Source: an uncultured bacterium (lineage in GTDB: Bacteria; Patescibacteriota; Minisyncoccia; UBA6257; 2-01-FULL-56-20). Taken from it: DNA of 64,000 bases. The stretch lies in assembly GCA_963719425.1 (NCBI GenBank), contig OY970382.1, positions 455,100-519,099 on the forward strand. Direction: 5' to 3'. Shown in pieces: positions 1-64,000 of this stretch. Position numbers and translations under genes: made by a program. The notes beneath the pieces were generated by a model that worked only from the letters and a program-made list of their open reading frames with translations, was not told the DNA's origin and ran no database searches. How positions within the stretch are numbered: the stretch's first letter is position 1; each line of letters begins with the position of its first letter.

Positions 1-117
1 CGCTTCCTACGCATTCCTTGGCAGGTCTTATTCCCTTTTCGGCACTAACGCGCACGGGATGCCTGTGGTCTTTGGAAGTGTCCTCAGTATAGTGCGCCCG
101 CCGAATTTGTCAACCGC

Positions 118-1815
118 TCACTTACTCTCATCCTGAAGAGCTTTCAATTGCGCCTGGAGCGATTGCAATTGTGCCTCCAACTGCTGCAGCGTGGCTGCGG
201 CCGCGCTTGCGCTCGCAGCGTTTGTAGATTGTCCTCCGCCGTACAACGCATTCAGTGCAAGCCTTGTTTTCCCACCCACCACGCCCCAGCCGGTCGCCAC
301 AGGGCTTCCCGAGCACACGATGTTCTCATCGCACTGGAACTGCTGGACCGCTTTCTGCGTCAGCGTCCCGAAGAATCCTGTCGCGTAGTGAGAAGCGAGA
401 TATCCCTCCTGGATCAAAAACGTCTGCAAATTCTTGACGCCGCCGCTCCGAAGGCCGAGAAACAACGTCGTCGCAAATGTTGCCGATACCGACGTCGCGG
501 GTGGTACCGATGTCACGGGTACTGATGTCGCGGCAGGAAAAGCGACGGGGGCAACAGATGCGGCTTGAGCCGCCACCGTGGGCGCGGTCACGCTTGTGGT
601 TGCGGCAGCAGGCGCCGGCTGCACGGCCAATGTCTGAATGTTATACCGCAGCGCTTGTGCGGAGACATTGCCCGCCGCGTCGTAAGCGTCAACGGCATAG
701 TTGTAGCTTGTGTCAGAAGCGAGGCCTGTATCCACATACGAGGTAGAAGTCACAACCGCGATCTGTGCCTCGTCCCGATAGACGTGATATCCCGCAACGC
801 CCACGTTGTCATACGAAGGAGACCAGGCAAGATCTATTTCTGACACGGATACTGGTTTCGCGGAAAGATTAAAGGGTGCGCTGGGCGCCGACGTATCCGG
901 CGCGAGCGTGGTCCCCTGTACCGGATAGCTCTCGCCGGAAACATTCCCTTCCGCATCATATGCCGCAACATTATAAAGATAGCTGGTATTCGGGGAAAGC
1001 CCAGTGTCTTCGTATGACGTCGGCGTTGAAGAAACGTTCGCAATCTGCGATCCATTACGATAGATGTAATATCCGGCGACGATTCCATTGCGAGAAGCAC
1101 CCCACGTGATATCAATTTCGCCTGATGATTTCACGGTCACAAAGAGCGTGTTGGGCACGGAGGGCGGCGTGAGATTCGAGAATGTCGTCACGCTCGTCGC
1201 ATTGGAATAGGAATTGTTTCCTGCCGCATCATACGCCTCAACTTTATAGGTGTAGGTGTATCCCGGAAAGCGGCCAGTGTCGGTATATGTAGTTGCGGTA
1301 AATGGGTTTGTGATGCCGGGAATTTGGTTCCCATTGCAGTAAATATAATATCCTACGACGGCGATATTATCAGTGGCAGGATGCCAGGAAAGCACTATTG
1401 AAGAGGTGGCTGGCACAACCGAAATCCACGTGGGAGAGGAAGGAGGAGTGATGTCTTTCACGACCGAAATGGGAGAAGACGGAGCAGAGAGAGGAGAGAC
1501 ATTTCCTGCAGCATCATATGCGGCGACAGTATACGAATATACCGCCCCGGGAATAACCGCGTCCGTGTAACCTGTATTCTGGATATTTGCGACCAAGGTT
1601 CCGTTGCGATAGAGATAATATCCGGCGACGCCGACATTATCGGTAGGGGCGTTCCAGGAAACGCTTATCTGGTCATATTGCGACAAAGAGGCCGAAACTC
1701 CGGTAGGCGCAAACGGCGGACTTGTGTCTGTCTGACCATGAGCCGCGCCGGTCATGATAAGCAGACTGAAGAGAAAAGGGATTATCAAATACTTCCCTCT
1801 TTCCATTTTCATCAT
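118..1815 (-). CDS. Secreted protein with repeated fibronectin-III-like modules (recurring '...GVAGYY(L/I)YRNG...AYDAAGNVS') and a C-terminal peptidoglycan-binding (PG_binding_1-like) domain plus a coiled-coil tail
   Basis: N-terminal signal peptide (MMKMERGKYLIIPFLFSLLIMTGAAHG); four or more ~90-aa internal repeats; C-terminal 'LQTFLIQEGYL...GFFGTLTQKAVQQFQ...LNALYG' resembles the PG-binding domain also present in the ORF at 59978. Confidence 0.6.
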   Translation of the reverse strand: MMKMERGKYLIIPFLFSLLIMTGAAHGQTDTSPPFAPTGVSASLSQYDQISVSWNAPTDNVGVAGYYLYRNGTLVANIQNTGYTDAVIPGAVYSYTVAAYDAAGNVSPLSAPSSPISVVKDITPPSSPTWISVVPATSSIVLSWHPATDNIAVVGYYIYCNGNQIPGITNPFTATTYTDTGRFPGYTYTYKVEAYDAAGNNSYSNATSVTTFSNLTPPSVPNTLFVTVKSSGEIDITWGASRNGIVAGYYIYRNGSQIANVSSTPTSYEDTGLSPNTSYLYNVAAYDAEGNVSGESYPVQGTTLAPDTSAPSAPFNLSAKPVSVSEIDLAWSPSYDNVGVAGYHVYRDEAQIAVVTSTSYVDTGLASDTSYNYAVDAYDAAGNVSAQALRYNIQTLAVQPAPAAATTSVTAPTVAAQAASVAPVAFPAATSVPVTSVPPATSVSATFATTLFLGLRSGGVKNLQTFLIQEGYLASHYATGFFGTLTQKAVQQFQCDENIVCSGSPVATGWGVVGGKTRLALNALYGGGQSTNAASASAAAATLQQLEAQLQSLQAQLKALQDESK

Positions 1816-2412
1816 TGCTTTTTATCATAACATACTCTAGCGGTGTATTTTGAAGATAGTTCGAACGGAATTGCGCCCTCGCCGCGCTTCGCGCAACTCG
1901 GATGGGGCGGGGCGAAATGAAAGGAGGAGCCGCGAACATTAACAATTTCAAGTTTTTCTTTGGCGGAATACAGATTCAAGCGCGTGAAGTACGCACAACC
2001 GTTCCTTCAAAAAAGAAGAGACTTCGCAATGCACGAAGCCCTTGAGTGGTGGCCAGATCCGGGGCGGACTTCAACGAGCTTTTGCTCTCCATCCGTTGGC
2101 CCGGACCTGGTTTCTAACACGCGTCTTGCCAAGGAACAGCTACTCTACTTGCTGGTGTCCTGGGGGGCCTTCCTCCGGTGGGTCTATACTCCCAGAGCCA
2201 ACCAGCACGTTTACTATATGCCAGCCAATGTTATTGTCAACTAATAGTAAAAAACCAAAAAAACAGCAAGATGCTGTTAATACTCCAAATCAAATTATGG
2301 AAAAATTTCTTTTGCCCTTATTGATACCTCCTTCTCGTTTTCGCCGAAGAATGAATACAAATTGGCCGCCGAGCGAAACGGGGCGGACGGCTCGCATTTG
2401 CAATTTCCCGAC

Positions 2413-2487
2413 TGGCGGGGGCGCCAGGATTCGAACCTGGAAGTCAGGATTTGGAGTCCCGCAGTTTGCCGTTGAGCTTACGCCCCC
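2413..2487 (-). tRNA. tRNA-Trp (anticodon CCA), CCA encoded
   Basis: Reverse complement folds as a cloverleaf: acceptor GGGGGCG/CGCCCCC, anticodon stem CGGGA/TCCTG with loop CTCCAAA, T-arm CCAGG-TTCGAAT-CCTGG; one mismatch in the D-stem. Confidence 0.75.
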
Positions 2488-3152
2488 GTTAAATGTAAAA
2501 ATGCTCTGGCGACAGCCAGCAATTGTCGCGCCAAATCATTGCTGTGATAGCGAACAGTTATACACCCTTGATAATTCTCCCGGATTCTCCTCCCCGTATT
2601 TGGCTTTCGACAAGATTTGATGAACTGCTGCTTATCAATACTAGTTATTTTTGACCAAAAATCAAGCTGTTTCTGCGCCGAATGGTAAGAATGAATATGC
2701 ACGCAAGGATGGAATTTTCCTTCATTAAGAACAAAAGATTGGCGTAGTAAACGGAGAAAAACCTTCACTAGTGTCGGATCTGAATTGGTGAATGCCATCC
2801 CGCTTTTCGGATTCTTGTTCCCTTCGCACCAGAACATCATTGCGCATATTATTTTTTTGTAATTAGGCCTCCGCTGAATCTCCTCGAGCGCCGCCTGAAA
2901 ATATTTTTCTCCAATAATCATTGTTTGGACGTGCCTTTTGGCGGCGCCGATAAATTGTCCTTGTTTAATGAGGCTGAGCAGTCGCGCTTGAGCTCGCTTG
3001 TCCAATATGATATCGCGCAGCCAAAGAGAAACCGTATTCGCGGGAACGCGTAAAAAACGACCGATTTCCTTTATGGAACGACCTTTCTGGCGAAGTCTGA
3101 TTGCTTCCTGCCGCATAACAGAAGAATATGCCACAAGATCATCATGGCACAC
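2478..3152 (-). CDS. HTH-domain protein of unknown function (paralog A of a pair flanking rpmG and an intron-containing tRNA)
   Basis: N-terminal resolvase/sigma-r4-like HTH (GRSIKEIGRFLRVPANTVSLWLRD). Shares colinear motifs with the ORF at 3712..4311 (FWCEGNK/LYWGEGTK; NSDPTLVKVF/NTDPALIKIF; LDFW; GxxTVxYH...L). No confident family assignment. Confidence 0.5.
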   Translation of the reverse strand: MCHDDLVAYSSVMRQEAIRLRQKGRSIKEIGRFLRVPANTVSLWLRDIILDKRAQARLLSLIKQGQFIGAAKRHVQTMIIGEKYFQAALEEIQRRPNYKKIICAMMFWCEGNKNPKSGMAFTNSDPTLVKVFLRLLRQSFVLNEGKFHPCVHIHSYHSAQKQLDFWSKITSIDKQQFIKSCRKPNTGRRIRENYQGCITVRYHSNDLARQLLAVARAFLHLTGA

Positions 3153-3187
3153 GCGGGATTAAATAATTCTTAAAGAAAACTTGACGG

Positions 3188-3367
3188 CTATTTTCCGGTA
3201 ATCCTCGCCTCCTTGTGCACCGTTTGTTTGCGGCACCACTTGCAAAATTTCTTGAACTCCAGCTTCCGCTCCACGGTCTTCTTGTTCTTGGTCGTGTAAT
3301 AATTCCGCCGCTTGCAAACTGAACAGCGGAGGGTGATCAATTTGTCGGCACGTTTCACTTTCGCCAT
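3188..3367 (-). CDS. rpmG: 50S ribosomal protein L33
   Basis: [59 protein letters not shown]: L33 zinc-ribbon signature. Internal Met chosen; the upstream 18 codons of the tracked ORF are likely spurious. Confidence 0.8.
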
Positions 3368-3435
3368 GGGAACTATTCTAGCGGATTGCGGAAAAATTCG
3401 CAAATCGCGCTCGCGTGCCACCTTGAACCACTTTG

Positions 3436-3721
3436 AGCCGATGGTCGGATTTGAACCGACGACCTACTCCTTCATCGCTACCTCAACTTCGCAACGCTTA
3501 TATGAGGATTAGACTGTATCTTGCGCATACCGCTTGTGGCGGTCGAGCGCCCCTTGTCAGTCGTTCGGGCGGGAAGAATGATTTTTCTCGCCACGGTCTT
3601 GGCCATCGCTCCACGCACTGGCTTTTAACCGTAATTCGGGATTCACGGGCGGGTTTCCCTGCCCGTGGGCATGACCCTTCGGTCCACCATGGAGTTGCTC
3701 TGCCAGCTGAGCTACATCGGC
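3436..3721 (-). tRNA. tRNA-Thr (anticodon GGU) interrupted by a ~213-nt group-I-like intron between anticodon-loop positions 36 and 37
   Basis: 5' exon (rc of 3686..3721) = GCCGATGTAGCTCAGCTGGCAGAGCAACTCCATGGT. 3' exon (rc of 3436..3472) = AAGGAGTAGGTCGTCGGTTCAAATCCGACCATCGGCT. Together these form a perfect 73-nt cloverleaf (acceptor GCCGATG/CATCGGC, anticodon stem ACTCC/GGAGT, loop AUGGUAA). Confidence 0.65.
3473..3685 (-). other. Putative group I self-splicing intron within tRNA-Thr(GGU)
   Basis: The 5' exon ends in U. The intron begins GGACCGAAGGGUCAUGCC, where GGGUCAUG can pair with exon CAUGGU to form P1 with a U.G pair at the splice site. A P7-like pairing GACUG...CAGUC and an S-element-like AAGAUACAGUCUAAUCC are present. 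The intron ends ...UAGCGAUG (omega G). It is too short to encode a protein. Confidence 0.55.
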
Positions 3722-4311
3722 ATTTTCTCTTTTGAAACCAAGTCAACCAATAAGTCCCGCAACTTCTTATTGTGATACATCACAGTCATAACTCCGTATT
3801 GGCTCTTTCTTCTATAGGTACCCAAGTGGCCGGACTTTGTGACGATTGGTTTATTGATTTGGTCCCTCTCTATATTAAGTTTTTTAATCCAAAAGTCCAG
3901 AGCTTCCTCTGTGTCAATATCGTTGAACAATTGCAGACCAAATTTTAGATCTTCCTTGCGAATGTAAAATATCTTGATAAGGAAACTGATAAATATTTTA
4001 ATAAGCGCCGGATCGGTGTTACCAAGACGAACCGATGACAAATTGGCCTTAGTCCCTTCTCCCCAATAAAGACCGATACCCAACCCAAATAGTTTCGCCT
4101 TCTCCGCGGTATTGGGCTTATGAAAGCGGAATGGGTCGCCGTTTGGATTCCTCTTTACATACGTCGCTTCGTTGCGAGTCCGTCTAGGAATTTGATATTT
4201 TTCCATCCAATACGAAATCGTATGCAAAGAGCAATTCAAGATAGTGGCAATATCTTGCATAGATTTATTCTCACCTTTGTAGAGTTTGACCAAAACGGGC
4301 TTTTTGATCAC
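3712..4311 (-). CDS. HTH-domain protein of unknown function (paralog B of the 2478..3152 ORF)
   Basis: N-terminal HTH (MQDIATILNCSLHTISYWMEKY), then 'GLGIGLYWGEGTK' (weakly reminiscent of a LAGLIDADG-type G-[DE]-G motif) and conserved blocks shared with paralog A. The stop overlaps the 5' end of the intron-containing tRNA by ~10 nt. Confidence 0.5.
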   Translation of the reverse strand: MIKKPVLVKLYKGENKSMQDIATILNCSLHTISYWMEKYQIPRRTRNEATYVKRNPNGDPFRFHKPNTAEKAKLFGLGIGLYWGEGTKANLSSVRLGNTDPALIKIFISFLIKIFYIRKEDLKFGLQLFNDIDTEEALDFWIKKLNIERDQINKPIVTKSGHLGTYRRKSQYGVMTVMYHNKKLRDLLVDLVSKEKMPM

Positions 4312-4786
4312 GTCTCAACTTTACCAAAAAGACATTAAAAAATTGTTAAATATTGATTGGGAGTATACTGATGGTATGGAACTCCAAGTCGGCGTCAAGG
4401 CTCTTCTTCAAAATAAGAGCGGCAAGTACCTCCTCGTACGCCGCTCATCCGAAAAATATCCGGAGGTTGGCGCACAGTGGGACATCGTCGGCGGGAGAAT
4501 CAATCCGGGCACCCCACTCATTGATAACCTGAAAAGGGAAATCAAAGAAGAGGTGAATTTGGATCTGGTTGAGGCGCCGAAACTCATTGCGGCTCAAGAT
4601 ATTTTAAGGGTTCCCGGCAGACACGTCGTCAGGTTGACCTATCTGGGCAAGATTGACGGACAACCAAAACTGAACGATGACCATGTAGAGTGTCAATGGT
4701 TCGCCCTGGAAGAAATCAAAAAACTGGATGCTTTGGATATCTATTTCAAAGCGCTCCTTGATGACGGCAAGTTTGATAACGGTTGA
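4286..4786 (+). CDS. NUDIX-family hydrolase (degenerate Nudix box)
   Basis: 'WDIVGGRINPGTPLIDNLKREIKEEVNL' approximates the Nudix signature GX5EX7REUXEEXGU; small (~160 aa). Confidence 0.55.
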   Translation: MTKTGFLITSQLYQKDIKKLLNIDWEYTDGMELQVGVKALLQNKSGKYLLVRRSSEKYPEVGAQWDIVGGRINPGTPLIDNLKREIKEEVNLDLVEAPKLIAAQDILRVPGRHVVRLTYLGKIDGQPKLNDDHVECQWFALEEIKKLDALDIYFKALLDDGKFDNG

Positions 4787-4857
4787 GCCGGAGAGAGGAG
4801 TCGAACCTCCAACCTCTGCTTTACAAAAGCATTGCTCTGCCATTGAGCTACTCCGGC
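4786..4857 (-). tRNA. tRNA-Thr (anticodon UGU)
   Basis: rc = GCCGGAGTAGCTCAATGGCAGAGCAATGCTTTTGTAAAGCAGAGGTTGGAGGTTCGACTCCTCTCTCCGGCT; acceptor GCCGGAG/CTCCGGC, anticodon loop TTTGTAA. Confidence 0.75.
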
Positions 4858-4924
4858 GGCTTTCGCAACCCACCTATATTATAGGACGATAACAGTTCTG
4901 TAAACATGAGTCCCTCTTGAGATG

Positions 4925-4946
4925 GTTCGAATCCTGTCCTGTGCAG
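4925..4946 (-). repeat. Dispersed motif copy, short form (rc CTGCACAGGACAGGATTCGAAC)
   Basis: Member of the 23-27-bp family GTGCAC-NGG-NC(T/A)GGA-(CGATYT)-TCGAAC; sits at the left boundary of cassette A. Resembles a tRNA T-loop/acceptor fragment (GGTTCGAATCC). Confidence 0.6.
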
Positions 4947-5029
4947 GGTCTTTACGTCGTCATTCGATAGTGATACAATATTCTACAGATGAGAGGCGTG
5001 GGACGATCCACAGAAACGAGGTTAAGGCA

Positions 5030-5269
5030 ATGCAAGCATCAAAACAAGAAATCCTCGATCAAGCCATCGAGGAACTCGCTGATCTCAACGTCAACACTTA
5101 CAACAACCTCCGGGCCCGGAACATCGTGACCATTGGGGACGTTGTTAAGCTCACGAGGGATGAGTTGCAGCGAGACACCCCGCAAGCGCGGCGGATGACA
5201 AAGGGAATGCTGGCCGACCTTGAGGGGGGACTTGCCAAGTTGGGCCTCTCCCTCCGGCCCTCGCAGTAA
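5030..5269 (+). CDS. Small stand-alone protein with an RNA polymerase alpha-subunit C-terminal-domain (alpha-CTD/HhH)-like fold
   Basis: 'LADLNVNTYNNLRARNIVTIGDVVKLTRDELQRDTPQARRMTKGMLADLEGGLAKLGLSL' parallels the RpoA CTD 'LSVRSANCLK...IGDLVQ.TE.ELL...N.GKKSL.EIK..L...GLSL'. An AAGG lies 4 nt upstream of the ATG. Confidence 0.5.
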   Translation: MQASKQEILDQAIEELADLNVNTYNNLRARNIVTIGDVVKLTRDELQRDTPQARRMTKGMLADLEGGLAKLGLSLRPSQ

Positions 5270-5365
5270 AACCACGGAAGGCAGGGGTTCGGACACCTCG
5301 TCTGCACTCCTGCCTTTCAAGCCTAAATTCACAAACTCATTGCGAATTGAGGCTTGGAGAGAAGT

Positions 5366-5392
5366 GTTCGAAAATCGTCCAGACCCGTGCAC
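5366..5392 (-). repeat. Dispersed 27-bp motif copy (rc GTGCACGGGTCTGGACGATTTTCGAAC) at the right end of cassette A
   Basis: Identical to the copy at 40555..40581. Confidence 0.7.
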
Positions 5393-5490
5393 CTATTTTC
5401 AAAATCCAGATCGTTAGGTTCTGAAAAAAGGTGGGGAGATGCAAAGATGTTATCTTGCAGAGCTCCCACAGTCCGATTGGGCTAGGAGTC

Positions 5491-5961
5491 TTACCGTCGG
5501 ACAGGAATCCAAGGTCGGACCTTCTTGCTGAGGCTGACAATGCTTCGGCACAAAGGGGCGAGCAGGTATCGCTTAACTGCCTTCCCTCCATAGAAGAGTC
5601 CAACGCACAGAACTACCAAGACAAGCATGATCTGGACCGTAAGCGTGAGCCCGGTGAACACATGGATCCAACTTTGTGGTTCCCAAGAGGCTGGGTCGGG
5701 GTCATGGGGGTCTGGATCTTGGGCGATATAGAAGACAGTGGCGGCGACCGCCCCCACGAGCGTAACAATCGCCGGAACCTTCAGGCCCTTTGCGATTGCG
5801 CCCAACAGGTGACCCACAGAGAGTTTCTTGCCCACGATCAACTCTCCTTTCCGAGCGGCCCTGACAACCGGCCTGGGAACGTAAATCAGAACGTAAACTA
5901 GGATGATCACGCCGACAATCTTCCAGCACACTGCGTCACTCAAAGGATCAAGGATACTCAT
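5491..5961 (-). CDS. Hypothetical membrane protein (3-4 predicted TM helices)
   Basis: Hydrophobic segments (IVGVIILVYVLIYV; AIVTLVGAVAATVFYI; LTLTVQIMLVLVVLCVGLF); start placed at internal MSILDPL. Confidence 0.4.
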   Translation of the reverse strand: MSILDPLSDAVCWKIVGVIILVYVLIYVPRPVVRAARKGELIVGKKLSVGHLLGAIAKGLKVPAIVTLVGAVAATVFYIAQDPDPHDPDPASWEPQSWIHVFTGLTLTVQIMLVLVVLCVGLFYGGKAVKRYLLAPLCRSIVSLSKKVRPWIPVRR

Positions 5962-6126
5962 CCGTTTTGCCTCCGTTTGAATTCGAGTGCCCCTTCGGGA
6001 CGTCCTAAGAAGTTTTCGCACCGAAGTTGAAGGGAACCTCTCGTCTAGGTCCTATTATATCAGGAGGATATCCTATTGTCAATACTTACTTCGCAAAACG
6101 GGCTTTTTTTGCTAAAAGCCAAGATC

Positions 6127-6153
6127 GTTCGAAGATCGTCCAGGCCGGTGCAC
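6127..6153 (-). repeat. Dispersed 27-bp motif copy (rc GTGCACCGGCCTGGACGATCTTCGAAC)
   Basis: Solo copy immediately preceding the large palindrome upstream of dnaE. Confidence 0.65.
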
Positions 6154-6183
6154 TTTGGTATAGGGATTAGCAAATGACCGTTC

Positions 6184-6357
6184 GGCCGCATGCGCATAAT
6201 GCTTGCGGGGAGTTCTCGGAGGCGCTCGCAGCTTGGTCCCAGCCGTAATTTTTCGTAATAAAAATACGGCTGGGTGCGAACGCCGAGAGAACAGGGTGGC
6301 TCGCGCCGCAGGAGCGCGAGAACACCCGTGCCCCGCAAGCATTATGCGTATGCGGCC
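6184..6357. repeat. ~175-bp imperfect palindrome (long hairpin) in the divergent intergenic region upstream of dnaE
   Basis: Outer arms GGCCGCATGCGCATAATGCTTGCGGGG ... CCCCGCAAGCATTATGCGTATGCGGCC; perfect central hairpin CAGCCGTAATTTTT-CG-TAATAAAAATACGGCTG; nested sub-palindrome CTCGCGCCGCAGGAGCGCGAG in the right arm. Confidence 0.7.
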
Positions 6358-6458
6358 AAGCTATCTTTTTAAGCAAATTTTTAGTATCATGTAAGAGAAA
6401 TCAATATTTTATCCGATGTTCTGCATCCTCGCTTGCGGGGGCAACATAAAGAACTATA

Positions 6459-9400
6459 ATGTCCAAATTCGTCCACCTTCATACGCACTCTCACTATTCC
6501 CTTCTTGACGGCCTTTCTAAAATAGACGACCTCGTAAAGCGGATTAAGGAGCTCGGCATGAATGCCGTTGCGCTCACCGACCATGGCGTACTCTACGGCG
6601 CCGTGGAATTTTATAAAGCGGCAAAAAAGAGCGGGATAAAACCGATCCTTGGCGTGGAAACCTACGTAGCGCCCCGCGACCGATTCTCAAAAGAGGCCAC
6701 TGAAAAGTACTATCACCTCGTCCTTCTCGCCGAAAACCAAACAGGGTGGAAAAATTTGATCACGCTCGTTTCCAAAGCTCATTTGGAAGGTTTTTACTAT
6801 CGCCCGCGCGTGGACAAAGATCTCCTGCGAGCGCACCACGAGGGAATCATCGCGCTCTCGGCCTGTCTCGGCGGCGAGATCGGGCAGGCGCTTTTCGCCG
6901 GGCGACCCGACGAAGCAAAGCGGATTGCGCAGGACTACGAGATGATCTTCGGCAAAGGAAACTATTTCCTGGAAATCCAAAAACATCCGCACGTCCCCGA
7001 GTCGGAAAAGATAGAAGCAGGACTCATTGCGCTCTCAAAGGAAACCGGCATTCCGCTCGTTGCGACGCAGGACAGCCACTACCTTCGTTCGGAAGATAAC
7101 GAATACCACGACGTGCTCCTTGCTGTGCAAACCGGCAATAAATTGGCGGACGATGACCGCATGACCATGAAAATGGACGATTTCTCTTTGCTCTCGCCGG
7201 AAGCGATGGTGGAAAAATTCGCTGCGGTGCCGGGCAGCGCCGAAGCGCTTGAACGCACCGCGGAGATCGCCGGGCGTTGCAACGTGGAGCTTGAATTGGG
7301 GAAAGTGCTCCTTCCCAGCTTTCCGAAGCCAGAGAAAAAAACGGCCAACGGCTACCTTCGCGAATTGATTGAGGAACGTTTGCCCAAAAAATTCCCGCCC
7401 GAGGCGCACACGAAGGAAATGCGTGATCGCCTGGAATACGAATTGGGCATCATTGAAAAGACCGGCTTCGCGGATTATTTCCTGATCGTCCAAGACCTCA
7501 TCACGTGGGCTAAAGCGCACGGCATCGCCGTGGGGCCGGGCAGGGGCTCAGCCGCCGGCAGTTTGGTCTCTTATGTCTTGGATATCACTGACCTCAATCC
7601 CCTCACCTATGGGCTGCTCTTTGAGCGGTTCCTGAATCCCGAGCGCATCCAGATGCCGGACATTGACATTGACTTTGCGGACGCTCGGCGGGATGAAGTG
7701 CTCGCGTACGCGCGCGAAAAATACGGCGAGGACCGCGTAGCGCGCATCATCACGTTCGGAACGATGGCGGCACGCGCGGCGATCCGCGACGCCGGTCGCG
7801 CCATGGGCTATTCCTACGCCTTCTGCGACCAGATCGCGAAACTGATTCCTTTTAATCCCACGCAGGGCATGAAGGAAGGATGGCTCGATGAATGCCTGGC
7901 GCGGGTGCAGGAATTGAAGGCGCTCTACGATACCAATCCCGAAGCAAAAAAACTTATTGACACCGCGCGCCATCTTGAGGGCGTCGCACGGCACGCGTCA
8001 GTCCACGCCTGCGGCACTGTGATCGCGAAAGAACCGCTTATGGAACGGGTGCCATTGCAATTCGCTCCGCAGGAAAAAAATATCATTATTACCCAGTTTG
8101 AGATGCATGCGATTGAGGATCTCGGCCTTTTGAAAATTGACCTTCTGGGACTCAAAAATCTCACCATCATTGAAGATACGATCCGCCTTGTAAAAGAACT
8201 GCGCGGCGAAACGGTAAATATTTCTCAAATACCACTTGACGACAAGAAAACCTTTGCACTGCTTCAGAAAGCCGATACGACGGGCGTGTTTCAATTTGAA
8301 TCAAGTGGTATGCGACGTTACATGAAAGAAATTGGCCCTACGGTGCTGGAAGATCTCATCGCGCTCGTGGCGCTCTTCCGCCCAGGACCCATGGAGCTTA
8401 TTCCTTCCTTCATCAAACGGAAGCACAGAGAAGAAAAAATCGCCTACCTGCATCCCAAGCTTGAGCCCATCCTCAAGAACACCTATGGCATCGGCGTCTA
8501 CCAAGAGCAGATGATGCAGATCGCCCGCGACCTTGCGGGCTACACACTCCCCGAAGCGGACACGTTGCGTAAAGCGATCGGCAAAAAAATAAAGTCGCTC
8601 TTGAACGAACAGGGCGCAAAACTCGTAAAAGGGATGGTGAAGAATGGTATCCCCGAGAAGACCGCGAAAGCCATTTGGGAACTCTTTCCGCCATTCGCAC
8701 GCTATGGCTTCAATCGGAGCCATGCAGCGTGCTACGCGCTCATCGGCTACCAAACGGCATATTTAAAGGCACACTACCCCGAAGAATTTACGGCAGCGCT
8801 TCTGAATGCCGAAGTGAGCGATATTGAGCGCATTTCGTTCTTCATTCAGGAAGCGAAGCAGTCAGGCATTGAAATTCTCGCGCCTGACATCAACAAGAGT
8901 TTCGTCAGCTTCACGCCGGAAGGGGAAAAGATCCGTTTCGGGCTTGAAGCGGTGAAGAACGTGGGCTCCGAGATCACGCGGGCGATCATTGAGGAACGCA
9001 CGCGCCGCGGGCCGTTCAAAAATTTTGAAGACGTCCTTATGCGTATTCAGCATAAAGACCTGAATAAAAAATCTCTGGAAAGCTTGGTGAAAGCGGGTGC
9101 GTTTGACTCGCTCGGCATTGAGCGCAACCAGGCGCTCACGAACATGGACGACATCCTGCGGTTCGCGAACGCCGCAAGGAAAACAGGCAGCCGAAATGGC
9201 GGTGGCTCTCTCTTCGGCGATACCATGCCGGCGGCGTCGCTCAAATTGAAACCGGCGACGCCCGCCACGAACGCCGAGAGGCTCGCATGGGAAAAGGAGC
9301 TCATCGGATTTTATCTTTCGGAACACCCGCTCGCCGCGCACGCCGAGCAGCTCAAGGCCGCGGGCGCGAAGCCGATCGCCGAACTTATGTCCACAAAAAA

Positions 9401-9656
9401 TGACCGGCTCCTTGTGCGCACCGCAGGCATCGTCACGAAAATACGCAAGATTATCACGAAAAACGGCCAGCCGATGATCTTCGCGACGATTGAAGATGCC
9501 TCGCAAAAGCCGCTGGAGGTCATAGTGTTTAATAGTATTCTTGAAAAGACCGCGCCCGCGTGGGTGGCAAATGCCGCGGTCATTGTCCAGGGGAGAATTT
9601 CTCCGCGCGACGGCGAGGCAAAATTGATCTGCGACAACGCGAAGCGGCTCAGTTAG
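6459..9656 (+). CDS. dnaE: DNA polymerase III alpha subunit
   Basis: N-terminal PHP domain (MSKFVHLHTHSHYSLLDG), polymerase core motifs (FGTMAARAAIRDAGR, GLLKIDLLGLKNLT), C-terminal OB-fold region; 1065 aa. Confidence 0.9.
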   Translation: MSKFVHLHTHSHYSLLDGLSKIDDLVKRIKELGMNAVALTDHGVLYGAVEFYKAAKKSGIKPILGVETYVAPRDRFSKEATEKYYHLVLLAENQTGWKNLITLVSKAHLEGFYYRPRVDKDLLRAHHEGIIALSACLGGEIGQALFAGRPDEAKRIAQDYEMIFGKGNYFLEIQKHPHVPESEKIEAGLIALSKETGIPLVATQDSHYLRSEDNEYHDVLLAVQTGNKLADDDRMTMKMDDFSLLSPEAMVEKFAAVPGSAEALERTAEIAGRCNVELELGKVLLPSFPKPEKKTANGYLRELIEERLPKKFPPEAHTKEMRDRLEYELGIIEKTGFADYFLIVQDLITWAKAHGIAVGPGRGSAAGSLVSYVLDITDLNPLTYGLLFERFLNPERIQMPDIDIDFADARRDEVLAYAREKYGEDRVARIITFGTMAARAAIRDAGRAMGYSYAFCDQIAKLIPFNPTQGMKEGWLDECLARVQELKALYDTNPEAKKLIDTARHLEGVARHASVHACGTVIAKEPLMERVPLQFAPQEKNIIITQFEMHAIEDLGLLKIDLLGLKNLTIIEDTIRLVKELRGETVNISQIPLDDKKTFALLQKADTTGVFQFESSGMRRYMKEIGPTVLEDLIALVALFRPGPMELIPSFIKRKHREEKIAYLHPKLEPILKNTYGIGVYQEQMMQIARDLAGYTLPEADTLRKAIGKKIKSLLNEQGAKLVKGMVKNGIPEKTAKAIWELFPPFARYGFNRSHAACYALIGYQTAYLKAHYPEEFTAALLNAEVSDIERISFFIQEAKQSGIEILAPDINKSFVSFTPEGEKIRFGLEAVKNVGSEITRAIIEERTRRGPFKNFEDVLMRIQHKDLNKKSLESLVKAGAFDSLGIERNQALTNMDDILRFANAARKTGSRNGGGSLFGDTMPAASLKLKPATPATNAERLAWEKELIGFYLSEHPLAAHAEQLKAAGAKPIAELMSTKNDRLLVRTAGIVTKIRKIITKNGQPMIFATIEDASQKPLEVIVFNSILEKTAPAWVANAAVIVQGRISPRDGEAKLICDNAKRLS

Positions 9657-10060
9657 CTCCCGTACCGCAAGTGGTTGTGGTGCTTCTCCGGCCTGTAGGG
9701 CGCGAGAATCGCAAGTTCCACATGCCAATCAAAATCCGAGAGATGTTGTTTCAAATCTTCTTTCAGCGCCTCTTGATCATATCCCAGAGCGATGATATCG
9801 GGGCGGTGACTTTTCACCACCCGATAGGTGCCGATCTCCGCATCACCGGGGACAACAAGGTCAGCTAACATGTCGGCTCGGAGTGCCTCGATTCTCGCTT
9901 CTAAACGGTGGCGCGGCGGACGGTGCTTTAGTTGCTCCACAACCTCGTCCGGCGCAACGGCAACGATCAAGCGGTCACCATATATCCGCGCCTTCCTTAA
10001 AAACGCGCGATGGCCTTCGTGAATCCCGTCAAACGTGCCGAACACTAAAACTTTTCTCAT
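9653..10060 (-). CDS. Cytidylyltransferase-like nucleotidyltransferase (HxGH motif; FAD-synthetase/RibL- or TagD-like)
   Basis: 'VFGTFDGIHEGHRAFL' is the (H/T)xGH nucleotidyltransferase signature; 135 aa. Confidence 0.55.
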   Translation of the reverse strand: MRKVLVFGTFDGIHEGHRAFLRKARIYGDRLIVAVAPDEVVEQLKHRPPRHRLEARIEALRADMLADLVVPGDAEIGTYRVVKSHRPDIIALGYDQEALKEDLKQHLSDFDWHVELAILAPYRPEKHHNHLRYGS

Positions 10061-10078
10061 GCGCGAAACGGTGAAATG

Positions 10079-11548
10079 CTATTTCCTCGGCCGCATGAGT
10101 GGAAAGAACACACATTCGCGCATCGGCCGATCCATAAGCACCGCAAAGAGCCGCTCGGAGACGCCAAATCCGCCCGCGGGCGGCATGCCGTACGAAAGCG
10201 CTTCCAAAAAATCCTCGTCCAAAAATTGCGCCTCCCGGTCCCCCGCCTCGCGGAGCTTCATCTGCTCCTCAAACCGCACGCGCTGGTCAATCGGATCGTT
10301 CAATTCCGAAAATCCCTTGCCGAGCTCCGTGCCCGCAGCCATGATCTGGAATCGTTCCACCACTTTCGAATCCCCGGGTTTGCGCTTCGCAAGCGGCTCA
10401 AGCGCGACCGGCGGATCCACGAGGAAGCATGGCTCAATCAAATGAGGACGCACGGTTTTCTTATAGATAAGATCAATGAGGCGCCCTTTGCCCAGATTTT
10501 TTTCCGGCTCCAGTTTCAATTCCTTCGCCTTTTTGAACAACGCGTCGCGCGTCGCAGCGGCCGGATCAATGCCGTTCGCAGCTTTGAACGCTTCAACATA
10601 ATCCACTTTCTTCCATTTTTTTGACCAGTCAATCTTCTTGCCGAGATATTCCGTCACAAGCCCGCCGCATGTTTTTTTAATAACTTCCTTATAAACTTTT
10701 TCGGTAAGCGCCATCGTATCGTTATAGTCACGGTATGCCCAATAGAACTCCAGCTCGGTAAAGTCCTGCAGATGCTCGCGATCAATGCCCTCGTTCCGGA
10801 AAACACGGCCAATCTCAAAAACCCTGTCAAAACCGCCGACGAGGAGCCGCTTCAGGGACAGCTCAAGCGATATGCGAAGATAAAAATCCGTATCCAGCGC
10901 GTTGTGATGCGTTTTGAACGGTTCCGCTTCCGCGCCGCCCGGCAACTGCTCCAAAACCGGCGTTTCCACCTCCCAAAATCCTTCCGCTTTCAACGCGCTC
11001 CGGAACGTTTCCCAAAACACCGTTTTCTTCCTAAAGAGCTCGCGCAGCGTGGGCGTCGCAACAAGATCAAGATAACGCTTCCGCAAGCGGACCTCCGGAT
11101 CTTCAAGCCCTTCCCACTTGTCCGGCAACGGCAATAAACTTTTCGCCGCCATCGCGAGCTCGCGCGCTTCTAAACTTTTCTCGCCGCGCTTCGTCACAAA
11201 AAGAACGCCCGTCGCCGAAATAAAATCACCGATGTCCAGCGCCGACCGCCAGAACTCCAAGCCGCGCGCGCCCTTGAGCGCGTCTTCCTTCAAAACAACC
11301 TGGATCTTCCCGCTTTCGTCCTCCATGTCCGCGAACACGATCTTCCCCTGATCGCGCAGGCTCCGCAACCGTCCCGCGAGCGAAACGCTCTTCCCCGTTT
11401 TCTCCAACTTCTCAAAATCGCGAAGCGCCTCAGCGATCACAGACGTCCTCGCCACCCGCGCCGGATAAGGATCCACCCCCGCCTTTCGCAGTAACTCAAG
11501 CTTCTTCCGCCGCTCCTTGATAATGTCTTCCAGCATCCTTTCAATCAT
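10079..11548 (-). CDS. lysS: Lysyl-tRNA synthetase, class II
   Basis: N-terminal OB anticodon-binding domain; class II motifs (FRNEGID..HNPEFT; ...GGFGVSERL); 489 aa. Confidence 0.9.
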   Translation of the reverse strand: MIERMLEDIIKERRKKLELLRKAGVDPYPARVARTSVIAEALRDFEKLEKTGKSVSLAGRLRSLRDQGKIVFADMEDESGKIQVVLKEDALKGARGLEFWRSALDIGDFISATGVLFVTKRGEKSLEARELAMAAKSLLPLPDKWEGLEDPEVRLRKRYLDLVATPTLRELFRKKTVFWETFRSALKAEGFWEVETPVLEQLPGGAEAEPFKTHHNALDTDFYLRISLELSLKRLLVGGFDRVFEIGRVFRNEGIDREHLQDFTELEFYWAYRDYNDTMALTEKVYKEVIKKTCGGLVTEYLGKKIDWSKKWKKVDYVEAFKAANGIDPAAATRDALFKKAKELKLEPEKNLGKGRLIDLIYKKTVRPHLIEPCFLVDPPVALEPLAKRKPGDSKVVERFQIMAAGTELGKGFSELNDPIDQRVRFEEQMKLREAGDREAQFLDEDFLEALSYGMPPAGGFGVSERLFAVLMDRPMRECVFFPLMRPRK

Positions 11549-12203
11549 ACCACTGATTTAAAAATTTTTTAATGCTCCGCATGAAATGATATCTGGATGA
11601 GTTATGAAGAGGAGAAACGCGCAACAATCCAGCACTACAGAAAAATTAGGCGGATATGGTGCCCCGCACTTTGAGAATATGTCGTATTCAACAGAATCGG
11701 ATTTCAACATCTTGTTCGCAAAGGAAATATTCAGCGACCGAAAAGTGAACAGAGGCGGCGATTTAAGCTAATTTCTTACGTAGGAAACATCCTCGCCGAT
11801 CCAAATTCCGTCATTACCCAAAAAGAGAGGATCATCAAGCACCGGACGAAAATCCAAGGGGAAAAAATCTTGGGGGCACCGCTGGCACGTTTCTGGATAT
11901 TCACCAATCAGCGTAATGGGCAAACTATCAAACTGTGGTTAGGCAATTCAACGGCAAAGAAAAACATTTTCTCAGCATTTATGCTAAAAAACCCTCCAGC
12001 AAAAGAAGGGTTCCTTAGCATGCCTGCTGTCAACAATATGACGTCGACAGGGACAACCGCCCCGCAGGCATAGTTTCATATTAGGACACCGCATCCTAAA
12101 GTCAAATACCTTTTAAGAATTTTTTAATGAAAATTAAGCGCGCAGTCCGGGACGATATTCGAATAGTCTTGATATCCCTTCGGATCTGAACAGTGGAGAA
12201 AGG

Positions 12204-13079
12204 CTAGGCTTGTGGGTCGCTCTCATTTAACCCGAGAAGCATCCGCATCGCAGGTTCCTGCATGACCGCGTGCGAGGCTCCATAGACAACGAACAGATTG
12301 TTGTGAGATTGGAGCGTTTTTCCAACTTCCTCAATGATATGCATATCCCGGAACTTGGAGGAAGCGCGAGAGATTTCGTTAATCCGCGTTTGCGCAGGAG
12401 CGTCGCGCCATGGAATAGGGTCGGATACCGATTTCAACGATTCGTCTGTGGGATCGAAGAGTTTACCTATAAACTTTTCATATAGCGCGATGAAATGATC
12501 CAGGGTGAAGGGAAATCCCTGCCAATGCGCTGCTCGAGCTAAGAAATCAAGCTCCGACTGAACATATTCCGCCATGGGGGTTTGTTTATCAATAGAGCGC
12601 TGGTACTGCAGAAGGTAGCGAGCCACGCAAAAAACGAAGATTTCCTCTCGGGTAAAACCAGAACTTTCCAGATGGCCAATTTCGTCTTCAAAATGTGGCT
12701 CGGGACTTTTTGTCTCTTTGCCGTCTCTTTCGGCCAACCACAGCGCGAAACCACTTTCTCCCATGCGGATCGCGTCTTCCCGCGAAAGGGACAGGGCCCA
12801 TTTCTTGGATTCTTCTTCGTGGCCCTGCAGGTCCGCAAAGCCCTCAACGAAAACCATATCCGGATCGGCAGATCGGTACCGTGATTCAATATCGGAAAAC
12901 ACCGGACTTTCCGGATCGTCCGTGTGCGGACTACCGAAATACGTCAGTTGCTTGCCGTCTTTCTCTAAGATAAAAATGTATGGAGTTTCATGAGTCAATT
13001 CAGCATACGCTTCAGCGGTCATCAGCTTTTGTTTGGCAAGATCGATATTGGAAACAGGTTGCTTAATGGCCATATCCAA
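12204..13079 (-). CDS. TraB/GumN-family protein (hypothetical)
   Basis: N-terminal 'YFGSPHT' and C-terminal 'LFVVYGASHAV' resemble the conserved GSxH / GAGHL blocks of the TraB/GumN family. Confidence 0.45.
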   Translation of the reverse strand: MDMAIKQPVSNIDLAKQKLMTAEAYAELTHETPYIFILEKDGKQLTYFGSPHTDDPESPVFSDIESRYRSADPDMVFVEGFADLQGHEEESKKWALSLSREDAIRMGESGFALWLAERDGKETKSPEPHFEDEIGHLESSGFTREEIFVFCVARYLLQYQRSIDKQTPMAEYVQSELDFLARAAHWQGFPFTLDHFIALYEKFIGKLFDPTDESLKSVSDPIPWRDAPAQTRINEISRASSKFRDMHIIEEVGKTLQSHNNLFVVYGASHAVMQEPAMRMLLGLNESDPQA

Positions 13080-13306
13080 AGCTTAGCGTAAATATATTAC
13101 CCTGACCATAACTATAGATAACCAGCAACGAAATCTTCAAGTAAATTCAAAGAAAAAGAGTGAGAATAGCACACCGCTCTTTTTCTAAGAGGATCTCGGA
13201 GCGCCGACGGGCTTGGTGTCCGCGAAGCGGACCCGTCGGCGCGAGAGCCAGCGGGCGCGCACCGCAGGAGTGCGCGAACCGCGTCTCTTAGAAAAGGAGT
13301 GGTGCG

Positions 13307-13771
13307 CTATTCTATCTTCACGATCTCATACCTCGCCGCCCCCGCCGGCGTCGCAACCTCAACCGTCTCCCCCACTTTCTTCCTTAAGAACGCCTTGCCG
13401 AGCGGCGATTCGTCGGAGATGCGGCCCTCCTCCGGCTTCGCCTCATACGACCCGACAATGGTGTATGTCACCGTTTTATCCCCTCGCCGAGCCGTTACCG
13501 TGGAACCCACGCCCACGGTATCGCCCCCTTCCGTTTTTTTGATCGTCACCGCCTGCTTCAACAGATCCTCAAGCTCGGCGATCCGCGTTTCCACGCTCGC
13601 CTGCTCCTCACGCGCTTCGGCATACTCGGAATTCTCAGAAAGGTCGCCATATTCCTTCGCCTGTTTCAAGCGTTCGGCCACCTCCACCCGCTTTTTGTTC
13701 TTGAGTGTCTCCAATTCTTCCTTGAATTCCTCAAGCCGCTCTTTCGTAAGATATTGTTTTGCCATCGTCAA
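13307..13771 (-). CDS. greA: Transcription elongation factor GreA
   Basis: Coiled-coil N-terminus (EEFKEELETLKNKKRVEVAERLKQAKEYGDLSENSEYAEAREEQ) and C-terminal FKBP-like domain; 154 aa. Confidence 0.85.
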   Translation of the reverse strand: MTMAKQYLTKERLEEFKEELETLKNKKRVEVAERLKQAKEYGDLSENSEYAEAREEQASVETRIAELEDLLKQAVTIKKTEGGDTVGVGSTVTARRGDKTVTYTIVGSYEAKPEEGRISDESPLGKAFLRKKVGETVEVATPAGAARYEIVKIE

Positions 13772-13788
13772 TAGCTACTAAGGATACC

Positions 13789-14514
13789 CTACTTGTATTT
13801 TCCTGTCCACAACCACCAACGAACTCTTGCCAGATCCCGCAAAAACTGTACGCCGCCCGAGAATTTGACGTGTGATTTCGCGTCATTTACCCAGCGGACG
13901 GGCACTTGCGCGATCCGATATCCCATCGTTTTTGCGAGCGCAAGTGTTTCAAAATCAAATCCCCACCCGGGGAGCCGCGATTCTTCAAACACTTTCACGG
14001 CAGCATCCGCCGTGAACGCTTTGAAACCGCACTGGGTATCCCAAATGCCCGGGAGAAGCAGGAGCTGAACGAGAAGGTTCAGCGCTTTTCCAACAAGCTG
14101 CCGCCACCACGGTTCCGGAGGGTCAAGTTCGGCACCCTTCACCGCCCGCGAGCCAATCACCACTTCATATCCTTCTTTAAAGAGCGGGATCATCCGGTCG
14201 AACTGGTCAATGGAAGTGGAGTTATCGGCATCGGTAAAAAGCCGGATGGTGCCACTTGCAAGGAGCATCCCCTGCCGCACGACGCCTCCCTTGCCTTTGT
14301 TCTCTGTATTGTCTATAAGTTTCAAATTCCTCACAAGCTTTTTCATCTTCTCCACAACCTCCGCCGTGTTGTCCTTTGAACCGTCACTCACCACCACAAT
14401 TTCGTAAGAATATGGCGCGGGCTCCAATCGCTTATCCATGTCAAGCAAGGTTTTCGGGAGCCGCTCCGCCTCGTTGTATGCTGGCACGATGATGGAAAGA
14501 TAGGGCTTTGCCAT
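13789..14514 (-). CDS. Family 2 glycosyltransferase (dolichyl/polyprenyl-phosphate sugar transferase-like)
   Basis: 'LSIIVPAYNEAERLPKTL...IVVVSDGSKDNTAEVV...DADNS' GT-A fold with a DxD-like motif. Confidence 0.8.
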   Translation of the reverse strand: MAKPYLSIIVPAYNEAERLPKTLLDMDKRLEPAPYSYEIVVVSDGSKDNTAEVVEKMKKLVRNLKLIDNTENKGKGGVVRQGMLLASGTIRLFTDADNSTSIDQFDRMIPLFKEGYEVVIGSRAVKGAELDPPEPWWRQLVGKALNLLVQLLLLPGIWDTQCGFKAFTADAAVKVFEESRLPGWGFDFETLALAKTMGYRIAQVPVRWVNDAKSHVKFSGGVQFLRDLARVRWWLWTGKYK

Positions 14515-14540
14515 GCGAGATCGGAAAAATTATACCACGA

Positions 14541-15296
14541 TTATGCAGTGAGCGCCCTCGGCCCATCTTTTGTGACTGCCACGGTGTGCTCAAAATGCGC
14601 CGCGAGCGACCCGTCGGCCGTAGCCCAGCTCTCATCGCGCAATTGCTTGAGAGGCGGATGGCCAAGCACGAGCATCGGCTCTATCGCAAGCACTGTTCCT
14701 TCCTGCAGTTCTTCGCCTTCTCCTTTTCGGCCAACATTGAGCACGGTCGGATCTTCGTGGAGCGAACGGCCGATACCATGTCCCGTAAGCCCGTCCGCAA
14801 CGGCGCATCGGTTCTTTTTTGCCGTCTTTTCTACCGTGTAGCCGATGTCGCCCAATGTCTTGCCTATCTTCATTTCTAGAATCGCAGCGAGGAGCGCTTC
14901 CTTTGTGGCAGCAACGAGCCGCGCGGCATCCTTGCCAACCCTGCCGACTGCCACTGTACGCGCCGCGTCAAGATAAAATCCTTTGTATAAAAGACCGAGA
15001 TCCAGCTTCACAAGATCGCCATCTTTCACAACGTAATCGGATGGCTGGCCATGCACGACGACGTCGTTCAATGAAGCACAGAGCGAATACGGATAGGCAC
15101 GGCGGGCGCCGGCGGGCCGATAGTGCAAAAACGCCGGCTTCGCTCCAGATTTGTGGATAAGCTGATATGCCAGTCGGTCAAGTTGCTTTGTCGTCACGCC
15201 CGCGCGCGTTTCTTCCGCGAGGCGCCGTAGCACCTCTGCGAGGCGCCGCCCTCCTTCCGCCATCACCTCAATCTCTTCAGGCGTCTTGAGGATCAT
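14541..15296 (-). CDS. map: Methionine aminopeptidase, type I
   Basis: Pita-bread fold motifs and metal ligands (D..D..H..E..E pattern: 'VVHGQP', 'DLVKLDLG', 'GHGIGRSLHE', 'VLAIEPM'). Confidence 0.85.
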   Translation of the reverse strand: MILKTPEEIEVMAEGGRRLAEVLRRLAEETRAGVTTKQLDRLAYQLIHKSGAKPAFLHYRPAGARRAYPYSLCASLNDVVVHGQPSDYVVKDGDLVKLDLGLLYKGFYLDAARTVAVGRVGKDAARLVAATKEALLAAILEMKIGKTLGDIGYTVEKTAKKNRCAVADGLTGHGIGRSLHEDPTVLNVGRKGEGEELQEGTVLAIEPMLVLGHPPLKQLRDESWATADGSLAAHFEHTVAVTKDGPRALTA

Positions 15297-15891
15297 ATTC
15301 GTTTACGGCCGCAGCGATCCTTTTCCAAACCTCGGCCCGAGTTCCCAAACCGGAAATTCTTCTAAAGGTATATCTCTCTCTGAAAAACTTTACCACGCGC
15401 GCTACTTGCTGTTCGTAGTACCGCCTGCGATTCTTGATGGCTCGCTCCCGATCATCGCTCCGCTTTGCGAGCTTTCCTCCTGCATATTCCCTCCGTTTCC
15501 CCGCCCGCTTTATAGTTTCGGATACCGGAACGCTTAAATAAAGAACTAATGGATTGCTCCGCCCGTTTTGCTTGAGCAATCTTGCGACCAGCTTCGCTTC
15601 CCCGATCATCTTAGGATGGCCGTCAAAAAGAATGCCCTGTCCGCGAGGAACGGCGCGGATGACGCGCCGGAGAATGTCCCGCACTACTTGAGTGGGCGTG
15701 AGCTTCCCTACGCCAGTGGTCCGCGCAAAATCATATTGCGCCCGCACCGCGGGTTTCCTCAATTCCCGCCCCATGTCAAAGTCATAAAAACGATATTTTT
15801 TCACGAGCCGCGCAGCTTGCGTGGCCTTCCCGGACGCGGGATCGCCCAGTAAGATAAGATTAAACGATTTTTTGTTCATATTCTTATTCAT
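15277..15891 (-). CDS. Adenylate-kinase-family nucleoside-monophosphate kinase (second paralog, adjacent to adk)
   Basis: P-loop 'LLGDPASGKATQA'; NMP-binding region; lacks a long LID; 204 aa. Confidence 0.55.
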   Translation of the reverse strand: MNKNMNKKSFNLILLGDPASGKATQAARLVKKYRFYDFDMGRELRKPAVRAQYDFARTTGVGKLTPTQVVRDILRRVIRAVPRGQGILFDGHPKMIGEAKLVARLLKQNGRSNPLVLYLSVPVSETIKRAGKRREYAGGKLAKRSDDRERAIKNRRRYYEQQVARVVKFFRERYTFRRISGLGTRAEVWKRIAAAVNEYDPQDA

Positions 15892-16475
15892 GCGGGGCGC
15901 GCGCCCGTGATCCCGAGCGCAGCATCAATGTTTTTCTCAATCTCTTCAATGGAGGGACGCCCGTCAATTGTGATAAATGTCGTTTCCTTTTTTAGATATT
16001 CTATCATCGGCACCGTCGCTTCCTCGTAGGCGCGGAGGCGCTCATTAATGCCCTCCGGCGTGTCATCCGCCCTGCCCTCCTTCTGCGCACGGAGCAAGAG
16101 CCGCTTGAAGGTTTCCTCCCTTGGCAGCTCAAGAAAAACAGTCACCGGCTTTTTCCTCTTCTGCCCCTTAAGAAAATTGACCAAAAACTCCGCCTGCCCC
16201 ATTCTCCTCGGAATGCCGTCAAAGATGATTCCCCGGTCGGCAGGAATGGTCGCGAGCTTGGCCTTAGCAACTTCAATAATGAGCTCGTCGGTAAGCAACA
16301 CCCCTTGATCCATGACGGAAATCTTTTTTGCGAGAGGAGTATCTCCCGCTTCTATCTCCCGAAGGATTCCTCCCATCTCCCAAAATAAAAATCCCAGCTT
16401 CTCCGCCAGTAATTTTCCCTGCGTTCCCTTCCCCGATCCCTGCGGACCGAGGACAAGTACGGTATCAAAATCCAT
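15888..16475 (-). CDS. adk: Adenylate kinase
   Basis: 'LVLGPQGSGKGTQGKLLAEKLGF', 'GILLDGFPRT'-like 'IIFDGIPRRMGQAEFL'; conserved position after secY and before map. Confidence 0.8.
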   Translation of the reverse strand: MDFDTVLVLGPQGSGKGTQGKLLAEKLGFLFWEMGGILREIEAGDTPLAKKISVMDQGVLLTDELIIEVAKAKLATIPADRGIIFDGIPRRMGQAEFLVNFLKGQKRKKPVTVFLELPREETFKRLLLRAQKEGRADDTPEGINERLRAYEEATVPMIEYLKKETTFITIDGRPSIEEIEKNIDAALGITGARPA

Positions 16476-16490
16476 GCTACTATCATAAAG

Positions 16491-17207
16491 ATGAATGTGG
16501 CTCCCGTCAAAACCCGCATCTTTAAGGAAGGAGACGACCTCCTCGCTTTCATTAAAAAATATGTGAAAGCGCTCCCCGAGCGGTCGCTCCTTGTCGTCAC
16601 GTCAAAGATCGTCGCGCTCTCCGAACACCGGACGGCGGTCGCAAGAACGGAACGGGAAAAAGGACGGCTCATCAAAAAAGAAAGCGAATGGGCCATGCGC
16701 ACCAAATACGTTTGGCTCACTATCCGCGACCGAATGGTGATGGCGTCGGCGGGCATTGACGCCTCCAACGGCAACGGAAAGCTGGTTCTCTTACCAAAAG
16801 ACAGTTTTGCGGCCGCCGCGCGCATACGAAAGCAATTGCAAAAGCGCTACGGCGTGAAAAAGCTCGGCGTGATCGTGAGCGACAGCCGCGCCTTCCCGCT
16901 CCGCAGCGGCATTGTGGGCGTGGCACTGGGCTACGCCGGGTTCAAGGGCATAAAGAACTACTGCGGGAAGCCCGATCTCTTTGGCCGCAAGTTTCTATAT
17001 TCTAAGGTAGATATCGCCGACAGCCTCGCGACCGCCGCCGTCCTTACCATGGGCGAAGGCAATGAGCGCCAGCCGCTCGCCATCATCAAAGATCCGCCCG
17101 TGAAATTCACGGACCGCCTCTATCGCCACGAACTGGAAATAAACCTCGCCGACGACCTCTACCAGCCGTTCTTTGAGAACATCAAAACGTTGCGCCTGAA
17201 AAAATAA
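16491..17207 (+). CDS. CofE-like protein (F420-0:gamma-glutamyl ligase family)
   Basis: 'MVMASAGIDASNGNGKLVLLPKDSF...KLGVIVSDS' matches the CofE/'coenzyme F420 ligase' domain core. Confidence 0.55.
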   Translation: MNVAPVKTRIFKEGDDLLAFIKKYVKALPERSLLVVTSKIVALSEHRTAVARTEREKGRLIKKESEWAMRTKYVWLTIRDRMVMASAGIDASNGNGKLVLLPKDSFAAAARIRKQLQKRYGVKKLGVIVSDSRAFPLRSGIVGVALGYAGFKGIKNYCGKPDLFGRKFLYSKVDIADSLATAAVLTMGEGNERQPLAIIKDPPVKFTDRLYRHELEINLADDLYQPFFENIKTLRLKK

Positions 17208-17224
17208 ACGCTATAGTTAACACC

Positions 17225-17821
17225 ATGAACCTGAGGAAACGGGACATTGAATTCCTTTTTGAAATCGGATCGCTCCGGAATATGCATCGCGGATGGAAGC
17301 AACATCTTGGGCTTGACTGCGCAAGCATCCCCGAGCATACCTTCCGCGTGGCATTCCTTGCCCTCCTTATCGCGAGAAAAGAAAATTGCAAAAACGAGGA
17401 AAAGATAATCAAAATGGCGCTCGTCCACGATATTGCAGAAACCAGGATCTCGGATCTCAGCTATGTCCAAAAGGTCTACGTGAAAGCGGATGAACCCCAA
17501 GCAGCGAACGATCTCTTTGAGGGAACCGATTTCTCCGACCTTAACCAAAAAATTCTGGAAGAGTACGAACGCCGCGAAACCCTGGAGGCCAAAATCGTAA
17601 AGGACGCTGACAATCTGGACATTGACCTTGAACTCAAGGAATTAGAGGAACGGGGATCGCAGCTTCCCGCAAAGCTCGCGGAAACCCGCAAAAAAGTCCG
17701 GCGTGAGAAATTATACACCAACGCCGCGAAGGAGCTCTGGGATCTCATTCAGGCCGTAGACGTCGCGGCGTGGCACCTCAGGGCCAACAAGTGGCACAAG
17801 ATCCCCGACGCCGGCAAGTAA
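17225..17821 (+). CDS. HD-domain phosphohydrolase (YfbR/5'-nucleotidase-like)
   Basis: H..HD..E pattern: 'EHTFRVAFLALLIA', 'LVHDIAETRISDL'. Confidence 0.7.
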   Translation: MNLRKRDIEFLFEIGSLRNMHRGWKQHLGLDCASIPEHTFRVAFLALLIARKENCKNEEKIIKMALVHDIAETRISDLSYVQKVYVKADEPQAANDLFEGTDFSDLNQKILEEYERRETLEAKIVKDADNLDIDLELKELEERGSQLPAKLAETRKKVRREKLYTNAAKELWDLIQAVDVAAWHLRANKWHKIPDAGK

Positions 17822-17825
17822 ATCC

Positions 17826-18275
17826 CTATCCCCGCCCGCCGTATTTCTTAAACCACTCTTGGTAGTGGTTGAGTGCGTATACGACGCCAGGATGAAGCGG
17901 CTGCGGGAAAGCATCCAAACGAAACCATCCAATTTCGTCTATTTTTTTCGGCTCGTTGTTTTTCGCTTCGCGCGGGTCAACTTCAATAAAAAACGGGATG
18001 GCAAGCCAGTGCGTCTTTTTCCCGTTCCATTCCCGGATGATAGAATACGGTTTCATCATTTCCTGAATTTTTCCGCGGCAACCGTATTCTTCCAAAATTT
18101 CCTTGAGAACGTTTTCTTCGGGCGAAACGCCGAACTCAAGCTTACCGCCTCCCGTATCCCACATCCCATGGTCATCCCTTGTGTTCTTGCTCCGCTTGTG
18201 AAGCAAAAAATTCCCCTTCCCGTCGTTGCAATAGAAAGGAGTGGAGATGCCAGTATAATCAACGCCTATTTCCAT
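17826..18275 (-). CDS. NUDIX-family hydrolase
   Basis: 'GGGKLEFGVSPEENVLKEILEEYG' approximates the Nudix box. Confidence 0.6.
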   Translation of the reverse strand: MEIGVDYTGISTPFYCNDGKGNFLLHKRSKNTRDDHGMWDTGGGKLEFGVSPEENVLKEILEEYGCRGKIQEMMKPYSIIREWNGKKTHWLAIPFFIEVDPREAKNNEPKKIDEIGWFRLDAFPQPLHPGVVYALNHYQEWFKKYGGRG

Positions 18276-18307
18276 ACGCTTTCAAAGACTATACCATATG
18301 TCTTTCC

Positions 18308-18574
18308 TCAATACGCATCTCTCCGATGCTCAACCGCCAGTATGAAAATGGTGCCATCGATTACATCAAAAAGAACGCGGTAATCCCCGATCCGAAAACG
18401 GTAATGTCCCAAGCGACAATCGCGCAATGGCTTGGCGAACCGCAATGGTTCCACCGCCCGAGCATAGAATTCAATTTTGCGCACGATTCTTTTCTGGACA
18501 AGCGCAGGAAGCTTCCTCAAGTCCTTTTCGGCACTTGCCTTTATGCGTACAATCATGCCGCATTCAAAGGCCAA
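18308..18574 (-). CDS. Type II toxin, ParE/RelE family
   Basis: '...LGHYRFRIGDYRVLFDVIDGTIFILAVEHRRDAY' is the ParE/RelE C-terminal signature; 88 aa; overlaps the upstream antitoxin. Confidence 0.7.
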   Translation of the reverse strand: MAFECGMIVRIKASAEKDLRKLPALVQKRIVRKIEFYARAVEPLRFAKPLRDCRLGHYRFRIGDYRVLFDVIDGTIFILAVEHRRDAY

Positions 18575-18788
18575 GACGCTTTTTTACTTCCTTAAGCGAG
18601 TAGGATTTTTTTCCCGCGCGGGCTTTCTTTATCTTCGCGATAAGGCGCGGCGATTGCCCCATAGCTACTTCTTCAAAATAATTTTCAATATCCTCCCACG
18701 TTGCGAAAGGAAGAACGGCCATCTTCTTTCCATTGATGTTTCTCGCGCGAACCCCCTCCGTCCGTTTTAACAATATTGCCGCAGTCAT
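18564..18788 (-). CDS. Type II antitoxin, Phd/YefM-like
   Basis: 'ILLKRTEGVRARNINGKKMAVLPFATWEDIE' resembles the Phd/YefM fold; 11-nt overlap with the toxin start; internal Met start chosen. Confidence 0.55.
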   Translation of the reverse strand: MTAAILLKRTEGVRARNINGKKMAVLPFATWEDIENYFEEVAMGQSPRLIAKIKKARAGKKSYSLKEVKKRLGL

Positions 18789-18973
18789 TTTTTTATTTTT
18801 CTTTTTCCAAATCATAGCAATAAGAAAAGAAAACGCAAGTTTTCTTTAATACTTTTTTAATCCCGTCCAGTCATCGCGCCTTCCTATTTTACAGGAAGAA
18901 TAACTCTAAGGAAAGAATACGCTCCGCACGGGCCTTACCTCGAACGAGGCTAGCCGCTCTCCGCAGGACACAT

Positions 18974-19399
18974 CTATTCATAAACATCCCAAAAAAGAAA
19001 GTCTTTGCTGGACAGATGGGTCTTTTTTCTCAAAAGATCTTTTCTCATTGCTATGATTATTTCTCCGAGAATTTCCCTTCCTTTTTCATCAGTCGCCCCC
19101 GTCTGTGCATTCGATTTCCCTTTAGCACGAGCAAATTCGATCATTCGGCGTACAGCATCGAAGACTTCATCCGAACAATACAACCAAGACGTTTCCCATT
19201 CCTGAAAAAATTGCTTTTTTAATTCACCACTAGCACCAGTGCCGACAAACCCCCGTAAATACTTTATTAAATTGTTATATTTTTCAACTTTGAATTTAAT
19301 CTCCGTTTCTGTTCGAAGCTGGCGAATGCCAAACCAATAGGTTAGCCCCGAACCTATCAAAGCACTAAATATTATGGGGAGTAAGTTACCCACTATCAT
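18974..19399 (-). CDS. Hypothetical protein with an N-terminal TM helix
   Basis: MIVGNLLPIIFSALIGSGLTYWFGI...; no recognisable domain. Confidence 0.4.
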   Translation of the reverse strand: MIVGNLLPIIFSALIGSGLTYWFGIRQLRTETEIKFKVEKYNNLIKYLRGFVGTGASGELKKQFFQEWETSWLYCSDEVFDAVRRMIEFARAKGKSNAQTGATDEKGREILGEIIIAMRKDLLRKKTHLSSKDFLFWDVYE

Positions 19400-19670
19400 T
19401 AAATAATTATACCCCTTTCGAATATAAATTTTTCTTTGATATTTTGTGCCAGTACGATAAGTTCACAACGGAAGATCTGCGAGTGAATACGAGAGAAAAG
19501 AGCGCCCCTTTCGCCTTTGAGGAACCTAGCGGAGGCGAGGAAAAAGCGCTCTCCGAGTGAGCAGAAAATTTGACGGGACCCCCGTGCTCGTCGCGGAGGG
19601 TGGCAAATTTTCGTCAGCGAACGAGGAGAGCGCCCGAGCCGAAGCGGGTTCCGAAAAAGCGGAAAGGGCG

Positions 19671-20942
19671 CTATTCTATCCCCTCGTATTCCCTCACCGT
19701 CAGCTGCGAGTCCACCTGCCGCATCGTCTCAAGCGCAACAGCTACCACGATCAGGATCGCTGTACCGCTGATCGTGAGAACCGCCACGCCCGTGACCGCC
19801 TGAACAATGATCGGACAGATCGCCACAATGCCGAGAAAGATCGCACCCCAAAACGTGATACGGTTTACGATGCTGCCGAAAAATTTCTCCGTACTCTCGC
19901 CCGGACGGATGCCCGGCACGAATCCTCCGCTCCGCTGCAAATTTTTCGCCACCTCTTCCGGATTAAACGTGATGGATGTATAGAAATACGTAAATGCGAA
20001 CACCAGCAAAAAATAAAATATGCCGTACCAAAGCTGGTTCCCGACAAACGCCGTCGCGAACGCGTTGATCTTCAATCCCCAAGAAGTGGAAAAGATGGAA
20101 ACGATCCATGCGGCGAATTGCGGGAAAAGCAAAACTGAGATCGCAAAAATCAAAGGTATCATCCCCGCCTGGTTCACTTTCAAGGGCAAGTAGCTCTGTG
20201 CGCCGCCATACATCTTGTTCCCGCGTACGCGCCGCGCATAGGCCACCGGGATCTTCCGTTCGCCCTCGTTCAAATACACGATGCCGCCGATGAGGAGCAC
20301 CGCGACCACCGCAAATCCAAGATAGGTGGTTAAAAGCGACGGCGTATAGGATACCAGAGCCGTTCCTACAAACGAAGGAATGCGGGCGAGAATGCCCGCC
20401 AAAATGATGAGCGAAATTCCGTTGCCCACTTTCTGCTCGGTGATGAGCTCGCCGAGCCAGAGCGCAACCATGGAACCGCATGCAACCACCATGATGTTCG
20501 TCATAAAGGCGAACGGCGCCGGACGGTCAATGACCCCCTGTGAGATGAGCAATGTCAAAAATCCGTACGCGTTCACGATGGCCAATGGCACGGTGAGGAG
20601 CCGCGAGTACTGGTTGAACTTTGCCTGCCCGCGCGCTCCTTCTTCGTAATACATCTCTTTGAAACTCGGAAAGACGATGGTCAAAAGCTGCATGATGATC
20701 GTTGCCGTGATGTAGGGACCAACGCCCAACATCATGATGGAAAGATTTGCGAGTCCTCCGCCGGAGAAGAAATTCAGAAACCCGAAGAGTTGGTTAGAAT
20801 TGAAATAGTTCGCGAGCCGCGCCGCGTCCACACCCGGGATCGGAATCGCCGCGAAGACGCGATAGGCAACGAGCAAGCCTGCGACAATTAAAACCTTGTT
20901 GCGAAGATCCGTAATCTTGAATATTTGCAAAAATCTGTTCAT
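19671..20942 (-). CDS. secY: Preprotein translocase subunit SecY
   Basis: 10-TM protein with conserved SecY blocks (GIMPYITASIIMQLL; LNQAGMIPLIFA); follows rplO. Confidence 0.9.
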   Translation of the reverse strand: MNRFLQIFKITDLRNKVLIVAGLLVAYRVFAAIPIPGVDAARLANYFNSNQLFGFLNFFSGGGLANLSIMMLGVGPYITATIIMQLLTIVFPSFKEMYYEEGARGQAKFNQYSRLLTVPLAIVNAYGFLTLLISQGVIDRPAPFAFMTNIMVVACGSMVALWLGELITEQKVGNGISLIILAGILARIPSFVGTALVSYTPSLLTTYLGFAVVAVLLIGGIVYLNEGERKIPVAYARRVRGNKMYGGAQSYLPLKVNQAGMIPLIFAISVLLFPQFAAWIVSIFSTSWGLKINAFATAFVGNQLWYGIFYFLLVFAFTYFYTSITFNPEEVAKNLQRSGGFVPGIRPGESTEKFFGSIVNRITFWGAIFLGIVAICPIIVQAVTGVAVLTISGTAILIVVAVALETMRQVDSQLTVREYEGIE

Positions 20943-21406
20943 GATGCGTCGCTCTCGGGTTTATCAAGTTCGTGCGTACTGCCTCCCGCCTTCTCAATTT
21001 TCTTCTTGGCACCCTCCGATACGCGCATGCCCGTGACGCGCAAGGGAAGCGTTACTTCCCCTCCGGCGAGCAACTTCACTTCGCCGGAAAAATTTTTCTT
21101 CAAAAGTCCGGCCGCAACGAGGAGTGCCCGATCGAGCGTGAGGGGCGCGCTCCCCTGCACAAACGATTTGAGCGCGCGCGAAAGGTCTCCCACGCTGAAG
21201 ATCGCAGGATTTCTCGCCATTGGTATGTTCCTGAACCCGCGCCGCTTCGGGATGCGCAGAATGATGTCCCGCTCTGCGGGCCGCATCCGCCGCCCGGCGC
21301 GGGATTTTTGGCCCTTCACGCCGCGCCCGGAATAGCTGCCGCGCTTGCCGCTGCGGCCGATCCGCTGCTTCCTCTTTTTAATTGATTTCAATTCGTGAAG
21401 CTGCAT
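20939..21406 (-). CDS. rplO: 50S ribosomal protein L15
   Basis: 'MQLHELKSIKKRKQRIGRSGKRGSYSGRGVKGQKSRAG'; directly follows rpsE with no rpmD (L30) between. Confidence 0.85.
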   Translation of the reverse strand: MQLHELKSIKKRKQRIGRSGKRGSYSGRGVKGQKSRAGRRMRPAERDIILRIPKRRGFRNIPMARNPAIFSVGDLSRALKSFVQGSAPLTLDRALLVAAGLLKKNFSGEVKLLAGGEVTLPLRVTGMRVSEGAKKKIEKAGGSTHELDKPESDAS

Positions 21407-21419
21407 GGAGGCGTAGAAA

Positions 21420-21905
21420 TTATGCTTTCAACATCTTAAGCGCTTCAATGGTCGCCATCGCGTTCGTGAGCTTGTTCGGCGTGCGCCCGAGGCATTTCGC
21501 CGTCGCATCTTTGACACCCGCGAATGAGAGCACAAAACGGACGGCGCCGCCCGCGCGAAGGCCGTGTCCCATGCTCCCCGGCTTCAAAAGCACTTTCGCC
21601 GCACTGTACTTCGCGATCACTTCATGCGCGATCGTGCGATTGTCTTTCAGATTCACCGCGATTATATTCTTTTTTGCTTCGGTCTTTGCCTTCGCGACCG
21701 CTTGCTGAACGTCCACTCCTTTCGCGATGCCGATACCCACGCGCCCCTTCTCGTCGCCCAGGACGAGCGTGCAGCGGAAACGGAAGCGCTTGCCACCCGC
21801 AACGACACGCGTCACGCGCCGCATGTCAAGCACGCGCTCTTTGAATTCTTCTCTCCTCGCCGGCATCATTCTCCGATCGTGCCTTGGTTTTTGGGGCAAT
21901 GGCAT
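21420..21905 (-). CDS. rpsE: 30S ribosomal protein S5
   Basis: 'RVTRVVAGGKRFRFRCTLVLGDEKGRVGIG'. Confidence 0.85.
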   Translation of the reverse strand: MPLPQKPRHDRRMMPARREEFKERVLDMRRVTRVVAGGKRFRFRCTLVLGDEKGRVGIGIAKGVDVQQAVAKAKTEAKKNIIAVNLKDNRTIAHEVIAKYSAAKVLLKPGSMGHGLRAGGAVRFVLSFAGVKDATAKCLGRTPNKLTNAMATIEALKMLKA

Positions 21906-21919
21906 GGAATTATTATAGC

Positions 21920-22282
21920 CTATAGGGTAAGACCGCCCTTTTTTGCCCCTTCGGCGAACTGTTTCACTCGGCCGTGGAACTTCGCCTCGCGCCGGTCAAA
22001 CACGGCGCGCGCGATCCCTTTCTCCAGCGCTTTCTTTGCAAAGGCTTCTCCTGCGGCGAACGCTTGTACACTTTTGGTTTTCTTTCCTGCCGCGTTGCTT
22101 TTGCCAAAACTTGAGACGGCCACAAGCGTTTTACCCTTCGCGTCGTCAATCAATTGGGCGTACACGTAACGGTTGCTCCGGTTTACCACGAGCCGTGGTA
22201 CGGAAGCGGTGCCAAAAATCTTTGCGCGCACGCGCGCCACGCGGCGTATCCTTTTCTGATTAAGTTTTTTACGCTGTTTCAT
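21920..22282 (-). CDS. rplR: 50S ribosomal protein L18
   Basis: 'RRVARVRAKIFGTASVPRLVVNRSNRYVYAQLIDDAKGKTLVAVSS'. Confidence 0.85.
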   Translation of the reverse strand: MKQRKKLNQKRIRRVARVRAKIFGTASVPRLVVNRSNRYVYAQLIDDAKGKTLVAVSSFGKSNAAGKKTKSVQAFAAGEAFAKKALEKGIARAVFDRREAKFHGRVKQFAEGAKKGGLTL

Positions 22283-22323
22283 ATTGCTAGGTTTTCCAAT
22301 TCCCGGGTTTACTAGTTACGAAA

Positions 22324-22842
22324 CTACGCTACTGCTCCGGTTGTCGCGGCCTTTTTCCCCACTTTCCTGCGAATGACCTCTCCCTGATAATGAATGCCCT
22401 TACCTTTATATGGCTCCGGTTTTTTCAATGCGCGAATCGCAGCCGCCGCACGTCCCACGCGATCTTTGCTGATACCGGATATTTTGATAACGTTTTTCTC
22501 AATAGCAATGGCAATTCCCTCGGGAACTTTCATGCGCACCGGTTTTGCATAGCCGAGGTGTAACACCAATTCATTTCCTTCCAAAACCGCGCGGTAGCCG
22601 ACGCCTTCTATCTCCAACGATTTTACGAACCCTTCCGTCACGCCTTGTATTGCATTCCGCGCAAGGGCCCATTCTGTCCCGGAGGATACCCAGAGATTCT
22701 CTTCCATAACCTTCGCCGTGCTCTGCGGCGGAAGCTTTATCTTTTCTTCCCCTTTTGGCCCTTTAATCACAAGGAAACCATCCGTTGCGGTGGCAGTCAC
22801 CCCTTTCGGTATCGTTATTGGTTTTTTTACGAGCCGGCTCAT
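22324..22842 (-). CDS. rplF: 50S ribosomal protein L6
   Basis: 'MSRLVKKPITIPKGVTATATDGFLVIKGPKGE...'; two-domain L6 pattern. Confidence 0.85.
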   Translation of the reverse strand: MSRLVKKPITIPKGVTATATDGFLVIKGPKGEEKIKLPPQSTAKVMEENLWVSSGTEWALARNAIQGVTEGFVKSLEIEGVGYRAVLEGNELVLHLGYAKPVRMKVPEGIAIAIEKNVIKISGISKDRVGRAAAAIRALKKPEPYKGKGIHYQGEVIRRKVGKKAATTGAVA

Positions 22843-22846
22843 GGTA

Positions 22847-23227
22847 TTACCAAATTTTGAACAAATATTCGCCCCCGATTTTTTGCTTCTTCGCTTCCCG
22901 GTCAGTCATAATTCCCTTTGAGGTTGAAAGAATGCCTAAGCCGTGTCCCTGCATGACCGTCCGCAGGCTGCGGTAGTCCGCATACCGATGGCGGCTGGGC
23001 TTGCTCACAAGCGTAAACCCGCTCGTCGCGTCCTGTTTCAGAGGCGGGGCGAGGCGGATCGCAATCACGCTCTTCCCTCCCGCCATTTCCTTTTCAGCGC
23101 TTTTCACGTATCCCGCATCGGCAAGCACCTTCAAGATCGCGAAGTCCATTTTTGAGAACGGCACGGATATCTTCCCCTTCCGGGCCCGCACCGCATTTTT
23201 GATTTTTGGGAGAAGTTCGTAATACAT
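22847..23227 (-). CDS. rpsH: 30S ribosomal protein S8
   Basis: 'ILSTSKGIMTDREAKKQKIGGEYLFKIW' C-terminus. Confidence 0.85.
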   Translation of the reverse strand: MYYELLPKIKNAVRARKGKISVPFSKMDFAILKVLADAGYVKSAEKEMAGGKSVIAIRLAPPLKQDATSGFTLVSKPSRHRYADYRSLRTVMQGHGLGILSTSKGIMTDREAKKQKIGGEYLFKIW

Positions 23228-23232
23228 AGCGG

Positions 23233-23418
23233 TTACCAGCTTGCTTTCTTTATGCCGGGAATCTCTTGGTTCGTCGCCATCTCACGAAAACAGATCCTAC
23301 AGAGGCCGAAATCGCGCATGTATCCCCGCTTGCGACCGCAACGGAAGCAGCGCCGCACGATGCGGGTCGTATATTTCGGGCGCTTTTTGCTGCGCGCAAT
23401 GACAGATTCTTTTGCCAT
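23233..23418 (-). CDS. rpsZ: 30S ribosomal protein S14, Zn-ribbon (type Z, 61 aa)
   Basis: '[61 protein letters not shown]'; CxxC...CxxC. Confidence 0.85.
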
Positions 23419-23419
23419 G

Positions 23420-23911
23420 TTATTTCTTCTTGAACGGAAGGCCTTGCGCGCGGAACGCCGCGATGGCCGCCGCTCGGTCTCTTTTGCGCGGCACGATGGC
23501 AATCCCCAGCGAAAACGAAACAGGTGACTGCTCGGGCGCTACTTCGGGAAAGACAAAATGCTCTCGTATGCCAAGATTCAAAACGCCACCTTCGTCAACG
23601 TTTTTAAGATCCAAACCATTGAAGTCTCTCACGCGAGGCAATACTATAGTAATCAATCGCTCAAAAAAATCAACCATTTTATCGCGACGGAGCGTGACAC
23701 GGAGCCCCACGATCTGTCCCTCGCGCACCTTGAACCCCGCGATGGATTTCTTCGCGCGGCGCACCTCGGGTTTCTGTCCCGTCACGAGTCCAAGGTCGCG
23801 CATAACCTGAACAAGCGCTTTCTCTTCAAAGCCAGGCGTCTGGCTCAAGCGGCCAACCCCCGCATCAACTACGATCTTCTCCAAAAATTTTCTTGCTTCA
23901 TTTCTCACCAT
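23420..23911 (-). CDS. rplE: 50S ribosomal protein L5
   Basis: '[13 protein letters not shown]...[26 protein letters not shown]'. Confidence 0.85.
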
Positions 23912-23919
23912 GATACGTA

Positions 23920-24246
23920 TTAGGTAATTGCTTTACATTTCTTACAGTAACGGGTCTTTCGCGGACCATCCGTGCGGAAGCCTACGCGCGTCGGATTCTT
24001 GCAATTCACGCACACGAGCATCACTTTGGACGCGGGCATCGGCCGCGGGACGTTCACCACCTCGCCTTTCTGCCCCTGCTTCTTCGGCCGCGCGCGCTTT
24101 TTGAACACATTCAATCCGTCAATGATGATGCGTGCTTCGTCGGGGTACGCATGCAAAACCGTCCCGGTCTTCCCGCGATCTTTCCCCGACAGAATTTTTA
24201 CATTGTCTCCTTTCTTAATATTCATGGTTTCGGTTTCTAGGCTCAC
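23920..24246 (-). CDS. rplX: 50S ribosomal protein L24
   Basis: 'IKKGDNVKILSGKDRGKTGTV' KOW motif. Confidence 0.85.
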   Translation of the reverse strand: MSLETETMNIKKGDNVKILSGKDRGKTGTVLHAYPDEARIIIDGLNVFKKRARPKKQGQKGEVVNVPRPMPASKVMLVCVNCKNPTRVGFRTDGPRKTRYCKKCKAIT

Positions 24247-24261
24247 CAGTTATCGGGTTCA

Positions 24262-24630
24262 CTATACTATTTCTTCGGCCATGGTCATCAATTTCTCGTA
24301 TCCGCTTTCCTTGAGCTCGTGCGGCAAGGGGCCGAAGATGCGCGTCGCAATCGGCTCTTTTTTCGCGTCAATGAGCACCACCGCGTTCTCGTCAAAACGC
24401 ACATACGAACCGTCGGGGCGGCGCATCGCGTTCTTCGTACGGACGACGAGCACCTTCACCACATCTTTTTTCTTTACGGTCTTCCGCGGCTCCGCCGCCT
24501 GCACGGATGCGACGATGACGTCACCCACGCCCGCGTAGCGGTGCCTGGTGCCGCTCAAGATGCGGAAACACCGCACGGTCTTCGCGCCGCTGTTATCCGC
24601 CACTTTTAAAATGGAGCGTTCCTGAATCAT
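24262..24630 (-). CDS. rplN: 50S ribosomal protein L14
   Basis: '[27 protein letters not shown]'. Confidence 0.85.
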
Positions 24631-24893
24631 GGTTTTTGCGAAATCCTTCCGATAATCTTCCACCGCTTTCCCCGCGACAGCGGGCGCGTTTCTTCCATTA
24701 CCACGGCATCACCCTTCTTATATTCGTTCTTTTCGTCGTGCGCTTTGAACTTCGTCGTCACCCGATAATATTTCAAATACTTGGGGTGTTTTTTGAGACG
24801 ATGGACGGCAACCACGCGCGTTTTCTGCATCTTGTCGGAAACGACGACCCCGGTTATTCTCCGCTTTTTATTTTCCCTGTGTTGCTCGCTCAT
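24627..24893 (-). CDS. rpsQ: 30S ribosomal protein S17
   Basis: '[18 protein letters not shown]...[22 protein letters not shown]'. Confidence 0.85.
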
Positions 24894-25074
24894 GGATGAA
24901 GGTTTTTATCCTCGCCACTTTTTTCTTGAGCTCGTTGATCCCGCTTATATCTTTCACTTTTCCCGCCGCAAGATCAAACCGAAGCTTCCGCAGGGTTTCC
25001 TGCGCTTCTTTCATCACGTGCTCAAGTTCCGCGGTCGGACGGTGCTTTAATTCCTGGATATCTTTTTTCTTCAT
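24868..25074 (-). CDS. rpmC: 50S ribosomal protein L29
   Basis: '[39 protein letters not shown]'. Confidence 0.8.
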
Positions 25075-25089
25075 GGGTATTACGCGTGA

Positions 25090-25501
25090 TTATTTTGTGA
25101 TGATCTTGCTTTTCACTGGAAGCTTGAAAGAAGCCAAGCGGAGCGCTTCCTTCGCGGTCGCTTCGGGAACGCCGTCAATCTCAAAAAGGACACGCCCGGG
25201 ACGGACCGGAAACACATAGTGGTCCACGCTTCCCTTGCCGCCACCCATCGTGGTCTCGGGCGGCCGGAGCGTGACCGGCTTATCGGGAAACACGCGGATC
25301 CAGAGGCGCCCGCTCCGCTTCAAAAAATTCGTGATGGTCTTCCGCGCGGCCTCAATCTGCCGCGAGGTGAGCCATGCCGCCTCAAGCGCCTTGATGCCAT
25401 ACTGCGCCATACGCAAGCGCAAGGCCGCGCGTTTCAACCTGGCGTTTCCGCGAGCGTCCTTTCTGCCACTTCCTATGTTTTACTTTTTTCGGGATCAGCA
25501 T
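25090..25501 (-). CDS. rplP: 50S ribosomal protein L16, interrupted by an apparent +1 frameshift near codon 18
   Basis: One frame gives [17 protein letters not shown]... Another frame, 1 nt on, gives [39 protein letters not shown]... to the stop. Span is 412 nt (3n+1). Joined product [17 protein letters not shown]|GNARLKRA... matches the canonical L16 N-terminus. Confidence 0.75.
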
Positions 25502-25508
25502 GGTTTAT

Positions 25509-26180
25509 TTATTCGTTCCTTTCTCCTTTATCAAAAATCTCTCCTTTATAGATCCATACCTTGATGCCGATCGTGCCGTAGGTCGTGAACGCGGTCGCCG
25601 TCCCGTAATCAATGTCGGCGCGGAGGGTCTGGAGCGGAAGCGATCCACGCACGAGCCGCTCACGGCGCGCGATCTCGTTCCCATCCAGCCGCCCGGAGAG
25701 AAAAACTTTCGCTCCTTTCACTTCTTTGTTCTGCATCACCTGCTCAATATACTTCTTCATAGTGCGGCGGAAAGGCATGCGCTTTTCCAAATCCCACGCG
25801 ATTTGTTGCGCCACGTACTGCGCCGCGATCTCCGACCGCTTCAATTCCTCCACGTTCACGCTCATAGCGATCGGCGCCTTGTTCTCGCGCACCTTGCGCA
25901 CCGCATCCGCGATCGCCTTGTTCAGTTCTTCCACACCTTTCCCGCCGCGGCCGATGACGAGCCCCGGCCGTGCCGCCTTGATGAAAATGCGCAGGTTGCC
26001 TTGCGTGCGTTCAATTTCCACCGCGGAAATTCCCGCGAGGCCGATTTTTTTTTTGATCACTTTGCGGATCGCCTCGTCCTCTTCAAGATACTTCGCGTAG
26101 CCACCCTTAATGAACCAGCGCACCGGCCAGTTCTTCGTAATTCCCAAGCGATATGAAAGTGGATTAATTTTCTGTCCCAT
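25509..26180 (-). CDS. rpsC: 30S ribosomal protein S3
   Basis: KH domain plus C-terminal domain ('MGQKINPLSYRLGITKNW...GIKVWIYKGE'). Confidence 0.9.
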   Translation of the reverse strand: MGQKINPLSYRLGITKNWPVRWFIKGGYAKYLEEDEAIRKVIKKKIGLAGISAVEIERTQGNLRIFIKAARPGLVIGRGGKGVEELNKAIADAVRKVRENKAPIAMSVNVEELKRSEIAAQYVAQQIAWDLEKRMPFRRTMKKYIEQVMQNKEVKGAKVFLSGRLDGNEIARRERLVRGSLPLQTLRADIDYGTATAFTTYGTIGIKVWIYKGEIFDKGERNE

Positions 26181-26182
26181 GA

Positions 26183-26695
26183 TTATTTGGATGCGCGTGA
26201 TTTCGGATTGAACATCCGCTTGAAGAAGCCCGGCTTCTTACTCTCCACGACTTCCTTCTCCGGCTTCTGCTTTTCACGTTTGCTTTTCTTGGGCCTTTCC
26301 TCTCCGGGCGGCAGTTTCACCTTCTTCGGCACGACAATCTTGTACTTCGGCGTTAGATTTTCATTGAGGCCGAGCACGAGCGTCACGTTGCTCATTTTCT
26401 TTTGGATCGGCGATGCCGAACCGCGCGCGCGCGGCAAATGTCGCTTGAGCATCGGCCCCTGGTCCACGCGGAAATCGGCAATAAAAAGATGATCCGCGTT
26501 CCACCGTTTGTTGTTTTTGGCGTCCGCGACCGCCGAACGCAAAAGTTTGAGGAGCGCCTTTGCCGGCCGGCGGCGCTGTGCCATAAGCTGCGCCTCCGCG
26601 TCGTTCACGGACATTCCCTTCACAAGGTCTGAAACGCTCCGCACTTTCCGTGGCGCGATTTTCAGATAATTCAGTTTTGCGGTTTGTTGTTCCAT
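26183..26695 (-). CDS. rplV: 50S ribosomal protein L22 with a Lys-rich C-terminal extension
   Basis: 'AKLNYLKIAPRKVRSVSDLVKGMSVNDAEAQL' core; ~50-aa basic tail. Confidence 0.85.
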   Translation of the reverse strand: MEQQTAKLNYLKIAPRKVRSVSDLVKGMSVNDAEAQLMAQRRRPAKALLKLLRSAVADAKNNKRWNADHLFIADFRVDQGPMLKRHLPRARGSASPIQKKMSNVTLVLGLNENLTPKYKIVVPKKVKLPPGEERPKKSKREKQKPEKEVVESKKPGFFKRMFNPKSRASK

Positions 26696-26704
26696 GTTAG
26701 CAAT

Positions 26705-27037
26705 TTATTTGGACGGCGCTTTTGCGGCGGCGGCTTGGGCTTTTTGCGTTTCTGCGGCTTTGATTTCCAATTCCTTCTGCATCTTGCCGCCGTGCTTCGT
26801 GAATTTTCGCGTCGGCGAGAATTCGCCCAAGCGATGGCCCACCATCTCCTCCGCTATCTTCACCTCAATGAACGTTTTGCCGTTATGCACGCTGAAGGTA
26901 TATCCCACCATCTCCGGTGCGATCTCCGACGCGCGCGACCACGTTTTAATGGCCGGCGCATTCTCCGGCTTCGCCTTGGAAATCTTTTGGAGAAGCCTTG
27001 GATCAACGTAGGGACCCTTTTTGAGCGAGCGAGACAT
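26705..27037 (-). CDS. rpsS: 30S ribosomal protein S19 with a short Ala/Lys-rich C-terminal extension
   Basis: '[19 protein letters not shown]...[33 protein letters not shown]'. Confidence 0.85.
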
Positions 27038-27053
27038 GGTTCTGGTAAACAGT

Positions 27054-27876
27054 TTACTTCCTGCGCTTCAGGATGAACTTGCTCGACTTTTTCTTCCGAT
27101 TGCGCGTCTTGTGTCCGCCCGTCACTTTGCCCCACAGGGTCTTCGGTTTTCTCGTGCCGCGCGGCTGGCTGCCCTCGCCGCCGCCGTACGGGTGGTCCAC
27201 CGGGTTCATCGCCTTGCCGCGGACGGTCGGCCGGATGCCAAGCCACCGCGAACGGCCTGCTTTTCCGACCGTAATCAAACTCCATTCGGCGTTTGAAACC
27301 TGTCCGAGCGAGGCAAATCCGTCCCATAGAACGCGGCGCACTTCGCCTGAAGACAACTTCAAATCCGTGTACCCGTCGGCATTTGCAAGCACTTCCGCGT
27401 AGGAACCCGCCGAGCGCGCGAGCTGGCCGCCGCGGCCGGGCGTGAGTTCAATATTGTGCACTTGGTAACCGACCGGAATGTTTTTCAATTTCATCCGATT
27501 GCCGGTCTTCAAGGGCGCCGACTCGGCAACGACGATCTCCGTGCCTACCGTCATGCCTTCCGGCGCCAAAAGATATGCGCGCGTACCATCGGCATATTTC
27601 ACGCGCGCAATGAATGCCGTGCGATACGGATCGTATTCCAGGGTCTCCACGATCGCTTTCGCGTTCAAACGGTTCTGCTTGAAATCAACCATGCGGTACA
27701 ATTTTTTGTTGCCGCCGCCCTGGTGGCGCACCGTAATGCGGCCCTGCGCAGTTGCGGCCCGCATTGGACTTCAATCGCTTCAAAAGCGGCTTCCACGGGC
27801 GGACGCCCGAGAGTACCTTGTAATCAGAAGTGGTCATGCTGCGGCGCGATGCGGTTGTCGGTTTATAGCTTTTCAT
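27054..27876 (-). CDS. rplB: 50S ribosomal protein L2, interrupted by an apparent +1 frameshift near codon 40
   Basis: N-terminal fragment [20 protein letters not shown]...KSNAGRN (27685..27876) and C-terminal fragment ...[23 protein letters not shown]... (27054..27764) are in frames offset by 1 nt. Skipping one T (~27751) restores '...[14 protein letters not shown]...'. Span is 823 nt (3n+1). Confidence 0.75.
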
Positions 27877-27888
27877 GGTTTTAGAGAT

Positions 27889-28166
27889 TTACTGTACGTC
27901 TATTTTCTGGCCTGCTTTCAAAGTGACGATCGCCTTCCGATACCCTTCCTGCGTGCCTTTTATGTCGCGCCAAACCGTTTCTGTTTTGGCGGACGGTTCA
28001 CCACGTTCACCGCGACCGCATCCACCTTATAAATTTCTTTCACCGCTTTTTTGATCTCCTGCTTGGTCGCTTTCGGCTTCACAATGAAAACGTACTTGCC
28101 GAGCGCGGAGAGTCCGGTGGATTTTTCCGTCACCCAAGGTTTTTTGATAAGAAATACGTCGATCAT
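27889..28166 (-). CDS. rplW: 50S ribosomal protein L23, interrupted by an apparent -1 frameshift
   Basis: Frame A gives MIDVFLIKKPWVTEKS...VNRPPKQKRFGAT*. A frame shifted by -1 then gives ...KGTQEGYRKAIVTLKAGQKIDVQ*, the canonical L23 C-terminus. Span is 278 nt (3n+2). Confidence 0.7.
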
Positions 28167-28174
28167 GGCAATTT

Positions 28175-28825
28175 CTAATTTCCAACTTTGTAATGCTTTT
28201 CAATGGTTGCGACCGCACCTTTCTCAAGAAAAAGATTCTTGTGGTCCAAAACGTCTATGACGTTCAGCGATGCCGCATCAGTTGCTTTCGCCTTTTCTAG
28301 ATTGGCCGCGGCGCGGAACAGGTTTTTATTGACCGCGCGGTCTACCAAGAGCACGTCATACCGCTTGGCTTTCTTTCTCATATTCAAAACCATGGCAAGC
28401 GCAGAAGCCAGTACTTTTGTTTTCGGCGCTTCAAGCGCGAACGATTCAAAAATCTTCATTTCGCCGTCTTTCATCTTCCGCGAAAGCGCGGAAAAGAGCG
28501 CCGTACGCTTCATTTTCTTGTTCACTTTTTGCGAATAATCGCGCTCCTTGCGCGGCCCGTGCGCCTTGCCGCCGCCCACCCACAAGGGCGACCGGATAGA
28601 ACCGTGCCGCGCGCGGCCGGTCCCCTTCTGGCGCCACGGCTTCCTGCCGCCGCCGCGCACTTCGCCGCGTCCCTTCGCGTGCGCCCACGGATCCCGCGCG
28701 TTCGCACGCTGTGCGTCCACCACCTGCTTCACCAAAACCGGGTTCCATTTGACGCCGAAAACGTCTTCCGGCAATTCAACCGTTCCCACTTTTTTATTGT
28801 TCAAATTATAGACGTCGGTGATCAT
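28175..28825 (-). CDS. rplD: 50S ribosomal protein L4
   Basis: '...GRGEVRGGGRKPWRQKGTGRARHGSIRSPLWVGGGKAHGP'; internal MITDV start chosen, 22 nt after the rplC stop. Confidence 0.8.
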   Translation of the reverse strand: MITDVYNLNNKKVGTVELPEDVFGVKWNPVLVKQVVDAQRANARDPWAHAKGRGEVRGGGRKPWRQKGTGRARHGSIRSPLWVGGGKAHGPRKERDYSQKVNKKMKRTALFSALSRKMKDGEMKIFESFALEAPKTKVLASALAMVLNMRKKAKRYDVLLVDRAVNKNLFRAAANLEKAKATDAASLNVIDVLDHKNLFLEKGAVATIEKHYKVGN

Positions 28826-28847
28826 GAAAATTTCTAATGACGAATTT

Positions 28848-29405
28848 TTAATTCCGGATTTCCAAAAGGCCGCCACGCGCGCCTGGCACCGCACCGCGGA
28901 GGAATATCAAATTTTTTTCTTTGTCAACGTCCGCCACCACAAGATTCTTGATCGTCACGCGCTCCGTGCCCATGTGGCCCGCCATGCGGCGGCCGGGCAC
29001 CACGCGCTGGAACGCGGTGGAGCCGATGGAACCCGGCGCGCGGAAACGGTTCTTCTGCCCGTGCGTTTTCGGCCCGCCGCTGAAGCCGTGCCGCTTCACG
29101 ACACCCTGGAATCCGCGCCCTTTCGTAAGCCCGCTCACGCGGACTTTTTCGCCAGCCGCGAATGCTTCCACCGTCACCGCATCGCCCACCTTGAACTTTC
29201 CCATCTCAATCGGATGCCATTCGCGGTTCCGAAATTCACGCTTCGCTTTCCCAACCGAAACCTGGACGGCTTCATAGCCATCGTTATCTTTACTGCGTAC
29301 CGTAGTCACCTTGTTTGGCTCCGCGTGGATCACGGTCACGGGAATCACCTTCCCGTCCTTCCAGATTTGCGTCATTTTCAGTTTTTTGCCGAGAATAAAT
29401 GACAT
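28848..29405 (-). CDS. rplC: 50S ribosomal protein L3
   Basis: 'MSFILGKKLKMTQIW...VTKGRGFQGVVKRHGFSGGPKTHGQ'. Confidence 0.85.
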   Translation of the reverse strand: MSFILGKKLKMTQIWKDGKVIPVTVIHAEPNKVTTVRSKDNDGYEAVQVSVGKAKREFRNREWHPIEMGKFKVGDAVTVEAFAAGEKVRVSGLTKGRGFQGVVKRHGFSGGPKTHGQKNRFRAPGSIGSTAFQRVVPGRRMAGHMGTERVTIKNLVVADVDKEKNLIFLRGAVPGARGGLLEIRN

Positions 29406-29588
29406 AAAACAAAAATTCCGGTTCTCACCGGAAGTTCATGCGAATACCCGACCGAACCCTGCCCTCAGGCGGGGTCGGTGCTTAAAGAAAACGAAAGACG
29501 TCTTCCGAAGCGCCAAAGCGCGATAGATATTGGCATAAAACTTCCGAGGAAACCTTAGGGAAAGTATAGCAAAACAGGGCCCGCCGTG

Positions 29589-29975
29589 TCAATTGATCGG
29601 CAAAAGCCGGCGTTTAAAGGCGTCGAATTCCTCACGATCCACCTTTTTATCCAATATTTCTATGATGCGTGCGAACCATCCTTCCATCTCGTTTTTAGTA
29701 GGCAACATCGCGATTTTCTGTTCCAAAGCGTCCATACACCCCTCAACTTTATCCAATATCTTGCCGACAGCAATATAGCCTTCCAGAGTTATTTTGAATT
29801 TCGCCTCTGTTTCCTCAAATAAAATCATCATCTTCCGCTGGTCAGCGTCAATTTTATCCGCTTTCACATGTAACTTACTTATCTCCATCCGCATAAGCGG
29901 CAGCTGGGCATCCAGCCGCGCAACCGTGGCCTCCAAATTTTGTTCATCCATGCTCTCATGGTAGTAAACGAACAA
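29589..29975 (-). CDS. Hypothetical protein (128 aa) inserted between rpsJ/tRNA-Asp and rplC
   Basis: Acidic, helical; no recognisable domain. Sits in the S10 operon where rpsJ and rplC are normally adjacent. Confidence 0.4.
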   Translation of the reverse strand: MFVYYHESMDEQNLEATVARLDAQLPLMRMEISKLHVKADKIDADQRKMMILFEETEAKFKITLEGYIAVGKILDKVEGCMDALEQKIAMLPTKNEMEGWFARIIEILDKKVDREEFDAFKRRLLPIN

Positions 29976-30069
29976 AAATAGTCAAAGGTTCTTTAATAAT
30001 TTTTTAATGCACTGCATCACCAAAAACCGCCCCTTGCGAGGCGGTCTTTGGTTTGGAGCCCGAAGGCAT

Positions 30070-30087
30070 CCGGCAAGCTGTCAACTT
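30070..30087. repeat. 18-nt inverted copy of the tRNA-Asp D-arm/anticodon-arm segment (partner 30169..30186)
   Basis: CCGGCAAGCTGTCAACTT is the reverse complement of AAGTTGACAGCTTGCCGG inside the tRNA. Confidence 0.7.
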
Positions 30088-30137
30088 ATCTCCCATTATA
30101 CTCCGATTTCTAACCTTGTCAAACGCCCGCGTCAATG

Positions 30138-30208
30138 TGGACTGGCGGAGAATCGAACTCCGAACTACAAGTTGACAGCTTGCCGTGATACCCTTTCACC
30201 ACCAGCCC
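30138..30208 (-). tRNA. tRNA-Asp (anticodon GUC) candidate; acceptor has a G3:U70 pair
   Basis: rc = GGGCTGG TG GTGA AAGGGTA TCAC G GCAAG CTGTCAA CTTGT AGTT CGGAG TTCGATT CTCCG CCAGTCC A; all stems pair (G-U at 27:43 and 3:70). Confidence 0.5.
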
Positions 30209-30278
30209 CATTGACCGGTGAATTCTAGCAAGCCGCCGATTAAATCTCTCTAAAAAAACTCTCGCGTGGACGTTTTCG

Positions 30279-30608
30279 TTAGACCATTTTCACTTCCACA
30301 TCCACCCCTGCCGGTAAATTCAAATTCGTGAGCGACTCAATAATCTTCTGGCTCGGATTCAGGATCTCCACCAGACGCTTGTGCACCCGGAGCTCAAACT
30401 GTTCGCGCGAGTCCTTATGCACGAACGTGGAACGGTTCACGGTGTAGTGCCTGATCTCCGTGGGTAGCGGAATCGGACCGTTCACCTTCGCGTCGTTCCG
30501 TTCGGCGGTCTCAATGATCTGGCGCGCCGAATTGTCAATCAGCTTGTGGTCGTAGGACTTGATCCGCAACCGGATTTTTTGCGGCGTTTCCGATTCCTTC
30601 TTTGCCAT
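30279..30608 (-). CDS. rpsJ: 30S ribosomal protein S10
   Basis: '[43 protein letters not shown]'. Confidence 0.9.
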
Positions 30609-30609
30609 A

Positions 30610-31809
30610 TTATTTGACGATCTTCGTAACCGCTCCTGCGCCTACGGTGTGGCCGCCTTCGCGAATGGCGAAGCGCTGCTTGTCCTCAAGCGCAACGGGG
30701 GAAATGAGTTTCACCGAGAGCTTTACGGTGTCGCCCGGCATCACCATCTCCATGCCCGAGGGCAGGGTCACCTCGCCGGTCACGTCGGTCGTTCGGATAT
30801 AGAACTGCGGCTTGTAGCCCGAGAAGAACGGCGAGTGCCTCCCGCCTTCCTCTTTGGAAAGCACGTACACCTCCGCCTCAAATTCCGAATGGGGCGTGAC
30901 GGTTCCCGGCTTCGCAATCACCTGCCCGCGCTCAACGTCCTCTTTCTTCAAGCCGCGGAGCAAGGCGCCGATGTTGTCGCCCGCCATGCCCTCATCCAAA
31001 AGCTTATTGAACATTTCGATGCCGGTGACGACGGTTTTGGTCGTGGGTCGCAAACCGACAATCTCCACCTCTTCATTCACTTTCACTTTTCCGCGCTCCA
31101 CGCGACCGGTGACAACCGTACCGCGGCCTTCAATAGAGAAGATGTCTTCAATCGGCATAAGGAACGGCTTGTCGACGTCGCGGACCGGCGTCGGGATATA
31201 ATCATCTAACGCTTTGATAAGATCAAGGATCGGTTTTGCGTCCGGGTCATCCGGAGATTTCACGTTCAATGCTTTCAACGCCGAACCGCGAATGACCGGC
31301 GCGTTGTCGCCGTCAAAATGATATTTTTTCAGGAGTTCCCGCACCTCGGATTCCACGAGATCAATCAATTCCGGATCATCCACTTGGTCGCACTTGTTCA
31401 AGAACACCACGATCTTCGGCACGCCCACCTGATACGCAAGCAGGATGTGCTCGCGCGTCTGCGGCATCGGCCCGTCCGTTGCGGCGACCACAAGTATCGC
31501 GCCGTCCATCTGGGCGGCACCCGTGATCATGTTTTTGATGTAGTCCGCGTGCCCCGGCGCGTCAATGTGCGCGTAGTGGCGCTTTTCCGTGGAATACTCG
31601 GAGTGGTGCAATGCGATTGTGATACCGCGTGCCTTTTCCTCCGGCGCGTTGTCGATCTGATCAACGCCCTCTTCTTTCTTAGCCAGACCCTTCATAAACA
31701 AAATGTGTGTGATCGCGGCGGTCAAGGTCGTCTTTCCGTGATCCACGTGGCCGATCGTCCCCACGTTCACGTGCGGCTTGGACCGGTCAAATTTTTCTTT
31801 TTCTGCCAT
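30610..31809 (-). CDS. tuf: Elongation factor Tu
   Basis: '[34 protein letters not shown]', '[26 protein letters not shown]', 'NKCD'; internal Met start chosen. Confidence 0.9.
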
Positions 31810-31957
31810 GGATTTTTGTGAAGTTTTGATTAAATTTATTTGTAACGATGCCCTTTCACTTCGCGAAAAAGCAATAGCCAATCGACCTAAAACGCTCCTT
31901 CACGAAGGATGACAAAAACCATTGTACCCCTATGCCCCCCGCGCGTCAAATCCATTC

Positions 31958-32269
31958 TTAGACTTTTTTAATCCTAACTTCCGCATATTGCTGTCGATGT
32001 CCCTTTTTTTTGCGGAACCGCGTTTTGGAATGATACTTAAAGACGATCTTTTTTTTCTCGCGCCCCACGCCGAGCAATTCCGCTTCCACCGAAGCATTCG
32101 TAAGGTAAGGAGCGCCGATCGTGACGCGGCCGTCCTCGGACCGCAAAAGCACCTTATCAAAAACCATGGCGCCGCCTTCGGCGCTTGTCTTTTCTATTTT
32201 TAATTTCTCCCCGGCGGAAACCTTGTATTGCTTCCCGCCGGTTTGAATCACCGCGAAGTCCTGTGCCAT
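31958..32269 (-). CDS. rplU: 50S ribosomal protein L21
   Basis: 'MAQDFAVIQTGGKQYKVSAGEKLKIEK...KIVFKYHSKTRFRKKKGHRQQYAEVRIKKV'; internal Met start. Confidence 0.8.
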   Translation of the reverse strand: MAQDFAVIQTGGKQYKVSAGEKLKIEKTSAEGGAMVFDKVLLRSEDGRVTIGAPYLTNASVEAELLGVGREKKKIVFKYHSKTRFRKKKGHRQQYAEVRIKKV

Positions 32270-32273
32270 ACTA

Positions 32274-32624
32274 TCAATTAACGCTAATGATAGCCGCAAA
32301 ACCGATAAAAAGCAAGATGGCGAGGACGAGGGTGACTGCGGCGGCACACTTCCCCAAAAAGCGGCTTCTTTCTTCAAGCTCAAGCGCGATAACGAAATTC
32401 ATGATGACAGCTGCGATCCCAAACGCTGCGATAAAGACGAAATTCGCCGGCGTGCCGACGGCAGTGATTCCCTCAAGATCGTTGTAATGAAGAATCACGG
32501 GAGAACTCAAGGCGGTGATATGCAACGCAAGGCGCGACCACAAGGCGCCGCCCATCACAAAAAGAAGCGCCGCAAGCGACATTAGACTGACCTCCTTGTG
32601 CTTGAGTATTTTCTTCCACATCAT
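32274..32624 (-). CDS. Hypothetical small membrane protein (3 TM helices)
   Basis: Hydrophobic segments; no motif. Confidence 0.4.
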   Translation of the reverse strand: MMWKKILKHKEVSLMSLAALLFVMGGALWSRLALHITALSSPVILHYNDLEGITAVGTPANFVFIAAFGIAAVIMNFVIALELEERSRFLGKCAAAVTLVLAILLFIGFAAIISVN

Positions 32625-33634
32625 GATCCCGATGATGATCCAGCCCTCTCCCCCCGCAGCACCGCGGCAGCGGCGTCCGGCGGAACGACGTTGATATTCA
32701 CGATGGTGGAGATCTCAAATCCTCCCGGAGGAGAAATCACATCCACCGGCACGACTTCAATGTGCCAATGATGATAAGGATATTTGCGGCCATCTACGGG
32801 GGCGTCGTGGATAAAGAAATTGAGGTCCGGATCGTGGAGATGCTTCTTCATGCGGCGCATCACGGACTGCAACAGGCGTGCGACATCCGCAAGCACCGCA
32901 CCTGGGGTTTCCGCGAAGTACGGCGCGTGGCGCCGCGGAAGAATGCTCACTTCAAAGGGACGCTTTGCCGCATAGGGAACGAACGCGATTGCGTGGCGAT
33001 TCTTTGCTACCATCCGCACGTTCGCCTTTTGCTCCCCCGCGACGATGTCGCAGCGCACACAACGGCCGTGCTGCTTGAAATACCGCAGAGCGCCATGAAG
33101 GGACTTCATGGCGTGTGGAGGGATAATCGGGAGCGCGAGGATCTGATAGTGGGGATGCGAAAGCGAAGCGCCCGCTTCCCTCCCCCAATTAAAGAACGTG
33201 GAAACGTACGCGCTGCACGCATCCTTCGCAATCACCCGATATCGTTCCCGGATTACCGTAAAGACATTGCACGCTTCCCGGGCAGTGAGTTCCGCGAAAT
33301 TTTTCCGATGGTCGCGGGTGACAACAATCTCGTGATCTCCCACGCCGGTCTTTCCGCGATACAAACCCCGGGAAATATCCGCAGCGCAACGCGCGCCATG
33401 CGCGAGCGCAGGATATTTATTGTGGATGATGGCGATCTTCCAGTGCGCTTCGTCGGGATACATCGCAATCGGCGGCCAGTTTCCGGATTTTTTCAGATCC
33501 TCAAACGGGCACCCGCGCATGGGCGATATCTCGCGCGGTCCTCTGCGCTTCAAAAGGTCTTCCGGACGCTTGGCGCGCCCGGGTGCAATAATGGTCCAAT
33601 CGCCGGAAACAGGGTCTTCGTGGAACTCGCTCAT
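32621..33634 (-). CDS. galT: Galactose-1-phosphate uridylyltransferase (HIT-superfamily GalT)
   Basis: 'CPFE' Zn site and 'SHPHYQILALP' HPH active-site motif; two-half GalT architecture. Confidence 0.75.
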   Translation of the reverse strand: MSEFHEDPVSGDWTIIAPGRAKRPEDLLKRRGPREISPMRGCPFEDLKKSGNWPPIAMYPDEAHWKIAIIHNKYPALAHGARCAADISRGLYRGKTGVGDHEIVVTRDHRKNFAELTAREACNVFTVIRERYRVIAKDACSAYVSTFFNWGREAGASLSHPHYQILALPIIPPHAMKSLHGALRYFKQHGRCVRCDIVAGEQKANVRMVAKNRHAIAFVPYAAKRPFEVSILPRRHAPYFAETPGAVLADVARLLQSVMRRMKKHLHDPDLNFFIHDAPVDGRKYPYHHWHIEVVPVDVISPPGGFEISTIVNINVVPPDAAAAVLRGERAGSSSGS

Positions 33635-33640
33635 AAAAGA

Positions 33641-35569
33641 TTACGGGGTCGCGGCATTCGCGCGCGCGATCCTGTTCCAATAATACCAATTGAGAATGTC
33701 TTTCGCTATCGGCACCGCGTTCAGGCTTCCTTCTTTTGAATTCTCTATAAGGATAAGGATGGACACCTGCGGATTCTTGCACGGCATATAGCCCACAAAG
33801 AGCGCGTTCTCCTGCTGGTTGTTCGCTACTTGCGCGCTGCCGGTCTTCGCGCACGCGTCAATTGGCAAATCGTGCAATGAATACGCCGTCCCCTGCGGCG
33901 ACGTTACCCCTTCCCGCATCCCCTGCTGCACTTCTTGTATCTGCGGAAGAAGCCCCGTGAGGTCCTCCGAAATCTGCGGCGTGGAAGCGGCGTTTAGGAA
34001 CGGCCGGTAAATTTTCCCGCCGTTGCCGATGGCGCCGATATAATCCAAAAGTTGGAGCGGACTCACGAGCAGGTCTCCCTGCCCAATGGAAACATTGTAG
34101 GTGTCGCCAAGGAGCCAGGGCGTTCCCAAGCGTTTCTGCTTCCAGTCCGGCGTAGGCAGGAACCCGTCCGCTTCATTCGGCATATCAATGCCGGTCGGTC
34201 TCCCGAGGCCGAACATTTCCCACCATTGATACAACCGACTAATGCCGAGGCCCGAAATGCCGTAATCGCTCGGGTCATTCAAAAGCGGCGTGCTTGCCGG
34301 CGGCGACCCGCCTCCCACGACATAGAAATACACGTCCGACGATTGCGCGAGCGCGGATGCCAAGTCCACGCTTCCTTGATAGCGCCAATCCAAGTACCGG
34401 CTCGGCGTTGAGGAATTGTAGGGATTCGGCACAAGGAGATAGCCAGGCGAAAAAATGGTGCGTTGCGGGTCAATCACGCCTTCTTTGAGCGCCGCGACCG
34501 CGTCCAAGGGCTTCACGGTGGAACCGGGATTGTAAAACCCGCCGACCGCCCGATTGAAAAGCGGTTTGTCGGAGGAAGAAAGCAAACGCGATATCTCCGC
34601 CGCCGCCCCGCCGGTGCCGGACTGCGAGAACACATTATCGTCAAAACCGGGAAGATTGATGAGTGAAAGCACTTCGCCTGTCTGCGGATCTATTGCGAGG
34701 CCCACGCCCACGGTTCTCCCGAGCGACTGTAAACCGCTTGCGAGGCGCGAATAGAGGTACGACTGCAGCCCTCCGTCGATCGTAAGATGAAGCGAGCCGC
34801 CGACCTGCGGTGTGGACTGTTGTTCCTCGCGGAGCAACGTGCCCTGCGCGTTCCGGTATTGCACCGTCACTCCCGGCTTCCCGCGCAGGACATCGTCGTA
34901 GTACGCCTCAATGCCCATTTTCCCGATAAAGTCGGCATTGCTTAAAGATGGATCTGCCTTTAAATCGTTTTCGCTCACGCGACCCGTATAGCCGACAACC
35001 GAAGAGAACACAGGCCCTTGGGGATAGTCGCGTATGAATTCGTTCTCCACTTTGATCGTCGTGAGGTTCGCTGCTTGGAGATTCACAAGCTCGTTCTGCG
35101 TAAGGTTCTCCGCAAGAACGACCGGCGTCGCGAAATCCTGCGCGACGGCCTGATTCACAAGGTTTGTGAAATCGTGGAAAGTGATACCGAGCACGCTTTG
35201 CGCGATGCGCGCGGTATCTGCGCGAAGCGACTCGTCATTCACGTATGCGCGCGTGTCAAGCACCGCCGCGAATGCCGCCTTGCTTTCCGCAAGCACATCG
35301 CCCTCGCGATCGTAGATCGCGCCGCGCGGCGCCAGCGCCATTTCGTATTCCGCCACGTTGTCTTCCGCACGCGCCGCGTAATACGCGCCGCTTGCCCAAT
35401 TAAGATAGACAATCCGCGCCGCGACCGCGAGCGCAATGCAAAAAACGATTATCCCAAGCCAGAAGAACGGCCGGTGCCCGATGGGAACCTCCGCCACGTC
35501 CAAATCGCGGCTCCAGTCGTCGTTCAACGAATCTTCAAACGCAACCTCGCGGAAACGATCCTGCCTCAT
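33641..35569 (-). CDS. mrdA: Penicillin-binding protein 2 (elongasome transpeptidase)
   Basis: N-terminal TM + dimerisation domain; transpeptidase motifs STVKP ('PGSTVKPL'), SxD and KTG ('KTGSAQV'); follows mreBCD. Confidence 0.85.
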   Translation of the reverse strand: MRQDRFREVAFEDSLNDDWSRDLDVAEVPIGHRPFFWLGIIVFCIALAVAARIVYLNWASGAYYAARAEDNVAEYEMALAPRGAIYDREGDVLAESKAAFAAVLDTRAYVNDESLRADTARIAQSVLGITFHDFTNLVNQAVAQDFATPVVLAENLTQNELVNLQAANLTTIKVENEFIRDYPQGPVFSSVVGYTGRVSENDLKADPSLSNADFIGKMGIEAYYDDVLRGKPGVTVQYRNAQGTLLREEQQSTPQVGGSLHLTIDGGLQSYLYSRLASGLQSLGRTVGVGLAIDPQTGEVLSLINLPGFDDNVFSQSGTGGAAAEISRLLSSSDKPLFNRAVGGFYNPGSTVKPLDAVAALKEGVIDPQRTIFSPGYLLVPNPYNSSTPSRYLDWRYQGSVDLASALAQSSDVYFYVVGGGSPPASTPLLNDPSDYGISGLGISRLYQWWEMFGLGRPTGIDMPNEADGFLPTPDWKQKRLGTPWLLGDTYNVSIGQGDLLVSPLQLLDYIGAIGNGGKIYRPFLNAASTPQISEDLTGLLPQIQEVQQGMREGVTSPQGTAYSLHDLPIDACAKTGSAQVANNQQENALFVGYMPCKNPQVSILILIENSKEGSLNAVPIAKDILNWYYWNRIARANAATP

Positions 35570-35585
35570 CGGTTCTTAGCATACG

Positions 35586-36023
35586 CTAATCCCTGTCCCA
35601 TCGGTAGAGCAGGAAGAAAACGCACGTGCCGAAAAGCCAACCCGCCGCGAGATCCGGCAAAAATAGCCGCCACGATGCGAGGAGCGCCGCGGGCGCAGCC
35701 GCGACGACAAGCGTAAGGAAACCGAGGAAGATCGCGACGAGGTTGAGAAACCACGGCTGTGAGCGGAACGCATCGCGCAAAAAAAAGACTGCAAAAGGAA
35801 ACAGTGCAGACACGAGTATCTCCGGACTCACGGCCGGCTGCCAGTTGATGATAAAAACCGCGGTGAGGGCAAGGAATGCCAGCTCCCAAAATCCGAACAC
35901 GAACGCGAATGCAATGAGCGTGGCGAAAGAAAAATCAAGATACACGTTCGCCGCGGCAAGCGAGAACTGGAGCGCAAGCGCGATGAGCAGGAGCACGAGG
36001 CCGGCGAGCAGTTTTAGGGTCAT
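35586..36023 (-). CDS. mreD: Rod shape-determining protein MreD
   Basis: Polytopic small membrane protein immediately after mreC. Confidence 0.6.
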   Translation of the reverse strand: MTLKLLAGLVLLLIALALQFSLAAANVYLDFSFATLIAFAFVFGFWELAFLALTAVFIINWQPAVSPEILVSALFPFAVFFLRDAFRSQPWFLNLVAIFLGFLTLVVAAAPAALLASWRLFLPDLAAGWLFGTCVFFLLYRWDRD

Positions 36024-36688
36024 CGGGCGATGGCAACGACTTGCATGCTGTTCTCGTCGTAGGCGAACGTGAGGGCCGCTTCTTCAAAAAGGTTGTCCGC
36101 GGATGTGCTCGTGCCTTGGACAACGGCAACCGGAAGTCCGTACGGCAATCCCTCCGCCGCGGCATAGACGATATCGCCCGCATGCACCGCCGCGCCTTTC
36201 GCCATGGAAACAACTGAGGGAGATGCGCCGCCTGTGAGCAGGCCGTCATTCCCTGCCGCGCCGACGCGCACCGGTATTTTGAAATTGCCATCAAACACCG
36301 TCCGAACGAGCGAAGAGTCAGGGAACGTTCTTAGGACGACGCCGACGAGGATCCCCTGGAACACCACTGCCCTGCCCTCCGCGACGCCCTCATTCGCACC
36401 CGCATCAACAAGAAATTCGTTTTTGAAATTAAAAGGGTAGCGCGAATACACCATGGCGGAAAGGTACGCGGGCGAGGAACTGGGCAATTGCGCGGCGACG
36501 CGCGCGAGCTGTGCAAGCTCGGCTTTCAACTCCTCGTTTTCCGCGACGAGAACGCTGCTCTCCGCCTGGGGCGCCGCAAGAGGACTGAGCCACGCCCGCA
36601 CCCGCGCGCCGTACTGCGGCGCAAGAAACACAAGCACGATTAAAATGACGATGCATACTACGAGAGACCATCCGTCACGCTTCTTCAC
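36020..36688 (-). CDS. mreC: Rod shape-determining protein MreC
   Basis: N-terminal TM + coiled coil (AESSVLVAENEELKAELAQLAR) + beta-rich C-terminal domain. Confidence 0.75.
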   Translation of the reverse strand: MKKRDGWSLVVCIVILIVLVFLAPQYGARVRAWLSPLAAPQAESSVLVAENEELKAELAQLARVAAQLPSSSPAYLSAMVYSRYPFNFKNEFLVDAGANEGVAEGRAVVFQGILVGVVLRTFPDSSLVRTVFDGNFKIPVRVGAAGNDGLLTGGASPSVVSMAKGAAVHAGDIVYAAAEGLPYGLPVAVVQGTSTSADNLFEEAALTFAYDENSMQVVAIAR

Positions 36689-36700
36689 ATTAGAAGAAAA

Positions 36701-37744
36701 TTAAAGGTTGATTGACAAGGGTTTCAAGGGATTATCCAAAAGTTCGCGGTGGGCTTCAAAATTGTCCACCATCTGTCCCAGGCCGCGCGCAACGCAGGTC
36801 AGCGGATCCTCCGCGATGTGGACCGGAACGCCGGTCTCTTTTTCCAAAAGCTCTCCAAGCCCCCGGAGGAGTGCGCCTCCGCCGCAAAGCGTGATACCCT
36901 GCTGAAGGATGTCCCCCGCAAGCTCCGGCGGCGTTTCCTCAATCACCTCCCGCACCGCCTCCACCACAGTGTGGATGGATTTTGCAAGCGCCACACGCAC
37001 ATGATTGTTTTTCAAACTGATCTCGCGCGGCAAACCGCTCGTGATATCGCGGCCGCGAATCGGCACTTCTAACCGCTCGTCCATCGGCACGGCTGACCCC
37101 ACCGCGATCTTTGCGAACTCCGCCGTCGGCTCGCCGATCGCCAAGTGAAACTCGTCGCGCACGAAATGCATGATGTCTTCGTTAAACCGATCGCCCGCCA
37201 ACTTGAGCGTCCGCGCGACCACGGTGCCTCCCATGGAAATGACCGCGACATCAGTCGTGCCGCCGCCGACGTCCACGATCAGGCTCGCAACGGGAGCCAT
37301 GATGGACAAGCCCGCGCCGAGTGCCGCCGCCGTGGGCGATTCCACAAGATACACTTTTGAACACCCGGCATTGAGCGCCGCATCCTCCACCGATTTCCGT
37401 TCCACTTCCGTCAAATTGTTCGGGATCGAGAGGATCGCCCGCCGGTACGATGTGATCGGACTCGCCTCGCGCCTCCGCAAGAAATGCCGCAGCATCTCTT
37501 CCGTCATTTCAAAATCGGAGATCACGCCGTTCACGAGCGGCCGCACCACATTGATGTGCGCAGGCGTCCGGCCGAGCATCTTCTTTGCTTCGTCGCCCAC
37601 CGCGAGAATATGGCTCGTCTTTGTATTCACCGCCGCGACCGATGGCTCGTTCACTACGATGCCCTTTCCCTTTAGATAGATAAGGGTATTAGCCGTCCCG
37701 AGGTCAACGCCGATGTCTTTGAAAATGTTATTGAAAAAAGCCAT
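36701..37744 (-). CDS. mreB: Rod shape-determining protein MreB (actin homolog)
   Basis: 'IGVDLGTANTLIY', 'LIVDVGGGTTDVAVISMGG', 'ITLCGGGALLRGL' ATPase motifs. Confidence 0.9.
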   Translation of the reverse strand: MAFFNNIFKDIGVDLGTANTLIYLKGKGIVVNEPSVAAVNTKTSHILAVGDEAKKMLGRTPAHINVVRPLVNGVISDFEMTEEMLRHFLRRREASPITSYRRAILSIPNNLTEVERKSVEDAALNAGCSKVYLVESPTAAALGAGLSIMAPVASLIVDVGGGTTDVAVISMGGTVVARTLKLAGDRFNEDIMHFVRDEFHLAIGEPTAEFAKIAVGSAVPMDERLEVPIRGRDITSGLPREISLKNNHVRVALAKSIHTVVEAVREVIEETPPELAGDILQQGITLCGGGALLRGLGELLEKETGVPVHIAEDPLTCVARGLGQMVDNFEAHRELLDNPLKPLSINL

Positions 37745-37755
37745 TGTTCCTGTTT

Positions 37756-39036
37756 TTAGTTTCCAGTTTCAGATAATTTCTTCGTCACTTCTTTGATATC
37801 CATAATCTTTGTGCTATCTCCGCCGCGCTGCTTGACCTCAATTTTTGTGCCGAGCTTGGGACTCACGACCAGGCGCCACGGGATGCCGACGAGGTCTGCT
37901 TCCGCGAACTTTTCTCCCGCGGAAAGGTTCCTGTCGTCATAAAGTACTTCAATTTTTTCCTTCTGTAAAGCGCGGTACGCCTCATCGCCACGAGCACCGT
38001 TCAAGGCAAGGAGATGCGCGCGGAACGGAGCCACATTTGCGGGCCAGACAATGCCATTTTTGTCGCTCATAACCTCCACAATCGCAGCCATCACACGACC
38101 AAGCCCGATGCCGTATGACCCCATCACCACGTACTTTTTTTCCCCTTTTTCGTCAGCAAATTGAAGGTTGAACGCCTCGGAATATTTCGTGCCGAGCGGA
38201 AAAATATTGCCGACCTCAATCGCCTTCTCTTCGCTTATGCCGGCGCCGCACCTCGGACATTTACCGTGAGCGTTGAGTTTTGAAATCTCCTTGTTCTCCG
38301 CATACTCGCATTTTTTGCAGAGATAAATCGTGTCTTCGCCGACGGCCGCGACCACCTGGAACTCGTGCGTGTTCGTAGCAGTGAACTCGCCGCCGGCGGC
38401 GAGCGTGTAATACGCCTTCAAACCGCACCGCGCAAAGATCTTTTGATACGCTGTTGCCACGCGGTCGTAATACTTGAAGAGGTCCTCCTCCGATGTATGG
38501 AAACTGTAGAGGTCCTTCATCAAAAACTCGCGGCTCCGCAAAAGCCCCGACTTCGCGCGCGGCTCGTTCCTAAACTTCGTTTGGATCTGGTACGCCGCGA
38601 ACGGAAGATCTTTATAGGAACTGATGTACTTCGTGCCGATCTCCGCCATGATCTCCTCGTGTGTCCAGCTGATGTTGAATCCAGGCTCTTTTTCGCCGGC
38701 ATCCTTTCCACCCGAGACCACTTTGAATACCACGCCGACGTCCCAGCGTTTCGTCGCCTTCAAATAACGCTTGTCGTGCAGCGCCGCCATAAAGAGTTCC
38801 TGGCCGCCGATCGCGTTCATCTCCTCGCGGATGATCCCCGCAATCTTCTGGATCACTCTCCAGCCAAGCGGCAGGAATGAGTACACGCCCGCAGAATTTT
38901 TATAAATAAACCCGCCGCGCGTGAGGAGCTCGGCGTTCAGTGCCGTCTCATCCTTCGGCGCAGCCCGCGATACCTTCGTGAAAAGCTCCGACTGGCGCAT
39001 TACCCATAGATTATCACCGAACCTTCCGGTTGGCAA
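37756..39036 (-). CDS. proS: Prolyl-tRNA synthetase (short, archaeal/eukaryotic-like type)
   Basis: Class II core with Pro-RS-specific blocks; C-terminal anticodon-binding domain; 426 aa. Confidence 0.8.
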   Translation of the reverse strand: MPTGRFGDNLWVMRQSELFTKVSRAAPKDETALNAELLTRGGFIYKNSAGVYSFLPLGWRVIQKIAGIIREEMNAIGGQELFMAALHDKRYLKATKRWDVGVVFKVVSGGKDAGEKEPGFNISWTHEEIMAEIGTKYISSYKDLPFAAYQIQTKFRNEPRAKSGLLRSREFLMKDLYSFHTSEEDLFKYYDRVATAYQKIFARCGLKAYYTLAAGGEFTATNTHEFQVVAAVGEDTIYLCKKCEYAENKEISKLNAHGKCPRCGAGISEEKAIEVGNIFPLGTKYSEAFNLQFADEKGEKKYVVMGSYGIGLGRVMAAIVEVMSDKNGIVWPANVAPFRAHLLALNGARGDEAYRALQKEKIEVLYDDRNLSAGEKFAEADLVGIPWRLVVSPKLGTKIEVKQRGGDSTKIMDIKEVTKKLSETGN

Positions 39037-39351
39037 AATAATCAGCCCTTTTCTGCTTTTTCTCTAAAGTTGGTTTTATCAATGCTATGTTTTTCCATAA
39101 TTATCGCAATCCGGCTCTTAGAATCTTCAATAGCCGCCTCGACGATTTGCCGGAGATCAGCCCTCAATTCTTCTCTTTCCGATTGTTCCATTACGACCAA
39201 CATAGCATACGGGTGATTAAAATTATATAAAAAAATTGTTAAATTTTCCTTAAAAACTATTTGACTTTTGAAACGCTCTCTCTATCCTGAAAGTAGGTTC
39301 CTGCCTCAGGAATAAGAAGTAATTCTTACTCTTAGATTTCGACCCTACCGG

Positions 39352-39410
39352 GGCGACACGTTCATTTCTTATTTGTCGACGAATAAGAAATGAATCAGGA
39401 ACGTGTCGCC
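39352..39410. terminator. Imperfect palindrome/hairpin downstream of proS
   Basis: GGCGACACGTTCATTTCTTATTTGTC-GAC-GAATAAGAAATGAA(tcagga)ACGTGTCGCC. Confidence 0.4.
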
Positions 39411-39742
39411 TATCCAACGGTTGAGGCCACCACCCTACCCCGCCCGATCGTCTTTTTTCCGCGGGGAGGGTAAACTACATAAGAACCAAGCTCCAAGCAT
39501 CTGCCCCTGAAGGTCAGAAAGCCGCCGTGCACTGCGGGCGCCAATCGAAAGGTTGATGGTCAATGGGAGGATCGCTCATCCGAGCGTGGCGTCTCCCCAG
39601 AGGCAGATTCTTGGAGCTTTTTCTTTTGGAGCGCTTTGATATCTCTTGGACTGCGCGAAAACGCCGTTATTATTTCCCTCAATGATACTATGCTGTGATC
39701 TACCCAATGAATCAAAAACAGTTGTGATACAATCATCCTATT

Positions 39743-40225
39743 ATGAGACAGACAGCAAAAATATTAACGTTTCTGGGCTTATTGGGATTTCCGCTTTTAA
39801 CTTTTGCCGATCTGATAACCCCGTCCCCGGCCGAAACGATCGGTTCAATTCTTATATTTTTTGTTATAAACCTAGTTGTTAATTCAGTAATTATTTTTGC
39901 ACTTATTTCTCGCGACCGATTTAAAAAGTTGTTTCGCGGACCTTCTCTCTTAAAGATCCTGCTCGTAACCGCCCTGGGTCTTGTCGCTGACTTTATCGGA
40001 ATTCTTTGCGTGTCACTACTCTATACCTCTGATTTTACTCTTGGCCCTCTTTTAATTTTGGGTTTCATTATATGGATTTTAGTCGCTCTGAATTTCTATT
40101 TGATTTATTCCAGAGAGATATCCGACCAGAAAAAAACAAGGATAATAAAAGCAATCGTCTTCGGATTTATCAGCAATCCTTTTTGGCTAAGCTTGCCAGC
40201 CTATCTGGCTTCTATAAGACGCTAG
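39743..40225 (+). CDS. Hypothetical membrane protein (4 TM helices)
   Basis: Hydrophobic profile only. Confidence 0.45.
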   Translation: MRQTAKILTFLGLLGFPLLTFADLITPSPAETIGSILIFFVINLVVNSVIIFALISRDRFKKLFRGPSLLKILLVTALGLVADFIGILCVSLLYTSDFTLGPLLILGFIIWILVALNFYLIYSREISDQKKTRIIKAIVFGFISNPFWLSLPAYLASIRR

Positions 40226-40254
40226 CGAGAGAGCTTTTTCGTATTCATAAAAAG

Positions 40255-40281
40255 GTGCACGGGCCTGGACGATTTTCGAAC
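40255..40281 (+). repeat. Dispersed 27-bp motif copy GTGCACGGGCCTGGACGATTTTCGAAC
   Basis: Solo copy followed by a GGGGAGGGAG...CTCCCTCCCC hairpin. Confidence 0.65.
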
Positions 40282-40554
40282 TCACCTCTTGGCGATGCGA
40301 GCACAATAAAAAAAGCCCTTCTTGAGGGTCATTAAGGTTTCTTGTGGGGAGGGAGACACGATCTTTCATTTCCTCCCTCCCCAAAGACTTACCATCGGCG
40401 GTGATCAGTCGGAGTTCAGGGCCACGTCACTTCGCTTCATTCCCGTACGGCCGTTGTGCTTCTTCATGAGACACCTCGGTTTGTCATTTTGACGTCGGCA
40501 CTATCTTCCCCGTGCCACTTAATACAATAATGTCATTCTAAACCGCCGTTAAAT

Positions 40555-40581
40555 GTGCACGGGTCTGGACGATTTTCGAAC
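40555..40581 (+). repeat. Dispersed 27-bp motif copy GTGCACGGGTCTGGACGATTTTCGAAC (end of cassette B)
   Basis: Identical to the copy at 5366..5392. Confidence 0.7.
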
Positions 40582-40677
40582 ACTTCTCTCCAAGCCTCAA
40601 TTCGCAATGAGTTTGTGAATTTAGGCTTGAAAGGCAGGAGTGCAGACGAGGTGTCCGAACCCCTGCCTTCCGTGGTT

Positions 40678-40917
40678 TTACTGCGAGGGCCGGAGGGAGA
40701 GGCCCAACTTGGCAAGTCCCCCCTCAAGGTCGGCCAGCATTCCCTTTGTCATCCGCCGCGCTTGCGGGGTGTCTCGCTGCAACTCATCCCTCGTGAGCTT
40801 AACAACGTCCCCAATGGTCACGATGTTCCGGGCCCGGAGGTTGTTGTAAGTGTTGACGTTGAGATCAGCGAGTTCCTCGATGGCTTGATCGAGGATTTCT
40901 TGTTTTGATGCTTGCAT
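40678..40917 (-). CDS. Second copy of the small alpha-CTD-like protein (identical to 5030..5269)
   Basis: Identical 79-aa sequence. Confidence 0.5.
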   Translation of the reverse strand: MQASKQEILDQAIEELADLNVNTYNNLRARNIVTIGDVVKLTRDELQRDTPQARRMTKGMLADLEGGLAKLGLSLRPSQ

Positions 40918-41000
40918 TGCCTTAACCTCGTTTCTGTGGATCGTCCCACGCCTCTCATCTGTAGAATATTGTATCACTATCGAATGACGATGTAAAGACC

Positions 41001-41027
41001 CTGCACTGGCCTGGACGATCTTCGAAC
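41001..41027 (+). repeat. Dispersed 27-bp motif copy CTGCACTGGCCTGGACGATCTTCGAAC (flank of cassette B)
   Basis: Sequence family match. Confidence 0.65.
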
Positions 41028-41122
41028 AATTCTGGCTTTCAGCCGAAAACGGGCCTGTTTTGCTAGCAGCTTGACGTAAATCATTTTAAATCCTAGAATG
41101 CACCCAGAAACGGAGGTTTTGT

Positions 41123-41539
41123 ATGCTGAGCGGAGAATGGGACAGACTAAAAACACTGGAAGAAAGACGGCGCTTTCGGATTAGGGAGCAAGCGTACTTT
41201 CTCTCCACCCACCGAGAGAAGGAAGGTCGACCCCCCGACCCCGAGAGAGACTGGCTGAACGCCGAGTGGATTGAAGATAATCTGGAAACCTATTGCGGAC
41301 TGGAGCGAGACGTGAACTGGGCCATGAGCCGCGTGGGCGGGGGAGACAGGAGCTGGATGACTCCTTTTTCCTGTTTGCGTGCGCACGGAGAGACACAAGA
41401 GCAGCTCTCGGCCGCACTGGCCGTTGTAGTAACCGTGTTCACCTCGAAGCTTGATGTCGCAAGGGCTGTCAGTCAATCAAATACCTTCGCGGGGCTCATG
41501 GAGGAACTTGTCACGCAAATCCGTTGCAATTCACACTAG
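41123..41539 (+). CDS. Hypothetical protein with an N-terminal DUF2934-like motif
   Basis: 'RIREQAYFLSTHREKEGRPPDPERDWLNAE' resembles the DUF2934 consensus (..YELWE.RG.P.G.D..DWL.AE). Confidence 0.4.
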   Translation: MLSGEWDRLKTLEERRRFRIREQAYFLSTHREKEGRPPDPERDWLNAEWIEDNLETYCGLERDVNWAMSRVGGGDRSWMTPFSCLRAHGETQEQLSAALAVVVTVFTSKLDVARAVSQSNTFAGLMEELVTQIRCNSH

Positions 41540-41603
41540 GTTCGTTGATCGCCCCGCGACAATGCGAAAATCCCGCATTTGCTATCGCGGGGTTTTCGTT
41601 TTT

Positions 41604-41625
41604 CGTGCACAGGACAGGATTCGAA
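41604..41625 (+). repeat. Dispersed motif copy, short form GTGCACAGGACAGGATTCGAAC
   Basis: Matches the short-form copy at 4925..4946. Confidence 0.6.
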
Positions 41626-41693
41626 CAAAAGAAAAAGGCTGGCGCGTGATATTGGTTTTCCTGAGCATCCCAGGAAGATAACCAAGGTCGAAT

Positions 41694-41806
41694 AAAAGAC
41701 CCACATTTGGTTTTGAGGGGCATCTCGGAGCCGCGAAGGCGGCAAGAGCGAGGCGCGCTCCGAGCACGGAGCGACGCCGTCCCCGAAAGACCAAATGTGG
41801 GTCTTT
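41694..41806. terminator. Long stem-loop immediately downstream of the fusA stop codon
   Basis: 18-bp perfect stem AAAAGACCCACATTTGGT ... ACCAAATGTGGGTCTTTT enclosing ~77 nt of GC-rich sequence. Confidence 0.45.
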
Positions 41807-43913
41807 TAGCGTTTCTTCCCTTCTATAATCAGCTGCGCGATGTTCGCGGGCGTCGGCTCATAGTGGTCAAATTCCATAGTGAACGAACCGCGCCCCTGCG
41901 ACATTGAACGGAGCTCCGTCGCGTAGCCGAACATTTCGGAAAGCGGGACTTTCGCGTCAATCACTTTCAATCCCGGCCGGTCGCCGAGCGCTTCAATCCG
42001 ACCGCGCTTCGAATTCAGTTGTCCCGTCACCTCACCCAAAAAGTCCGGCGGCACGAGCACCTGCAATTTCATGATCGGTTCCAAAATGACAGGCTTTGCG
42101 CGCTTCGCGGCTTCCTGAAACGCGATGGAACCCGCAATCTTGAACGCCGCTTCTGAAGAGTCCACTTCGTGGAACGAACCGTCATACAACGTGACCTCAA
42201 CGTCCGTCACCGGATAGTGCGCGAGAATGCCTTTGTCCAACGCCTCCTTGACGCCCTTCTCGGTCGCCGGGATGAATTCCTGCGGGATCACGCCTCCTTT
42301 AATTTCGTCCAGGAACACAAATCCCGTTCCGCGCTGAAGCGCTTTCACGCGCAGCCAGACATGGCCGTACTGACCGCGGCCGCCGGATTGGCGGATATAT
42401 TTCCCTTCTGCTTCCGCCTCGCCCATGATCGTCTCCTTGTACGCCACCTGCGGCCGGCCGACGTTCGCTTCCACGCCGAACTCGCGCTTCATGCGGTCTA
42501 CAATGATTTCCAAGTGCAGCTCGCCCATGCCGGAGATAATCGTCTCGCCCGGTATCCGGATCCCCCGCCACGCGGAAGGTCGGGTCCTCCTCGGCGAGCC
42601 GGTGCAGGGCCGTGCCCATCTTTTCCTGGTCAGCTTTCGTTTTCGGTTCAATGCGAATACCAATCACGGGTTCGGGGAAGGTGATCCTCTCAAGCACAAT
42701 CGGCGAATCGGGATCGCAAAGCGTATCCCCCGTCGTCGTATTTTTCAGGCCGACAATCGCCGCGATCTCGCCTGCATAGACCTCTTCCACTTCTTCGCGA
42801 TCGTTCGCGTGCATGCGAACCACGCGCCCGATGCGCTCCTGATTGTCCTTAGTCGAATTTAAAACATACGAACCGCGCTTCAAAACGCCGGAATAATTCC
42901 GGAAATACGCGAGCGTGCCGACGTACGGGATCGGTCGCGATCTTAAACGCAAGCGCCGAGAACGGTTCATCGTCCTTCGCCTGGCGCGTGATTTCCGCGC
43001 CTGTTTTCGGATCGTGACCTTTGACCGGCGGCAGGTCCGTCGGCGCCGGCAGATACTCCACAACAGCATCCAGCATGAACTGCACGCCTTTGTTCTTCAA
43101 GGCCGAGCCGCAGAAGACCGGCACGATTTTGTTCGCGATGACTGCCTTGCGCAGCACGCGGCGAAGATCCTCAACGCCGATCTCCTTTCCGTCCAAATAT
43201 GCCGCCATCGCGTGGTCGTCATTCTCCGCGATCTTTTCAATTAATTCGTGGCGGCGCTTCGCAATGTCTGCCTTCATCTCGTCCGGGATCGGAATCTCTA
43301 CGATTTTTTCGCCATGCTCGCCTTCAGACCCGAACGCCTTGTTCAAAAGCAGGTCCACAATACCCTTGAAATTCGCCTCAAGACCGATCGGCAGCTGCAC
43401 CGGGATCGCGTGCGGCGTGAGCCGGTCAAGGATTGATTGAAAACTCCCCGTAAAGTTCGCGCCCATGCGATCAAGTTTGTTGATGAAACAGATGCGCGGC
43501 ACGTTGTATTCGTCCGCATAGCGCCAGTTCGTCTCCGACTGCGGCTCAACGCCCGCGACGCCGTCAAACACGACGACCGCGCCGTCCAAAACGCGGAGCG
43601 ACCGCTTCACTTCCACCGTGAAGTCAATGTGCCCCGGCGTGTCAATCAGATTGATGCGATGCTCGAACTTTTTGTCGTGGTTGCGGTAGGTCGGCGTCCA
43701 GAACGCGGTCGTCGCGGCCGAGGTGATCGTGATGCCGCGCTCGCGCTCCTGCTCCATCCAATCCATGATCGTGTCGCCCGTGTGCACCTCGCCGATCTTG
43801 TGCGAAACGCCAGTATAAAAAAGCACCCGCTCGGAGACGGTCGTTTTACCGGCATCAATGTGCGCGATGATTCCAATATTCCTTACCTTTTCTATCGGGT
43901 ACTGCCTAGGCAT
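41806..43913 (-). CDS. fusA: Elongation factor G, interrupted by two apparent +1 frameshifts
   Basis: Three consecutive ORFs cover EF-G domains: G' (42849..43913), II-III (42299..43069) and IV-V (41806..42663). Frame switches sit at ...AFKIATDP|YVGTLAYF... (~42925-42930, CCC run) and ...RVAGDPDTG|[12 protein letters not shown]... (~42548-42560, GGGGG/CCGGG runs). Total span is 2108 nt (3n+2). Confidence 0.8.
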
Positions 43914-43928
43914 ACAATTCGGTACGGA

Positions 43929-44396
43929 TTATCTTGCGAAGTGCGCGAAGGCGCGGTTCGCCTCGGCCATGCGGTGCGTGTCCAGTTTCTTTTTGATCGC
44001 GGCACCTTCGTTCTTTGCGGCGGCCATCAATTCTTCAGCAAGCTTGTCCGCCATCGGCTTCCCTTTTTTCGCGCGCGCCGCACCAATGATCCAGCGGACC
44101 GCGAGAATGAAGCGCCGCTCTGGGCGCACCTCGCGCGGCACCTGATAGTTCGCGCCGCCGACGCGCCGCGACGCCACCTCCAGCATCGGCGATGCATTCT
44201 CTATCGCTTTCTCGAACACTTTGACGGGATCTTCTTTCATCGCCGCTTTCACTTTTTCCAAAGCGCCATACACCACTTTTTCCGCCACGGACTTCTTCCC
44301 GTCCTTCATCACATAATTGATAAACCGGCCGAGTTCAACGCGGCCGTGCACGGCATCCGGCTTATGATATTTTTTATATACGCGCTTTTTTCTCAT
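43929..44396 (-). CDS. rpsG: 30S ribosomal protein S7
   Basis: 'FINYVMKDGKKSVAEKVVYGALEKV...NRAFAHFAR'. Confidence 0.9.
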   Translation of the reverse strand: MRKKRVYKKYHKPDAVHGRVELGRFINYVMKDGKKSVAEKVVYGALEKVKAAMKEDPVKVFEKAIENASPMLEVASRRVGGANYQVPREVRPERRFILAVRWIIGAARAKKGKPMADKLAEELMAAAKNEGAAIKKKLDTHRMAEANRAFAHFAR

Positions 44397-44426
44397 AGGT
44401 TTCCTAGTTACTAGTTACCAGGCCAG

Positions 44427-44840
44427 CTATGGCTTCGGCCGTTTCGTCCCATATTTTGACCTCTGCTGTTTGCGATTTTCCACACCCGTCGTGTCCAGGA
44501 CCCCGCGCACCACGTGGTACCGCACGCCCGGAAGGTCCTTCACGCGCCCGCCGCGTACCATCACGATAGAGTGCTCTTGGAGCGTGTGCCCCTCGCCCGG
44601 GATATACGCCGTGATTTCCATGCCGTTCGTGAGCCGCACGCGCGCCACTTTCCGCAGCGCCGAGTTCGGCTTCTTCGGCGTCGTCGTGAACACCTTCACG
44701 CAAACGCCGCGCTTGAAGGGCGACCCCGAATCCACCGGCCGATTCGTGAGCGAATTAAAGTAGAACGACAAAGCCGGCGCCTTGGTCTTGGACTTCAAGG
44801 GCTGCCTTCCCTTCTTGATCAGTTGCCTGATGGTCGGCAT
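44427..44840 (-). CDS. rpsL: 30S ribosomal protein S12
   Basis: '[24 protein letters not shown]...[55 protein letters not shown]'. Confidence 0.9.
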
Positions 44841-45081
44841 ACGTTAAGGAATTGTAACGGAGAGAGTACGTGGTGTCAATAAAACCAGCCCCACTCGTGC
44901 GAGCAGAGCGGGGCGATACCTATGCCGCGCGGAGTTGAAATCCCGAATGTACCAATGTGAAGTTGTGAGTACACTCGGAGGGAAAACCACTCCGGCGGCG
45001 CTTGTTGTTAGTAAGCATTAATCAAACTACGCCGTCTTCCATTTTTCGTCAAGCGCTATTACAATAAATTGAGTAAAACGA

Positions 45082-45155
45082 GGGCCTGTAGCTTAGTGGC
45101 AGAGCAGCCGGTTTGCATCCGGCAGATAGGGGTTCGATTCCCCTCAGGTCCACCA
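45082..45155 (+). tRNA. tRNA-Ala (anticodon UGC) with the G3:U70 identity pair; CCA encoded
   Basis: GGGCCTG TA GCTT AGTGGCA GAGC A GCCGG TTTGCAT CCGGC AGAT AGGGG TTCGATT CCCCT CAGGTCC A CCA. Confidence 0.85.
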
Positions 45156-46649
45156 AAGTTTATTCAGCTCAAAAATATTTTGGACGCTTCGCGTCTTCTC
45201 GTGCGTTTCGGCCAGAGAGGAAAAGGGTTTTTTGAAATCCACCACGAGCGTTCCCGAGGCAAGGCGGCGGTTCGAGCCGATGGCGGCAAGAAAATCCTTC
45301 ATAGGTATCGGATTTTCTTGGTTCATCAGATTTATGGCTTGGTTGGCCTCGATTATCCAGTTGCGGAATAGTCCGAGCCAACGATTTCCTTTTCGCTCAA
45401 AATCGCCCAGTTGCTCGTCGAGCGTCTTCTTTTCGGAGAGGAGGCGGTTCTTCGTCTCCTGATATTCTGGTAGCTCGAACGAGCCGGAGAGATAGCCGTC
45501 GTTCCAGCGGTCAATCTTCATTTTAACGGCGGCTATCTTGGTACGCAGATTTTGGGCGAAAGCGTCCGACGAGCGGCGGGCTTCGCCCGTTTCCCCGTCC
45601 AGTTTCGATAAATATTTTTCTCGCCACTCGTCGGGCAAAGAAGCTTTTTGGACTAGCTCCTTCACTTGTCCGGCAAGAACTTCCTCCCGCACAAAGCGGG
45701 TTTGCGAACAGACCTGCGTCTTGCTCTTGAAGGTGCAGTGATAGTAATGGTATGTCCTGCCGTTCCGCTTCACCTTCCGTTCGCCAGTGATGGCATAGCC
45801 GCACTCGGAGCAAGTCGCAAACCCGAGAAACGGAAAATTCTTGTCGCTTCGCTTTTTGCGGGGCTTGCCGTTCAAGACAAGTGCCTCCTGTACTTGGTCA
45901 AAAAGCTTCTTGGAAATCATCGGCGTATGCGACCCCTCGTGCACCTCGCCCCGATACCGGAAATGGCCGTAGTAGAACGGGTTGGTTAAAATCTTCTGTA
46001 TGGAGGATAAGGCGAGGGGCTTGCCGTCCCTGCTCGTTAGTCCCACGGAAAACATCTTGTCCCGTATGGCCGTCTTCGTGTACCGACCCGTGGCAAAAGC
46101 TTCAAGACACTCCTTCACTTTATGGAAAGTATTTTTGTCCGGCTCGATGGTACGCAAGCGCGGCTCGTTGAAATACCCGATGGGAGCTTTTGCCGACAGC
46201 TCGCCCCGCCGTATCTTTTGCCGGATGCCCCGCAAGATATTTTCCCGCAGATTGTCGGTGTAATACTTGGCCTGTCCGAACGCGACCGACAACATAAATT
46301 TTCCCTGCGGCGTCGGCTCAAACCAGAAGGTAGGGAACTTCAAAGAAGTTATCTTGCCCGTATCCACGAGATAGATGACCCTGCCGCCGTCCACGCTGTT
46401 ACGAGCAAGTCGGTCGGGGTTCCATGCCAAGATGCCGGAAGCCGCGCCCTGCTCTATCTGGGCTACCATCTCGCCGAACACGGGGCGGCTGGGTTCCTTC
46501 GCGCTCTGACTCTCGGTGTATTCGCGGACGATGAACAGATTATTCTGTTCCGCGAACGCGCGAAGTTCGGCGAGTTGGGCTTCGATGCTCAACACCTGAC
46601 GCTCCTCGTCCTCCGACGACTTCCGGCAATAGATGAAATATTTATTCAT
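45144..46649 (-). CDS. Large serine recombinase (resolvase catalytic domain + recombinase domain + Zn-ribbon + coiled coil)
   Basis: 'MNKYFIYCRKSSEDEERQVLSIEAQ' (catalytic Ser region), 'LAWNPDRLARN', Zn-ribbon 'CSECGY...YYHC', long C-terminal coiled coil. The stop codon lies inside the tRNA-Ala acceptor 3' strand. The 35 codons upstream of MNKYF in the tracked ORF are encoded by IR1-R and are probably not translated. Confidence 0.8.
   Translation of the reverse strand: MNKYFIYCRKSSEDEERQVLSIEAQLAELRAFAEQNNLFIVREYTESQSAKEPSRPVFGEMVAQIEQGAASGILAWNPDRLARNSVDGGRVIYLVDTGKITSLKFPTFWFEPTPQGKFMLSVAFGQAKYYTDNLRENILRGIRQKIRRGELSAKAPIGYFNEPRLRTIEPDKNTFHKVKECLEAFATGRYTKTAIRDKMFSVGLTSRDGKPLALSSIQKILTNPFYYGHFRYRGEVHEGSHTPMISKKLFDQVQEALVLNGKPRKKRSDKNFPFLGFATCSECGYAITGERKVKRNGRTYHYYHCTFKSKTQVCSQTRFVREEVLAGQVKELVQKASLPDEWREKYLSKLDGETGEARRSSDAFAQNLRTKIAAVKMKIDRWNDGYLSGSFELPEYQETKNRLLSEKKTLDEQLGDFERKGNRWLGLFRNWIIEANQAINLMNQENPIPMKDFLAAIGSNRRLASGTLVVDFKKPFSSLAETHEKTRSVQNIFELNKLWWT
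45151..45273. repeat. IR1-L: 123-bp inverted repeat (partner 46713..46835); begins with the tRNA-Ala 3' CACCA
   Basis: Exact reverse-complement match by inspection; encodes the C-terminal ~40 aa of the recombinase. Confidence 0.85.
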
Positions 46650-46712
46650 AGTTATAAATCTTCGCCGCCATCGGCTCTTGCGCGGGTGAGCGCAAAACAA
46701 ATTCCATTTGTA

Positions 46713-46835
46713 GAACCGCCGCCTTGCCTCGGGAACGCTCGTGGTGGATTTCAAAAAACCCTTTTCCTCTCTGGCCGAAACGCACGAGAAGACGCGAAGC
46801 GTCCAAAATATTTTTGAGCTGAATAAACTTTGGTG
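46713..46835. repeat. IR1-R (inverted partner of 45151..45273), immediately upstream of the recombinase start
   Basis: Reverse-complement identity. Confidence 0.85.
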
Positions 46836-47131
46836 GTGTTTGTATCATAGCGTTCGGACGCATTTCAAGCAAAATTCCTGATCTGCTACCCCTGCAATTA
46901 CCCCTGCAAACCGGATTGCAGGGGTAGTCAATTGGGTAGTCAATCACAATTGACTGGCCTTTCCTGCGTTTTATGAAGATGCTACCTATCTTTTTGAGAG
47001 AACTCTGACCCCCGACAATACCCCCGAATGGGTCTGTTCAGCCCCCTCAGCCACTCGCACTACATAAGCCAAAATGTTGCTCGTGTCTTCGGGGGCTTCA
47101 CCTCGTCCGGCGTGCCTACAATTCCTCCCCC
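46833..47131. repeat. IR2-L: 299-bp inverted repeat (partner 49252..49550); contains multiple short sub-repeats/palindromes (TACCCCTGCAA x2, TTGCAGGGGTA, GTAGTCAATTG / CAATTGACT)
   Basis: Block-by-block reverse-complement comparison shows near-identity (1 mismatch seen); contiguous with IR1-R. Confidence 0.85.
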
Positions 47132-47168
47132 TGCTTTTTAGCCTACCACAATATCCAAAGTTTGGATA

Positions 47169-47420
47169 TTGATTTTTTGGATGGATGATTTAGAGTATAT
47201 GAGTAAGTCCATCCAAACAAAGGAGTACGCCTATTTTGTCGAGCGATTGCGGAAAGCCAGATTAGACGCAGGGCTAACGCAATTGCAGGTTGCAAAGAAG
47301 ATAGGCCGTCCGCAGTCGCACATCTCGAACATCGAATCAGGGCAACAGAGGGTGGATGTAATCGAGCTAAAGCGGTTTGCGAAGTTGTACAGGAAAAGCA
47401 TCGGATATTTTATAAAATGA
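47169..47420 (+). CDS. XRE-family HTH transcriptional regulator
   Basis: 'LTQLQVAKKIGRPQSHISNIESGQQRVDVIELKRFAKLY' is a Cro/C1-type HTH. Confidence 0.7.
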   Translation: MIFWMDDLEYMSKSIQTKEYAYFVERLRKARLDAGLTQLQVAKKIGRPQSHISNIESGQQRVDVIELKRFAKLYRKSIGYFIK

Positions 47421-48538
47421 AAAACCAAAAAGGCTCCATCCAAATACCGTTACTAATCGCAATCATTGCGTGTGTTTTAATTATTGGAGTTGGCGGCTAT
47501 GTGATTGGTATAAAACAGCATCAAAACAATCTAGTTGGGAACAATGGAAAAGAACAGCAAACGCAGGCATCGACAACAGATCAACGAACAAGCGCAGAAA
47601 GTATTACTAAAACTAGTACCCAATCGGGTGATTTAATCAGTCCCCAAATTAGTGGCAAGAAAACTCCAACTCAAGAAACAATCATAACGCCAAGTCTAAA
47701 AACCACACCATCATCATCTATAGGATACATCTCACAAGAAACAACTTTGTATTCCTTAACAGTAAATCAATCTGGTGTAACAAACTTAGTATTCATAAAA
47801 ACGCTATCGAGAGGAACCCAAGTTACCTTAATGAATGACATCTACAAAGACTGGTCAAAGATCATGGTTGATAATCAAGAAGGCTGGGTTTTCACTACAG
47901 ATTTAGTTAATGATGAACCATCGACTCCATTGCCAACTCTGATTAAACAATGGCGGCCAATTGTAGCTTATGTGGAATGTGATTTTCGTGATACTAATAC
48001 CCACGAACTTTATTTGCAAGTGCAGGGATCGGGAGTAGCGATGGATTTTAACGGACAAATTACTGTTGTTACAAACAGACACGTCATTGTCGACCAAAAT
48101 GGGTATCAACCATATATTTGTAGAGCGAAACTACCAGACGACAGCGCGATATTTACAGGCCAGAAATTTACAGGCGGAGGATCAATTGATATTGGATTAA
48201 TTGATATAAATAACCCCGACGAGTACATAAAAAGCTTAACTTCCTCACAAGTGACTCCGATGGATTTTTGTAGACAAAAACCTTCTCTAGGTGACGAGAC
48301 CATTATTTTGGGCTATCCAAGCATAGGGTCACAAACCGATATTACGGCAACGGAAGGTATCATTTCTGGTTATGATGGCGATTACTTCATAACTTCTGCA
48401 AAGATAGATCACGGGAATTCAGGTGGAGCGGCTATATTAGAAAAGGGTAATTGTTATCTGGGAATCCCATCTTTTGCAGTGGCTGGGAGCATTGAATCCT
48501 TATCAAGAATTTTGGATATAAATGCGGCGTTGCGATAG
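47417..48538 (+). CDS. Membrane-anchored trypsin-like (S1-family) serine protease with an SH3b-like domain
   Basis: N-terminal TM (IPLLIAIIACVLIIGVGGYVIG), Ser/Thr/Gln-rich linker, SH3b-like 'YSLTVNQSGVTNLVFIKTLSRGTQVTLMNDIYKDWSKIMVDNQEGWVFTTDLV', protease triad His ('VTNRHVI'), Asp ('DIGLIDI'), Ser ('DHGNSGGA'). Confidence 0.65.
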   Translation: MKNQKGSIQIPLLIAIIACVLIIGVGGYVIGIKQHQNNLVGNNGKEQQTQASTTDQRTSAESITKTSTQSGDLISPQISGKKTPTQETIITPSLKTTPSSSIGYISQETTLYSLTVNQSGVTNLVFIKTLSRGTQVTLMNDIYKDWSKIMVDNQEGWVFTTDLVNDEPSTPLPTLIKQWRPIVAYVECDFRDTNTHELYLQVQGSGVAMDFNGQITVVTNRHVIVDQNGYQPYICRAKLPDDSAIFTGQKFTGGGSIDIGLIDINNPDEYIKSLTSSQVTPMDFCRQKPSLGDETIILGYPSIGSQTDITATEGIISGYDGDYFITSAKIDHGNSGGAAILEKGNCYLGIPSFAVAGSIESLSRILDINAALR

Positions 48539-48575
48539 TATTTTTTAAATTAAGACAACTAAACAGTTTATATTC

Positions 48576-49196
48576 ATGCTAGATCAAGAGACGCTAAATC
48601 GCTTTATTCACAACGCCAATGTTGCACATCAACAATTCTGCGTTTGGATGTATACGAATAACGAGTTTGCAAAACATCGAGACGATTGGAATAAAATAGC
48701 TGAACCAAGAAAACTTTTTGCAATAGAGGAATTTTCGCGGGATAAAGGATGCAAGTACAAAAACTTTTGGGGCGTGGTAATTTTTTCGCTTCAGCGTGGG
48801 TGGATTTTATCTTTGGCACGGCTGTTTGATCCGTCCTACCATTCACACGATAAGAAAAGAGAGAAGCCGCGATTATCTTTAAATTACATACTGGAATTAC
48901 TTGGCGATGTTTCTCTTGCTCAATCGATTCGTGGCAAATTTAAAAAACACCAGCAAACGATTCAATCGCTAAAGACACAGCGAGACAATTTCATCGCTCA
49001 TAACGATGTGAATTTCAAAGGTACAAAAATTAAAGCGGGTGTAGAAAACTTGTTTGAGGAGTTAAATGAAGCTGTTTCGGATATCAAGCGGAGCAAGAAA
49101 CATCTCGCAAGTTGCGACGATATCAATCTTAAATATACGGAAGTTTTGTCTCGCTGTGGCGTAGATGAAGTTTTTGAGGCATTATTGAGAAGTTAG
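48576..49196 (+). CDS. Hypothetical protein with a possible HEPN (AbiU2-like) Rx4-6H motif
   Basis: 'TQRDNFIAHNDVNF' (R-x5-H-N-D) in an otherwise helical ~200-aa protein; AT-rich gene. Confidence 0.35.
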   Translation: MLDQETLNRFIHNANVAHQQFCVWMYTNNEFAKHRDDWNKIAEPRKLFAIEEFSRDKGCKYKNFWGVVIFSLQRGWILSLARLFDPSYHSHDKKREKPRLSLNYILELLGDVSLAQSIRGKFKKHQQTIQSLKTQRDNFIAHNDVNFKGTKIKAGVENLFEELNEAVSDIKRSKKHLASCDDINLKYTEVLSRCGVDEVFEALLRS

Positions 49197-49251
49197 CCCG
49201 CTTCGCGGGCAAAAAGCTTGAACTCCCGCGAGGACGTGCCAAAAGGAGGTT

Positions 49252-49550
49252 GGGGGAGGAATTGTAGGCACGCCGGACGAGGTGAAGCCCCCGAAGACAC
49301 GAGCAACATTTTGGCTTATGTAGTGCGAGTGGCTGAGGGGGCTGAACAGACCCATTCGGGGGTATTGTCGGGGGTCAGAGTTCTCTCAAAAAGATAGGTA
49401 GCATCTTCATAAAACGCAGGAAAGGCCAGTCAATTGTGATTGACTACCCAATTGACTACCCCTGCAATCCGGTTTGCAGGGGTAATTGCAGGGGTAGCAG
49501 ATCAGGAATTTTGCTTGAAATGCGTCCGAACACTATGATACAAACACCAC
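49252..49550. repeat. IR2-R (inverted partner of 46833..47131); right end of the element
   Basis: Reverse-complement identity. Confidence 0.85.
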
Positions 49551-50062
49551 AGAAAAATAAAGGACCGCGACGCGAACGTGCGGTCCCCACAGAGTGGAAA
49601 AAAGGGATAGGGTAACTATACCCTCAGGTCGAGCCGAGGAGGGGTAGCGTAACGGATGGCACAATCGGTCAACGCCCCGAAAAGGGTATACACTTGAATG
49701 ACGTTTTCCACAGACACCCTCTGGCGTTCGCGAATGGCGCAAAGGATCCCCACAGTGGATGCAACCTCCTCCTGCACCACCGCGAGAGATTTGCCTTCTC
49801 TCTCCCTCTCTTCGAAAAACCTCCTGAAGGTGAGAGTCGTTTCCGAACCATCAACTGCGGCAAGTCCTCCACCACAAAGAAATTGAATTGCTTCGCCGAG
49901 AGTCCCATCGTCGATCGTTTCTTCCTCTTGAAATCTTTTGACCCTCGACGAAATGTGTAAACAAAAAAACGCGATCCTTGATGACATATTCCTCTCAAAC
50001 GCCGCGAAAGTGCTGGCTGTCGTCAAGTATTAACTATCGGAAAGACAATTTCAAGGTATCTC

Positions 50063-50710
50063 TCACAGCCCGAGCGGTTGGCCGGTGAAAATCTGGAAGA
50101 AGAAATTGACGAGAGGCATGAGGAGTTGGAACCCGAAGAAAACAAAGATGAGGACGAGGAACAACCCCCAGCGCTCCAAGAAATACATCACGCGGTAAGT
50201 TGCCTGCGTTTGCGGGAGCGCGGCGAAGAGCACGCGCGAACCGTCCAGGGGTGGAATGGGAACGAGGTTGAAAATGCCGAGAAGGATGTTGATAAACACG
50301 ACAACCGCAAGGAAGGAAAGAAATGCGTCGGAAACGAATGGGAAATAACTCAACACGCGAATGATGATCCCGAAGATCGCGGCGATGAGCAGGTTCGTGC
50401 CCGGTCCCGCGAGCGCGATTTTGACCGAACCGGTCCGCGGATTTTTGAGATTGCGCGGATCGTAGGGCACGGGCTTCGCGGCGGCAAAAAAGAATGCGCC
50501 GCCGGAGGCAATATAAAGGAAAATGGGCAGAAGAACCGAACCGAATGGATCCAGATGCTTCAAGGGATTGAGCGTGAGGCGTCCGGCGTTCCGCGCCGTG
50601 GGATCCCCCAGCCGCTCCGCCTCATAACCGTGCGCGATCTCGTGCAATACCGCCGAAAAGAGCAGGACGATAAATTCAAATATAACGATTGCAACGCCCA
50701 TGGGCCTCAT
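50063..50710 (-). CDS. Site-2 protease family (peptidase M50) intramembrane metalloprotease
   Basis: HExxH ('LHEIAHGY') in a TM helix and 'FNLVPIPPLDGSRV' M50 motif. Start placed at internal MRPMGV because the longer tracked ORF overlaps tRNA-Arg. Confidence 0.7.
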   Translation of the reverse strand: MRPMGVAIVIFEFIVLLFSAVLHEIAHGYEAERLGDPTARNAGRLTLNPLKHLDPFGSVLLPIFLYIASGGAFFFAAAKPVPYDPRNLKNPRTGSVKIALAGPGTNLLIAAIFGIIIRVLSYFPFVSDAFLSFLAVVVFINILLGIFNLVPIPPLDGSRVLFAALPQTQATYRVMYFLERWGLFLVLIFVFFGFQLLMPLVNFFFQIFTGQPLGL

Positions 50711-50830
50711 TGTACCATTGTGGAGGAAGGCACGTCTGCGCAGCATCCTCCGCGCAGCGCCGAATGGCGCGATGGCGCCTGCGTGGCACGGCACAGCGCT
50801 CACGACGTCACGCACTTTCCTTTCCCGCCT

Positions 50831-50903
50831 GCGCCCGTAGCTCAACGGATAGAGCGCGTGGCTTCGAACCACGAGGTTTGGGGTTCAAATCCTCACGGGC
50901 GCG
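50831..50903 (+). tRNA. tRNA-Arg (anticodon UCG)
   Basis: GCGCCCG TA GCTC AACGGAT AGAGC G CGTGG CTTCGAA CCACG AGGTT TGGGG TTCAAAT CCTCA CGGGCGC G. Confidence 0.8.
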
Positions 50904-50972
50904 CACTTCGGAGATTAAAAAATCATTAAAGAACTTTTGACATTGCGCGATTTTCGCCTACGCTTATGAGCA

Positions 50973-51320
50973 ATGCCGGAGATTACGCTTAATCAGCTTG
51001 CGGAGAATATTGAAAGGCGATTTGACGCTATTGATCTGCGCTTTGAGGCGATGGCTAAACGGTTTGATGCGATGGACCAGCGCTTTGGTGCGATGGACGC
51101 ACAAATTGAGAAGCTGGCGACCGCGGCGCAATCGGAATTCATGACCATCCACAAAGAAATGACTGCCATGGACAACCGCCTCTCGTATGCCATCGGACAA
51201 GTTGACGCCCATCTTTCCGCCTACGCCACACAGTGGAACAGAGAATCCGAAAACCTCCGTAGGTGGACGGGGGAACTTGAAGGCCGGCTCACGCTGCTTG
51301 AACGAAAGCAGGTGTCATAA
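50973..51320 (+). CDS. Hypothetical coiled-coil protein with an 'RFDA(I/M)D' heptad-like repeat
   Basis: 'RFDAIDLRFEAMAKRFDAMDQRFGAMDAQIEKL'. Confidence 0.4.
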   Translation: MPEITLNQLAENIERRFDAIDLRFEAMAKRFDAMDQRFGAMDAQIEKLATAAQSEFMTIHKEMTAMDNRLSYAIGQVDAHLSAYATQWNRESENLRRWTGELEGRLTLLERKQVS

Positions 51321-51369
51321 GTGAAAAACGTCCGGACCCGACCGGTGGATTTGTCCACAGGCCGCCGCT

Positions 51370-51927
51370 TTGCGCAGCAGCACTGTCCACAGGTGCCGCT
51401 TTTGCCACGCAGCGGCTTCTTGTATAATAGAGGAAACAATGAAGCTTGAGAAAAAGACGGCGGTTTTGATCATCGTGGGGGTCGTGATCTTTGCGGCGAT
51501 CATTGTATGTGCATATTTGTACGGGCCATCATGGCCAACGATGCCCCAAGCGACCGGTCCCGCGCCTGTCCACGCCCCGCAGGGGCAGGTGGTTGCGGGT
51601 TTCCCCAAAGATCTCATCCTGGACAGCGAGGTGCAGGTGGCGAACAGCTACACCGTCCATTATTCCTCAAACATGCATCAGTACACCGTGCAGTGGAACT
51701 CCTCAAGCTCGGTGGCAAGCATCTATAACAACTACCTCGGGTACCTCCCAACGCACGGCTGGACGATCATGAACCGGTTCACCGCGCGCCCCGACCTGCG
51801 CGGCCTCTACGCGACCGAAACTAACACCACATCATCGGCCAACGTGAACGTCACAATCGCAGTGCGGGGCATGGGGTCACAGGTAAGCGTGAACTACGCG
51901 GTGACGGAGAATCCAATGGCGAAATAA
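51370..51927 (+). CDS. Hypothetical membrane-anchored extracytoplasmic protein
   Basis: N-terminal TM (TAVLIIVGVVIFAAIIVCAYLY) then a soluble domain. Confidence 0.4.
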   Translation: MRSSTVHRCRFCHAAASCIIEETMKLEKKTAVLIIVGVVIFAAIIVCAYLYGPSWPTMPQATGPAPVHAPQGQVVAGFPKDLILDSEVQVANSYTVHYSSNMHQYTVQWNSSSSVASIYNNYLGYLPTHGWTIMNRFTARPDLRGLYATETNTTSSANVNVTIAVRGMGSQVSVNYAVTENPMAK

Positions 51928-51928
51928 C

Positions 51929-53257
51929 ATGAAAAGGATCTGGTTCATCATAGTGGTTGCGGTGTTCACGCTTTCTTCTTTATTTTTGCTTTCCGTTTCC
52001 CGTGTCGCCTTCGCCGCCGCCGGTGGGTGCGGTTTTAAGATATCCCCGACCGGCGTCACCGTCATCGCTGGAGGAACCGCGACGGTGACAGAAAGTTTTT
52101 CGTGCTCGCCCGTTCCAAAAGGCGACATGGCAACCGACGATGTTACGAACAGCGCCGCCGACCCCTCCATCTTTTACGTGGATCCTGGCAGCTGCTCTAT
52201 CGTGATGGGGAATAATTGCACGGTAACCATCTATGGAGAAAGCGTCGGCACGTCCATTATGACCGCGAACTCCAATATTGCAACGGATTGGCAGGGGTCC
52301 TATACCAAAACCGACACCATTTCTGTTACCGTCACCCCTGCCCCCACCAGCGACATCCTCCCCGCCATGATTTCAATTGACAGCGCTACCGTGAGTGCGG
52401 GTTTGCTCGCGGTGTCCGGCAAGGCAATGGGGCCCTTAATAACACAAGGGCAAGAATGTCCCCAACCCTCAGTCGTAGTAGAAGACGAAGAGGCACTTCC
52501 TCTCATGAATCCGACCTACGCCATAGACGGGGGGTCAAGCACAGCGTTTTCTTTTACGCAGGTGCAGAAGGGCATCGATCAGCCGTGCGGCTCCGCCACC
52601 ACACCAGCCAGACCTTACGAATACTCGTTTTCTTTTAATGTGGATGTGAGCAGTCTTGCTCCCGGCACTCACATGATCACAGTTTGCGCGACGGATGGCG
52701 AAGACCCTGCCGTGTGTGCTTCGAAAACGTTTTCTATCTCTGGCGGAACGATTATCGTCAATTCGGTAAATACTAATGGCCAGCCAGTTGCCGCATCGTG
52801 GACGCTCTTCGGCCCGGTCAACCCTTGCAGCGGATATGGAGGGTCATGCAGCAACGTGTCCCAAGCAACGTATACTAACGTGCCAAGCGGAGGCTATGCC
52901 TTGGATCCCAGCGGCATCCCTTCGGGGTACAGCGATTACACTATTTCCCCGTGCGGTGCCACCGACACTTCCTGCGGGTGGCAGGTCACGAACGGCGGCA
53001 CGTTGACCTTTACTATTGTGTGGTCGGCGAAGCCAATTCTCGCCGCGTCGTGGGGCAGTTGCGGCTCTAACGTACAATCGCTCCAAGAGACCTGGCCGGC
53101 CAACAGCCAGCAAAGCCTCTCGTTTTGCGTATGGAATGCCGGGCCAACGAGTTCAATTCTGACTGGCGTACGCTGCACACAAGGAACAGCCCCAACGGGC
53201 AGCTCGTTGTCTATAATTTGTAATTTCGGGTCGTTAAGCGGCACGGGGGGAGATTAA
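51929..53257 (+). CDS. Secreted protein with Ig-like/beta-sandwich domains
   Basis: Signal peptide (MKRIWFIIVVAVFTLSSLFLLSVSRVAFA); Thr/Ser/Gly-rich beta-strand composition, multiple Cys. Confidence 0.45.
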   Translation: MKRIWFIIVVAVFTLSSLFLLSVSRVAFAAAGGCGFKISPTGVTVIAGGTATVTESFSCSPVPKGDMATDDVTNSAADPSIFYVDPGSCSIVMGNNCTVTIYGESVGTSIMTANSNIATDWQGSYTKTDTISVTVTPAPTSDILPAMISIDSATVSAGLLAVSGKAMGPLITQGQECPQPSVVVEDEEALPLMNPTYAIDGGSSTAFSFTQVQKGIDQPCGSATTPARPYEYSFSFNVDVSSLAPGTHMITVCATDGEDPAVCASKTFSISGGTIIVNSVNTNGQPVAASWTLFGPVNPCSGYGGSCSNVSQATYTNVPSGGYALDPSGIPSGYSDYTISPCGATDTSCGWQVTNGGTLTFTIVWSAKPILAASWGSCGSNVQSLQETWPANSQQSLSFCVWNAGPTSSILTGVRCTQGTAPTGSSLSIICNFGSLSGTGGD

Positions 53258-53325
53258 AGTGAGCCCCCACGCTCTCGCAAGCGTAGGGGCTACTAGAAAC
53301 ATCCAAGCAGTAGGCGGGCAGATCC

Positions 53326-55491
53326 CTACTGCGGAAGGATGTAATCGGGGATATAATCGGCAACAACGGCGCAGTTAATGCCGTTGAGTGATCCCCTGCC
53401 AAAGAGCAAGTCGTGGATTTTTCCGTCCATGCCGTTATAGTACACCGATCCGCTCCAAGTGTAGATGGGACCCCCGGGAGCGTGCGGCAGATCAACCCGC
53501 AGCGCCCAAAAAATGGGGGTGGAATACCCCGGGGTCGGACTCCCGTACCACGAAACGACCCCGGCGTCGGTGTTAGAACTTGTGCTACCGACCACCGGAG
53601 CGAGAGCCCCAAGAACATCCCCTCCGCCCCACGGATTTGGGACGGCACCTTCGGCCGTGTTGATGGTGCCATCGTTATTTCCGTCCCATACTGCAAAGAA
53701 CCATGGAGCATATGGGTCTATCAGGTTGTCAACGATTGGCGTGCTGTCCAAACCGAATCGAGAATCCGTCGCCGATGCCTTAACTTGACCCCCGGACAGT
53801 AACTGATCGCCGGCACCGTTCAAGAATAGCTTGGCATGGTACACAGAATCGCCGGTTTGGTCGTTTATCAGTTGACCGTCGTGCGTATAGAGAAGCAAGC
53901 CATCGCTTGTTAGGTTCCCGCTGACGGTGAATACATCAGCTCGAACGCCGATATATCCCGGCTCCACATCCACCCCCGTGAGAACAATCGGGAAGGAGGC
54001 AGCCACCGGAAAATTGCCTATCGGCGTGCCCATGCTCGTGTAGGTGTATATCCAGCTTCCGGTGTTTACGCAACTGGAGCTGGAGGAGCCTGGGGGACAG
54101 TCGCCGTTGACTCCGAGGTATACGTTGTTGGAGGAGTCAACCTTGATCATGGCGCCTTCCGTGCGCGTCCCCGTCGCGGTCTGGAGGTCGGGGACGAAGT
54201 TGCTCACCTGGACCGCGCTGCCATTGAGGGTTACCTGCAGCAGCATGGCCCGGTTCACCCCGTTCTTATCCGCTTCGGAACCCGCTACGTACCAAGCGCT
54301 TGGCCCCGCAGCTATTGAATTGATCGACGAGGTGACTGAATCAGTCCAAACATCCGAGCAACTCTTGTTCGCTGGATCGCAGAGCACAAGCCCGGCGACG
54401 TTGGCGTCGGCGGTGCGCGCGTCGGCTGCCAGAACTTTCGTTCCATCAGCCGAAAGTGCCCCCGCTGCCGTCATTCGAGCGGGCGCTCCGTTGGGGGTGA
54501 GGCGGAAAACCCAAGAAAAGCCAACATTGACGGTTGTAGTGCCAATGGTGGCTCCATCCGCCCCGGTTGCCCGGATAGTGACAGTGGTGAAACCTGGCAA
54601 CCCCTGCGGAGGGGTGTAGGTCGCACTGTCCTCGTTAGGCTCACTCGCCGCACTTGCAACAAAACTTCCCATCCCCGCCGGCACTGTATCCCAGGTCACC
54701 GTCGAAGGGAATGTACCGTTTCCCTCCACGGTCGCCGTGAACACATACGTCATGTTCATGGCGAGCGGGACCGGACCGGACGGCGAAGCGGTGACGTTGG
54801 TTAGCTGACCCAACTGGACTGTAATTTTCGCTGTCGTCGATCCCGCGTCGTTCGTGGCCGTGAGATCAATCTCTGTATTCCACGTAGTAGGAGTCGTCGT
54901 TGGCGCCGTGTAGCTCACCGAGCTGGACGCAACAACGCACGATCCCAAAGCTGAAGCGACAGAACAGGTCACTTTCGTTGGGTTTTCGGTGGTTGTGAAC
55001 CCGACCGTTGCTACCTGTCCCAAGAACACGTTAACACTCGGGAGAAGCGGCGTGACCGTCGGTAAAGGCTCGGTCACCGTCAAACCAACCGAAACGCTGT
55101 GCGTCAGCGTCCCGGAAGCGCCGGTAACCGAGAATGTGTACTTCCCCGTGGCCACGCTGCTGCCGACATTTATCGTAAGAGTAGATGAACCACCGGGAAC
55201 GATAGATGTCGAAGAAAACGTTGTGGCCACGCCTGAGGGCAAATTGGAGACAGACAGCGCAATCGAACCGCTGAATCCTCCGATCGCCGTGGCTGTCACC
55301 GTGCAGGTGCCGCTCGCGCCCTGCTGGATGGATGTCGTGCCCTGCTGGGATGGACACGAGACCGCAAGTGAGAAGTCCGGCGCGGGTTCAAAAATGCCAC
55401 TTCCTCCCCCGCCGCACCCTACGATCAGCTCTAGGAGGCTGATCAGAGAGACAAACACCACTATCCTTACAACAACGCTCGTGCTTCTCAT
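53326..55491 (-). CDS. Large secreted surface protein (721 aa) with Ig-like repeats
   Basis: Signal peptide; repeated 'TxTVTxTA' beta-rich segments; Gly/Ser/Thr/Val-rich. Confidence 0.45.
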   Translation of the reverse strand: MRSTSVVVRIVVFVSLISLLELIVGCGGGGSGIFEPAPDFSLAVSCPSQQGTTSIQQGASGTCTVTATAIGGFSGSIALSVSNLPSGVATTFSSTSIVPGGSSTLTINVGSSVATGKYTFSVTGASGTLTHSVSVGLTVTEPLPTVTPLLPSVNVFLGQVATVGFTTTENPTKVTCSVASALGSCVVASSSVSYTAPTTTPTTWNTEIDLTATNDAGSTTAKITVQLGQLTNVTASPSGPVPLAMNMTYVFTATVEGNGTFPSTVTWDTVPAGMGSFVASAASEPNEDSATYTPPQGLPGFTTVTIRATGADGATIGTTTVNVGFSWVFRLTPNGAPARMTAAGALSADGTKVLAADARTADANVAGLVLCDPANKSCSDVWTDSVTSSINSIAAGPSAWYVAGSEADKNGVNRAMLLQVTLNGSAVQVSNFVPDLQTATGTRTEGAMIKVDSSNNVYLGVNGDCPPGSSSSSCVNTGSWIYTYTSMGTPIGNFPVAASFPIVLTGVDVEPGYIGVRADVFTVSGNLTSDGLLLYTHDGQLINDQTGDSVYHAKLFLNGAGDQLLSGGQVKASATDSRFGLDSTPIVDNLIDPYAPWFFAVWDGNNDGTINTAEGAVPNPWGGGDVLGALAPVVGSTSSNTDAGVVSWYGSPTPGYSTPIFWALRVDLPHAPGGPIYTWSGSVYYNGMDGKIHDLLFGRGSLNGINCAVVADYIPDYILPQ

Positions 55492-55661
55492 CGCTTTTTA
55501 CCTCCGGCCAGCCTCCTACGGCTGACCATCATATTCTAAACGTTGCGGGCTCCCTCAACCTACGAGAGTTACCCGAAACTATCTATACTATACCAGTTTC
55601 CGCGCAGAAAGTCAAAAGTCGGAAAAACGCGAATTTGATGGTAAATTGAACATGTAAACCT

Positions 55662-56111
55662 ATGGACTGCATCTTCTGCAAAATAGCAAAAGGAGAGGCG
55701 CCTGCGCATACGATATGGGAGGATGAAAAACATTTGGCGTTCCTCTCTATTTTCCCCAATACAGAAGGCTTCTCGGTGGTGATTACGAAGGAACACTTTC
55801 CAAGCTATCCTTTTGATTTACCTGAGGAGATATTGGTCGGACTGCTTTTGGCGACGAAGAAAGTCGCGAAGCTTTTGGATGACAAGCTTGATGATGTCGG
55901 GCGGACCGGTATGATTTTTGAAGGTTTTGGTGTTGACCATGTGCATGCAAAACTTTTTCCCATGCACGGTACAAAAATGCCGGAATGGAAACCGCTCAAG
56001 TCAAAGATCAATAAATACTTTGAGAAGTATGAGGGCTATATCTCATCTCATGATTACAAGCGTGCCGATGATGAAAAGTTAGCGCGGCTCGCGGAGAAGA
56101 TCAGGAGCTGA
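55662..56111 (+). CDS. HIT-superfamily (histidine triad-like) protein
   Basis: 'MDCIFCKIAKGEAPAHTIWEDEKHLAFLSIFPNTEGF' and 'GFGVDHVHAKLFPMHG'. Confidence 0.6.
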   Translation: MDCIFCKIAKGEAPAHTIWEDEKHLAFLSIFPNTEGFSVVITKEHFPSYPFDLPEEILVGLLLATKKVAKLLDDKLDDVGRTGMIFEGFGVDHVHAKLFPMHGTKMPEWKPLKSKINKYFEKYEGYISSHDYKRADDEKLARLAEKIRS

Positions 56112-56266
56112 TTTTGTTAAATAGGGGAGGCTCGGGAGATCAATGCTCTCTGGCAACGGAAATTCTTGGTCAAGACTGGACAAGGTTCAATTTATCTGCA
56201 ACCGATTTCACTGTCATCACCAAAACCCTTTTATGCACACCCCTATAATCTATTCACAATGCTATA

Positions 56267-58684
56267 ATGTACTCAATGGATAAAAGGTATTTTGTTCTCG
56301 TTGCCGCTATTCTCGTAGTGCTAGGTTTCGCTTTGATTTCTCCTCGTTCTACCTTGATTGCCCTTTCTCAAGGAACGGAAGGAACAGGCGGCATCTCTCT
56401 TTCCAACGTCACGAGTGGCCTTTATACGATCGTGATCACGGGGCAGGATCAAAACGGTAACTCCGCCGGCGGCTCGCCGCAAACGCTAGCGTTGACCGTG
56501 ACCGCGTCCGCCGCGTCCGTCTGTACGAACGGCCAGACGCAGTCCTGCGCCCCGGCAAACTCCTGCGGCATGACGAATACGGGAACGGAGACCTGCAGTA
56601 ACAACACGTGGGGCGCCTGCAGCGTAAGCGCGCCGCCGGACAGTTCGTGTCCAGGGTACTGCAGCACGAACGGCACGACGCAGTCCTGCGCCCCGGCAAA
56701 CTCCTGCGGCATGACGAATACGGGAACGGAGACCTGCAGTAACAACACGTGGGGCGCCTGCAGCGTAAGCGCGCCGCCGGACAGTTCGTGTCCAGGGTAC
56801 TGCAGCACGAACGGCCAGACGCAGTCCTGCGCCCCGGCAAACTCCTGCGGCATGACGAATACGGGAACGGAGACCTGCAGTAACAACACGTGGGGCGCCT
56901 GCAGCGTAAGCGCGCCGCCGGCGAGCGCATGCAATTGCACGAACGGCCAGACGCAGTCCTGCGCCCCGGCAAACTCCTGCGGCATGACGAATACGGGAAC
57001 GGAGACCTGCAGTAACAACACGTGGGGCGCCTGCAGCGTAAGCGCGCCGCCGGACAGTTCGTGTCCAGGGTACTGCAGCACGAACGGCCAGACGCAGTCC
57101 TGCGCCCCGGCGAACTCCTGCGGCATGACGAATACGGGAACGGAGACCTGCAGCAACAACAGATGGGGCGCCTGCAGCGTAAGCGCGCCGCCGGACAGCG
57201 CGTGCACACCTGTTACCAGGGTTTCTGCTTCATGCAGTCCAACCACTGTCCTGCCCAGCGGCACCTCGCAGTGCACCGCAACGGTTTACTGCACCATCCC
57301 CGGCAGCTGCAATCCTACCGTCACTTGGGAGATGGTGAGCATGGGCGGTTCCATCAGCGCATCGGGCCTCTATACCGCGACCTACATTCCGCAGACCTAT
57401 ACCGCCACGGTGGAGGCGGTGTCGGTGCAAGACCCGAGGCAATACGGCACGGCGACCGTGACGGAGACGCCGCCCGGCGGCCCAGGAGGAACAGGAACTG
57501 TTACCGGAGTTTCTGCTTCATGCACTCCAAGCTCTATCCCGCCCGGAGGCACCTCGCAGTGTAAGGCGAAGGTTTCCGGCCAAGGTTCCTATTCCTCCGC
57601 CGTTACGTGGGGATTTTGGAGGGTCTATGGGAGCGTTGGTTCCATCAGCAACAGGGGCCTCTACACCGCGCCTGCGACAATAACCACGACAACGATCGTC
57701 AAGATTGTAGCGACATCGCAGCAGGACCCATCGCAATCTAGTAATGACGTGCCAGTGACGATCACCTTATTGCCCATCGTTTCCATTTCCGTCACTCCGT
57801 CACCCATTTACCTCGGCAATGCGGCAACTCTTAGCTGGTCAACAGTGAACGCGACTGCCTGCACCGCCGCCGGCACCGATCCGACCGAGTGGTCCGGGGC
57901 GCAAGCGACCAATGATTCGCAATACGTCCTCACCCCTGCCGCTACGGGAACTTATACCTACACGCTTACCTGTACCGGTCCCGGCGGGAGCGGATCAAAT
58001 TACGCAACCCTCACGGTCCGCCCGGCCCCGTCGCATGGCGGCGGCACCTGTACAAGAGGCCAGGAACGGGCCTGCACCTCGTCGCCGAACTCCTGCGGCA
58101 TGACGAACAGGGGGACGGAGACCTGCAACAGCAACGTGTGGGGGAACACCGCGTGGGGCGCCTGCAATGCAACCACGCCTCCGGATAGCGCGTGTTCGGG
58201 ATCCGTCTGTACGACGGGCGATACGCAGGCCTGCACCTCGACACCGAACACCCTCTGCGGCATAACGAACACGGGGACGTCGACCTGCAGCAACAATGCG
58301 TGGGGCGCCTGCAGCGCAACCACGCCTCCTGACAGCGCGTGTCCATGCCCCAGCGGAAATGGCTGCCCGCCCCTGCCTTCCTGCACCTTCACCGCCAGTC
58401 CTTCGACGATCATCACGCCGCAATCAGCAGACCTCATCTATAATTGCAGCTATGTGACCATCTGCGGCATCACGGGATCCGACGGCTCAACCTACCCCAT
58501 TTCGGTGAGTTCCTCCGACAGCGCGAGCAGCACCCAGGCAGTTGCGCCAAGCGCGAACACCTCCTACACCTTAAGTTGCTACGGCGAGGAGGGGACTCCG
58601 TACAGCAACTCGGCCTACGTTTCGGTCACGACCGTTCAAATCCAAGTCAACAGCAATCCCAATCTGCACGAGATCAATCCGTAA
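56267..58684 (+). CDS. Large secreted surface protein with five tandem ~47-aa Cys-rich repeats and a Big_2-like Ig domain
   Basis: Signal/TM (YFVLVAAILVVLGFALI); repeats 'NGQTQSCAPANSCGMTNTGTETCSNNTWGACSVSAPPDSSCPGYCST' x5; domain '...SCSPTTVLPSGTSQCTATV...TWEMVSMGGSISASGLYTATYIPQTYTATVEAVSVQDP' shared with the ORF at 59978. Confidence 0.6.
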   Translation: MYSMDKRYFVLVAAILVVLGFALISPRSTLIALSQGTEGTGGISLSNVTSGLYTIVITGQDQNGNSAGGSPQTLALTVTASAASVCTNGQTQSCAPANSCGMTNTGTETCSNNTWGACSVSAPPDSSCPGYCSTNGTTQSCAPANSCGMTNTGTETCSNNTWGACSVSAPPDSSCPGYCSTNGQTQSCAPANSCGMTNTGTETCSNNTWGACSVSAPPASACNCTNGQTQSCAPANSCGMTNTGTETCSNNTWGACSVSAPPDSSCPGYCSTNGQTQSCAPANSCGMTNTGTETCSNNRWGACSVSAPPDSACTPVTRVSASCSPTTVLPSGTSQCTATVYCTIPGSCNPTVTWEMVSMGGSISASGLYTATYIPQTYTATVEAVSVQDPRQYGTATVTETPPGGPGGTGTVTGVSASCTPSSIPPGGTSQCKAKVSGQGSYSSAVTWGFWRVYGSVGSISNRGLYTAPATITTTTIVKIVATSQQDPSQSSNDVPVTITLLPIVSISVTPSPIYLGNAATLSWSTVNATACTAAGTDPTEWSGAQATNDSQYVLTPAATGTYTYTLTCTGPGGSGSNYATLTVRPAPSHGGGTCTRGQERACTSSPNSCGMTNRGTETCNSNVWGNTAWGACNATTPPDSACSGSVCTTGDTQACTSTPNTLCGITNTGTSTCSNNAWGACSATTPPDSACPCPSGNGCPPLPSCTFTASPSTIITPQSADLIYNCSYVTICGITGSDGSTYPISVSSSDSASSTQAVAPSANTSYTLSCYGEEGTPYSNSAYVSVTTVQIQVNSNPNLHEINP
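56517..57215. repeat. Tandem DNA repeat, ~141-bp period x ~5, within the surface-protein gene
   Basis: Near-identical nucleotide units beginning ...GGCCAGACGCAGTCCTGCGCCCCGGCAAACTCCTGCGGCATGACGAATACGGGAACGGAGACCTGCAGTAACAACACGTGGGGCGCCTGCAGCGTAAGCGCGCCGCC... Confidence 0.85.
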
Positions 58685-58687
58685 ACG

Positions 58688-59734
58688 GTGAGTTTGATGG
58701 ATTTTTGGAGGAAAAATCGGGGCCAGTCGCTTATTGAGGCCATTATCGCGGTTGCCGTCGGCGCGGCGTTTCTCATCGCCGGCGCGGGGATCATCGCACC
58801 CGCTCTCAAGACGAGCAAGCAAACGCGCACTATAGAGACGCAGACGGAACTTGGGAAGGAACTCTTGGACGACACAAAAGTATGGGCCACGGCGAACTGG
58901 AATAATCTCCTCGCGCTCGCCACCAGCTCGGCAAATCAATACCATCTTCTGACCGCGCAATCGCCCTTCTCGTCGGCGACGGGAACCGAGCCGGTGGTCG
59001 TTGCGACCACTACCAACTCAACCACTACCTACCAGCGCTATTTCTACTTGAGCGACGCGTATCGCACCTCGGCGGGGAACCTCACCACAACCGCGAGCGG
59101 GAATTATTATGATCCCTCCGCAAAGCTCGTGACCGCTGTCACGAGCAACACAAGCACCAAATCTGCCGCATATGCCACGACGACCATGAGCGAATATCTC
59201 ACCCGTTATGCCAATAATATTTATGACCAAAGCGATTGGTCGGGCGGGCCGGGACAAAACAATCCCGTCGCGATCGCGGGCAACACCTTCGCGACATCCA
59301 CCAATATGATCACAAGTGCCGCGGGGCAGCTCACGCTATCAACCATAACGACGACGACCTACAACGCGAGCGGAACGCTTGATTCGGCAACCTTTGGAGT
59401 GGGCACGGGAATCCAATTGAATTCGGTTATGTGGCTGGGAAGCACGAGCACAAGCAACGGGACGGTAAAATTTCAATTCGCAGTGAGCAATACGAGCGCC
59501 TCAAGCACGCTCACGAGTTTTCTGGGGCCCGACGGGACCTCGCTCTCCTATTTCGGCGGGACGAACGGAGCCACCGAGGGCACGCCTATCAGTCTTGTTT
59601 CTACCTCCACCTCCAACGGCTACTCCCTTGTGAGCGGCTACCCCTACTTCCGCTATCGCATCACCCTCTTCTCAAACGCGTCAAACACTGGCAGCCCGAT
59701 CGTGAATCAGGTTATCATAAACTGGAGTCCGTGA
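58688..59734 (+). CDS. Type IV pilin-like/pseudopilin protein (N-terminal class-III signal peptide)
   Basis: 'RGQSLIEAIIAVAVGAAFLIAGAGII' (G|Q cleavage region, Glu at +5, hydrophobic helix). Confidence 0.55.
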   Translation: MSLMDFWRKNRGQSLIEAIIAVAVGAAFLIAGAGIIAPALKTSKQTRTIETQTELGKELLDDTKVWATANWNNLLALATSSANQYHLLTAQSPFSSATGTEPVVVATTTNSTTTYQRYFYLSDAYRTSAGNLTTTASGNYYDPSAKLVTAVTSNTSTKSAAYATTTMSEYLTRYANNIYDQSDWSGGPGQNNPVAIAGNTFATSTNMITSAAGQLTLSTITTTTYNASGTLDSATFGVGTGIQLNSVMWLGSTSTSNGTVKFQFAVSNTSASSTLTSFLGPDGTSLSYFGGTNGATEGTPISLVSTSTSNGYSLVSGYPYFRYRITLFSNASNTGSPIVNQVIINWSP

Positions 59735-59755
59735 TGGCTCGTGCAACATAGCATC

Positions 59756-59828
59756 GCCCCTATAGCTCAATTGGCAGAGCAACTCCCTCTTAAGGAGATG
59801 GTTCCAGGTTCAAGTCCTGGTGGGGGCA
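59756..59828 (+). tRNA. tRNA-Lys (anticodon CUU)
   Basis: GCCCCTA TA GCTC AATTGGC AGAGC A ACTCC CTCTTAA GGAGA TGGTT CCAGG TTCAAGT CCTGG TGGGGGC A. Confidence 0.8.
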
Positions 59829-59977
59829 CAAATCAGTGAGGCCCGGTTATGTTATAATAATTGATTATAATAACTGATGGGAATGGGGCCGAAGGTCATT
59901 TTGTAGTATGGTATAATAAATGAAAGGTCGCTGTAAGAATTAAGTTGAATAAAAACTCGTAATTACTAATAAAAATC

Positions 59978-61660
59978 ATGAAAAAAGAAGCAATAGTTTT
60001 CGTGTCAATGCTTGCCTTGCTCGGAGGCAGCCTAGGCCTTGCCGTCGCGCAGACGACGGCGCCATCGGCAATTACCGGGGTTTCTGTTTCGTGCAGTCCG
60101 GGCACCGTCTCGCCCAGCGGCGCCTCGCAGTGCACCGCAACGGTTTCCGGCACCGGCAGCTACAGCTCTGCCGTCACATGGAGTATGGTGAGCATGGGCG
60201 GTTCCATCAGCGCATCGGGCCTCTATACCGCGACCTACATTCCGCAGACCTATACCGCCACGGTGAAGGCGGTGTCGGTGCAGGACCCGACGCAATACGG
60301 CACGGCGACCGTGACGGAGACGCCTACCGGCGCGCCGTTGCCATCGCCTGCCACCACTCCGTCGCCGTCGAGTCTTCCCGTCGCCACCGTGACTATGAGC
60401 TGCGTCAGTATGGTGCTCGTAAACACAACCGACACTTGTCTCGCGCAGGTGGTCGTGGGACCCATTGCGCCGAACGTGTATGAATGGCCCAGTAGTGTGC
60501 AGGGGTTGACGTGGTCGGTGAGCGGCGGCGGTACGATCAATTCCTCCGGAGTCTACACGGCTCCCGGATATCCCACCACCGCGACGATCACCGCCACCTC
60601 CGTACAGGATCCGACAAAATCAAGTTCGTTGGCAGTTTCGGTTGTTACGGCTTTTCCCGCCACCATGAGAGGTGGACCTCCTGAGATTTCTACGGGAGCT
60701 ATCCCGATCTCGTCTTCGAGCGGTTCCGCTGGCGGAACCAGCGCTGGCAGCAGCGGCACCACCAGCAGCAGCGGCGCCACCACGCAGCCTTCGGGGGTGA
60801 TGACGCTTCAACAGGTCATGAGCACGCTTTCGCAAAAACTCACCCAGCTCTCGCAAACCAACGCGACGCTCTACGCGCAAGTCATGGCGCTCCTAAACCA
60901 GCTCCTAAGTCTCTTGGGGGGCGCTCCCGTTGCGTGTCCTACCTATATGCTCTATTGTCCCTATGGCAGCTACACCGTTCTTGGCAGTAATGGTTGCAGC
61001 CAAACGGTTTGCAATCCTGCACCCACAACGCCCTCCTCAGGTACTTCCTTCAGCTACACCTGGAACACGGACCTGCAGTACGGCATGTACAACAATCCCG
61101 ATGTGAGTGCGCTGCAGGAGGCATTGACGCTCCAAGGGCTGTACAGCGGCCCGATCAACGGTACGTTCTTGAGTATGACGCAGGATGCTGTTGTGCTCTT
61201 CCAGCAAAAGTATGGCATCCCCGGGACGGGATACGTCGGAGCGCTTACGCGCGCCGAGTTGAACGCGCTCTACGGCACGGCAGCCACGACGCCGCCGACC
61301 AGCACCACCTCTCCTCTTACCGTCTCTTGCCAAAAAGCGAGCGATTTTTGGGCAACGAAGGCAGGCAACAACAAAGTGGCCAATGTAGTACTGCAAGCGA
61401 CGGCAACGGGCGGCAACCCGCCGTATGCCTACCTCTGGTATCGCGCAGCGAATGTAGGTCAAACTTTCAATGGGTGTATATATCCCTCCAGCGCAACGAC
61501 TACCTATCCCTCCTATGCGTCTCCAACCGCTTCAAGTTCGGTCACGTTTTCGTGGGAAACCTGGATGTCTCAAACCCAATGCATGTACATTGAGGCGGAG
61601 GACGCATCCTTGAACGTAGCGACATCAAGCTGCATGGTGACCGCACCGGCGGGCATGTGA
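59978..61660 (+). CDS. Secreted cell-wall-associated protein: Big_2-like Ig domains + C-terminal peptidoglycan-binding (PG_binding_1-like) domain
   Basis: Signal peptide; 'GVSVSCSPGTVSPSGASQCTATV...TWSMVSMGGSISASGLYTATYIPQTYTATVKAVSVQDP'; 'NNPDVSALQEALTLQGLYSGPINGTFLSMTQDAVVLFQQKYGIPGTGYVGALTRAELNALYG'. Confidence 0.6.
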   Translation: MKKEAIVFVSMLALLGGSLGLAVAQTTAPSAITGVSVSCSPGTVSPSGASQCTATVSGTGSYSSAVTWSMVSMGGSISASGLYTATYIPQTYTATVKAVSVQDPTQYGTATVTETPTGAPLPSPATTPSPSSLPVATVTMSCVSMVLVNTTDTCLAQVVVGPIAPNVYEWPSSVQGLTWSVSGGGTINSSGVYTAPGYPTTATITATSVQDPTKSSSLAVSVVTAFPATMRGGPPEISTGAIPISSSSGSAGGTSAGSSGTTSSSGATTQPSGVMTLQQVMSTLSQKLTQLSQTNATLYAQVMALLNQLLSLLGGAPVACPTYMLYCPYGSYTVLGSNGCSQTVCNPAPTTPSSGTSFSYTWNTDLQYGMYNNPDVSALQEALTLQGLYSGPINGTFLSMTQDAVVLFQQKYGIPGTGYVGALTRAELNALYGTAATTPPTSTTSPLTVSCQKASDFWATKAGNNKVANVVLQATATGGNPPYAYLWYRAANVGQTFNGCIYPSSATTTYPSYASPTASSSVTFSWETWMSQTQCMYIEAEDASLNVATSSCMVTAPAGM

Positions 61661-61887
61661 GCAGCACTTGCCGCGAGCAACTACTGCAGCGATAAGCCGG
61701 GTGTTTACCCGCCCATCGGCGATTACTGCAGCCAAGTCAACTCATCATCCCCCCCCAGTAACTCCTCATCACAAGCACCGTCCGATCGGAGAAACCATAT
61801 AGCGCCCCTCCCCGCAGGCGTTCCAATAGACCTTGAGCACGCCTATCTCAGCCGCGAGGCAAAAGGTGTGCTATACTATGGGCACGA

Positions 61888-64000
61888 ATGGCCTCTCAAC
61901 GCACGGCCCAAGTTGTTCTTGAAGCTCCCCTCTTTGAAGTCATCGGTGCACGGGTCCCGCTCCTTCGGCAGTTGGAAAAGCTTGGCGTGAAAACCGTCGG
62001 CGACCTTCTCTATTATTTCCCGTTCCGCTACGAAGACTTTTCAAAGATCTATGCCATCGCGGACCTTGAGCCTGGCCAGCAAGCGACCGTACAAGCAACC
62101 GTTGAAGAAATCTCCTTCCGGCATACCTGGAAGAAGCGGATGAGTATCGTGGAGGCAATGCTGGCGGACGAATCCGGCTCCATCCGCGCCGTATGGTTCA
62201 ACCAACCCTATGTGGCAAACGTCCTTAAAGCCGGCCGCCTCGCGAACTTCGCGGGAAAGATTTCGCTTTCCGAAGAAGGCGAGTTGTACTTGAGCCATCC
62301 GGCGTACGAGGTGGTCCGCCGCCTCCCTCCCACCGCGTCGTCATCCACTACAGATACCGAAGTGGTAGTGGACAGGGAAACCAAGCACACCGCGCGGCTC
62401 GTCCCCATTTATCCGGAAACGCGCGGCCTCACCTCCCGCGGCATCCGCTTCATCATGCAATCGGTCCTCCGGCGGAAGCCGTTGCTCGCGGAGTGGATCC
62501 CGCCTGCCATCCTCGCCGAATTCCACTTTCCCGAACTCAACGGGGCAATCGCATCAGTCCATTTTCCAAAACATCTTGACGACGCCCTCGCCGCAAAAAA
62601 GCGGTTTGCGTTTGAAGATCTCTTTCTTCTCCAGCTTTTCAACCTCCAGCAGAAACTCACGCTTTCCCGGGAGCAAGCACCGGCCATCGCCGCCGATATT
62701 CCGAAAGTAAAGAGGGTGCTTTCCGCGTTGCTATTCACCCTCACCGTGTCGCAAAAGAAATCGCTCTGGGAGATCATGCAGGACATAGCACGGCCAAGGC
62801 CGATGAACCGCCTGCTCCAAGGAGATGTCGGCTCGGGAAAGACCGTGATCGCGGCCATCGCCGCCATGAGCGCGGCTGACCATGGATTCCAAACCGCCTT
62901 CATGGCGCCCACGGAAATCCTCGCGCACCAGCATTTTGAAACCATGAAGAAACTTTTTACGAATGCCGCCACAATGGAGCGCGGAGAACATGCGCCCGTA
63001 ATCGGCCTCCTCACGGCGAGCGGCGGCACCGTCTTCTATGAAAACGGCATTGAGGCGAAAATGCCGAAACGCGAGTTGCACGCGAAGGCCGCAAGCGGGG
63101 AAATTGCGATCGTTTTCGGCACGCATGCGCTCATCCAAAAATCAGTACATTTCAAAAATCTTGGCTTTGTAATCGTTGACGAGCAGCATCGCTTCGGCGT
63201 GCGCCAGCGCGCCGAGCTCTCCGCAAAAAAGGGCGGGCTCATGCCCCATTTCCTCAGCATGTCGGCGACGCCGATCCCGCGGACGCTTATGCTCACGGTG
63301 TTCGGCGACCTTGATCTCTCGCTCATCACGGAACTCCCGGCGGGCAGGAAGCCGATCACGACGAAGCTGGTTTCTCCGCTTGAGCGGGCCGCCGCCTATG
63401 CCTTCGCGCGCGGCGAGATCAAACAGGGCCGGCAGGCATTCGTCATCTGCCCGCGCATTGAACCGGCCGCTGAAGGACAAAAATCGGCCCAAGTGCGAAG
63501 CGCAAAAATCGGCGAACTTAAACAAATGAAAACGCTGGAACTAAAATCGGTGAAAGAAGAATATGAAAAATTATCAAAAAACGTTTTCCCCGACCTCACG
63601 ATCGCAATGCTCCATGGCCAGATGAAGGCGAAGGAAAAAGACAGCGTCATGCAGCAATTCAAGGACAAACAATTTGACATTCTCGTCACGACCTCCGTCG
63701 TGGAGGTCGGCGTGGACATCCAGAACGCGACGATCATGATGATAGAGGGCGCCGAACGGTTCGGCCTCGCCCAGCTCTACCAGTTCCGCGGCCGCGTGGG
63801 GCGGGGCGAGCACCAATCCTATTGCTTCCTCATGGCGGATACCAACGCAAAAACCGCGCACGCGCGGCTCAAAGCGATCCTTGAAGCGAAAAATGGGTTT
63901 GAACTCGCAGAGAAGGATCTCGCCCTCCGCGGTCCCGGCCAATTTTTCGGGGAAATTCAAACCGGGCTTCCCGACGTCGCCATGGAGGCGCTCCGCGACC
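61888..64000 (+). CDS. recG: ATP-dependent DNA helicase RecG (3'-partial, runs off the window end)
   Basis: Own translation of frame 1 from the ATG at 61888 gives MASQRTAQVVLEAPLFEVIGARVPLLRQLEKLGVKTVGDLLYYFPFRYEDF... (wedge domain). Downstream lie helicase motif I 'GDVGSGKTVIA', motif II 'VIVDEQHRFGV', and 'QLRGRVGRG'. Confidence 0.8.
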   Translation, partial: MASQRTAQVVLEAPLFEVIGARVPLLRQLEKLGVKTVGDLLYYFPFRYEDFSKIYAIADLEPGQQATVQATVEEISFRHTWKKRMSIVEAMLADESGSIRAVWFNQPYVANVLKAGRLANFAGKISLSEEGELYLSHPAYEVVRRLPPTASSSTTDTEVVVDRETKHTARLVPIYPETRGLTSRGIRFIMQSVLRRKPLLAEWIPPAILAEFHFPELNGAIASVHFPKHLDDALAAKKRFAFEDLFLLQLFNLQQKLTLSREQAPAIAADIPKVKRVLSALLFTLTVSQKKSLWEIMQDIARPRPMNRLLQGDVGSGKTVIAAIAAMSAADHGFQTAFMAPTEILAHQHFETMKKLFTNAATMERGEHAPVIGLLTASGGTVFYENGIEAKMPKRELHAKAASGEIAIVFGTHALIQKSVHFKNLGFVIVDEQHRFGVRQRAELSAKKGGLMPHFLSMSATPIPRTLMLTVFGDLDLSLITELPAGRKPITTKLVSPLERAAAYAFARGEIKQGRQAFVICPRIEPAAEGQKSAQVRSAKIGELKQMKTLELKSVKEEYEKLSKNVFPDLTIAMLHGQMKAKEKDSVMQQFKDKQFDILVTTSVVEVGVDIQNATIMMIEGAERFGLAQLYQFRGRVGRGEHQSYCFLMADTNAKTAHARLKAILEAKNGFELAEKDLALRGPGQFFGEIQTGLPDVAMEALRD

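What the first reader, a model, noticed from the sequence alone, without database searches (positions are those of the whole stretch)
29589..30208. tRNA-Asp(GUC) plus an orphan ORF inserted between rpsJ and rplC, with an inverted partial copy of the tRNA
S10 and L3 genes are almost universally adjacent. Here ~870 bp separates them. The insert contains a candidate tRNA-Asp(GUC) whose acceptor stem carries a G3:U70 pair, which is the major tRNA-Ala identity element and is unusual in tRNA-Asp. It also contains a 128-aa acidic hypothetical ORF. An 18-nt inverted copy of the tRNA's D/anticodon-arm segment lies ~50 nt downstream (30070..30087). This is consistent with an old insertion or rearrangement, or with a regulatory hairpin that can pair with the tRNA precursor.
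Basis: partly seen in the sequence, partly recalled or inferred. Interest (0 to 1): 0.5.

Follow-up and report, generated by a model that had tools for sequence, protein, structure and literature searches.

The report
Alanine-type tRNA-like RNA with matching antisense RNA
The "tRNA-Asp" between the S10 and L3 genes is not an ordinary aspartate tRNA: it belongs to a family of alanine-identity tRNA-like genes in tiny CPR bacteria, and each family member sits beside a strongly promoted small RNA that is complementary to its own anticodon arm, a pairing I could not find described in the literature I searched.

Summary
A tRNA gene lies at 30208..30138 (-) with a GUC anticodon, G3:U70 and A73. A perfect 17-nt inverted copy of its anticodon arm lies at 30087..30071. 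A 120-aa ORF follows, inside an 873-bp rpsJ-rplC gap.

A 12/12 consensus sigma-70 promoter sits between the tRNA and the inverted copy. It places the predicted transcription start at the first base of that copy. A hairpin and an intrinsic terminator follow, so this is a ~70-nt sRNA gene.

The same unit recurs in 14 distinct sequences from Paceibacteria (CPR) genomes and peat or soil metagenomes, in at least five genomic contexts. The unit is: own promoter, tRNA-like gene, sRNA promoter, antisense segment, hairpin, terminator. The tRNA body and G3:U70 are invariant. The anticodon arm is hypervariable and mostly has a non-canonical loop. The sRNA always compensates (17-21 bp; 13 of 16 pairs covary; G.U tolerated only on the sense strand).

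A sister genome with an identical S10 protein lacks the unit. The ORF is unrelated cargo.

The best reading is that an antisense sRNA sequesters or unfolds an alanine-accepting, decoding-aberrant tRNA-like RNA. This may work like a toxin-antitoxin pair. The function is inferred, not shown.

The parts
30222..30246 (-). Conserved promoter-like block of the tRNA-like gene. It reads GATTTAAT, then 8 nt, then an extended -10 TGcTAGAAT (-10 hexamer at 30227..30222).
   Evidence: Read from the sequence. The same A(G/T)TTTAAT, ~11 nt, TAnnnT block with TG precedes every family member in every genomic context. The promoter function is inferred.
30209..30215 (-). 5' leader GUCAAUG. It is complementary to the 3' trailer and would extend the acceptor helix in the precursor.
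   Evidence: I11: 30131-30140 / 30206-30215. Leader/trailer duplexes of -5 to -21 kcal/mol are found in all members.
30138..30208 (-). tRNA-like gene of 71 nt with a canonical cloverleaf. The anticodon loop is CUGUCAA (GUC). It has G1-C72, G2-C71, G3.U70, C4-G69 and A73, which match the window's own tRNA-Ala. CCA is not encoded.
   Evidence: Alignment A7 and pair counts give 100% of cells paired in the acceptor, D and T stems, 8 of 16 pairs compensatory, and G3:U70 in 15/15 sequences.
30131..30137 (-). 3' trailer CAUUGAC, which pairs with the leader.
30095..30122 (-). sRNA promoter P1: TTGACA, 16 nt, TATAAT (12 of 12 consensus positions).
   Evidence: TTGAC[AG], 15-19 nt, TA[ACT][ACT]AT is present in all 16 distinct family sequences.
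30071..30087 (-). Antisense segment AAGUUGACAGCUUGCCG. It forms the extreme 5' end of the predicted sRNA and is complementary to tRNA positions 25-41 (last D-stem base plus the anticodon stem-loop).
   Evidence: I1, 17/17. Duplex energy is -34.8 kcal/mol. It starts 5-7 nt after the -10 hexamer, as in all members. Covariation is shown.
30018..30088 (-). Predicted ~71-nt sRNA. It has the 5' antisense segment (weak hairpin), a second hairpin GGAUGCC-UUCG-GGCUCC (30071..30055), an A-rich spacer, and an intrinsic terminator (30052..30019, T-run to 30018).
   Evidence: Fold of -36.5 kcal/mol, z = -4.9. The terminator hairpin is also picked up by the scan. In relatives the terminator stems differ in sequence but are retained. 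The 5' and 3' ends are predicted, not mapped.
29589..29951 (-). Hypothetical coiled-coil protein of 120 aa (128 aa if started at TTG 29975). It is unrelated cargo in the variable junction and not part of the RNA module.
   Evidence: only sub-threshold Pfam hits; 5 homologues in 5.8 billion proteins, one an identical 120-aa protein; present in L001/L081 without the module; absent from the other module loci.
29406..29592 (-). Separate promoter P2 (TTGACA, 18 nt, TATACT with TG, 29592..29563) and a conserved structured leader with a terminator-like hairpin just before rplC. This is a neighbouring feature, not part of the module.

Best explanation
The locus is a self-contained two-gene RNA module inserted at a permissive junction of the ribosomal-protein cluster.

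Gene 1 is a tRNA-like RNA that keeps everything an alanyl-tRNA synthetase needs: G1-C72, G2-C71, G3.U70, C4-G69 and A73, as in the organism's own tRNA-Ala. It also keeps a normal D/T elbow. Its anticodon arm evolves freely and usually carries an abnormal 6- or 8-nt loop. The window's copy happens to have a normal-looking 7-nt loop reading GUC.

Gene 2 lies 16 nt downstream. It is a ~70-nt small RNA driven by a perfect consensus promoter and ended by an intrinsic terminator. Its first ~17 nt are the exact complement of gene 1's anticodon arm.

Proposed mechanism (inferred):
- The sRNA is made in excess. It docks on the anticodon loop and zips into a 17-21-bp duplex.
- The duplex melts the anticodon stem and pulls positions 25 and 44 apart. 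That destroys the L-shape and keeps the alanine-accepting RNA, or its precursor, which carries the antisense segment in cis, away from the ribosome.
- When sRNA synthesis stops, the stable tRNA-like RNA is freed. Charged with alanine but carrying a non-alanine or expanded anticodon loop, it would mistranslate or shift frame.
- On this reading the pair behaves like an RNA-only toxin/antitoxin or a gated mistranslation device.

What is shown: both genes, their signals, and co-evolving complementarity. What is inferred: transcription starts, alanylation, direction of control, and physiological role.
For: 1. Anatomy in the window. The tRNA scores 61.1 bits. The promoter is 12/12 at 30122..30095. 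The 17/17 complement starts where transcription should start. The predicted sRNA forms three hairpins with a terminator, z = -4.9.

2. Conservation. Genome loci L002, L009 and (truncated) L043, plus 17 metagenome loci, give 16 distinct sequences. Fourteen have an intact tRNA-like gene, L043/L097 has a truncated one, and L090 carries a 1-nt deletion in the antisense segment. All show the same order of parts.

3. Co-evolution.
- Cognate duplexes are 17-21 bp at -27 to -37 kcal/mol in 14/14 members. Non-cognate pairs average -17.
- L002 has an extra C in the loop and a matching extra G in the sRNA.
- Of 16 core pairs, 13 show changes on both sides. 94.3% of cells are paired against 71% in shuffles (0/500) and 23-47% when slid.
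- Where the arms are not exact complements, the differences are tRNA-U:sRNA-G or tRNA-G:sRNA-U. These are legal only for RNAs of this strand.

4. A diverged subfamily (L026, L034) has the reverse gene order and unrelated sequences. It still has a consensus-promoted, terminated sRNA complementary to the anticodon arm of an adjacent G3:U70/A73 tRNA-like gene.

5. Alanine identity is under selection. G3:U70 is present in 15/15 sequences while neighbouring acceptor, D and T pairs covary. The first 4 bp and A73 equal the window's tRNA-Ala. The abstracts of PMC6451123 and PMC10543346 state that AlaRS relies on G3:U70 in the acceptor stem.

6. It is not the housekeeping tRNA-Asp.
- ARAGORN labels most members 'tRNA-???' with 2- or 4-nt anticodons.
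- A73 and A38 differ from the bacterial Asp identity set G73/C38 (PMC9976931).
- A sister chromosome with an identical S10 protein lacks the gene at this site.

7. It is autonomous. It has its own conserved promoter block. Neighbours are heterogeneous housekeeping genes with no shared protein partner.

8. Toxin/antitoxin-like asymmetry. No intact tRNA-like gene was found without its sRNA. One lineage (L043/L097) keeps the sRNA gene beside a 5'-truncated tRNA-like gene.
Against: - There are no expression data. The transcription starts, the sRNA ends and processing of the tRNA-like RNA are all predictions.
- Alanylation is inferred from identity rules, not tested. L095 (and the truncated L043) have G73. 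L095's loop carries GUC + C38, a full E. coli-type Asp set, so dual or other charging is possible. GAC members with A73 could be ValRS substrates (my own knowledge of identity rules).
- The loop register is ambiguous ((Y)U-NNNC-A). In one register several members read UGC, the alanine anticodon, so 'always mis-decoding' is not established.
- Toxicity is pure inference. There is one copy per contig, no link to mobile elements, and no hits in phage, plasmid or viral collections.
- The search pattern was built from the tRNA 3' half. sRNA-only or very divergent members were therefore not sampled.
- In one search the antisense offsets were chosen by best complementarity, which inflates the percentage paired, though not the slid-control contrast.
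Confidence: 0.55

Rival explanations
1. Cis-acting maturation switch. The tRNA-like gene has no terminator of its own, so its primary transcript runs into the antisense segment and ends at the sRNA terminator. Intramolecular pairing of the anticodon arm with the antisense segment, helped by the leader/trailer helix, controls RNase P and 3' processing. This controls how much mature tRNA-like RNA is made. The internal promoter only adds extra inhibitor.
For: No terminator lies between the tRNA and the sRNA terminator. The 198-nt co-transcript folds at -99.5 kcal/mol, z = -9.4, with the long-range helix in the minimum-energy structure. Leader/trailer pairing is conserved. In subfamily B the sRNA lies upstream of the tRNA-like gene, and no clear separate promoter is seen for the tRNA-like gene.
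Against: A perfect consensus promoter is placed so that transcription starts exactly at the antisense segment, and it is conserved in all members. That is hard to explain if only the cis form matters. The gene order is reversed in subfamily B, where a terminator separates the two parts. This rival is compatible with the best explanation rather than exclusive of it.
Confidence: 0.15
2. Dedicated non-ribosomal alanine donor. The tRNA-like RNA is charged by AlaRS and used by an aminoacyl-tRNA-dependent transferase, for example for peptidoglycan cross-bridges or lipid alanylation. This would parallel the non-proteinogenic tRNA-Gly of staphylococci. The sRNA masks the anticodon arm so that the RNA stays off the ribosome.
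For: Alanine identity is invariant while the decoding loop degenerates. Subfamily B lacks G18G19 and has a GUGC T-loop; from memory this resembles staphylococcal cell-wall tRNA-Gly. One group of modules lies directly after a Glycos_transf_4 (MraY-type) gene, which itself follows a D-Ala-D-Ala carboxypeptidase (Peptidase_S11) gene. The window's cluster lies downstream of mreC and PBP2 in the sister genome.
Against: No Fem/MurM/MprF-type gene is linked to any module, and the other contexts are unrelated to the cell wall. The module is absent from a near-identical sister genome, which would be odd for a wall component. A loop that already cannot decode would not need an 18-bp mask. Subfamily A, which includes the window's copy, has a fully canonical elbow.
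Confidence: 0.12
3. The sRNA is the effector, regulating mRNAs through its 5' seed, and the tRNA-like RNA is its sponge or decoy.
For: tRNA-precursor spacers are known to sponge sRNAs in E. coli (3'ETS-leuZ, my own knowledge). The sRNA is the more strongly promoted gene.
Against: The seed is hypervariable between close relatives and always tracks the tRNA arm. A third partner would have to co-vary as well. No other site within 3 mismatches exists in the 64-kb window. This rival does not explain invariant G3:U70.
Confidence: 0.07
4. An ordinary housekeeping tRNA-Asp(GUC), with the inverted copy a chance or relic duplication left by a rearrangement or integration event.
For: There is a good cloverleaf, a 7-nt loop with U33, GUC and A37, and a 61-bit Rfam score. 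tRNA genes are common integration sites (general knowledge).
Against: Co-variation across 14 members includes a matched indel and strand-specific G.U pairs. Integration leaves direct repeats, not inverted ones. The orthologue in L002 has an 8-nt loop. A sister genome lacks the gene. A73/A38 differ from the Asp identity set.
Confidence: 0.04
5. A DNA-level switch. The inverted repeats are recombination sites flanking an invertible promoter (fimS-like phase variation). Alternatively, the sRNA is a T-box-like leader that senses the tRNA and controls ORF128.
For: The inverted repeats bracket the P1 promoter. The sRNA terminator precedes ORF128 on the same strand.
Against: All 16 distinct sequences have the same orientation. 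Inversion would destroy the tRNA. In subfamily B the complementary segments do not flank the promoter. G.U-type differences argue for RNA pairing. In other members the gene downstream of the sRNA is different or on the opposite strand. No T-box hit appears at E <= 1, and by eye the sRNAs contain no UGGU-type T-box bulge sequence.
Confidence: 0.04

Closest known systems
Antisense-RNA control pairs that start with loop-loop 'kissing' (ColE1 RNA I/RNA II, R1 CopA/CopT, hok/sok-type type I toxin-antitoxin)
   Same: A short, strongly promoted, terminated RNA is fully complementary to a stem-loop of its partner. The recognition loop has a U-turn-like anticodon-loop geometry. Specificity sequences diverge quickly and co-evolve. 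The stable-target, labile-inhibitor logic could apply.
   Different: The partner here is neither an mRNA nor a replication primer but a tRNA-shaped RNA with alanine identity. The inhibitor is not transcribed from the opposite strand of the same DNA; it comes from an inverted copy on the same strand. Rfam RNAI hits to the sRNA are sub-threshold only (28.4 and 23.5 bits against a gathering score of 47) and are treated as chance.
Type VIII / RNA-toxin systems (SdsR-RyeA; CreT-CreA)
   Same: Both partners would be RNAs, and translation would be the likely target. CreT acts by sequestering a rare tRNA (PMC8501985 abstract).
   Different: CreA works through Cascade-mediated transcriptional repression, and SdsR/RyeA are cis-antisense. 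Here the putative toxin is itself a tRNA-like molecule, and neutralisation would be by direct duplex formation. No toxicity has been shown.
Mistranslating tRNA-Ala anticodon variants and other natural identity-switched tRNAs (for example bacterial tRNAProA/ProRSx)
   Same: A G3:U70 acceptor is combined with a non-alanine anticodon, which in experiments gives alanine misincorporation (PMC10543346 abstract). Natural bacterial mistranslator tRNAs exist (PMC10365949 abstract).
   Different: Those are studied as single tRNA genes, in some cases with a dedicated synthetase. None is described with a dedicated antisense RNA. Most members here have 6- or 8-nt loops, so ordinary triplet decoding is doubtful.
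Non-proteinogenic tRNAs for cell-wall synthesis (staphylococcal tRNA-Gly)
   Same: Aminoacylation identity is kept while ribosome-related features decay. Subfamily B lacks G18G19 and has G55 in the T-loop.
   Different: This comparison rests on memory and was not tested here. The window's subfamily has a canonical elbow. No transferase is linked. No antisense partner is known for the staphylococcal tRNAs.
T-box riboswitch
   Same: An RNA reads a specific tRNA through its anticodon, and an intrinsic terminator follows.
   Different: Pairing here is 17-21 nt and requires unfolding the arm, against 3-4 nt in a T-box. There is no Stem I platform, no T-box sequence and no antiterminator. There is no conserved downstream gene. 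No Rfam hit was found.

Membership tests
Bacterial tRNA-Asp (AspRS substrate, housekeeping decoder) | Anticodon G34-U35-C36 in a 7-nt loop | tested here: met
   The window copy has the loop CUGUCAA. Orthologues in L002, L095 and others have 8-nt loops, and ARAGORN gives no isotype.
Bacterial tRNA-Asp (AspRS substrate, housekeeping decoder) | Discriminator G73 and C38 (major/conserved Asp determinants, PMC9976931) | tested here: not met
   The window copy has A73 and A38. G73 occurs only in L095 and the truncated L043/L097.
Bacterial tRNA-Asp (AspRS substrate, housekeeping decoder) | Conserved presence in close relatives; sole or core tRNA-Asp of the genome | tested here: inconclusive
   It is absent at this site from a sister chromosome with an identical S10 protein and from about 45 of 50 related loci. 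The rest of the genome could not be scanned for another tRNA-Asp.
AlaRS substrates (tRNA-Ala identity) | G3.U70 wobble pair in a 7-bp acceptor stem, with A73 | tested here: met
   G3:U70 is present in 15/15 aligned sequences. A73 is present in 14/15 aligned sequences, including the genuine tRNA-Ala. The first 4 bp and A73 are identical to the window's tRNA-Ala(UGC).
AlaRS substrates (tRNA-Ala identity) | Actual aminoacylation with alanine | not testable with these tools
   This needs an in vitro charging assay or acid-gel/MS analysis.
Generic tRNA fold (Rfam RF00005) | Score above the gathering threshold; cloverleaf with covariation | tested here: met
   Scores are 61.1 bits for the window and 38.6-46.2 bits for other members, against a gathering score of 29. 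Stem cells are 100% paired and 8 of 16 pairs are compensatory.
Trans-acting antisense sRNA gene | Own promoter, defined 5' end, intrinsic terminator, conserved across relatives | tested here: met
   The promoter is 12/12 consensus. Promoter and terminator are present in all 16 distinct sequences, and the terminator stems covary. Expression itself was not tested.
Trans-acting antisense sRNA gene | Complementarity to the target maintained by compensatory change | tested here: met
Toxin-antitoxin module (type I / VIII-like) | Toxic product neutralised by a labile antitoxin; addiction phenotype | not testable with these tools
   There are only circumstantial signs: patchy presence, no orphan tRNA-like gene, and one orphan sRNA beside a truncated tRNA-like gene.
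T-box riboswitch | Stem I with specifier loop, T-box sequence/antiterminator, regulated downstream aminoacyl-tRNA-related gene | tested here: not met
   No RF00230 hit at E <= 1. Downstream genes are heterogeneous or on the opposite strand.
tmRNA (one- or two-piece) | tRNA-Ala-like domain without an anticodon arm, plus a tag-peptide reading frame | tested here: not met
   ARAGORN tmRNA search was negative on the window and all loci. A complete anticodon arm is present. By eye, no conserved reading frame is seen in the sRNA, because indels between the window and L002 break the frame.
Invertible promoter switch (fimS-like) | Both orientations of the segment between the inverted repeats occur; a recombinase is nearby | tested here: not met
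   Only one orientation is seen in 16 distinct sequences. No recombinase is linked. Subfamily B's geometry is incompatible.

The most novel reading that the evidence does not exclude
This is an RNA-only addiction or abortive-infection-type module in which the 'toxin' is a tRNA. The tRNA is stable, charged with alanine, and has a non-alanine or expanded anticodon loop, so it would cause proteome-wide alanine misincorporation or frameshifting. The 'antitoxin' is a dedicated, highly transcribed antisense sRNA that unfolds the tRNA's anticodon arm. Each lineage has evolved its own orthogonal arm/antisense pair.
Probability: 0.25. Interest if true: 0.92.

Novelty: new variant of a known kind. Interest (0 to 1): 0.78.

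Why it matters
If the pairing works as inferred, bacteria encode small RNAs whose only conserved target is a tRNA-shaped molecule. That would add tRNAs to the list of direct targets of antisense regulation.

It would also give a natural example of an alanine-identity tRNA with a foreign or expanded anticodon loop being kept under lock. This bears on three questions: how cells tolerate or exploit mistranslation, how RNA-based toxin-antitoxin logic evolves, and how quadruplet or mis-sense decoders could be controlled in synthetic biology.

For genome annotation there is a practical consequence. 'tRNA-Asp', 'tRNA-Ser' or 'tRNA-???' calls of this family in CPR genomes should not be counted as part of the decoding set.

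Tried and rejected
1. Spurious-ORF trick to find more members. I translated the antisense ORFs that span the module, aligned them (A5) and searched 5.8 billion proteins. Nothing scored E <= 10.

2. The module pattern against viral contigs gave 0 hits. blastn 'distant' of the 243-nt module against phage and plasmid collections gave no match. There is therefore no evidence that a known mobile element carries it.

3. Retrieval of the source contig by the exact ORF product (P0001) found nothing on record. I could not scan the rest of the genome for a canonical tRNA-Asp.

4. Rfam at E <= 1 on the window region and on five other members gave only tRNA hits. The sRNA gave sub-threshold RNAI, RsmY and istR-type hits, which I treat as chance.

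5. tmRNA-like reading. This was rejected because the anticodon arm is complete, no conserved tag frame exists, and ARAGORN is negative.

6. I first thought the loops never carry an alanine anticodon (3' register: GUC, GCC, ACC, GAC). On aligning with the genuine tRNA-Ala, the 5' register gives UGC in several members. I withdrew the claim.

7. Literature searches found no description of a tRNA-like/antisense-sRNA pair. The library holds only open-access papers, so absence is weak evidence.

8. Pfam on ORF128 gave only sub-threshold coiled-coil-type hits.
Full report
**What is at the coordinates**

All features lie on the minus strand, in this order:
- tuf (31881..30610)
- rpsJ (30608..30279)
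- an 873-bp gap
- rplC (29405..28848) and rplD

Within the gap, ARAGORN finds tRNA-Asp(gtc) at 30208..30137. Rfam's tRNA model scores it at 61.1 bits. That is within the range of the five other tRNAs of the window, 48-70 bits.

The cloverleaf is regular. It has a 7-bp acceptor stem, a 4-bp D stem with a GG-containing loop, a 5-bp anticodon stem, the loop CUGUCAA, a 4-nt variable region and a canonical T arm. G3.U70 is present and the discriminator is A73. The first four acceptor pairs plus A73 are identical to those of the window's own tRNA-Ala(UGC) at 45082..45152.

The inverted copy is 17 nt, perfect, at 30071-30087 against 30169-30185. No other site in the 64 kb comes within three mismatches. 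Shuffles average 0.09 matches.

The ORF is most likely 120 aa, starting at ATG 29951, because an identical 120-aa protein is in the public protein collection. It is weakly acidic, pI 5.1, and has only sub-threshold coiled-coil Pfam hits.

A TTGACA-16-TATAAT promoter lies between the tRNA and the inverted copy, at 30122..30095. It matches 12 of 12 consensus positions. The antisense segment begins 5-7 nt after the -10 hexamer, which is where transcription should start. A UUCG hairpin follows, then an A-rich stretch and a G+C-rich hairpin with a T-run.

The predicted 71-nt RNA (30088..30018) folds into three hairpins at -36.5 kcal/mol, z = -4.9. So the 'inverted partial copy' is the 5' end of a small-RNA gene on the same strand as the tRNA.

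The tRNA has its own upstream block, GATTTAAT followed by an extended -10 TGcTAGAAT (30246..30222). It also has a 7-nt leader, GUCAAUG, complementary to its trailer, CAUUGAC.

**Relatives**

The L3 protein retrieved 80 loci from Patescibacteria (CPR) genomes of the Paceibacteria/Parcubacteria/'Liptonbacteria' kind. The best match is 96% identical. In this clade rpsJ and rplC are rarely adjacent. In 49 loci the gap ranges from 79 to 3632 bp with a median of 772 bp, and in others rpsJ is not within 4 kb. The junction is a general dumping ground.

In the sister chromosome OY970175.1 (L001/L081; identical S10 protein), the junction holds hisG, an IS481-type transposase and small ORFs, including a 95%-identical remnant of ORF128. 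It has no tRNA. In L002/L091 it holds an ABC transporter.

The tRNA, promoter, antisense segment and terminator recur as a block directly after rpsJ in L002 (85% identity) and L009 (74%). They recur as a 5'-truncated version in L043.

A degenerate pattern taken from the T arm and 3' acceptor strand found 17 more loci in metagenome contigs and none in viral contigs. In all there are 16 distinct sequences. Fourteen have an intact tRNA-like gene, L043/L097 has a truncated one, and L090 carries a 1-nt deletion in the antisense segment.

**The key result: co-evolution**

The tRNA body is nearly invariant, but the anticodon arm differs in almost every lineage. The sRNA's 5' end always matches its own neighbour.

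- L002's loop has an extra C (CUCGUCAA), and its sRNA has the matching extra G.
- Cognate duplexes are 17-21 bp at -27 to -37 kcal/mol in 14 of 14 members. Non-cognate combinations average -17 kcal/mol.
- On a gap-free re-alignment of the 16 core pairs, 94.3% of cells pair, against 71% in shuffles (0/500) and 23-47% when the partner is slid. Thirteen of 16 pairs show changes on both sides. One caveat applies: the antisense offset was chosen by best complementarity.
- Where the two arms are not exact complements, most differences within the duplexes are tRNA-U:sRNA-G or tRNA-G:sRNA-U (19 G.U pairs in the predicted duplexes); other mismatches lie mainly at the duplex ends, with an internal bulge in L086. 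Such pairs are legal only if the two sense-strand RNAs pair. This argues against a DNA-level explanation.

A second, diverged subfamily points the same way. L026 and L034 have a tRNA-Ala-like acceptor, a D loop without GG and a GUGCAAAU-type T loop. Their gene order is reversed: consensus promoter, sRNA, terminator, then the tRNA-like gene. The sequences are unrelated to subfamily A, yet there are again 12-14 nt of perfect complementarity to the anticodon arm. In L034 a second 10-nt match falls on positions 4-13.

**It is not a decoding tRNA-Asp**

ARAGORN labels most members 'tRNA-???' with 2- or 4-base anticodons, meaning 6- or 8-nt loops. Only the window and L009 look canonical. The loops share the form (Y)U-NNNC-A, with NNNC being UGCC, UACC, CGUC or UGAC. 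The reading register is ambiguous.

By contrast, G3:U70 is invariant in 15/15 sequences, and A73 is present in all but L095. Meanwhile pairs 5:68 and 6:67 and the D and T stems covary. The cloverleaf stems are 100% paired, with 8 of 16 pairs compensatory.

AlaRS depends on G3:U70 in the acceptor stem (PMC6451123, PMC10543346 abstracts), and I know of no anticodon requirement for it. Bacterial AspRS needs G73, G34-U35-C36 and C38 (PMC9976931), and the window RNA has A73 and A38. The inference is that selection maintains alanine acceptance rather than aspartate decoding.

**Context**

Modules occur in several settings:
- after rpsJ
- between a Glycos_transf_4 (MraY-type) gene and what the N-terminal translations suggest are rpsB-tsf
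- next to a histidine phosphatase and, by its N-terminal translation, probably rpsF
- next to a HAD hydrolase and probable ybeY/yqeY-like ORFs, a deaminase, an HtrA protease, and a NUDIX gene

Only the nine proteins scanned were checked against Pfam; the rpsB, tsf, rpsF, ybeY and yqeY labels are my reading of the ORF translations.

The gene downstream of the sRNA is often on the other strand. No protein partner is shared, and each module brings its own promoter-like signals. It is therefore an autonomous RNA pair. It is not a leader for ORF128 and not part of S10-operon regulation.

**How it most likely works (inference)**

A fully formed 17-21-bp duplex uses tRNA positions ~25-43 as one continuous strand. 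It must therefore melt the anticodon stem and separate positions 25 and 44, which destroys the L-shape while leaving the acceptor/T minihelix intact. The anticodon loop is an ideal nucleation site for a kissing interaction with the complementary loop of the sRNA's 5' hairpin.

The sRNA has the stronger promoter. The tRNA-like RNA should be the more stable species. No intact tRNA-like gene was found without an sRNA, whereas L043/L097 keep the sRNA beside a truncated tRNA-like gene. Presence is patchy among close relatives.

This asymmetry is what a toxin/antitoxin relationship predicts. The toxin would be an alanine-charged RNA with a foreign or expanded anticodon loop that mistranslates or shifts frame.

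Equally consistent with the shown facts are two other roles:
- A cis-acting maturation switch. The co-transcript folds at -99.5 kcal/mol with the long-range helix.
- A masked, non-ribosomal alanine donor.

I rank antisense sequestration of an Ala-identity tRNA-like RNA as well supported. I rank the toxin-like role as the leading but unproven interpretation.

**Comparison with known systems and novelty**

The logic resembles kissing-loop antisense control (RNA I/II, CopA/T, hok/sok) and RNA-toxin systems (type VIII; CreT acts through tRNA sequestration, PMC8501985). The target resembles experimentally made or natural mistranslator tRNAs (PMC10543346, PMC10365949). It fails the tests for T-box, tmRNA and invertible switches.

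Four literature searches found no tRNA-like/antisense-sRNA gene pair, and Rfam has no family for the sRNA. I therefore class it as a new variant of antisense-RNA control with an unprecedented target. It would be categorically new if the tRNA proves to be a toxin.

**Limits**

- Everything about expression, charging and phenotype is inferred.
- I could not scan the complete genome for a canonical tRNA-Asp.
- Sampling of the family was anchored on the tRNA 3' half.
- The loop-register argument is ambiguous.

Noticed in passing
window 29406..29592 (- strand): rplC has its own promoter (TTGACA-18-TATACT with TG) overlapping the ORF128 stop. It also has a ~150-nt leader whose blocks are conserved in at least 14 related loci. 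The blocks are a GGAAGACG-N4-CGUUUUC hairpin, a middle hairpin with apparent covariation, and a terminator-like hairpin ending ~10 nt before the ATG. There is no Rfam hit. It looks like an undescribed ribosomal-protein attenuator for an rplC-rplD operon detached from rpsJ.
   Followed up: partly
L001-L080 (rpsJ-rplC junction); L081 6330..10437: In this Paceibacteria clade the S10|L3 junction is a cargo hotspot. The gap runs from 79 to more than 3600 bp. The sister genome carries hisG, an IS481-family transposase and small ORFs there. L002/L091 carry an ABC transporter.
   Followed up: partly
L026 1029..1263; L034 1345..1114 (- strand): A second subfamily has the reverse gene order (sRNA first). 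Its acceptor stem is identical or near-identical to the genuine tRNA-Ala. Its D loop lacks GG and its T loop is GUGCAAAU. In L034 the sRNA has two separate complementary segments, one to positions 4-13 and one to the anticodon arm.
   Followed up: partly
L043 3551..3589; L093, L095, L096 sRNA promoters: In the non-rpsJ groups the sRNA promoter is palindromic (TTGACATCCATA ... TATGGATGTCA, spanning -35 to about +7). This could be an operator, or a hairpin in read-through transcripts. The window's promoter lacks it.
   Followed up: no
L095 5377..5448 (- strand); L043/L097: These members have G73 instead of A73. L095's 8-nt loop AUCGUCAC combines GUC, C38 and G73, which is a full E. coli-type aspartate identity set on top of G3:U70. 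Dual Ala/Asp identity is conceivable.
   Followed up: no
L043 3400..3660 (= L097): The tRNA-like gene has lost its 5' half, while the sRNA promoter, sRNA and terminator are intact. The sRNA's antisense segment no longer has a partner (-3.9 kcal/mol).
   Followed up: partly
L093 941..1047; L083 358..431: There are sub-threshold Rfam matches of the sRNA region to ColE1 RNAI (28.4 and 23.5 bits; gathering score 47). These are probably generic multi-hairpin similarity.
   Followed up: no
window 2413..2487, 4785..4857, 45082..45155, 50831..50904, 59756..59829: Of the window's five ordinary tRNA genes, only Trp and Ala encode the 3' CCA. Thr, Arg and Lys (and the tRNA-like gene) do not, so a CCA-adding enzyme is required.
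   Followed up: no

Follow-up and report, generated by a model that had tools for sequence, protein, structure and literature searches.

A tRNA-end-like site family bounding polar arrays of small gene cassettes in Patescibacteria: putative half-sites of a large serine recombinase

A family of short DNA sites, present seven times in the 64,000-nt stretch of Patescibacteria DNA analysed here (the window), bounds small gene cassettes that are ordered in polar arrays. Our preferred reading, to which we assign a probability of about 60%, is that the motif is the conserved half of an attachment site of a large serine recombinase (LSR), and that the arrays are composed of attB-like pads and serially inserted attP-like cassettes moved in trans. 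Among the roles for the motif listed in an earlier note on this DNA, a recombinase or att-like target at cassette boundaries is the one that the evidence supports.

The site family and its arrays in the window

All seven copies reported by the earlier note were found. Three are on the minus strand, at 4925-4946 (short), 5366-5392 and 6127-6153 (both long), and four on the plus strand, at 40255-40281, 40555-40581 and 41001-41027 (long) and at 41605-41626 (short). The pattern TGCA-N(8-18)-TTCGAAC has seven matches in the window against 0.79 expected, a number reached in 0 of 100 shuffles, and the 22-mer with at most three mismatches has two matches against 0.00 expected. A profile constructed only from the long sites of other genomes recovered the five long sites of the window with E-values from 1e-9 to 1e-12, and the two short sites had E-values of about 0.01 in that long-site search. 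The copies had been described as dispersed, but they are clustered in two oppositely oriented arrays (4925-6153 and 40255-41626), each with the order long-long-(long)-short. The two inverted arrays flank 35 kb of core genes.

The two size classes described previously, hereafter S (short) and L (long), are real; other details of that description needed revision. The length difference is exactly 5 nt (CGATY) and not 6, the copies at 4925 and 41001 start with CTGCAC, and the conserved block is longer, at about 33 nt, the extra bases lying on the TTCGAAC side (GTGCACaGGcCTGGACGATgTTCGAACgaTttT). On the opposite side, a logo built from 45 L and 7 S sites shows conservation only of a G at position -1.

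The motif also occurs in at least 12 related Patescibacteria metagenome-assembled genomes (MAGs) and in 30 peat metagenome contigs; it is therefore neither confined to the window nor, given the shuffling result, present at chance frequency. The complete set comprises 69 distinct sites from the window and 44 loci of related MAGs and metagenomes, and is ascertainment biased, since the loci were retrieved with the L pattern. A search anchored only on NGG-N3-GGA-(N5)-TTCGAAY revealed G-Y-GC-R-C 5' of every site (n=69), with the G in 69/69 and the C in 68/69. An insert of 0-8 nt was permitted, and only two length classes, 5 nt apart, were observed among the 69 sites. The only invariant dinucleotide is the palindromic GC; the positions adjacent to it differ within arrays. 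A pattern match in Rhodococcus (locus L009) may be a chance match.

The features of the two arrays, together with a degenerate copy between them, are as follows.

4925-4946, minus: short site A (S), terminal site of the left array; putative attB-type half-site, mimic of tRNA positions 53-73
4947-5365, minus: alpha-CTD cassette copy 1, paired with site B; gene for a 79-aa RNA-polymerase alpha-CTD-like protein at 5030-5269 (plus)
5366-5392, minus: long site B (L) of alpha-CTD cassette copy 1, putative attP-type half-site; shares its variable bases (GGGTCTGGA) with site E
5393-6126, minus: membrane-protein cassette; predicted protein of 156/176 aa at 5491-5961/6021 (minus), no Pfam match
6127-6153, minus: long site C (L), innermost of the left array, adjoining the chromosomal flank
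12136-12166, plus: degenerate long-type copy (GCGCGCAGTCCGGGACGATATTCGAAT), profile E-value 0.08, probably a relic
40255-40281, plus: long site D (L), innermost of the right array; pattern and profile match
40282-40554, plus: cassette D, short and without an ORF; terminator-like hairpin at 40344-40382
40555-40581, plus: long site E (L), belonging to copy 2 of the alpha-CTD cassette; pattern and profile match
40582-41000, plus: alpha-CTD-like cassette copy 2; gene at 40678-40917 (minus), 99.8% identity to copy 1 over 446 nt
41001-41027, plus: long site F (L); pattern and profile match
41028-41604, plus: 138-aa ORF cassette; promoter TTGACG-N17-TAGAAT, RBS, ORF at 41123-41539, terminator
41605-41626, plus: short site G (S), putative terminal landing pad of the right array, followed by a conserved hairpin at 41693-41808 and fusA

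Beyond site C the flank contains a hairpin (6172-6369) and then dnaE at 6459. The junctions of site F, its cassette, site G and the hairpin are confirmed by an independent Logan assembly (locus L045), and the position of site G is kept in MAG MFD01476 (locus L002). Exact-sequence look-ups of the cassette proteins gave no match for the 79-aa and 99-aa alpha-CTD forms and the 160-aa ORF, and one match only, in an identical 993-nt contig, for the 138-aa ORF.

The hairpins noticed near the copies exist at three of them, but the family as a whole does not share this feature. DNA folding of the seven window sites gave no stable fold or hairpin (z-scores from -1.2 to +1.1), and neither Rfam (at gathering thresholds and at E up to 10) nor ARAGORN detected an RNA family or a tRNA at these sites. 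A tRNA or tRNA-like RNA gene at the seven window sites is not supported: there is no cloverleaf or model match, and tRNA identity ends at position 53. These results bear on the possibility that the motif is regulatory DNA (an operator or UP-like element of cassette promoters, with the alpha-CTD-like protein as a possible binder), a REP-like repeat or a structured RNA. Such a role would agree with the sigma-70-like promoters located 17-45 nt downstream of L in several cassettes and with the many sites that lie directly 3' of intrinsic terminators. We regard it as very improbable and largely refuted. The gene is antisense to the motif in 22 of 36 distinct cassettes and sense in 14, in conflict with the promoter or operator role proposed earlier. 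Related genomes have just two or three clustered motif loci per contig of 0.25-0.9 Mb, and this, with the lack of hairpin potential, speaks against REP-like elements. The alpha-CTD-like protein, which had been suggested as the binder, was rejected in this role: it is carried as cargo and was copied with the cassette, and no other motif-bearing locus has it. A regulatory role would also leave unaccounted for the S-last polarity, the tRNA identity and the duplication breakpoints described below.

The S form as a tRNA 3' end and its 5-bp expansion in L

The S form matches tRNA positions 53-73, and its reverse complement reads GTTCGAATCC-TGT-CCTGTGC-A. The suggestion that the short form resembles a T-loop/acceptor fragment of a tRNA proved literally correct in relatives, where the short-site position is occupied in seven further arrays by a true tRNA 3' end, belonging to tRNA-Tyr at loci L004, L006 and L012 and to tRNA-Leu at L014/15, L016, L022 and L018/41. 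In these tRNA-ended arrays L is found 0.35-1.2 kb downstream in the same orientation. In the stand-alone S copies tRNA identity ends exactly at position 53. The best explanation is that the sites imitate the 3' ends of genes for class-II tRNAs (Tyr/Leu). The LSR model leaves the origin of the stand-alone 21-nt S copies unexplained.

The L form consists of the two S modules set exactly 5 bp farther apart; in the pair at locus L010, S and L are identical apart from CGATG. In serine integrases the motif bound by the zinc-ribbon domain is 5 bp nearer to the crossover in attB than in attP, the inner (RD) motif being common to the two types (PMC3783163), and the spacing of S and L agrees with this published offset of LSR half-sites. 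Because of its wider module spacing we read L as an attP-type half-site borne on the element, with the acceptor/T-stem-like module at the crossover and the TTCGAAC module farther out. S would be the corresponding chromosomal attB-type half-site, a landing pad.

Array polarity and cassettes as units

In 15 of 15 independent arrays with a short site, the single S is the last site, on the TTCGAAC side. The arrangement S-hairpin-fusA is common to the window and locus L002, and the cassettes differ. On its proS side the right array is syntenic with an array of MAG SPRUCE 501, a relative with 91% identity. The only cassette shared is the one farthest from S, the first ~105 nt of cassette D being homologous to the first cassette of the SPRUCE 501 array, and the S-side flank differs. 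At the NUDIX-secY locus SPRUCE 501 has L-cassette-S, and the window has unrelated DNA and no S.

Each L is accompanied by a cassette of 0.3-2.2 kb with promoter, gene and terminator. The 36 distinct cassettes are compact single-gene units with a median of 484 bp, and each bears a near-perfect 33-nt L site, the remaining cassette sequence being unrelated. The alpha-CTD cassette is found at position 1 in one window array and at position 2 in the other, with different neighbours. Identity between its two copies stops inside GTGCA at both ends. The variable bases N7, N10 and N12 of L segregate with the downstream cassette, which places the crossover to the left of base 7.

We propose the following mechanism. 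The self-contained unit would consist of L, its own promoter and RBS, one gene and a terminator. New units would enter in succession at the S-bearing site, each insertion keeping S in place and displacing older cassettes away from it. Retention of S and displacement of the older cassettes would yield polar arrays of the type L-cassette ... L-cassette-S, as seen twice in the window. The point of strand exchange would be within GTGCA, with the invariant GC (tRNA positions 71-72) as the most probable place. Among enzymes, an LSR that targets tRNA 3' ends and acts in trans is the most likely; a precedent is given by the Ccr serine recombinases, which mobilise tandem recombinase-less SCC-like cassettes (PMC11470126). 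The cassettes may still be mobile. Circular contigs, as expected of excised cassettes, were sought and none were found, and no empty sites were observed.

With the same sites and the same enzyme class, the cassettes could instead be immobile, and the arrays would be what erosion has left of full-size LSR elements that entered tRNA-like pads in succession. Homologous recombination or gene conversion would in that case have produced the alpha-CTD duplication and the variation between genomes. We consider this unlikely, although it is the most plausible of the alternatives to insertion of small cassettes. It would account for the absence of any recombinase from most arrays, for cassette D, which has no ORF and appears truncated, and for the degenerate relic sites at 12136 and 18925, and islands of decayed tRNA-targeting elements are known, for instance among tycheposons (10.1101/2020.12.28.424599). 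The difference between loci L025 and L043 (compared with L021) also agrees with erosion; its breakpoint is inside an ORF, away from any site, and thus is uninformative on site-specific exchange. Erosion does not readily explain compact single-gene units, and should also have degraded the sites, which are near-perfect amid unrelated sequence. At either end of the duplicated cassette the breakpoint is exactly in GTGCA, and a tblastn search of the arrays found no fragments of LSR pseudogenes.

The same data bear on the use of these sites by a tyrosine recombinase, whether an integron-like enzyme, a tRNA-targeting integrase of the tycheposon type or Xer acting on dif-like sites, as in IMEX or pdif modules. 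Several features point in that direction: polar arrays with one special terminal site resemble attI followed by attC, tyrosine integrases classically target tRNA 3' ends, L with its preceding G is 28 bp long and loosely dif-like (GGTGCGCA ... ATGTT.AA), and the array L018/L041 adjoins a XerC/D-like gene. We nevertheless judge this reading improbable, somewhat more so than erosion. No Phage_integrase domain was detected in the 50 window ORFs scanned, and among 30 array-flanking ORFs from 17 loci the domain was found only in the housekeeping-like Xer gene of L018, which has no homologue at any other array. The cassettes have their own promoters. Two site lengths 5 bp apart do not fit a fixed overlap of 6-8 bp or identical partial-tRNA repeats. 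Since bases 7-12 follow the downstream cassette, the crossover lies outside the dif-like centre (bases 12-17). A dif-type site was rejected on the breakpoint positions, the two length classes and the location of S in tRNA genes. An attC-type site was rejected on the folding z-scores given above and on the cores, which are GTGCAC and TTCGAAC and not GTTRRRY.

Serine recombinases in the window and in relatives

The LSR genes encode Resolvase, Recombinase and Zn_ribbon_recom domains. One such gene, the sole recombinase found in the window, belongs to an LSR family that targets tRNA 3' ends and is part of an island with the following features.

45133-45157, plus: tRNA-Ala 3' end, B-type arm of the LSR island (attL); GTTCGA 18 nt before the CCAC core
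45144-46754, minus: LSR gene, true start probably near 46649; its 3' end overlaps the tRNA-Ala 3' end
49523-49550, plus: P-type arm of the LSR island (attR); GTCCGA 23 nt before the CCAC core

Relative to CCAC, the GTYCGA of the P arm (-23) is thus shifted by 5 nt from its place in the tRNA-Ala arm (-18). An inverted copy of the P arm is located within an intact attP junction at about 46836-46863.

In relatives, LSR-bearing elements meet S or L sites at the GC that is invariant in the site family. The pattern-only scan yielded two loci with an LSR: L008, where the LSR element sits between an L and an S, and L011 (Tenacibaculum), where the 3' end of the LSR gene adjoins an L. Physical linkage of an LSR to the sites is seen at L008, L011 and L128, and is absent at the two window arrays and most other arrays. 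Elements of the L008 clade, whose LSRs are 86-89% identical, have a conserved P' arm at their end, which is joined at ...TG|T-GC to a Tyr-like S (L008), a Lys-like tRNA fragment (L128) or the next element (L130). The P arm of this clade differs from L (GCCCTTACCCGGTCTCG). The L of locus L008 was considered as the end of the LSR element and rejected, as comparison with L126, L128 and L130 places the element end at GCCCTTACCC; this L bounds a separate cassette of ~380 nt.

LSR homologues number more than 8000. A tRNA gene facing the 3' end of the LSR gene, like the tRNA-Ala of the window, is present in 17 of 58 relatives from IMG/VR. No Tyr-type S or L sites were found in 80 IMG/VR LSR loci. A search within 4 kb of the IMG/VR LSRs for P-type (+5) versions of the neighbouring tRNA end was also negative, as the elements are larger than the available flanks. 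A crude scan for T-loop-like words downstream of the IMG/VR LSRs was uninformative.

Several observations weigh against the LSR reading. No LSR is present inside or beside either window array, the sole LSR of the window lies at a distance of 3.5 kb with tRNA-Ala sites of its own, and an LSR element with its own L-type arm was not found. Characterised LSR sites span 40-50 bp and show two recognisable half-sites of imperfect symmetry; here conservation is seen in one half of each site only. Characterised LSRs set polarity by an asymmetric central dinucleotide; the invariant GC is palindromic, yet the arrays are strictly polar. The internal junctions are attP-like, and each insertion would have to use a hybrid (attL-like) site as partner, a reaction that model LSRs avoid (PMC3783163).

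We tentatively speculate, with less confidence than in the LSR reading itself, that the arrays are a counterpart of integrons in the candidate phyla radiation (CPR), with 21-bp tRNA-mimic pads, cassettes carrying attP half-sites, serial capture by an LSR in trans and recognition of a half-site only. Half-site recognition would permit unlimited reuse of the pads, which would be permanent and portable, and the cassettes would be single-gene, self-expressed units bearing the 5-bp-expanded pad sequence. The same sites would drive rearrangements, such as synteny breaks and the inversion of arrays around 35 kb of core genes. As in integrons, the arrays are polar, consist of small, mostly single-gene cassettes and have one special terminal site; a site travels with each cassette, and the content varies between close relatives. 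In contrast to integrons, there is no IntI, folded attC, GTTRRRY core or common Pc promoter, and the cassettes have their own promoters and terminators, lie in either orientation and show the half-site geometry of serine recombinases.

SCC/SCCmec islands, moved by Ccr LSRs, likewise form tandem cassettes at one att site, which lies at a conserved gene's 3' end. Many SCC-like cassettes lack a recombinase and are mobilised by an LSR in trans (PMC11470126), as we infer for the cassettes described here, and the arrays share the trait of tandem, often recombinase-less units bounded by att-core repeats. The SCC target is the 3' end of rlmH, and here it is the 3' end of a tRNA (Tyr/Leu) or its 21-nt mimic. 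The cassettes, at 0.3-2.2 kb and one gene, are 10-100 times smaller than SCC. Unlike in SCC, the arm on the element reproduces the chromosomal one in an explicit '+5 bp' form, a genome has several pads, and the hosts are CPR/Patescibacteria. Tycheposons of Prochlorococcus are similar in integrating at tRNA 3' ends, in pushing older elements inward and in leaving scattered tRNA-derived repeats, and a minority of them use LSRs (10.1101/2020.12.28.424599). Tycheposons carry an integrase and replication modules and have identical partial-tRNA flanks, whereas the arrays comprise recombinase-less mini-cassettes with 5-bp-expanded repeats, and the pads often lack any tRNA body.

If the LSR reading holds, the arrays represent a system of gene capture in CPR bacteria, which are ultra-small and mostly unculturable and about whose gene exchange little is known, and LSRs would build integron-like cassette arrays on a kilobase scale in addition to SCC-sized islands. 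The motif may serve as a marker of flexible-gene hotspots in Patescibacteria MAGs, and flags positions prone to assembly trouble and rearrangement.

The half-sites of phage serine integrases (A118/LI, Bxb1, phiC31) have the same two modules, the outer one being shifted by 5 bp (PMC3783163), and the S and L sites would be a clean natural case of this attB/attP rule, with one sequence present in both registers dozens of times. The phage enzymes use two half-sites and an asymmetric dinucleotide and do not recombine hybrid sites; here one half-site and GC are found, and reuse of hybrid sites is implied. The apparent recognition of one half-site makes the family interesting for the design of serine integrases that work with reusable landing pads. 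The tRNA-Ala LSR system of the window differs in its shared core, which is CCAC, as against GC in the S/L family.

Motif forms, arrays and cassettes

The window comes from the chromosome of a Patescibacteria (CPR) bacterium and has nucleotide identities of ~91% to the MAG 'Minisyncoccia bacterium SPRUCE 501', 89% to MFD03726 and 82% to MFD01476. It includes the core genes dnaE, lysS, map, adk, secY, ribosomal-protein operons, tuf, mreBC, proS and fusA, six tRNA genes, and a PBP2-like penicillin-binding protein (Pfam transpeptidase and PBP dimerisation domains). The seven motif copies reported in the earlier note were all confirmed in place. They form two arrays in opposite orientation on either side of 35 kb of core genes; both read, in motif orientation, L-cassette-L-cassette-(L-cassette)-S, where S is a short (22-nt) and L a long (27-nt) form. 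The inter-site units are 300-761 bp long.

Motif copies in the window
A: 4925-4946, minus strand, S, left array
B: 5366-5392, minus strand, L, left array
C: 6127-6153, minus strand, L, left array
D: 40255-40281, plus strand, L, right array
E: 40555-40581, plus strand, L, right array
F: 41001-41027, plus strand, L, right array
G: 41605-41626, plus strand, S, right array

Cassette content of the window arrays
79-aa alpha-CTD-like gene: Pfam RNA_pol_A_CTD, E 2.8e-7
156/176-aa membrane protein: left array
138-aa ORF: own TTGACG-N17-TAGAAT promoter, RBS and terminator
One ORF-less remnant

The pattern TGCA-N(8-18)-TTCGAAC has 7 matches in the window against 0.79 expected, a number reached by no shuffle; for the S 22-mer, two are present and 0.00 expected. 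S and L differ by exactly 5 nt (CGATY): L consists of both S modules with five extra bases between them, and at one locus (L010), where an L and an S stand 517 bp from each other, CGATG is their sole difference. Only two spacing classes occur among 69 distinct sites, with 0-8 nt permitted in the search. The logo of 45 L and 7 S from all sources is G-TGCAC-aGG-cCTGGA-CGATg-TTCGAAC-gaTttT. In the alignment of copies with their flanks, which the earlier note had proposed, conservation is confined to one side of the motif, and G at -1 is the only conserved upstream base.

The motif also occurs beyond the window. A genome-wide count with the strict L pattern over 185,579 species-representative genomes yielded 14 loci (12 in Patescibacteria, one in Tenacibaculum and one in Rhodococcus), and 30 contigs in peat and bog metagenomes also matched. 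The 12 Patescibacteria loci come from six MAGs, with 2-3 loci on contigs of 0.25-0.9 Mb. Relaxed scans revealed arrays of 1-4 L with a spacing of 323-2157 bp; loci were ascertained via L, so that S-only pads are under-sampled. S is single and last in all 15 non-redundant arrays that have one, an order with a chance probability of ~5e-7 (a rough product of 1/n over the 15 arrays, assuming random order).

Among the 36 distinct cassettes, whose median size is 484 bp, a single ORF of 55-339 aa is the usual content; in several, a sigma-70-like promoter lies close downstream of L and a terminator directly ahead of the next site. Their ORFs are oriented both ways relative to the motif (14 sense, 22 antisense), which argues against the regulatory operator suggested earlier. 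Copy number and distribution do not fit a REP-like element, and the alpha-CTD-like protein, proposed as the binder, is absent from all other motif loci. An operator or REP-like element is therefore highly improbable. That the arrays are inert relics of larger elements seems unlikely, since the 45 near-perfect L copies are attached to compact single-gene units that are otherwise unrelated.

Probable recombination at the array sites

The alpha-CTD cassette, a 461-nt inverted repeat (4932-5392/40555-41015), is present once in each window array, with 99.8% identity over 446 nt; it adjoins S in the left array and is second from S in the right one. At one end, identity stops directly past ...GACCC-TGCA, and the bases beyond differ (AGGACAGGA-TTCGAAC vs TGGCCTGGA-CGATC-TTCGAAC). 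At the opposite end, both copies have the complete L (GGGTCTGGA-CGATT-TTCGAAC...) and the sequence ahead of TGCAC differs. These breakpoints indicate that the L at the TTCGAAC-proximal side of a cassette belongs to that cassette, and they place the exchange inside GTGCA. The junctions of cassette end, site F, 138-aa cassette, site G and hairpin recur in an independent Logan assembly (L045). The att-like role put forward in the earlier note was right: the motif copies are very probably recombination sites that bound cassettes.

Use of these sites by a tyrosine recombinase, of an integron or Xer system, is quite unlikely. Integrase domains were missing from the 50 window ORFs scanned and, elsewhere, from 29 of 30 ORFs flanking arrays; the remaining one, next to a single array, is a canonical XerC/D-like gene that has no counterpart at the other arrays. 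The sites do not fold, contrary to an integron, and bases 7-12 segregate with the downstream cassette, excluding a dif-like central crossover.

The reverse complement of S, GTTCGAATCC-TGT-CCTGTGC-A, corresponds to tRNA positions 53-73, i.e. the T-loop, 3' T-stem, 3' acceptor strand and discriminator. The S position is held by a real tRNA-Tyr 3' end at three loci (L004, L006, L012) and by a tRNA-Leu 3' end (GAG, UAA, UAG) at L014/15, L016, L022 and L018/41; there, the distance to an equally oriented L downstream is 0.35-1.2 kb. Stand-alone S copies number 11, both window copies included; their tRNA similarity stops exactly at position 53, and neither ARAGORN nor Rfam detected a tRNA at the window S sites.

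The attP and attB sites of large serine integrases share the recombinase-domain motif beside the crossover; the motif for the zinc-ribbon domain lies 5 bp nearer the centre in attB (PMC3783163). The 5-bp difference between S and L is of the same architecture, and by this criterion S behaves as a putative B-type half-site and L as a P-type one. The sole recombinase in the window is a large serine recombinase (LSR; 45144-46754; domains Resolvase, Recombinase and Zn_ribbon_recom), whose 3' end overlaps the tRNA-Ala 3' end. When the three junctions of its island are aligned on the CCAC core, the tRNA-Ala arm shows GTTCGA at -18 and the element arm GTCCGA at -23, the same 5-nt offset as between S and L.

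LSRs were also present at two loci retrieved by the DNA pattern alone: L008, with 37% identity to the window LSR and close relatives at 86-89%, and the Tenacibaculum locus L011, where the LSR ORF end abuts an L. L008-type elements have the left end GCCCTTACCCGGTCTCG at four loci and a conserved right arm ...CTCAAGNNTG. The partner of this arm across the T-GC junction varies: a Tyr-like S in L008, a fragment resembling tRNA-Lys and adjacent to the genuine tRNA-Lys in L128, and the following element in L130. These LSR elements thus use S-type tRNA-end mimics as the chromosomal arm and exchange at the same GC. The LSR protein family is very large in CPR (>8000 matches at E <1e-60); among 289 relatives in IMG/VR, a tRNA gene (Asp, Ser, Gln, Glu, Trp or His) faces the LSR 3' end in 17 of 58 loci examined.

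We consider it most likely, with a probability of about 0.6, that S and L are tRNA-end-derived attB-/attP-type half-sites that bound serially captured mini-cassettes and are handled by LSRs targeting tRNA 3' ends. A chromosomal pad (variable half/S) would recombine at GC with a circular cassette (own end/L), giving (variable half/L)-cassette-(cassette end/S). The non-S half seems immaterial, so the product would keep a usable pad, and the next cassette would enter between the previous one and S. Under this model S keeps the last position, each L moves along with its own cassette, and the cassette farthest from S is expected to be the oldest. The window and the syntenic SPRUCE 501 array share only that farthest cassette. 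Between the window and MFD01476, S, hairpin and fusA are kept and the cassettes differ; pads are stable and cassette content is variable.

Trans-mobilisation of recombinase-less tandem cassettes by an LSR was shown experimentally for SCC-like elements (PMC11470126), and in tycheposons older elements are pushed inward at tRNA sites (10.1101/2020.12.28.424599). The S/L system would work like an integron or SCC island but belongs to neither. Several points stand against the LSR model. The window arrays and most of the others contain no LSR, the searches turned up no autonomous element whose arm is L-type, and neither excised circles nor empty sites were seen. Just one half-site is conserved. The sole invariant dinucleotide, GC, is palindromic, and array polarity is nevertheless strict. 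Serial capture also needs an attP-like x hybrid-site reaction, which model LSRs avoid (PMC3783163).

Variation around the arrays

The proS side of the right array (39048-41626) is syntenic with the SPRUCE 501 array (L005, 2252-5420), whose cargo includes a NUDIX gene (4774-5238, assigned by translated N-terminal sequence). The S-side flanks are hairpin and fusA in the window vs tRNA-Asp and ligA in SPRUCE 501, so the array coincides with a synteny breakpoint between genomes ~91% identical. Between NUDIX and secY, SPRUCE 501 has L-cassette-S (L026, 4008-4490), whereas 1.15 kb of the window (18300-19450) are taken up by unrelated small ORFs, with no more than a degenerate S-like relic (18925-18947); pads can thus be gained or lost together with arrays. 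In L128, three copies (4512-4620, 5361-5440, 10066-10130) of an ~88-nt unit, composed of ~45 nt of the tRNA-Lys 3' part and GGCAGCGAGTTGAGAAT, flank the LSR element beside the real tRNA-Lys, indicating that partial-tRNA pads can multiply locally.

In two MFD03726 arrays (L003, 5575-6594; L006, 2661-3596), the distance between L and an IS481-family transposase gene (rve domains) is 35-54 nt; IS elements appear to accumulate in or beside arrays.

Very stable multibranch hairpins (~-70 to -128 kcal/mol), with a long outer stem around two inner hairpins, form a family; in at least five loci one of them lies <100 nt from a stand-alone S. They may represent structured RNAs or belong to a portable 'pad' module. 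The core of the 41693 hairpin is 96% identical in MFD01476 (L002); its outer stem differs and is still paired.

Multibranch hairpins
Window: 6172-6369, 41693-41808, ~19460-19660
L002 (MFD01476): 795-930
L003 (MFD03726): ~7700-7900
L026 (SPRUCE 501): ~4490-4740
L017 (related locus): past 13880

Other islands and genes of the window

The LSR island at tRNA-Ala (45082-49600) has attL at 45150, attR at 49547 and an intact attP junction in inverted orientation at ~46836. This arrangement accounts for its near-perfect inverted repeats of 124 nt (45150-45273/46713-46836) and 299 nt (46833-47131/49252-49550). The structure could be real (invertible or dimer-derived) or the product of an assembly that merged the integrated with the excised form. 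The cargo looks defence-like, and L002 has tRNA-Ala without the island.

Cargo of the tRNA-Ala island
47190-47420: HTH protein
47417-48538: trypsin-like peptidase
48576-49196: HEPN/AbiU2 protein

The gap from tRNA-Arg to tRNA-Lys is 45 nt in L002 vs 8.85 kb in the window (50905-59755). This tRNA-flanked island contains no recombinase and encodes 442-aa, 721-aa, 348-aa pilin-like and 805-aa proteins, the last with 141-nt tandem repeats in its gene (56382-57347). A 560-aa PG_binding protein (59830-61896) is encoded past tRNA-Lys.

The fusA (EF-G) region (41806-43913) is split into three overlapping frames (41806-42663, 42299-43069, 42849-43913), and the L002 orthologue is an intact 774-aa ORF; assembly indel errors or a pseudogene are the likely cause. 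The window also has two adjacent adenylate-kinase paralogues (15277-15891, 15888-16475) and two NUDIX genes (4286-4786, 17826-18275). An AT-rich motif family with a consensus of about AGTCAAAGGTTCTTTAATAATTTTTTAATG, probably a promoter or terminator signal, is intergenic at 4326, 11557, 12100, 18833, 29980, 31944 and 39219, and also stands ahead of the first L in the L003 array and of a degenerate L at 12136.
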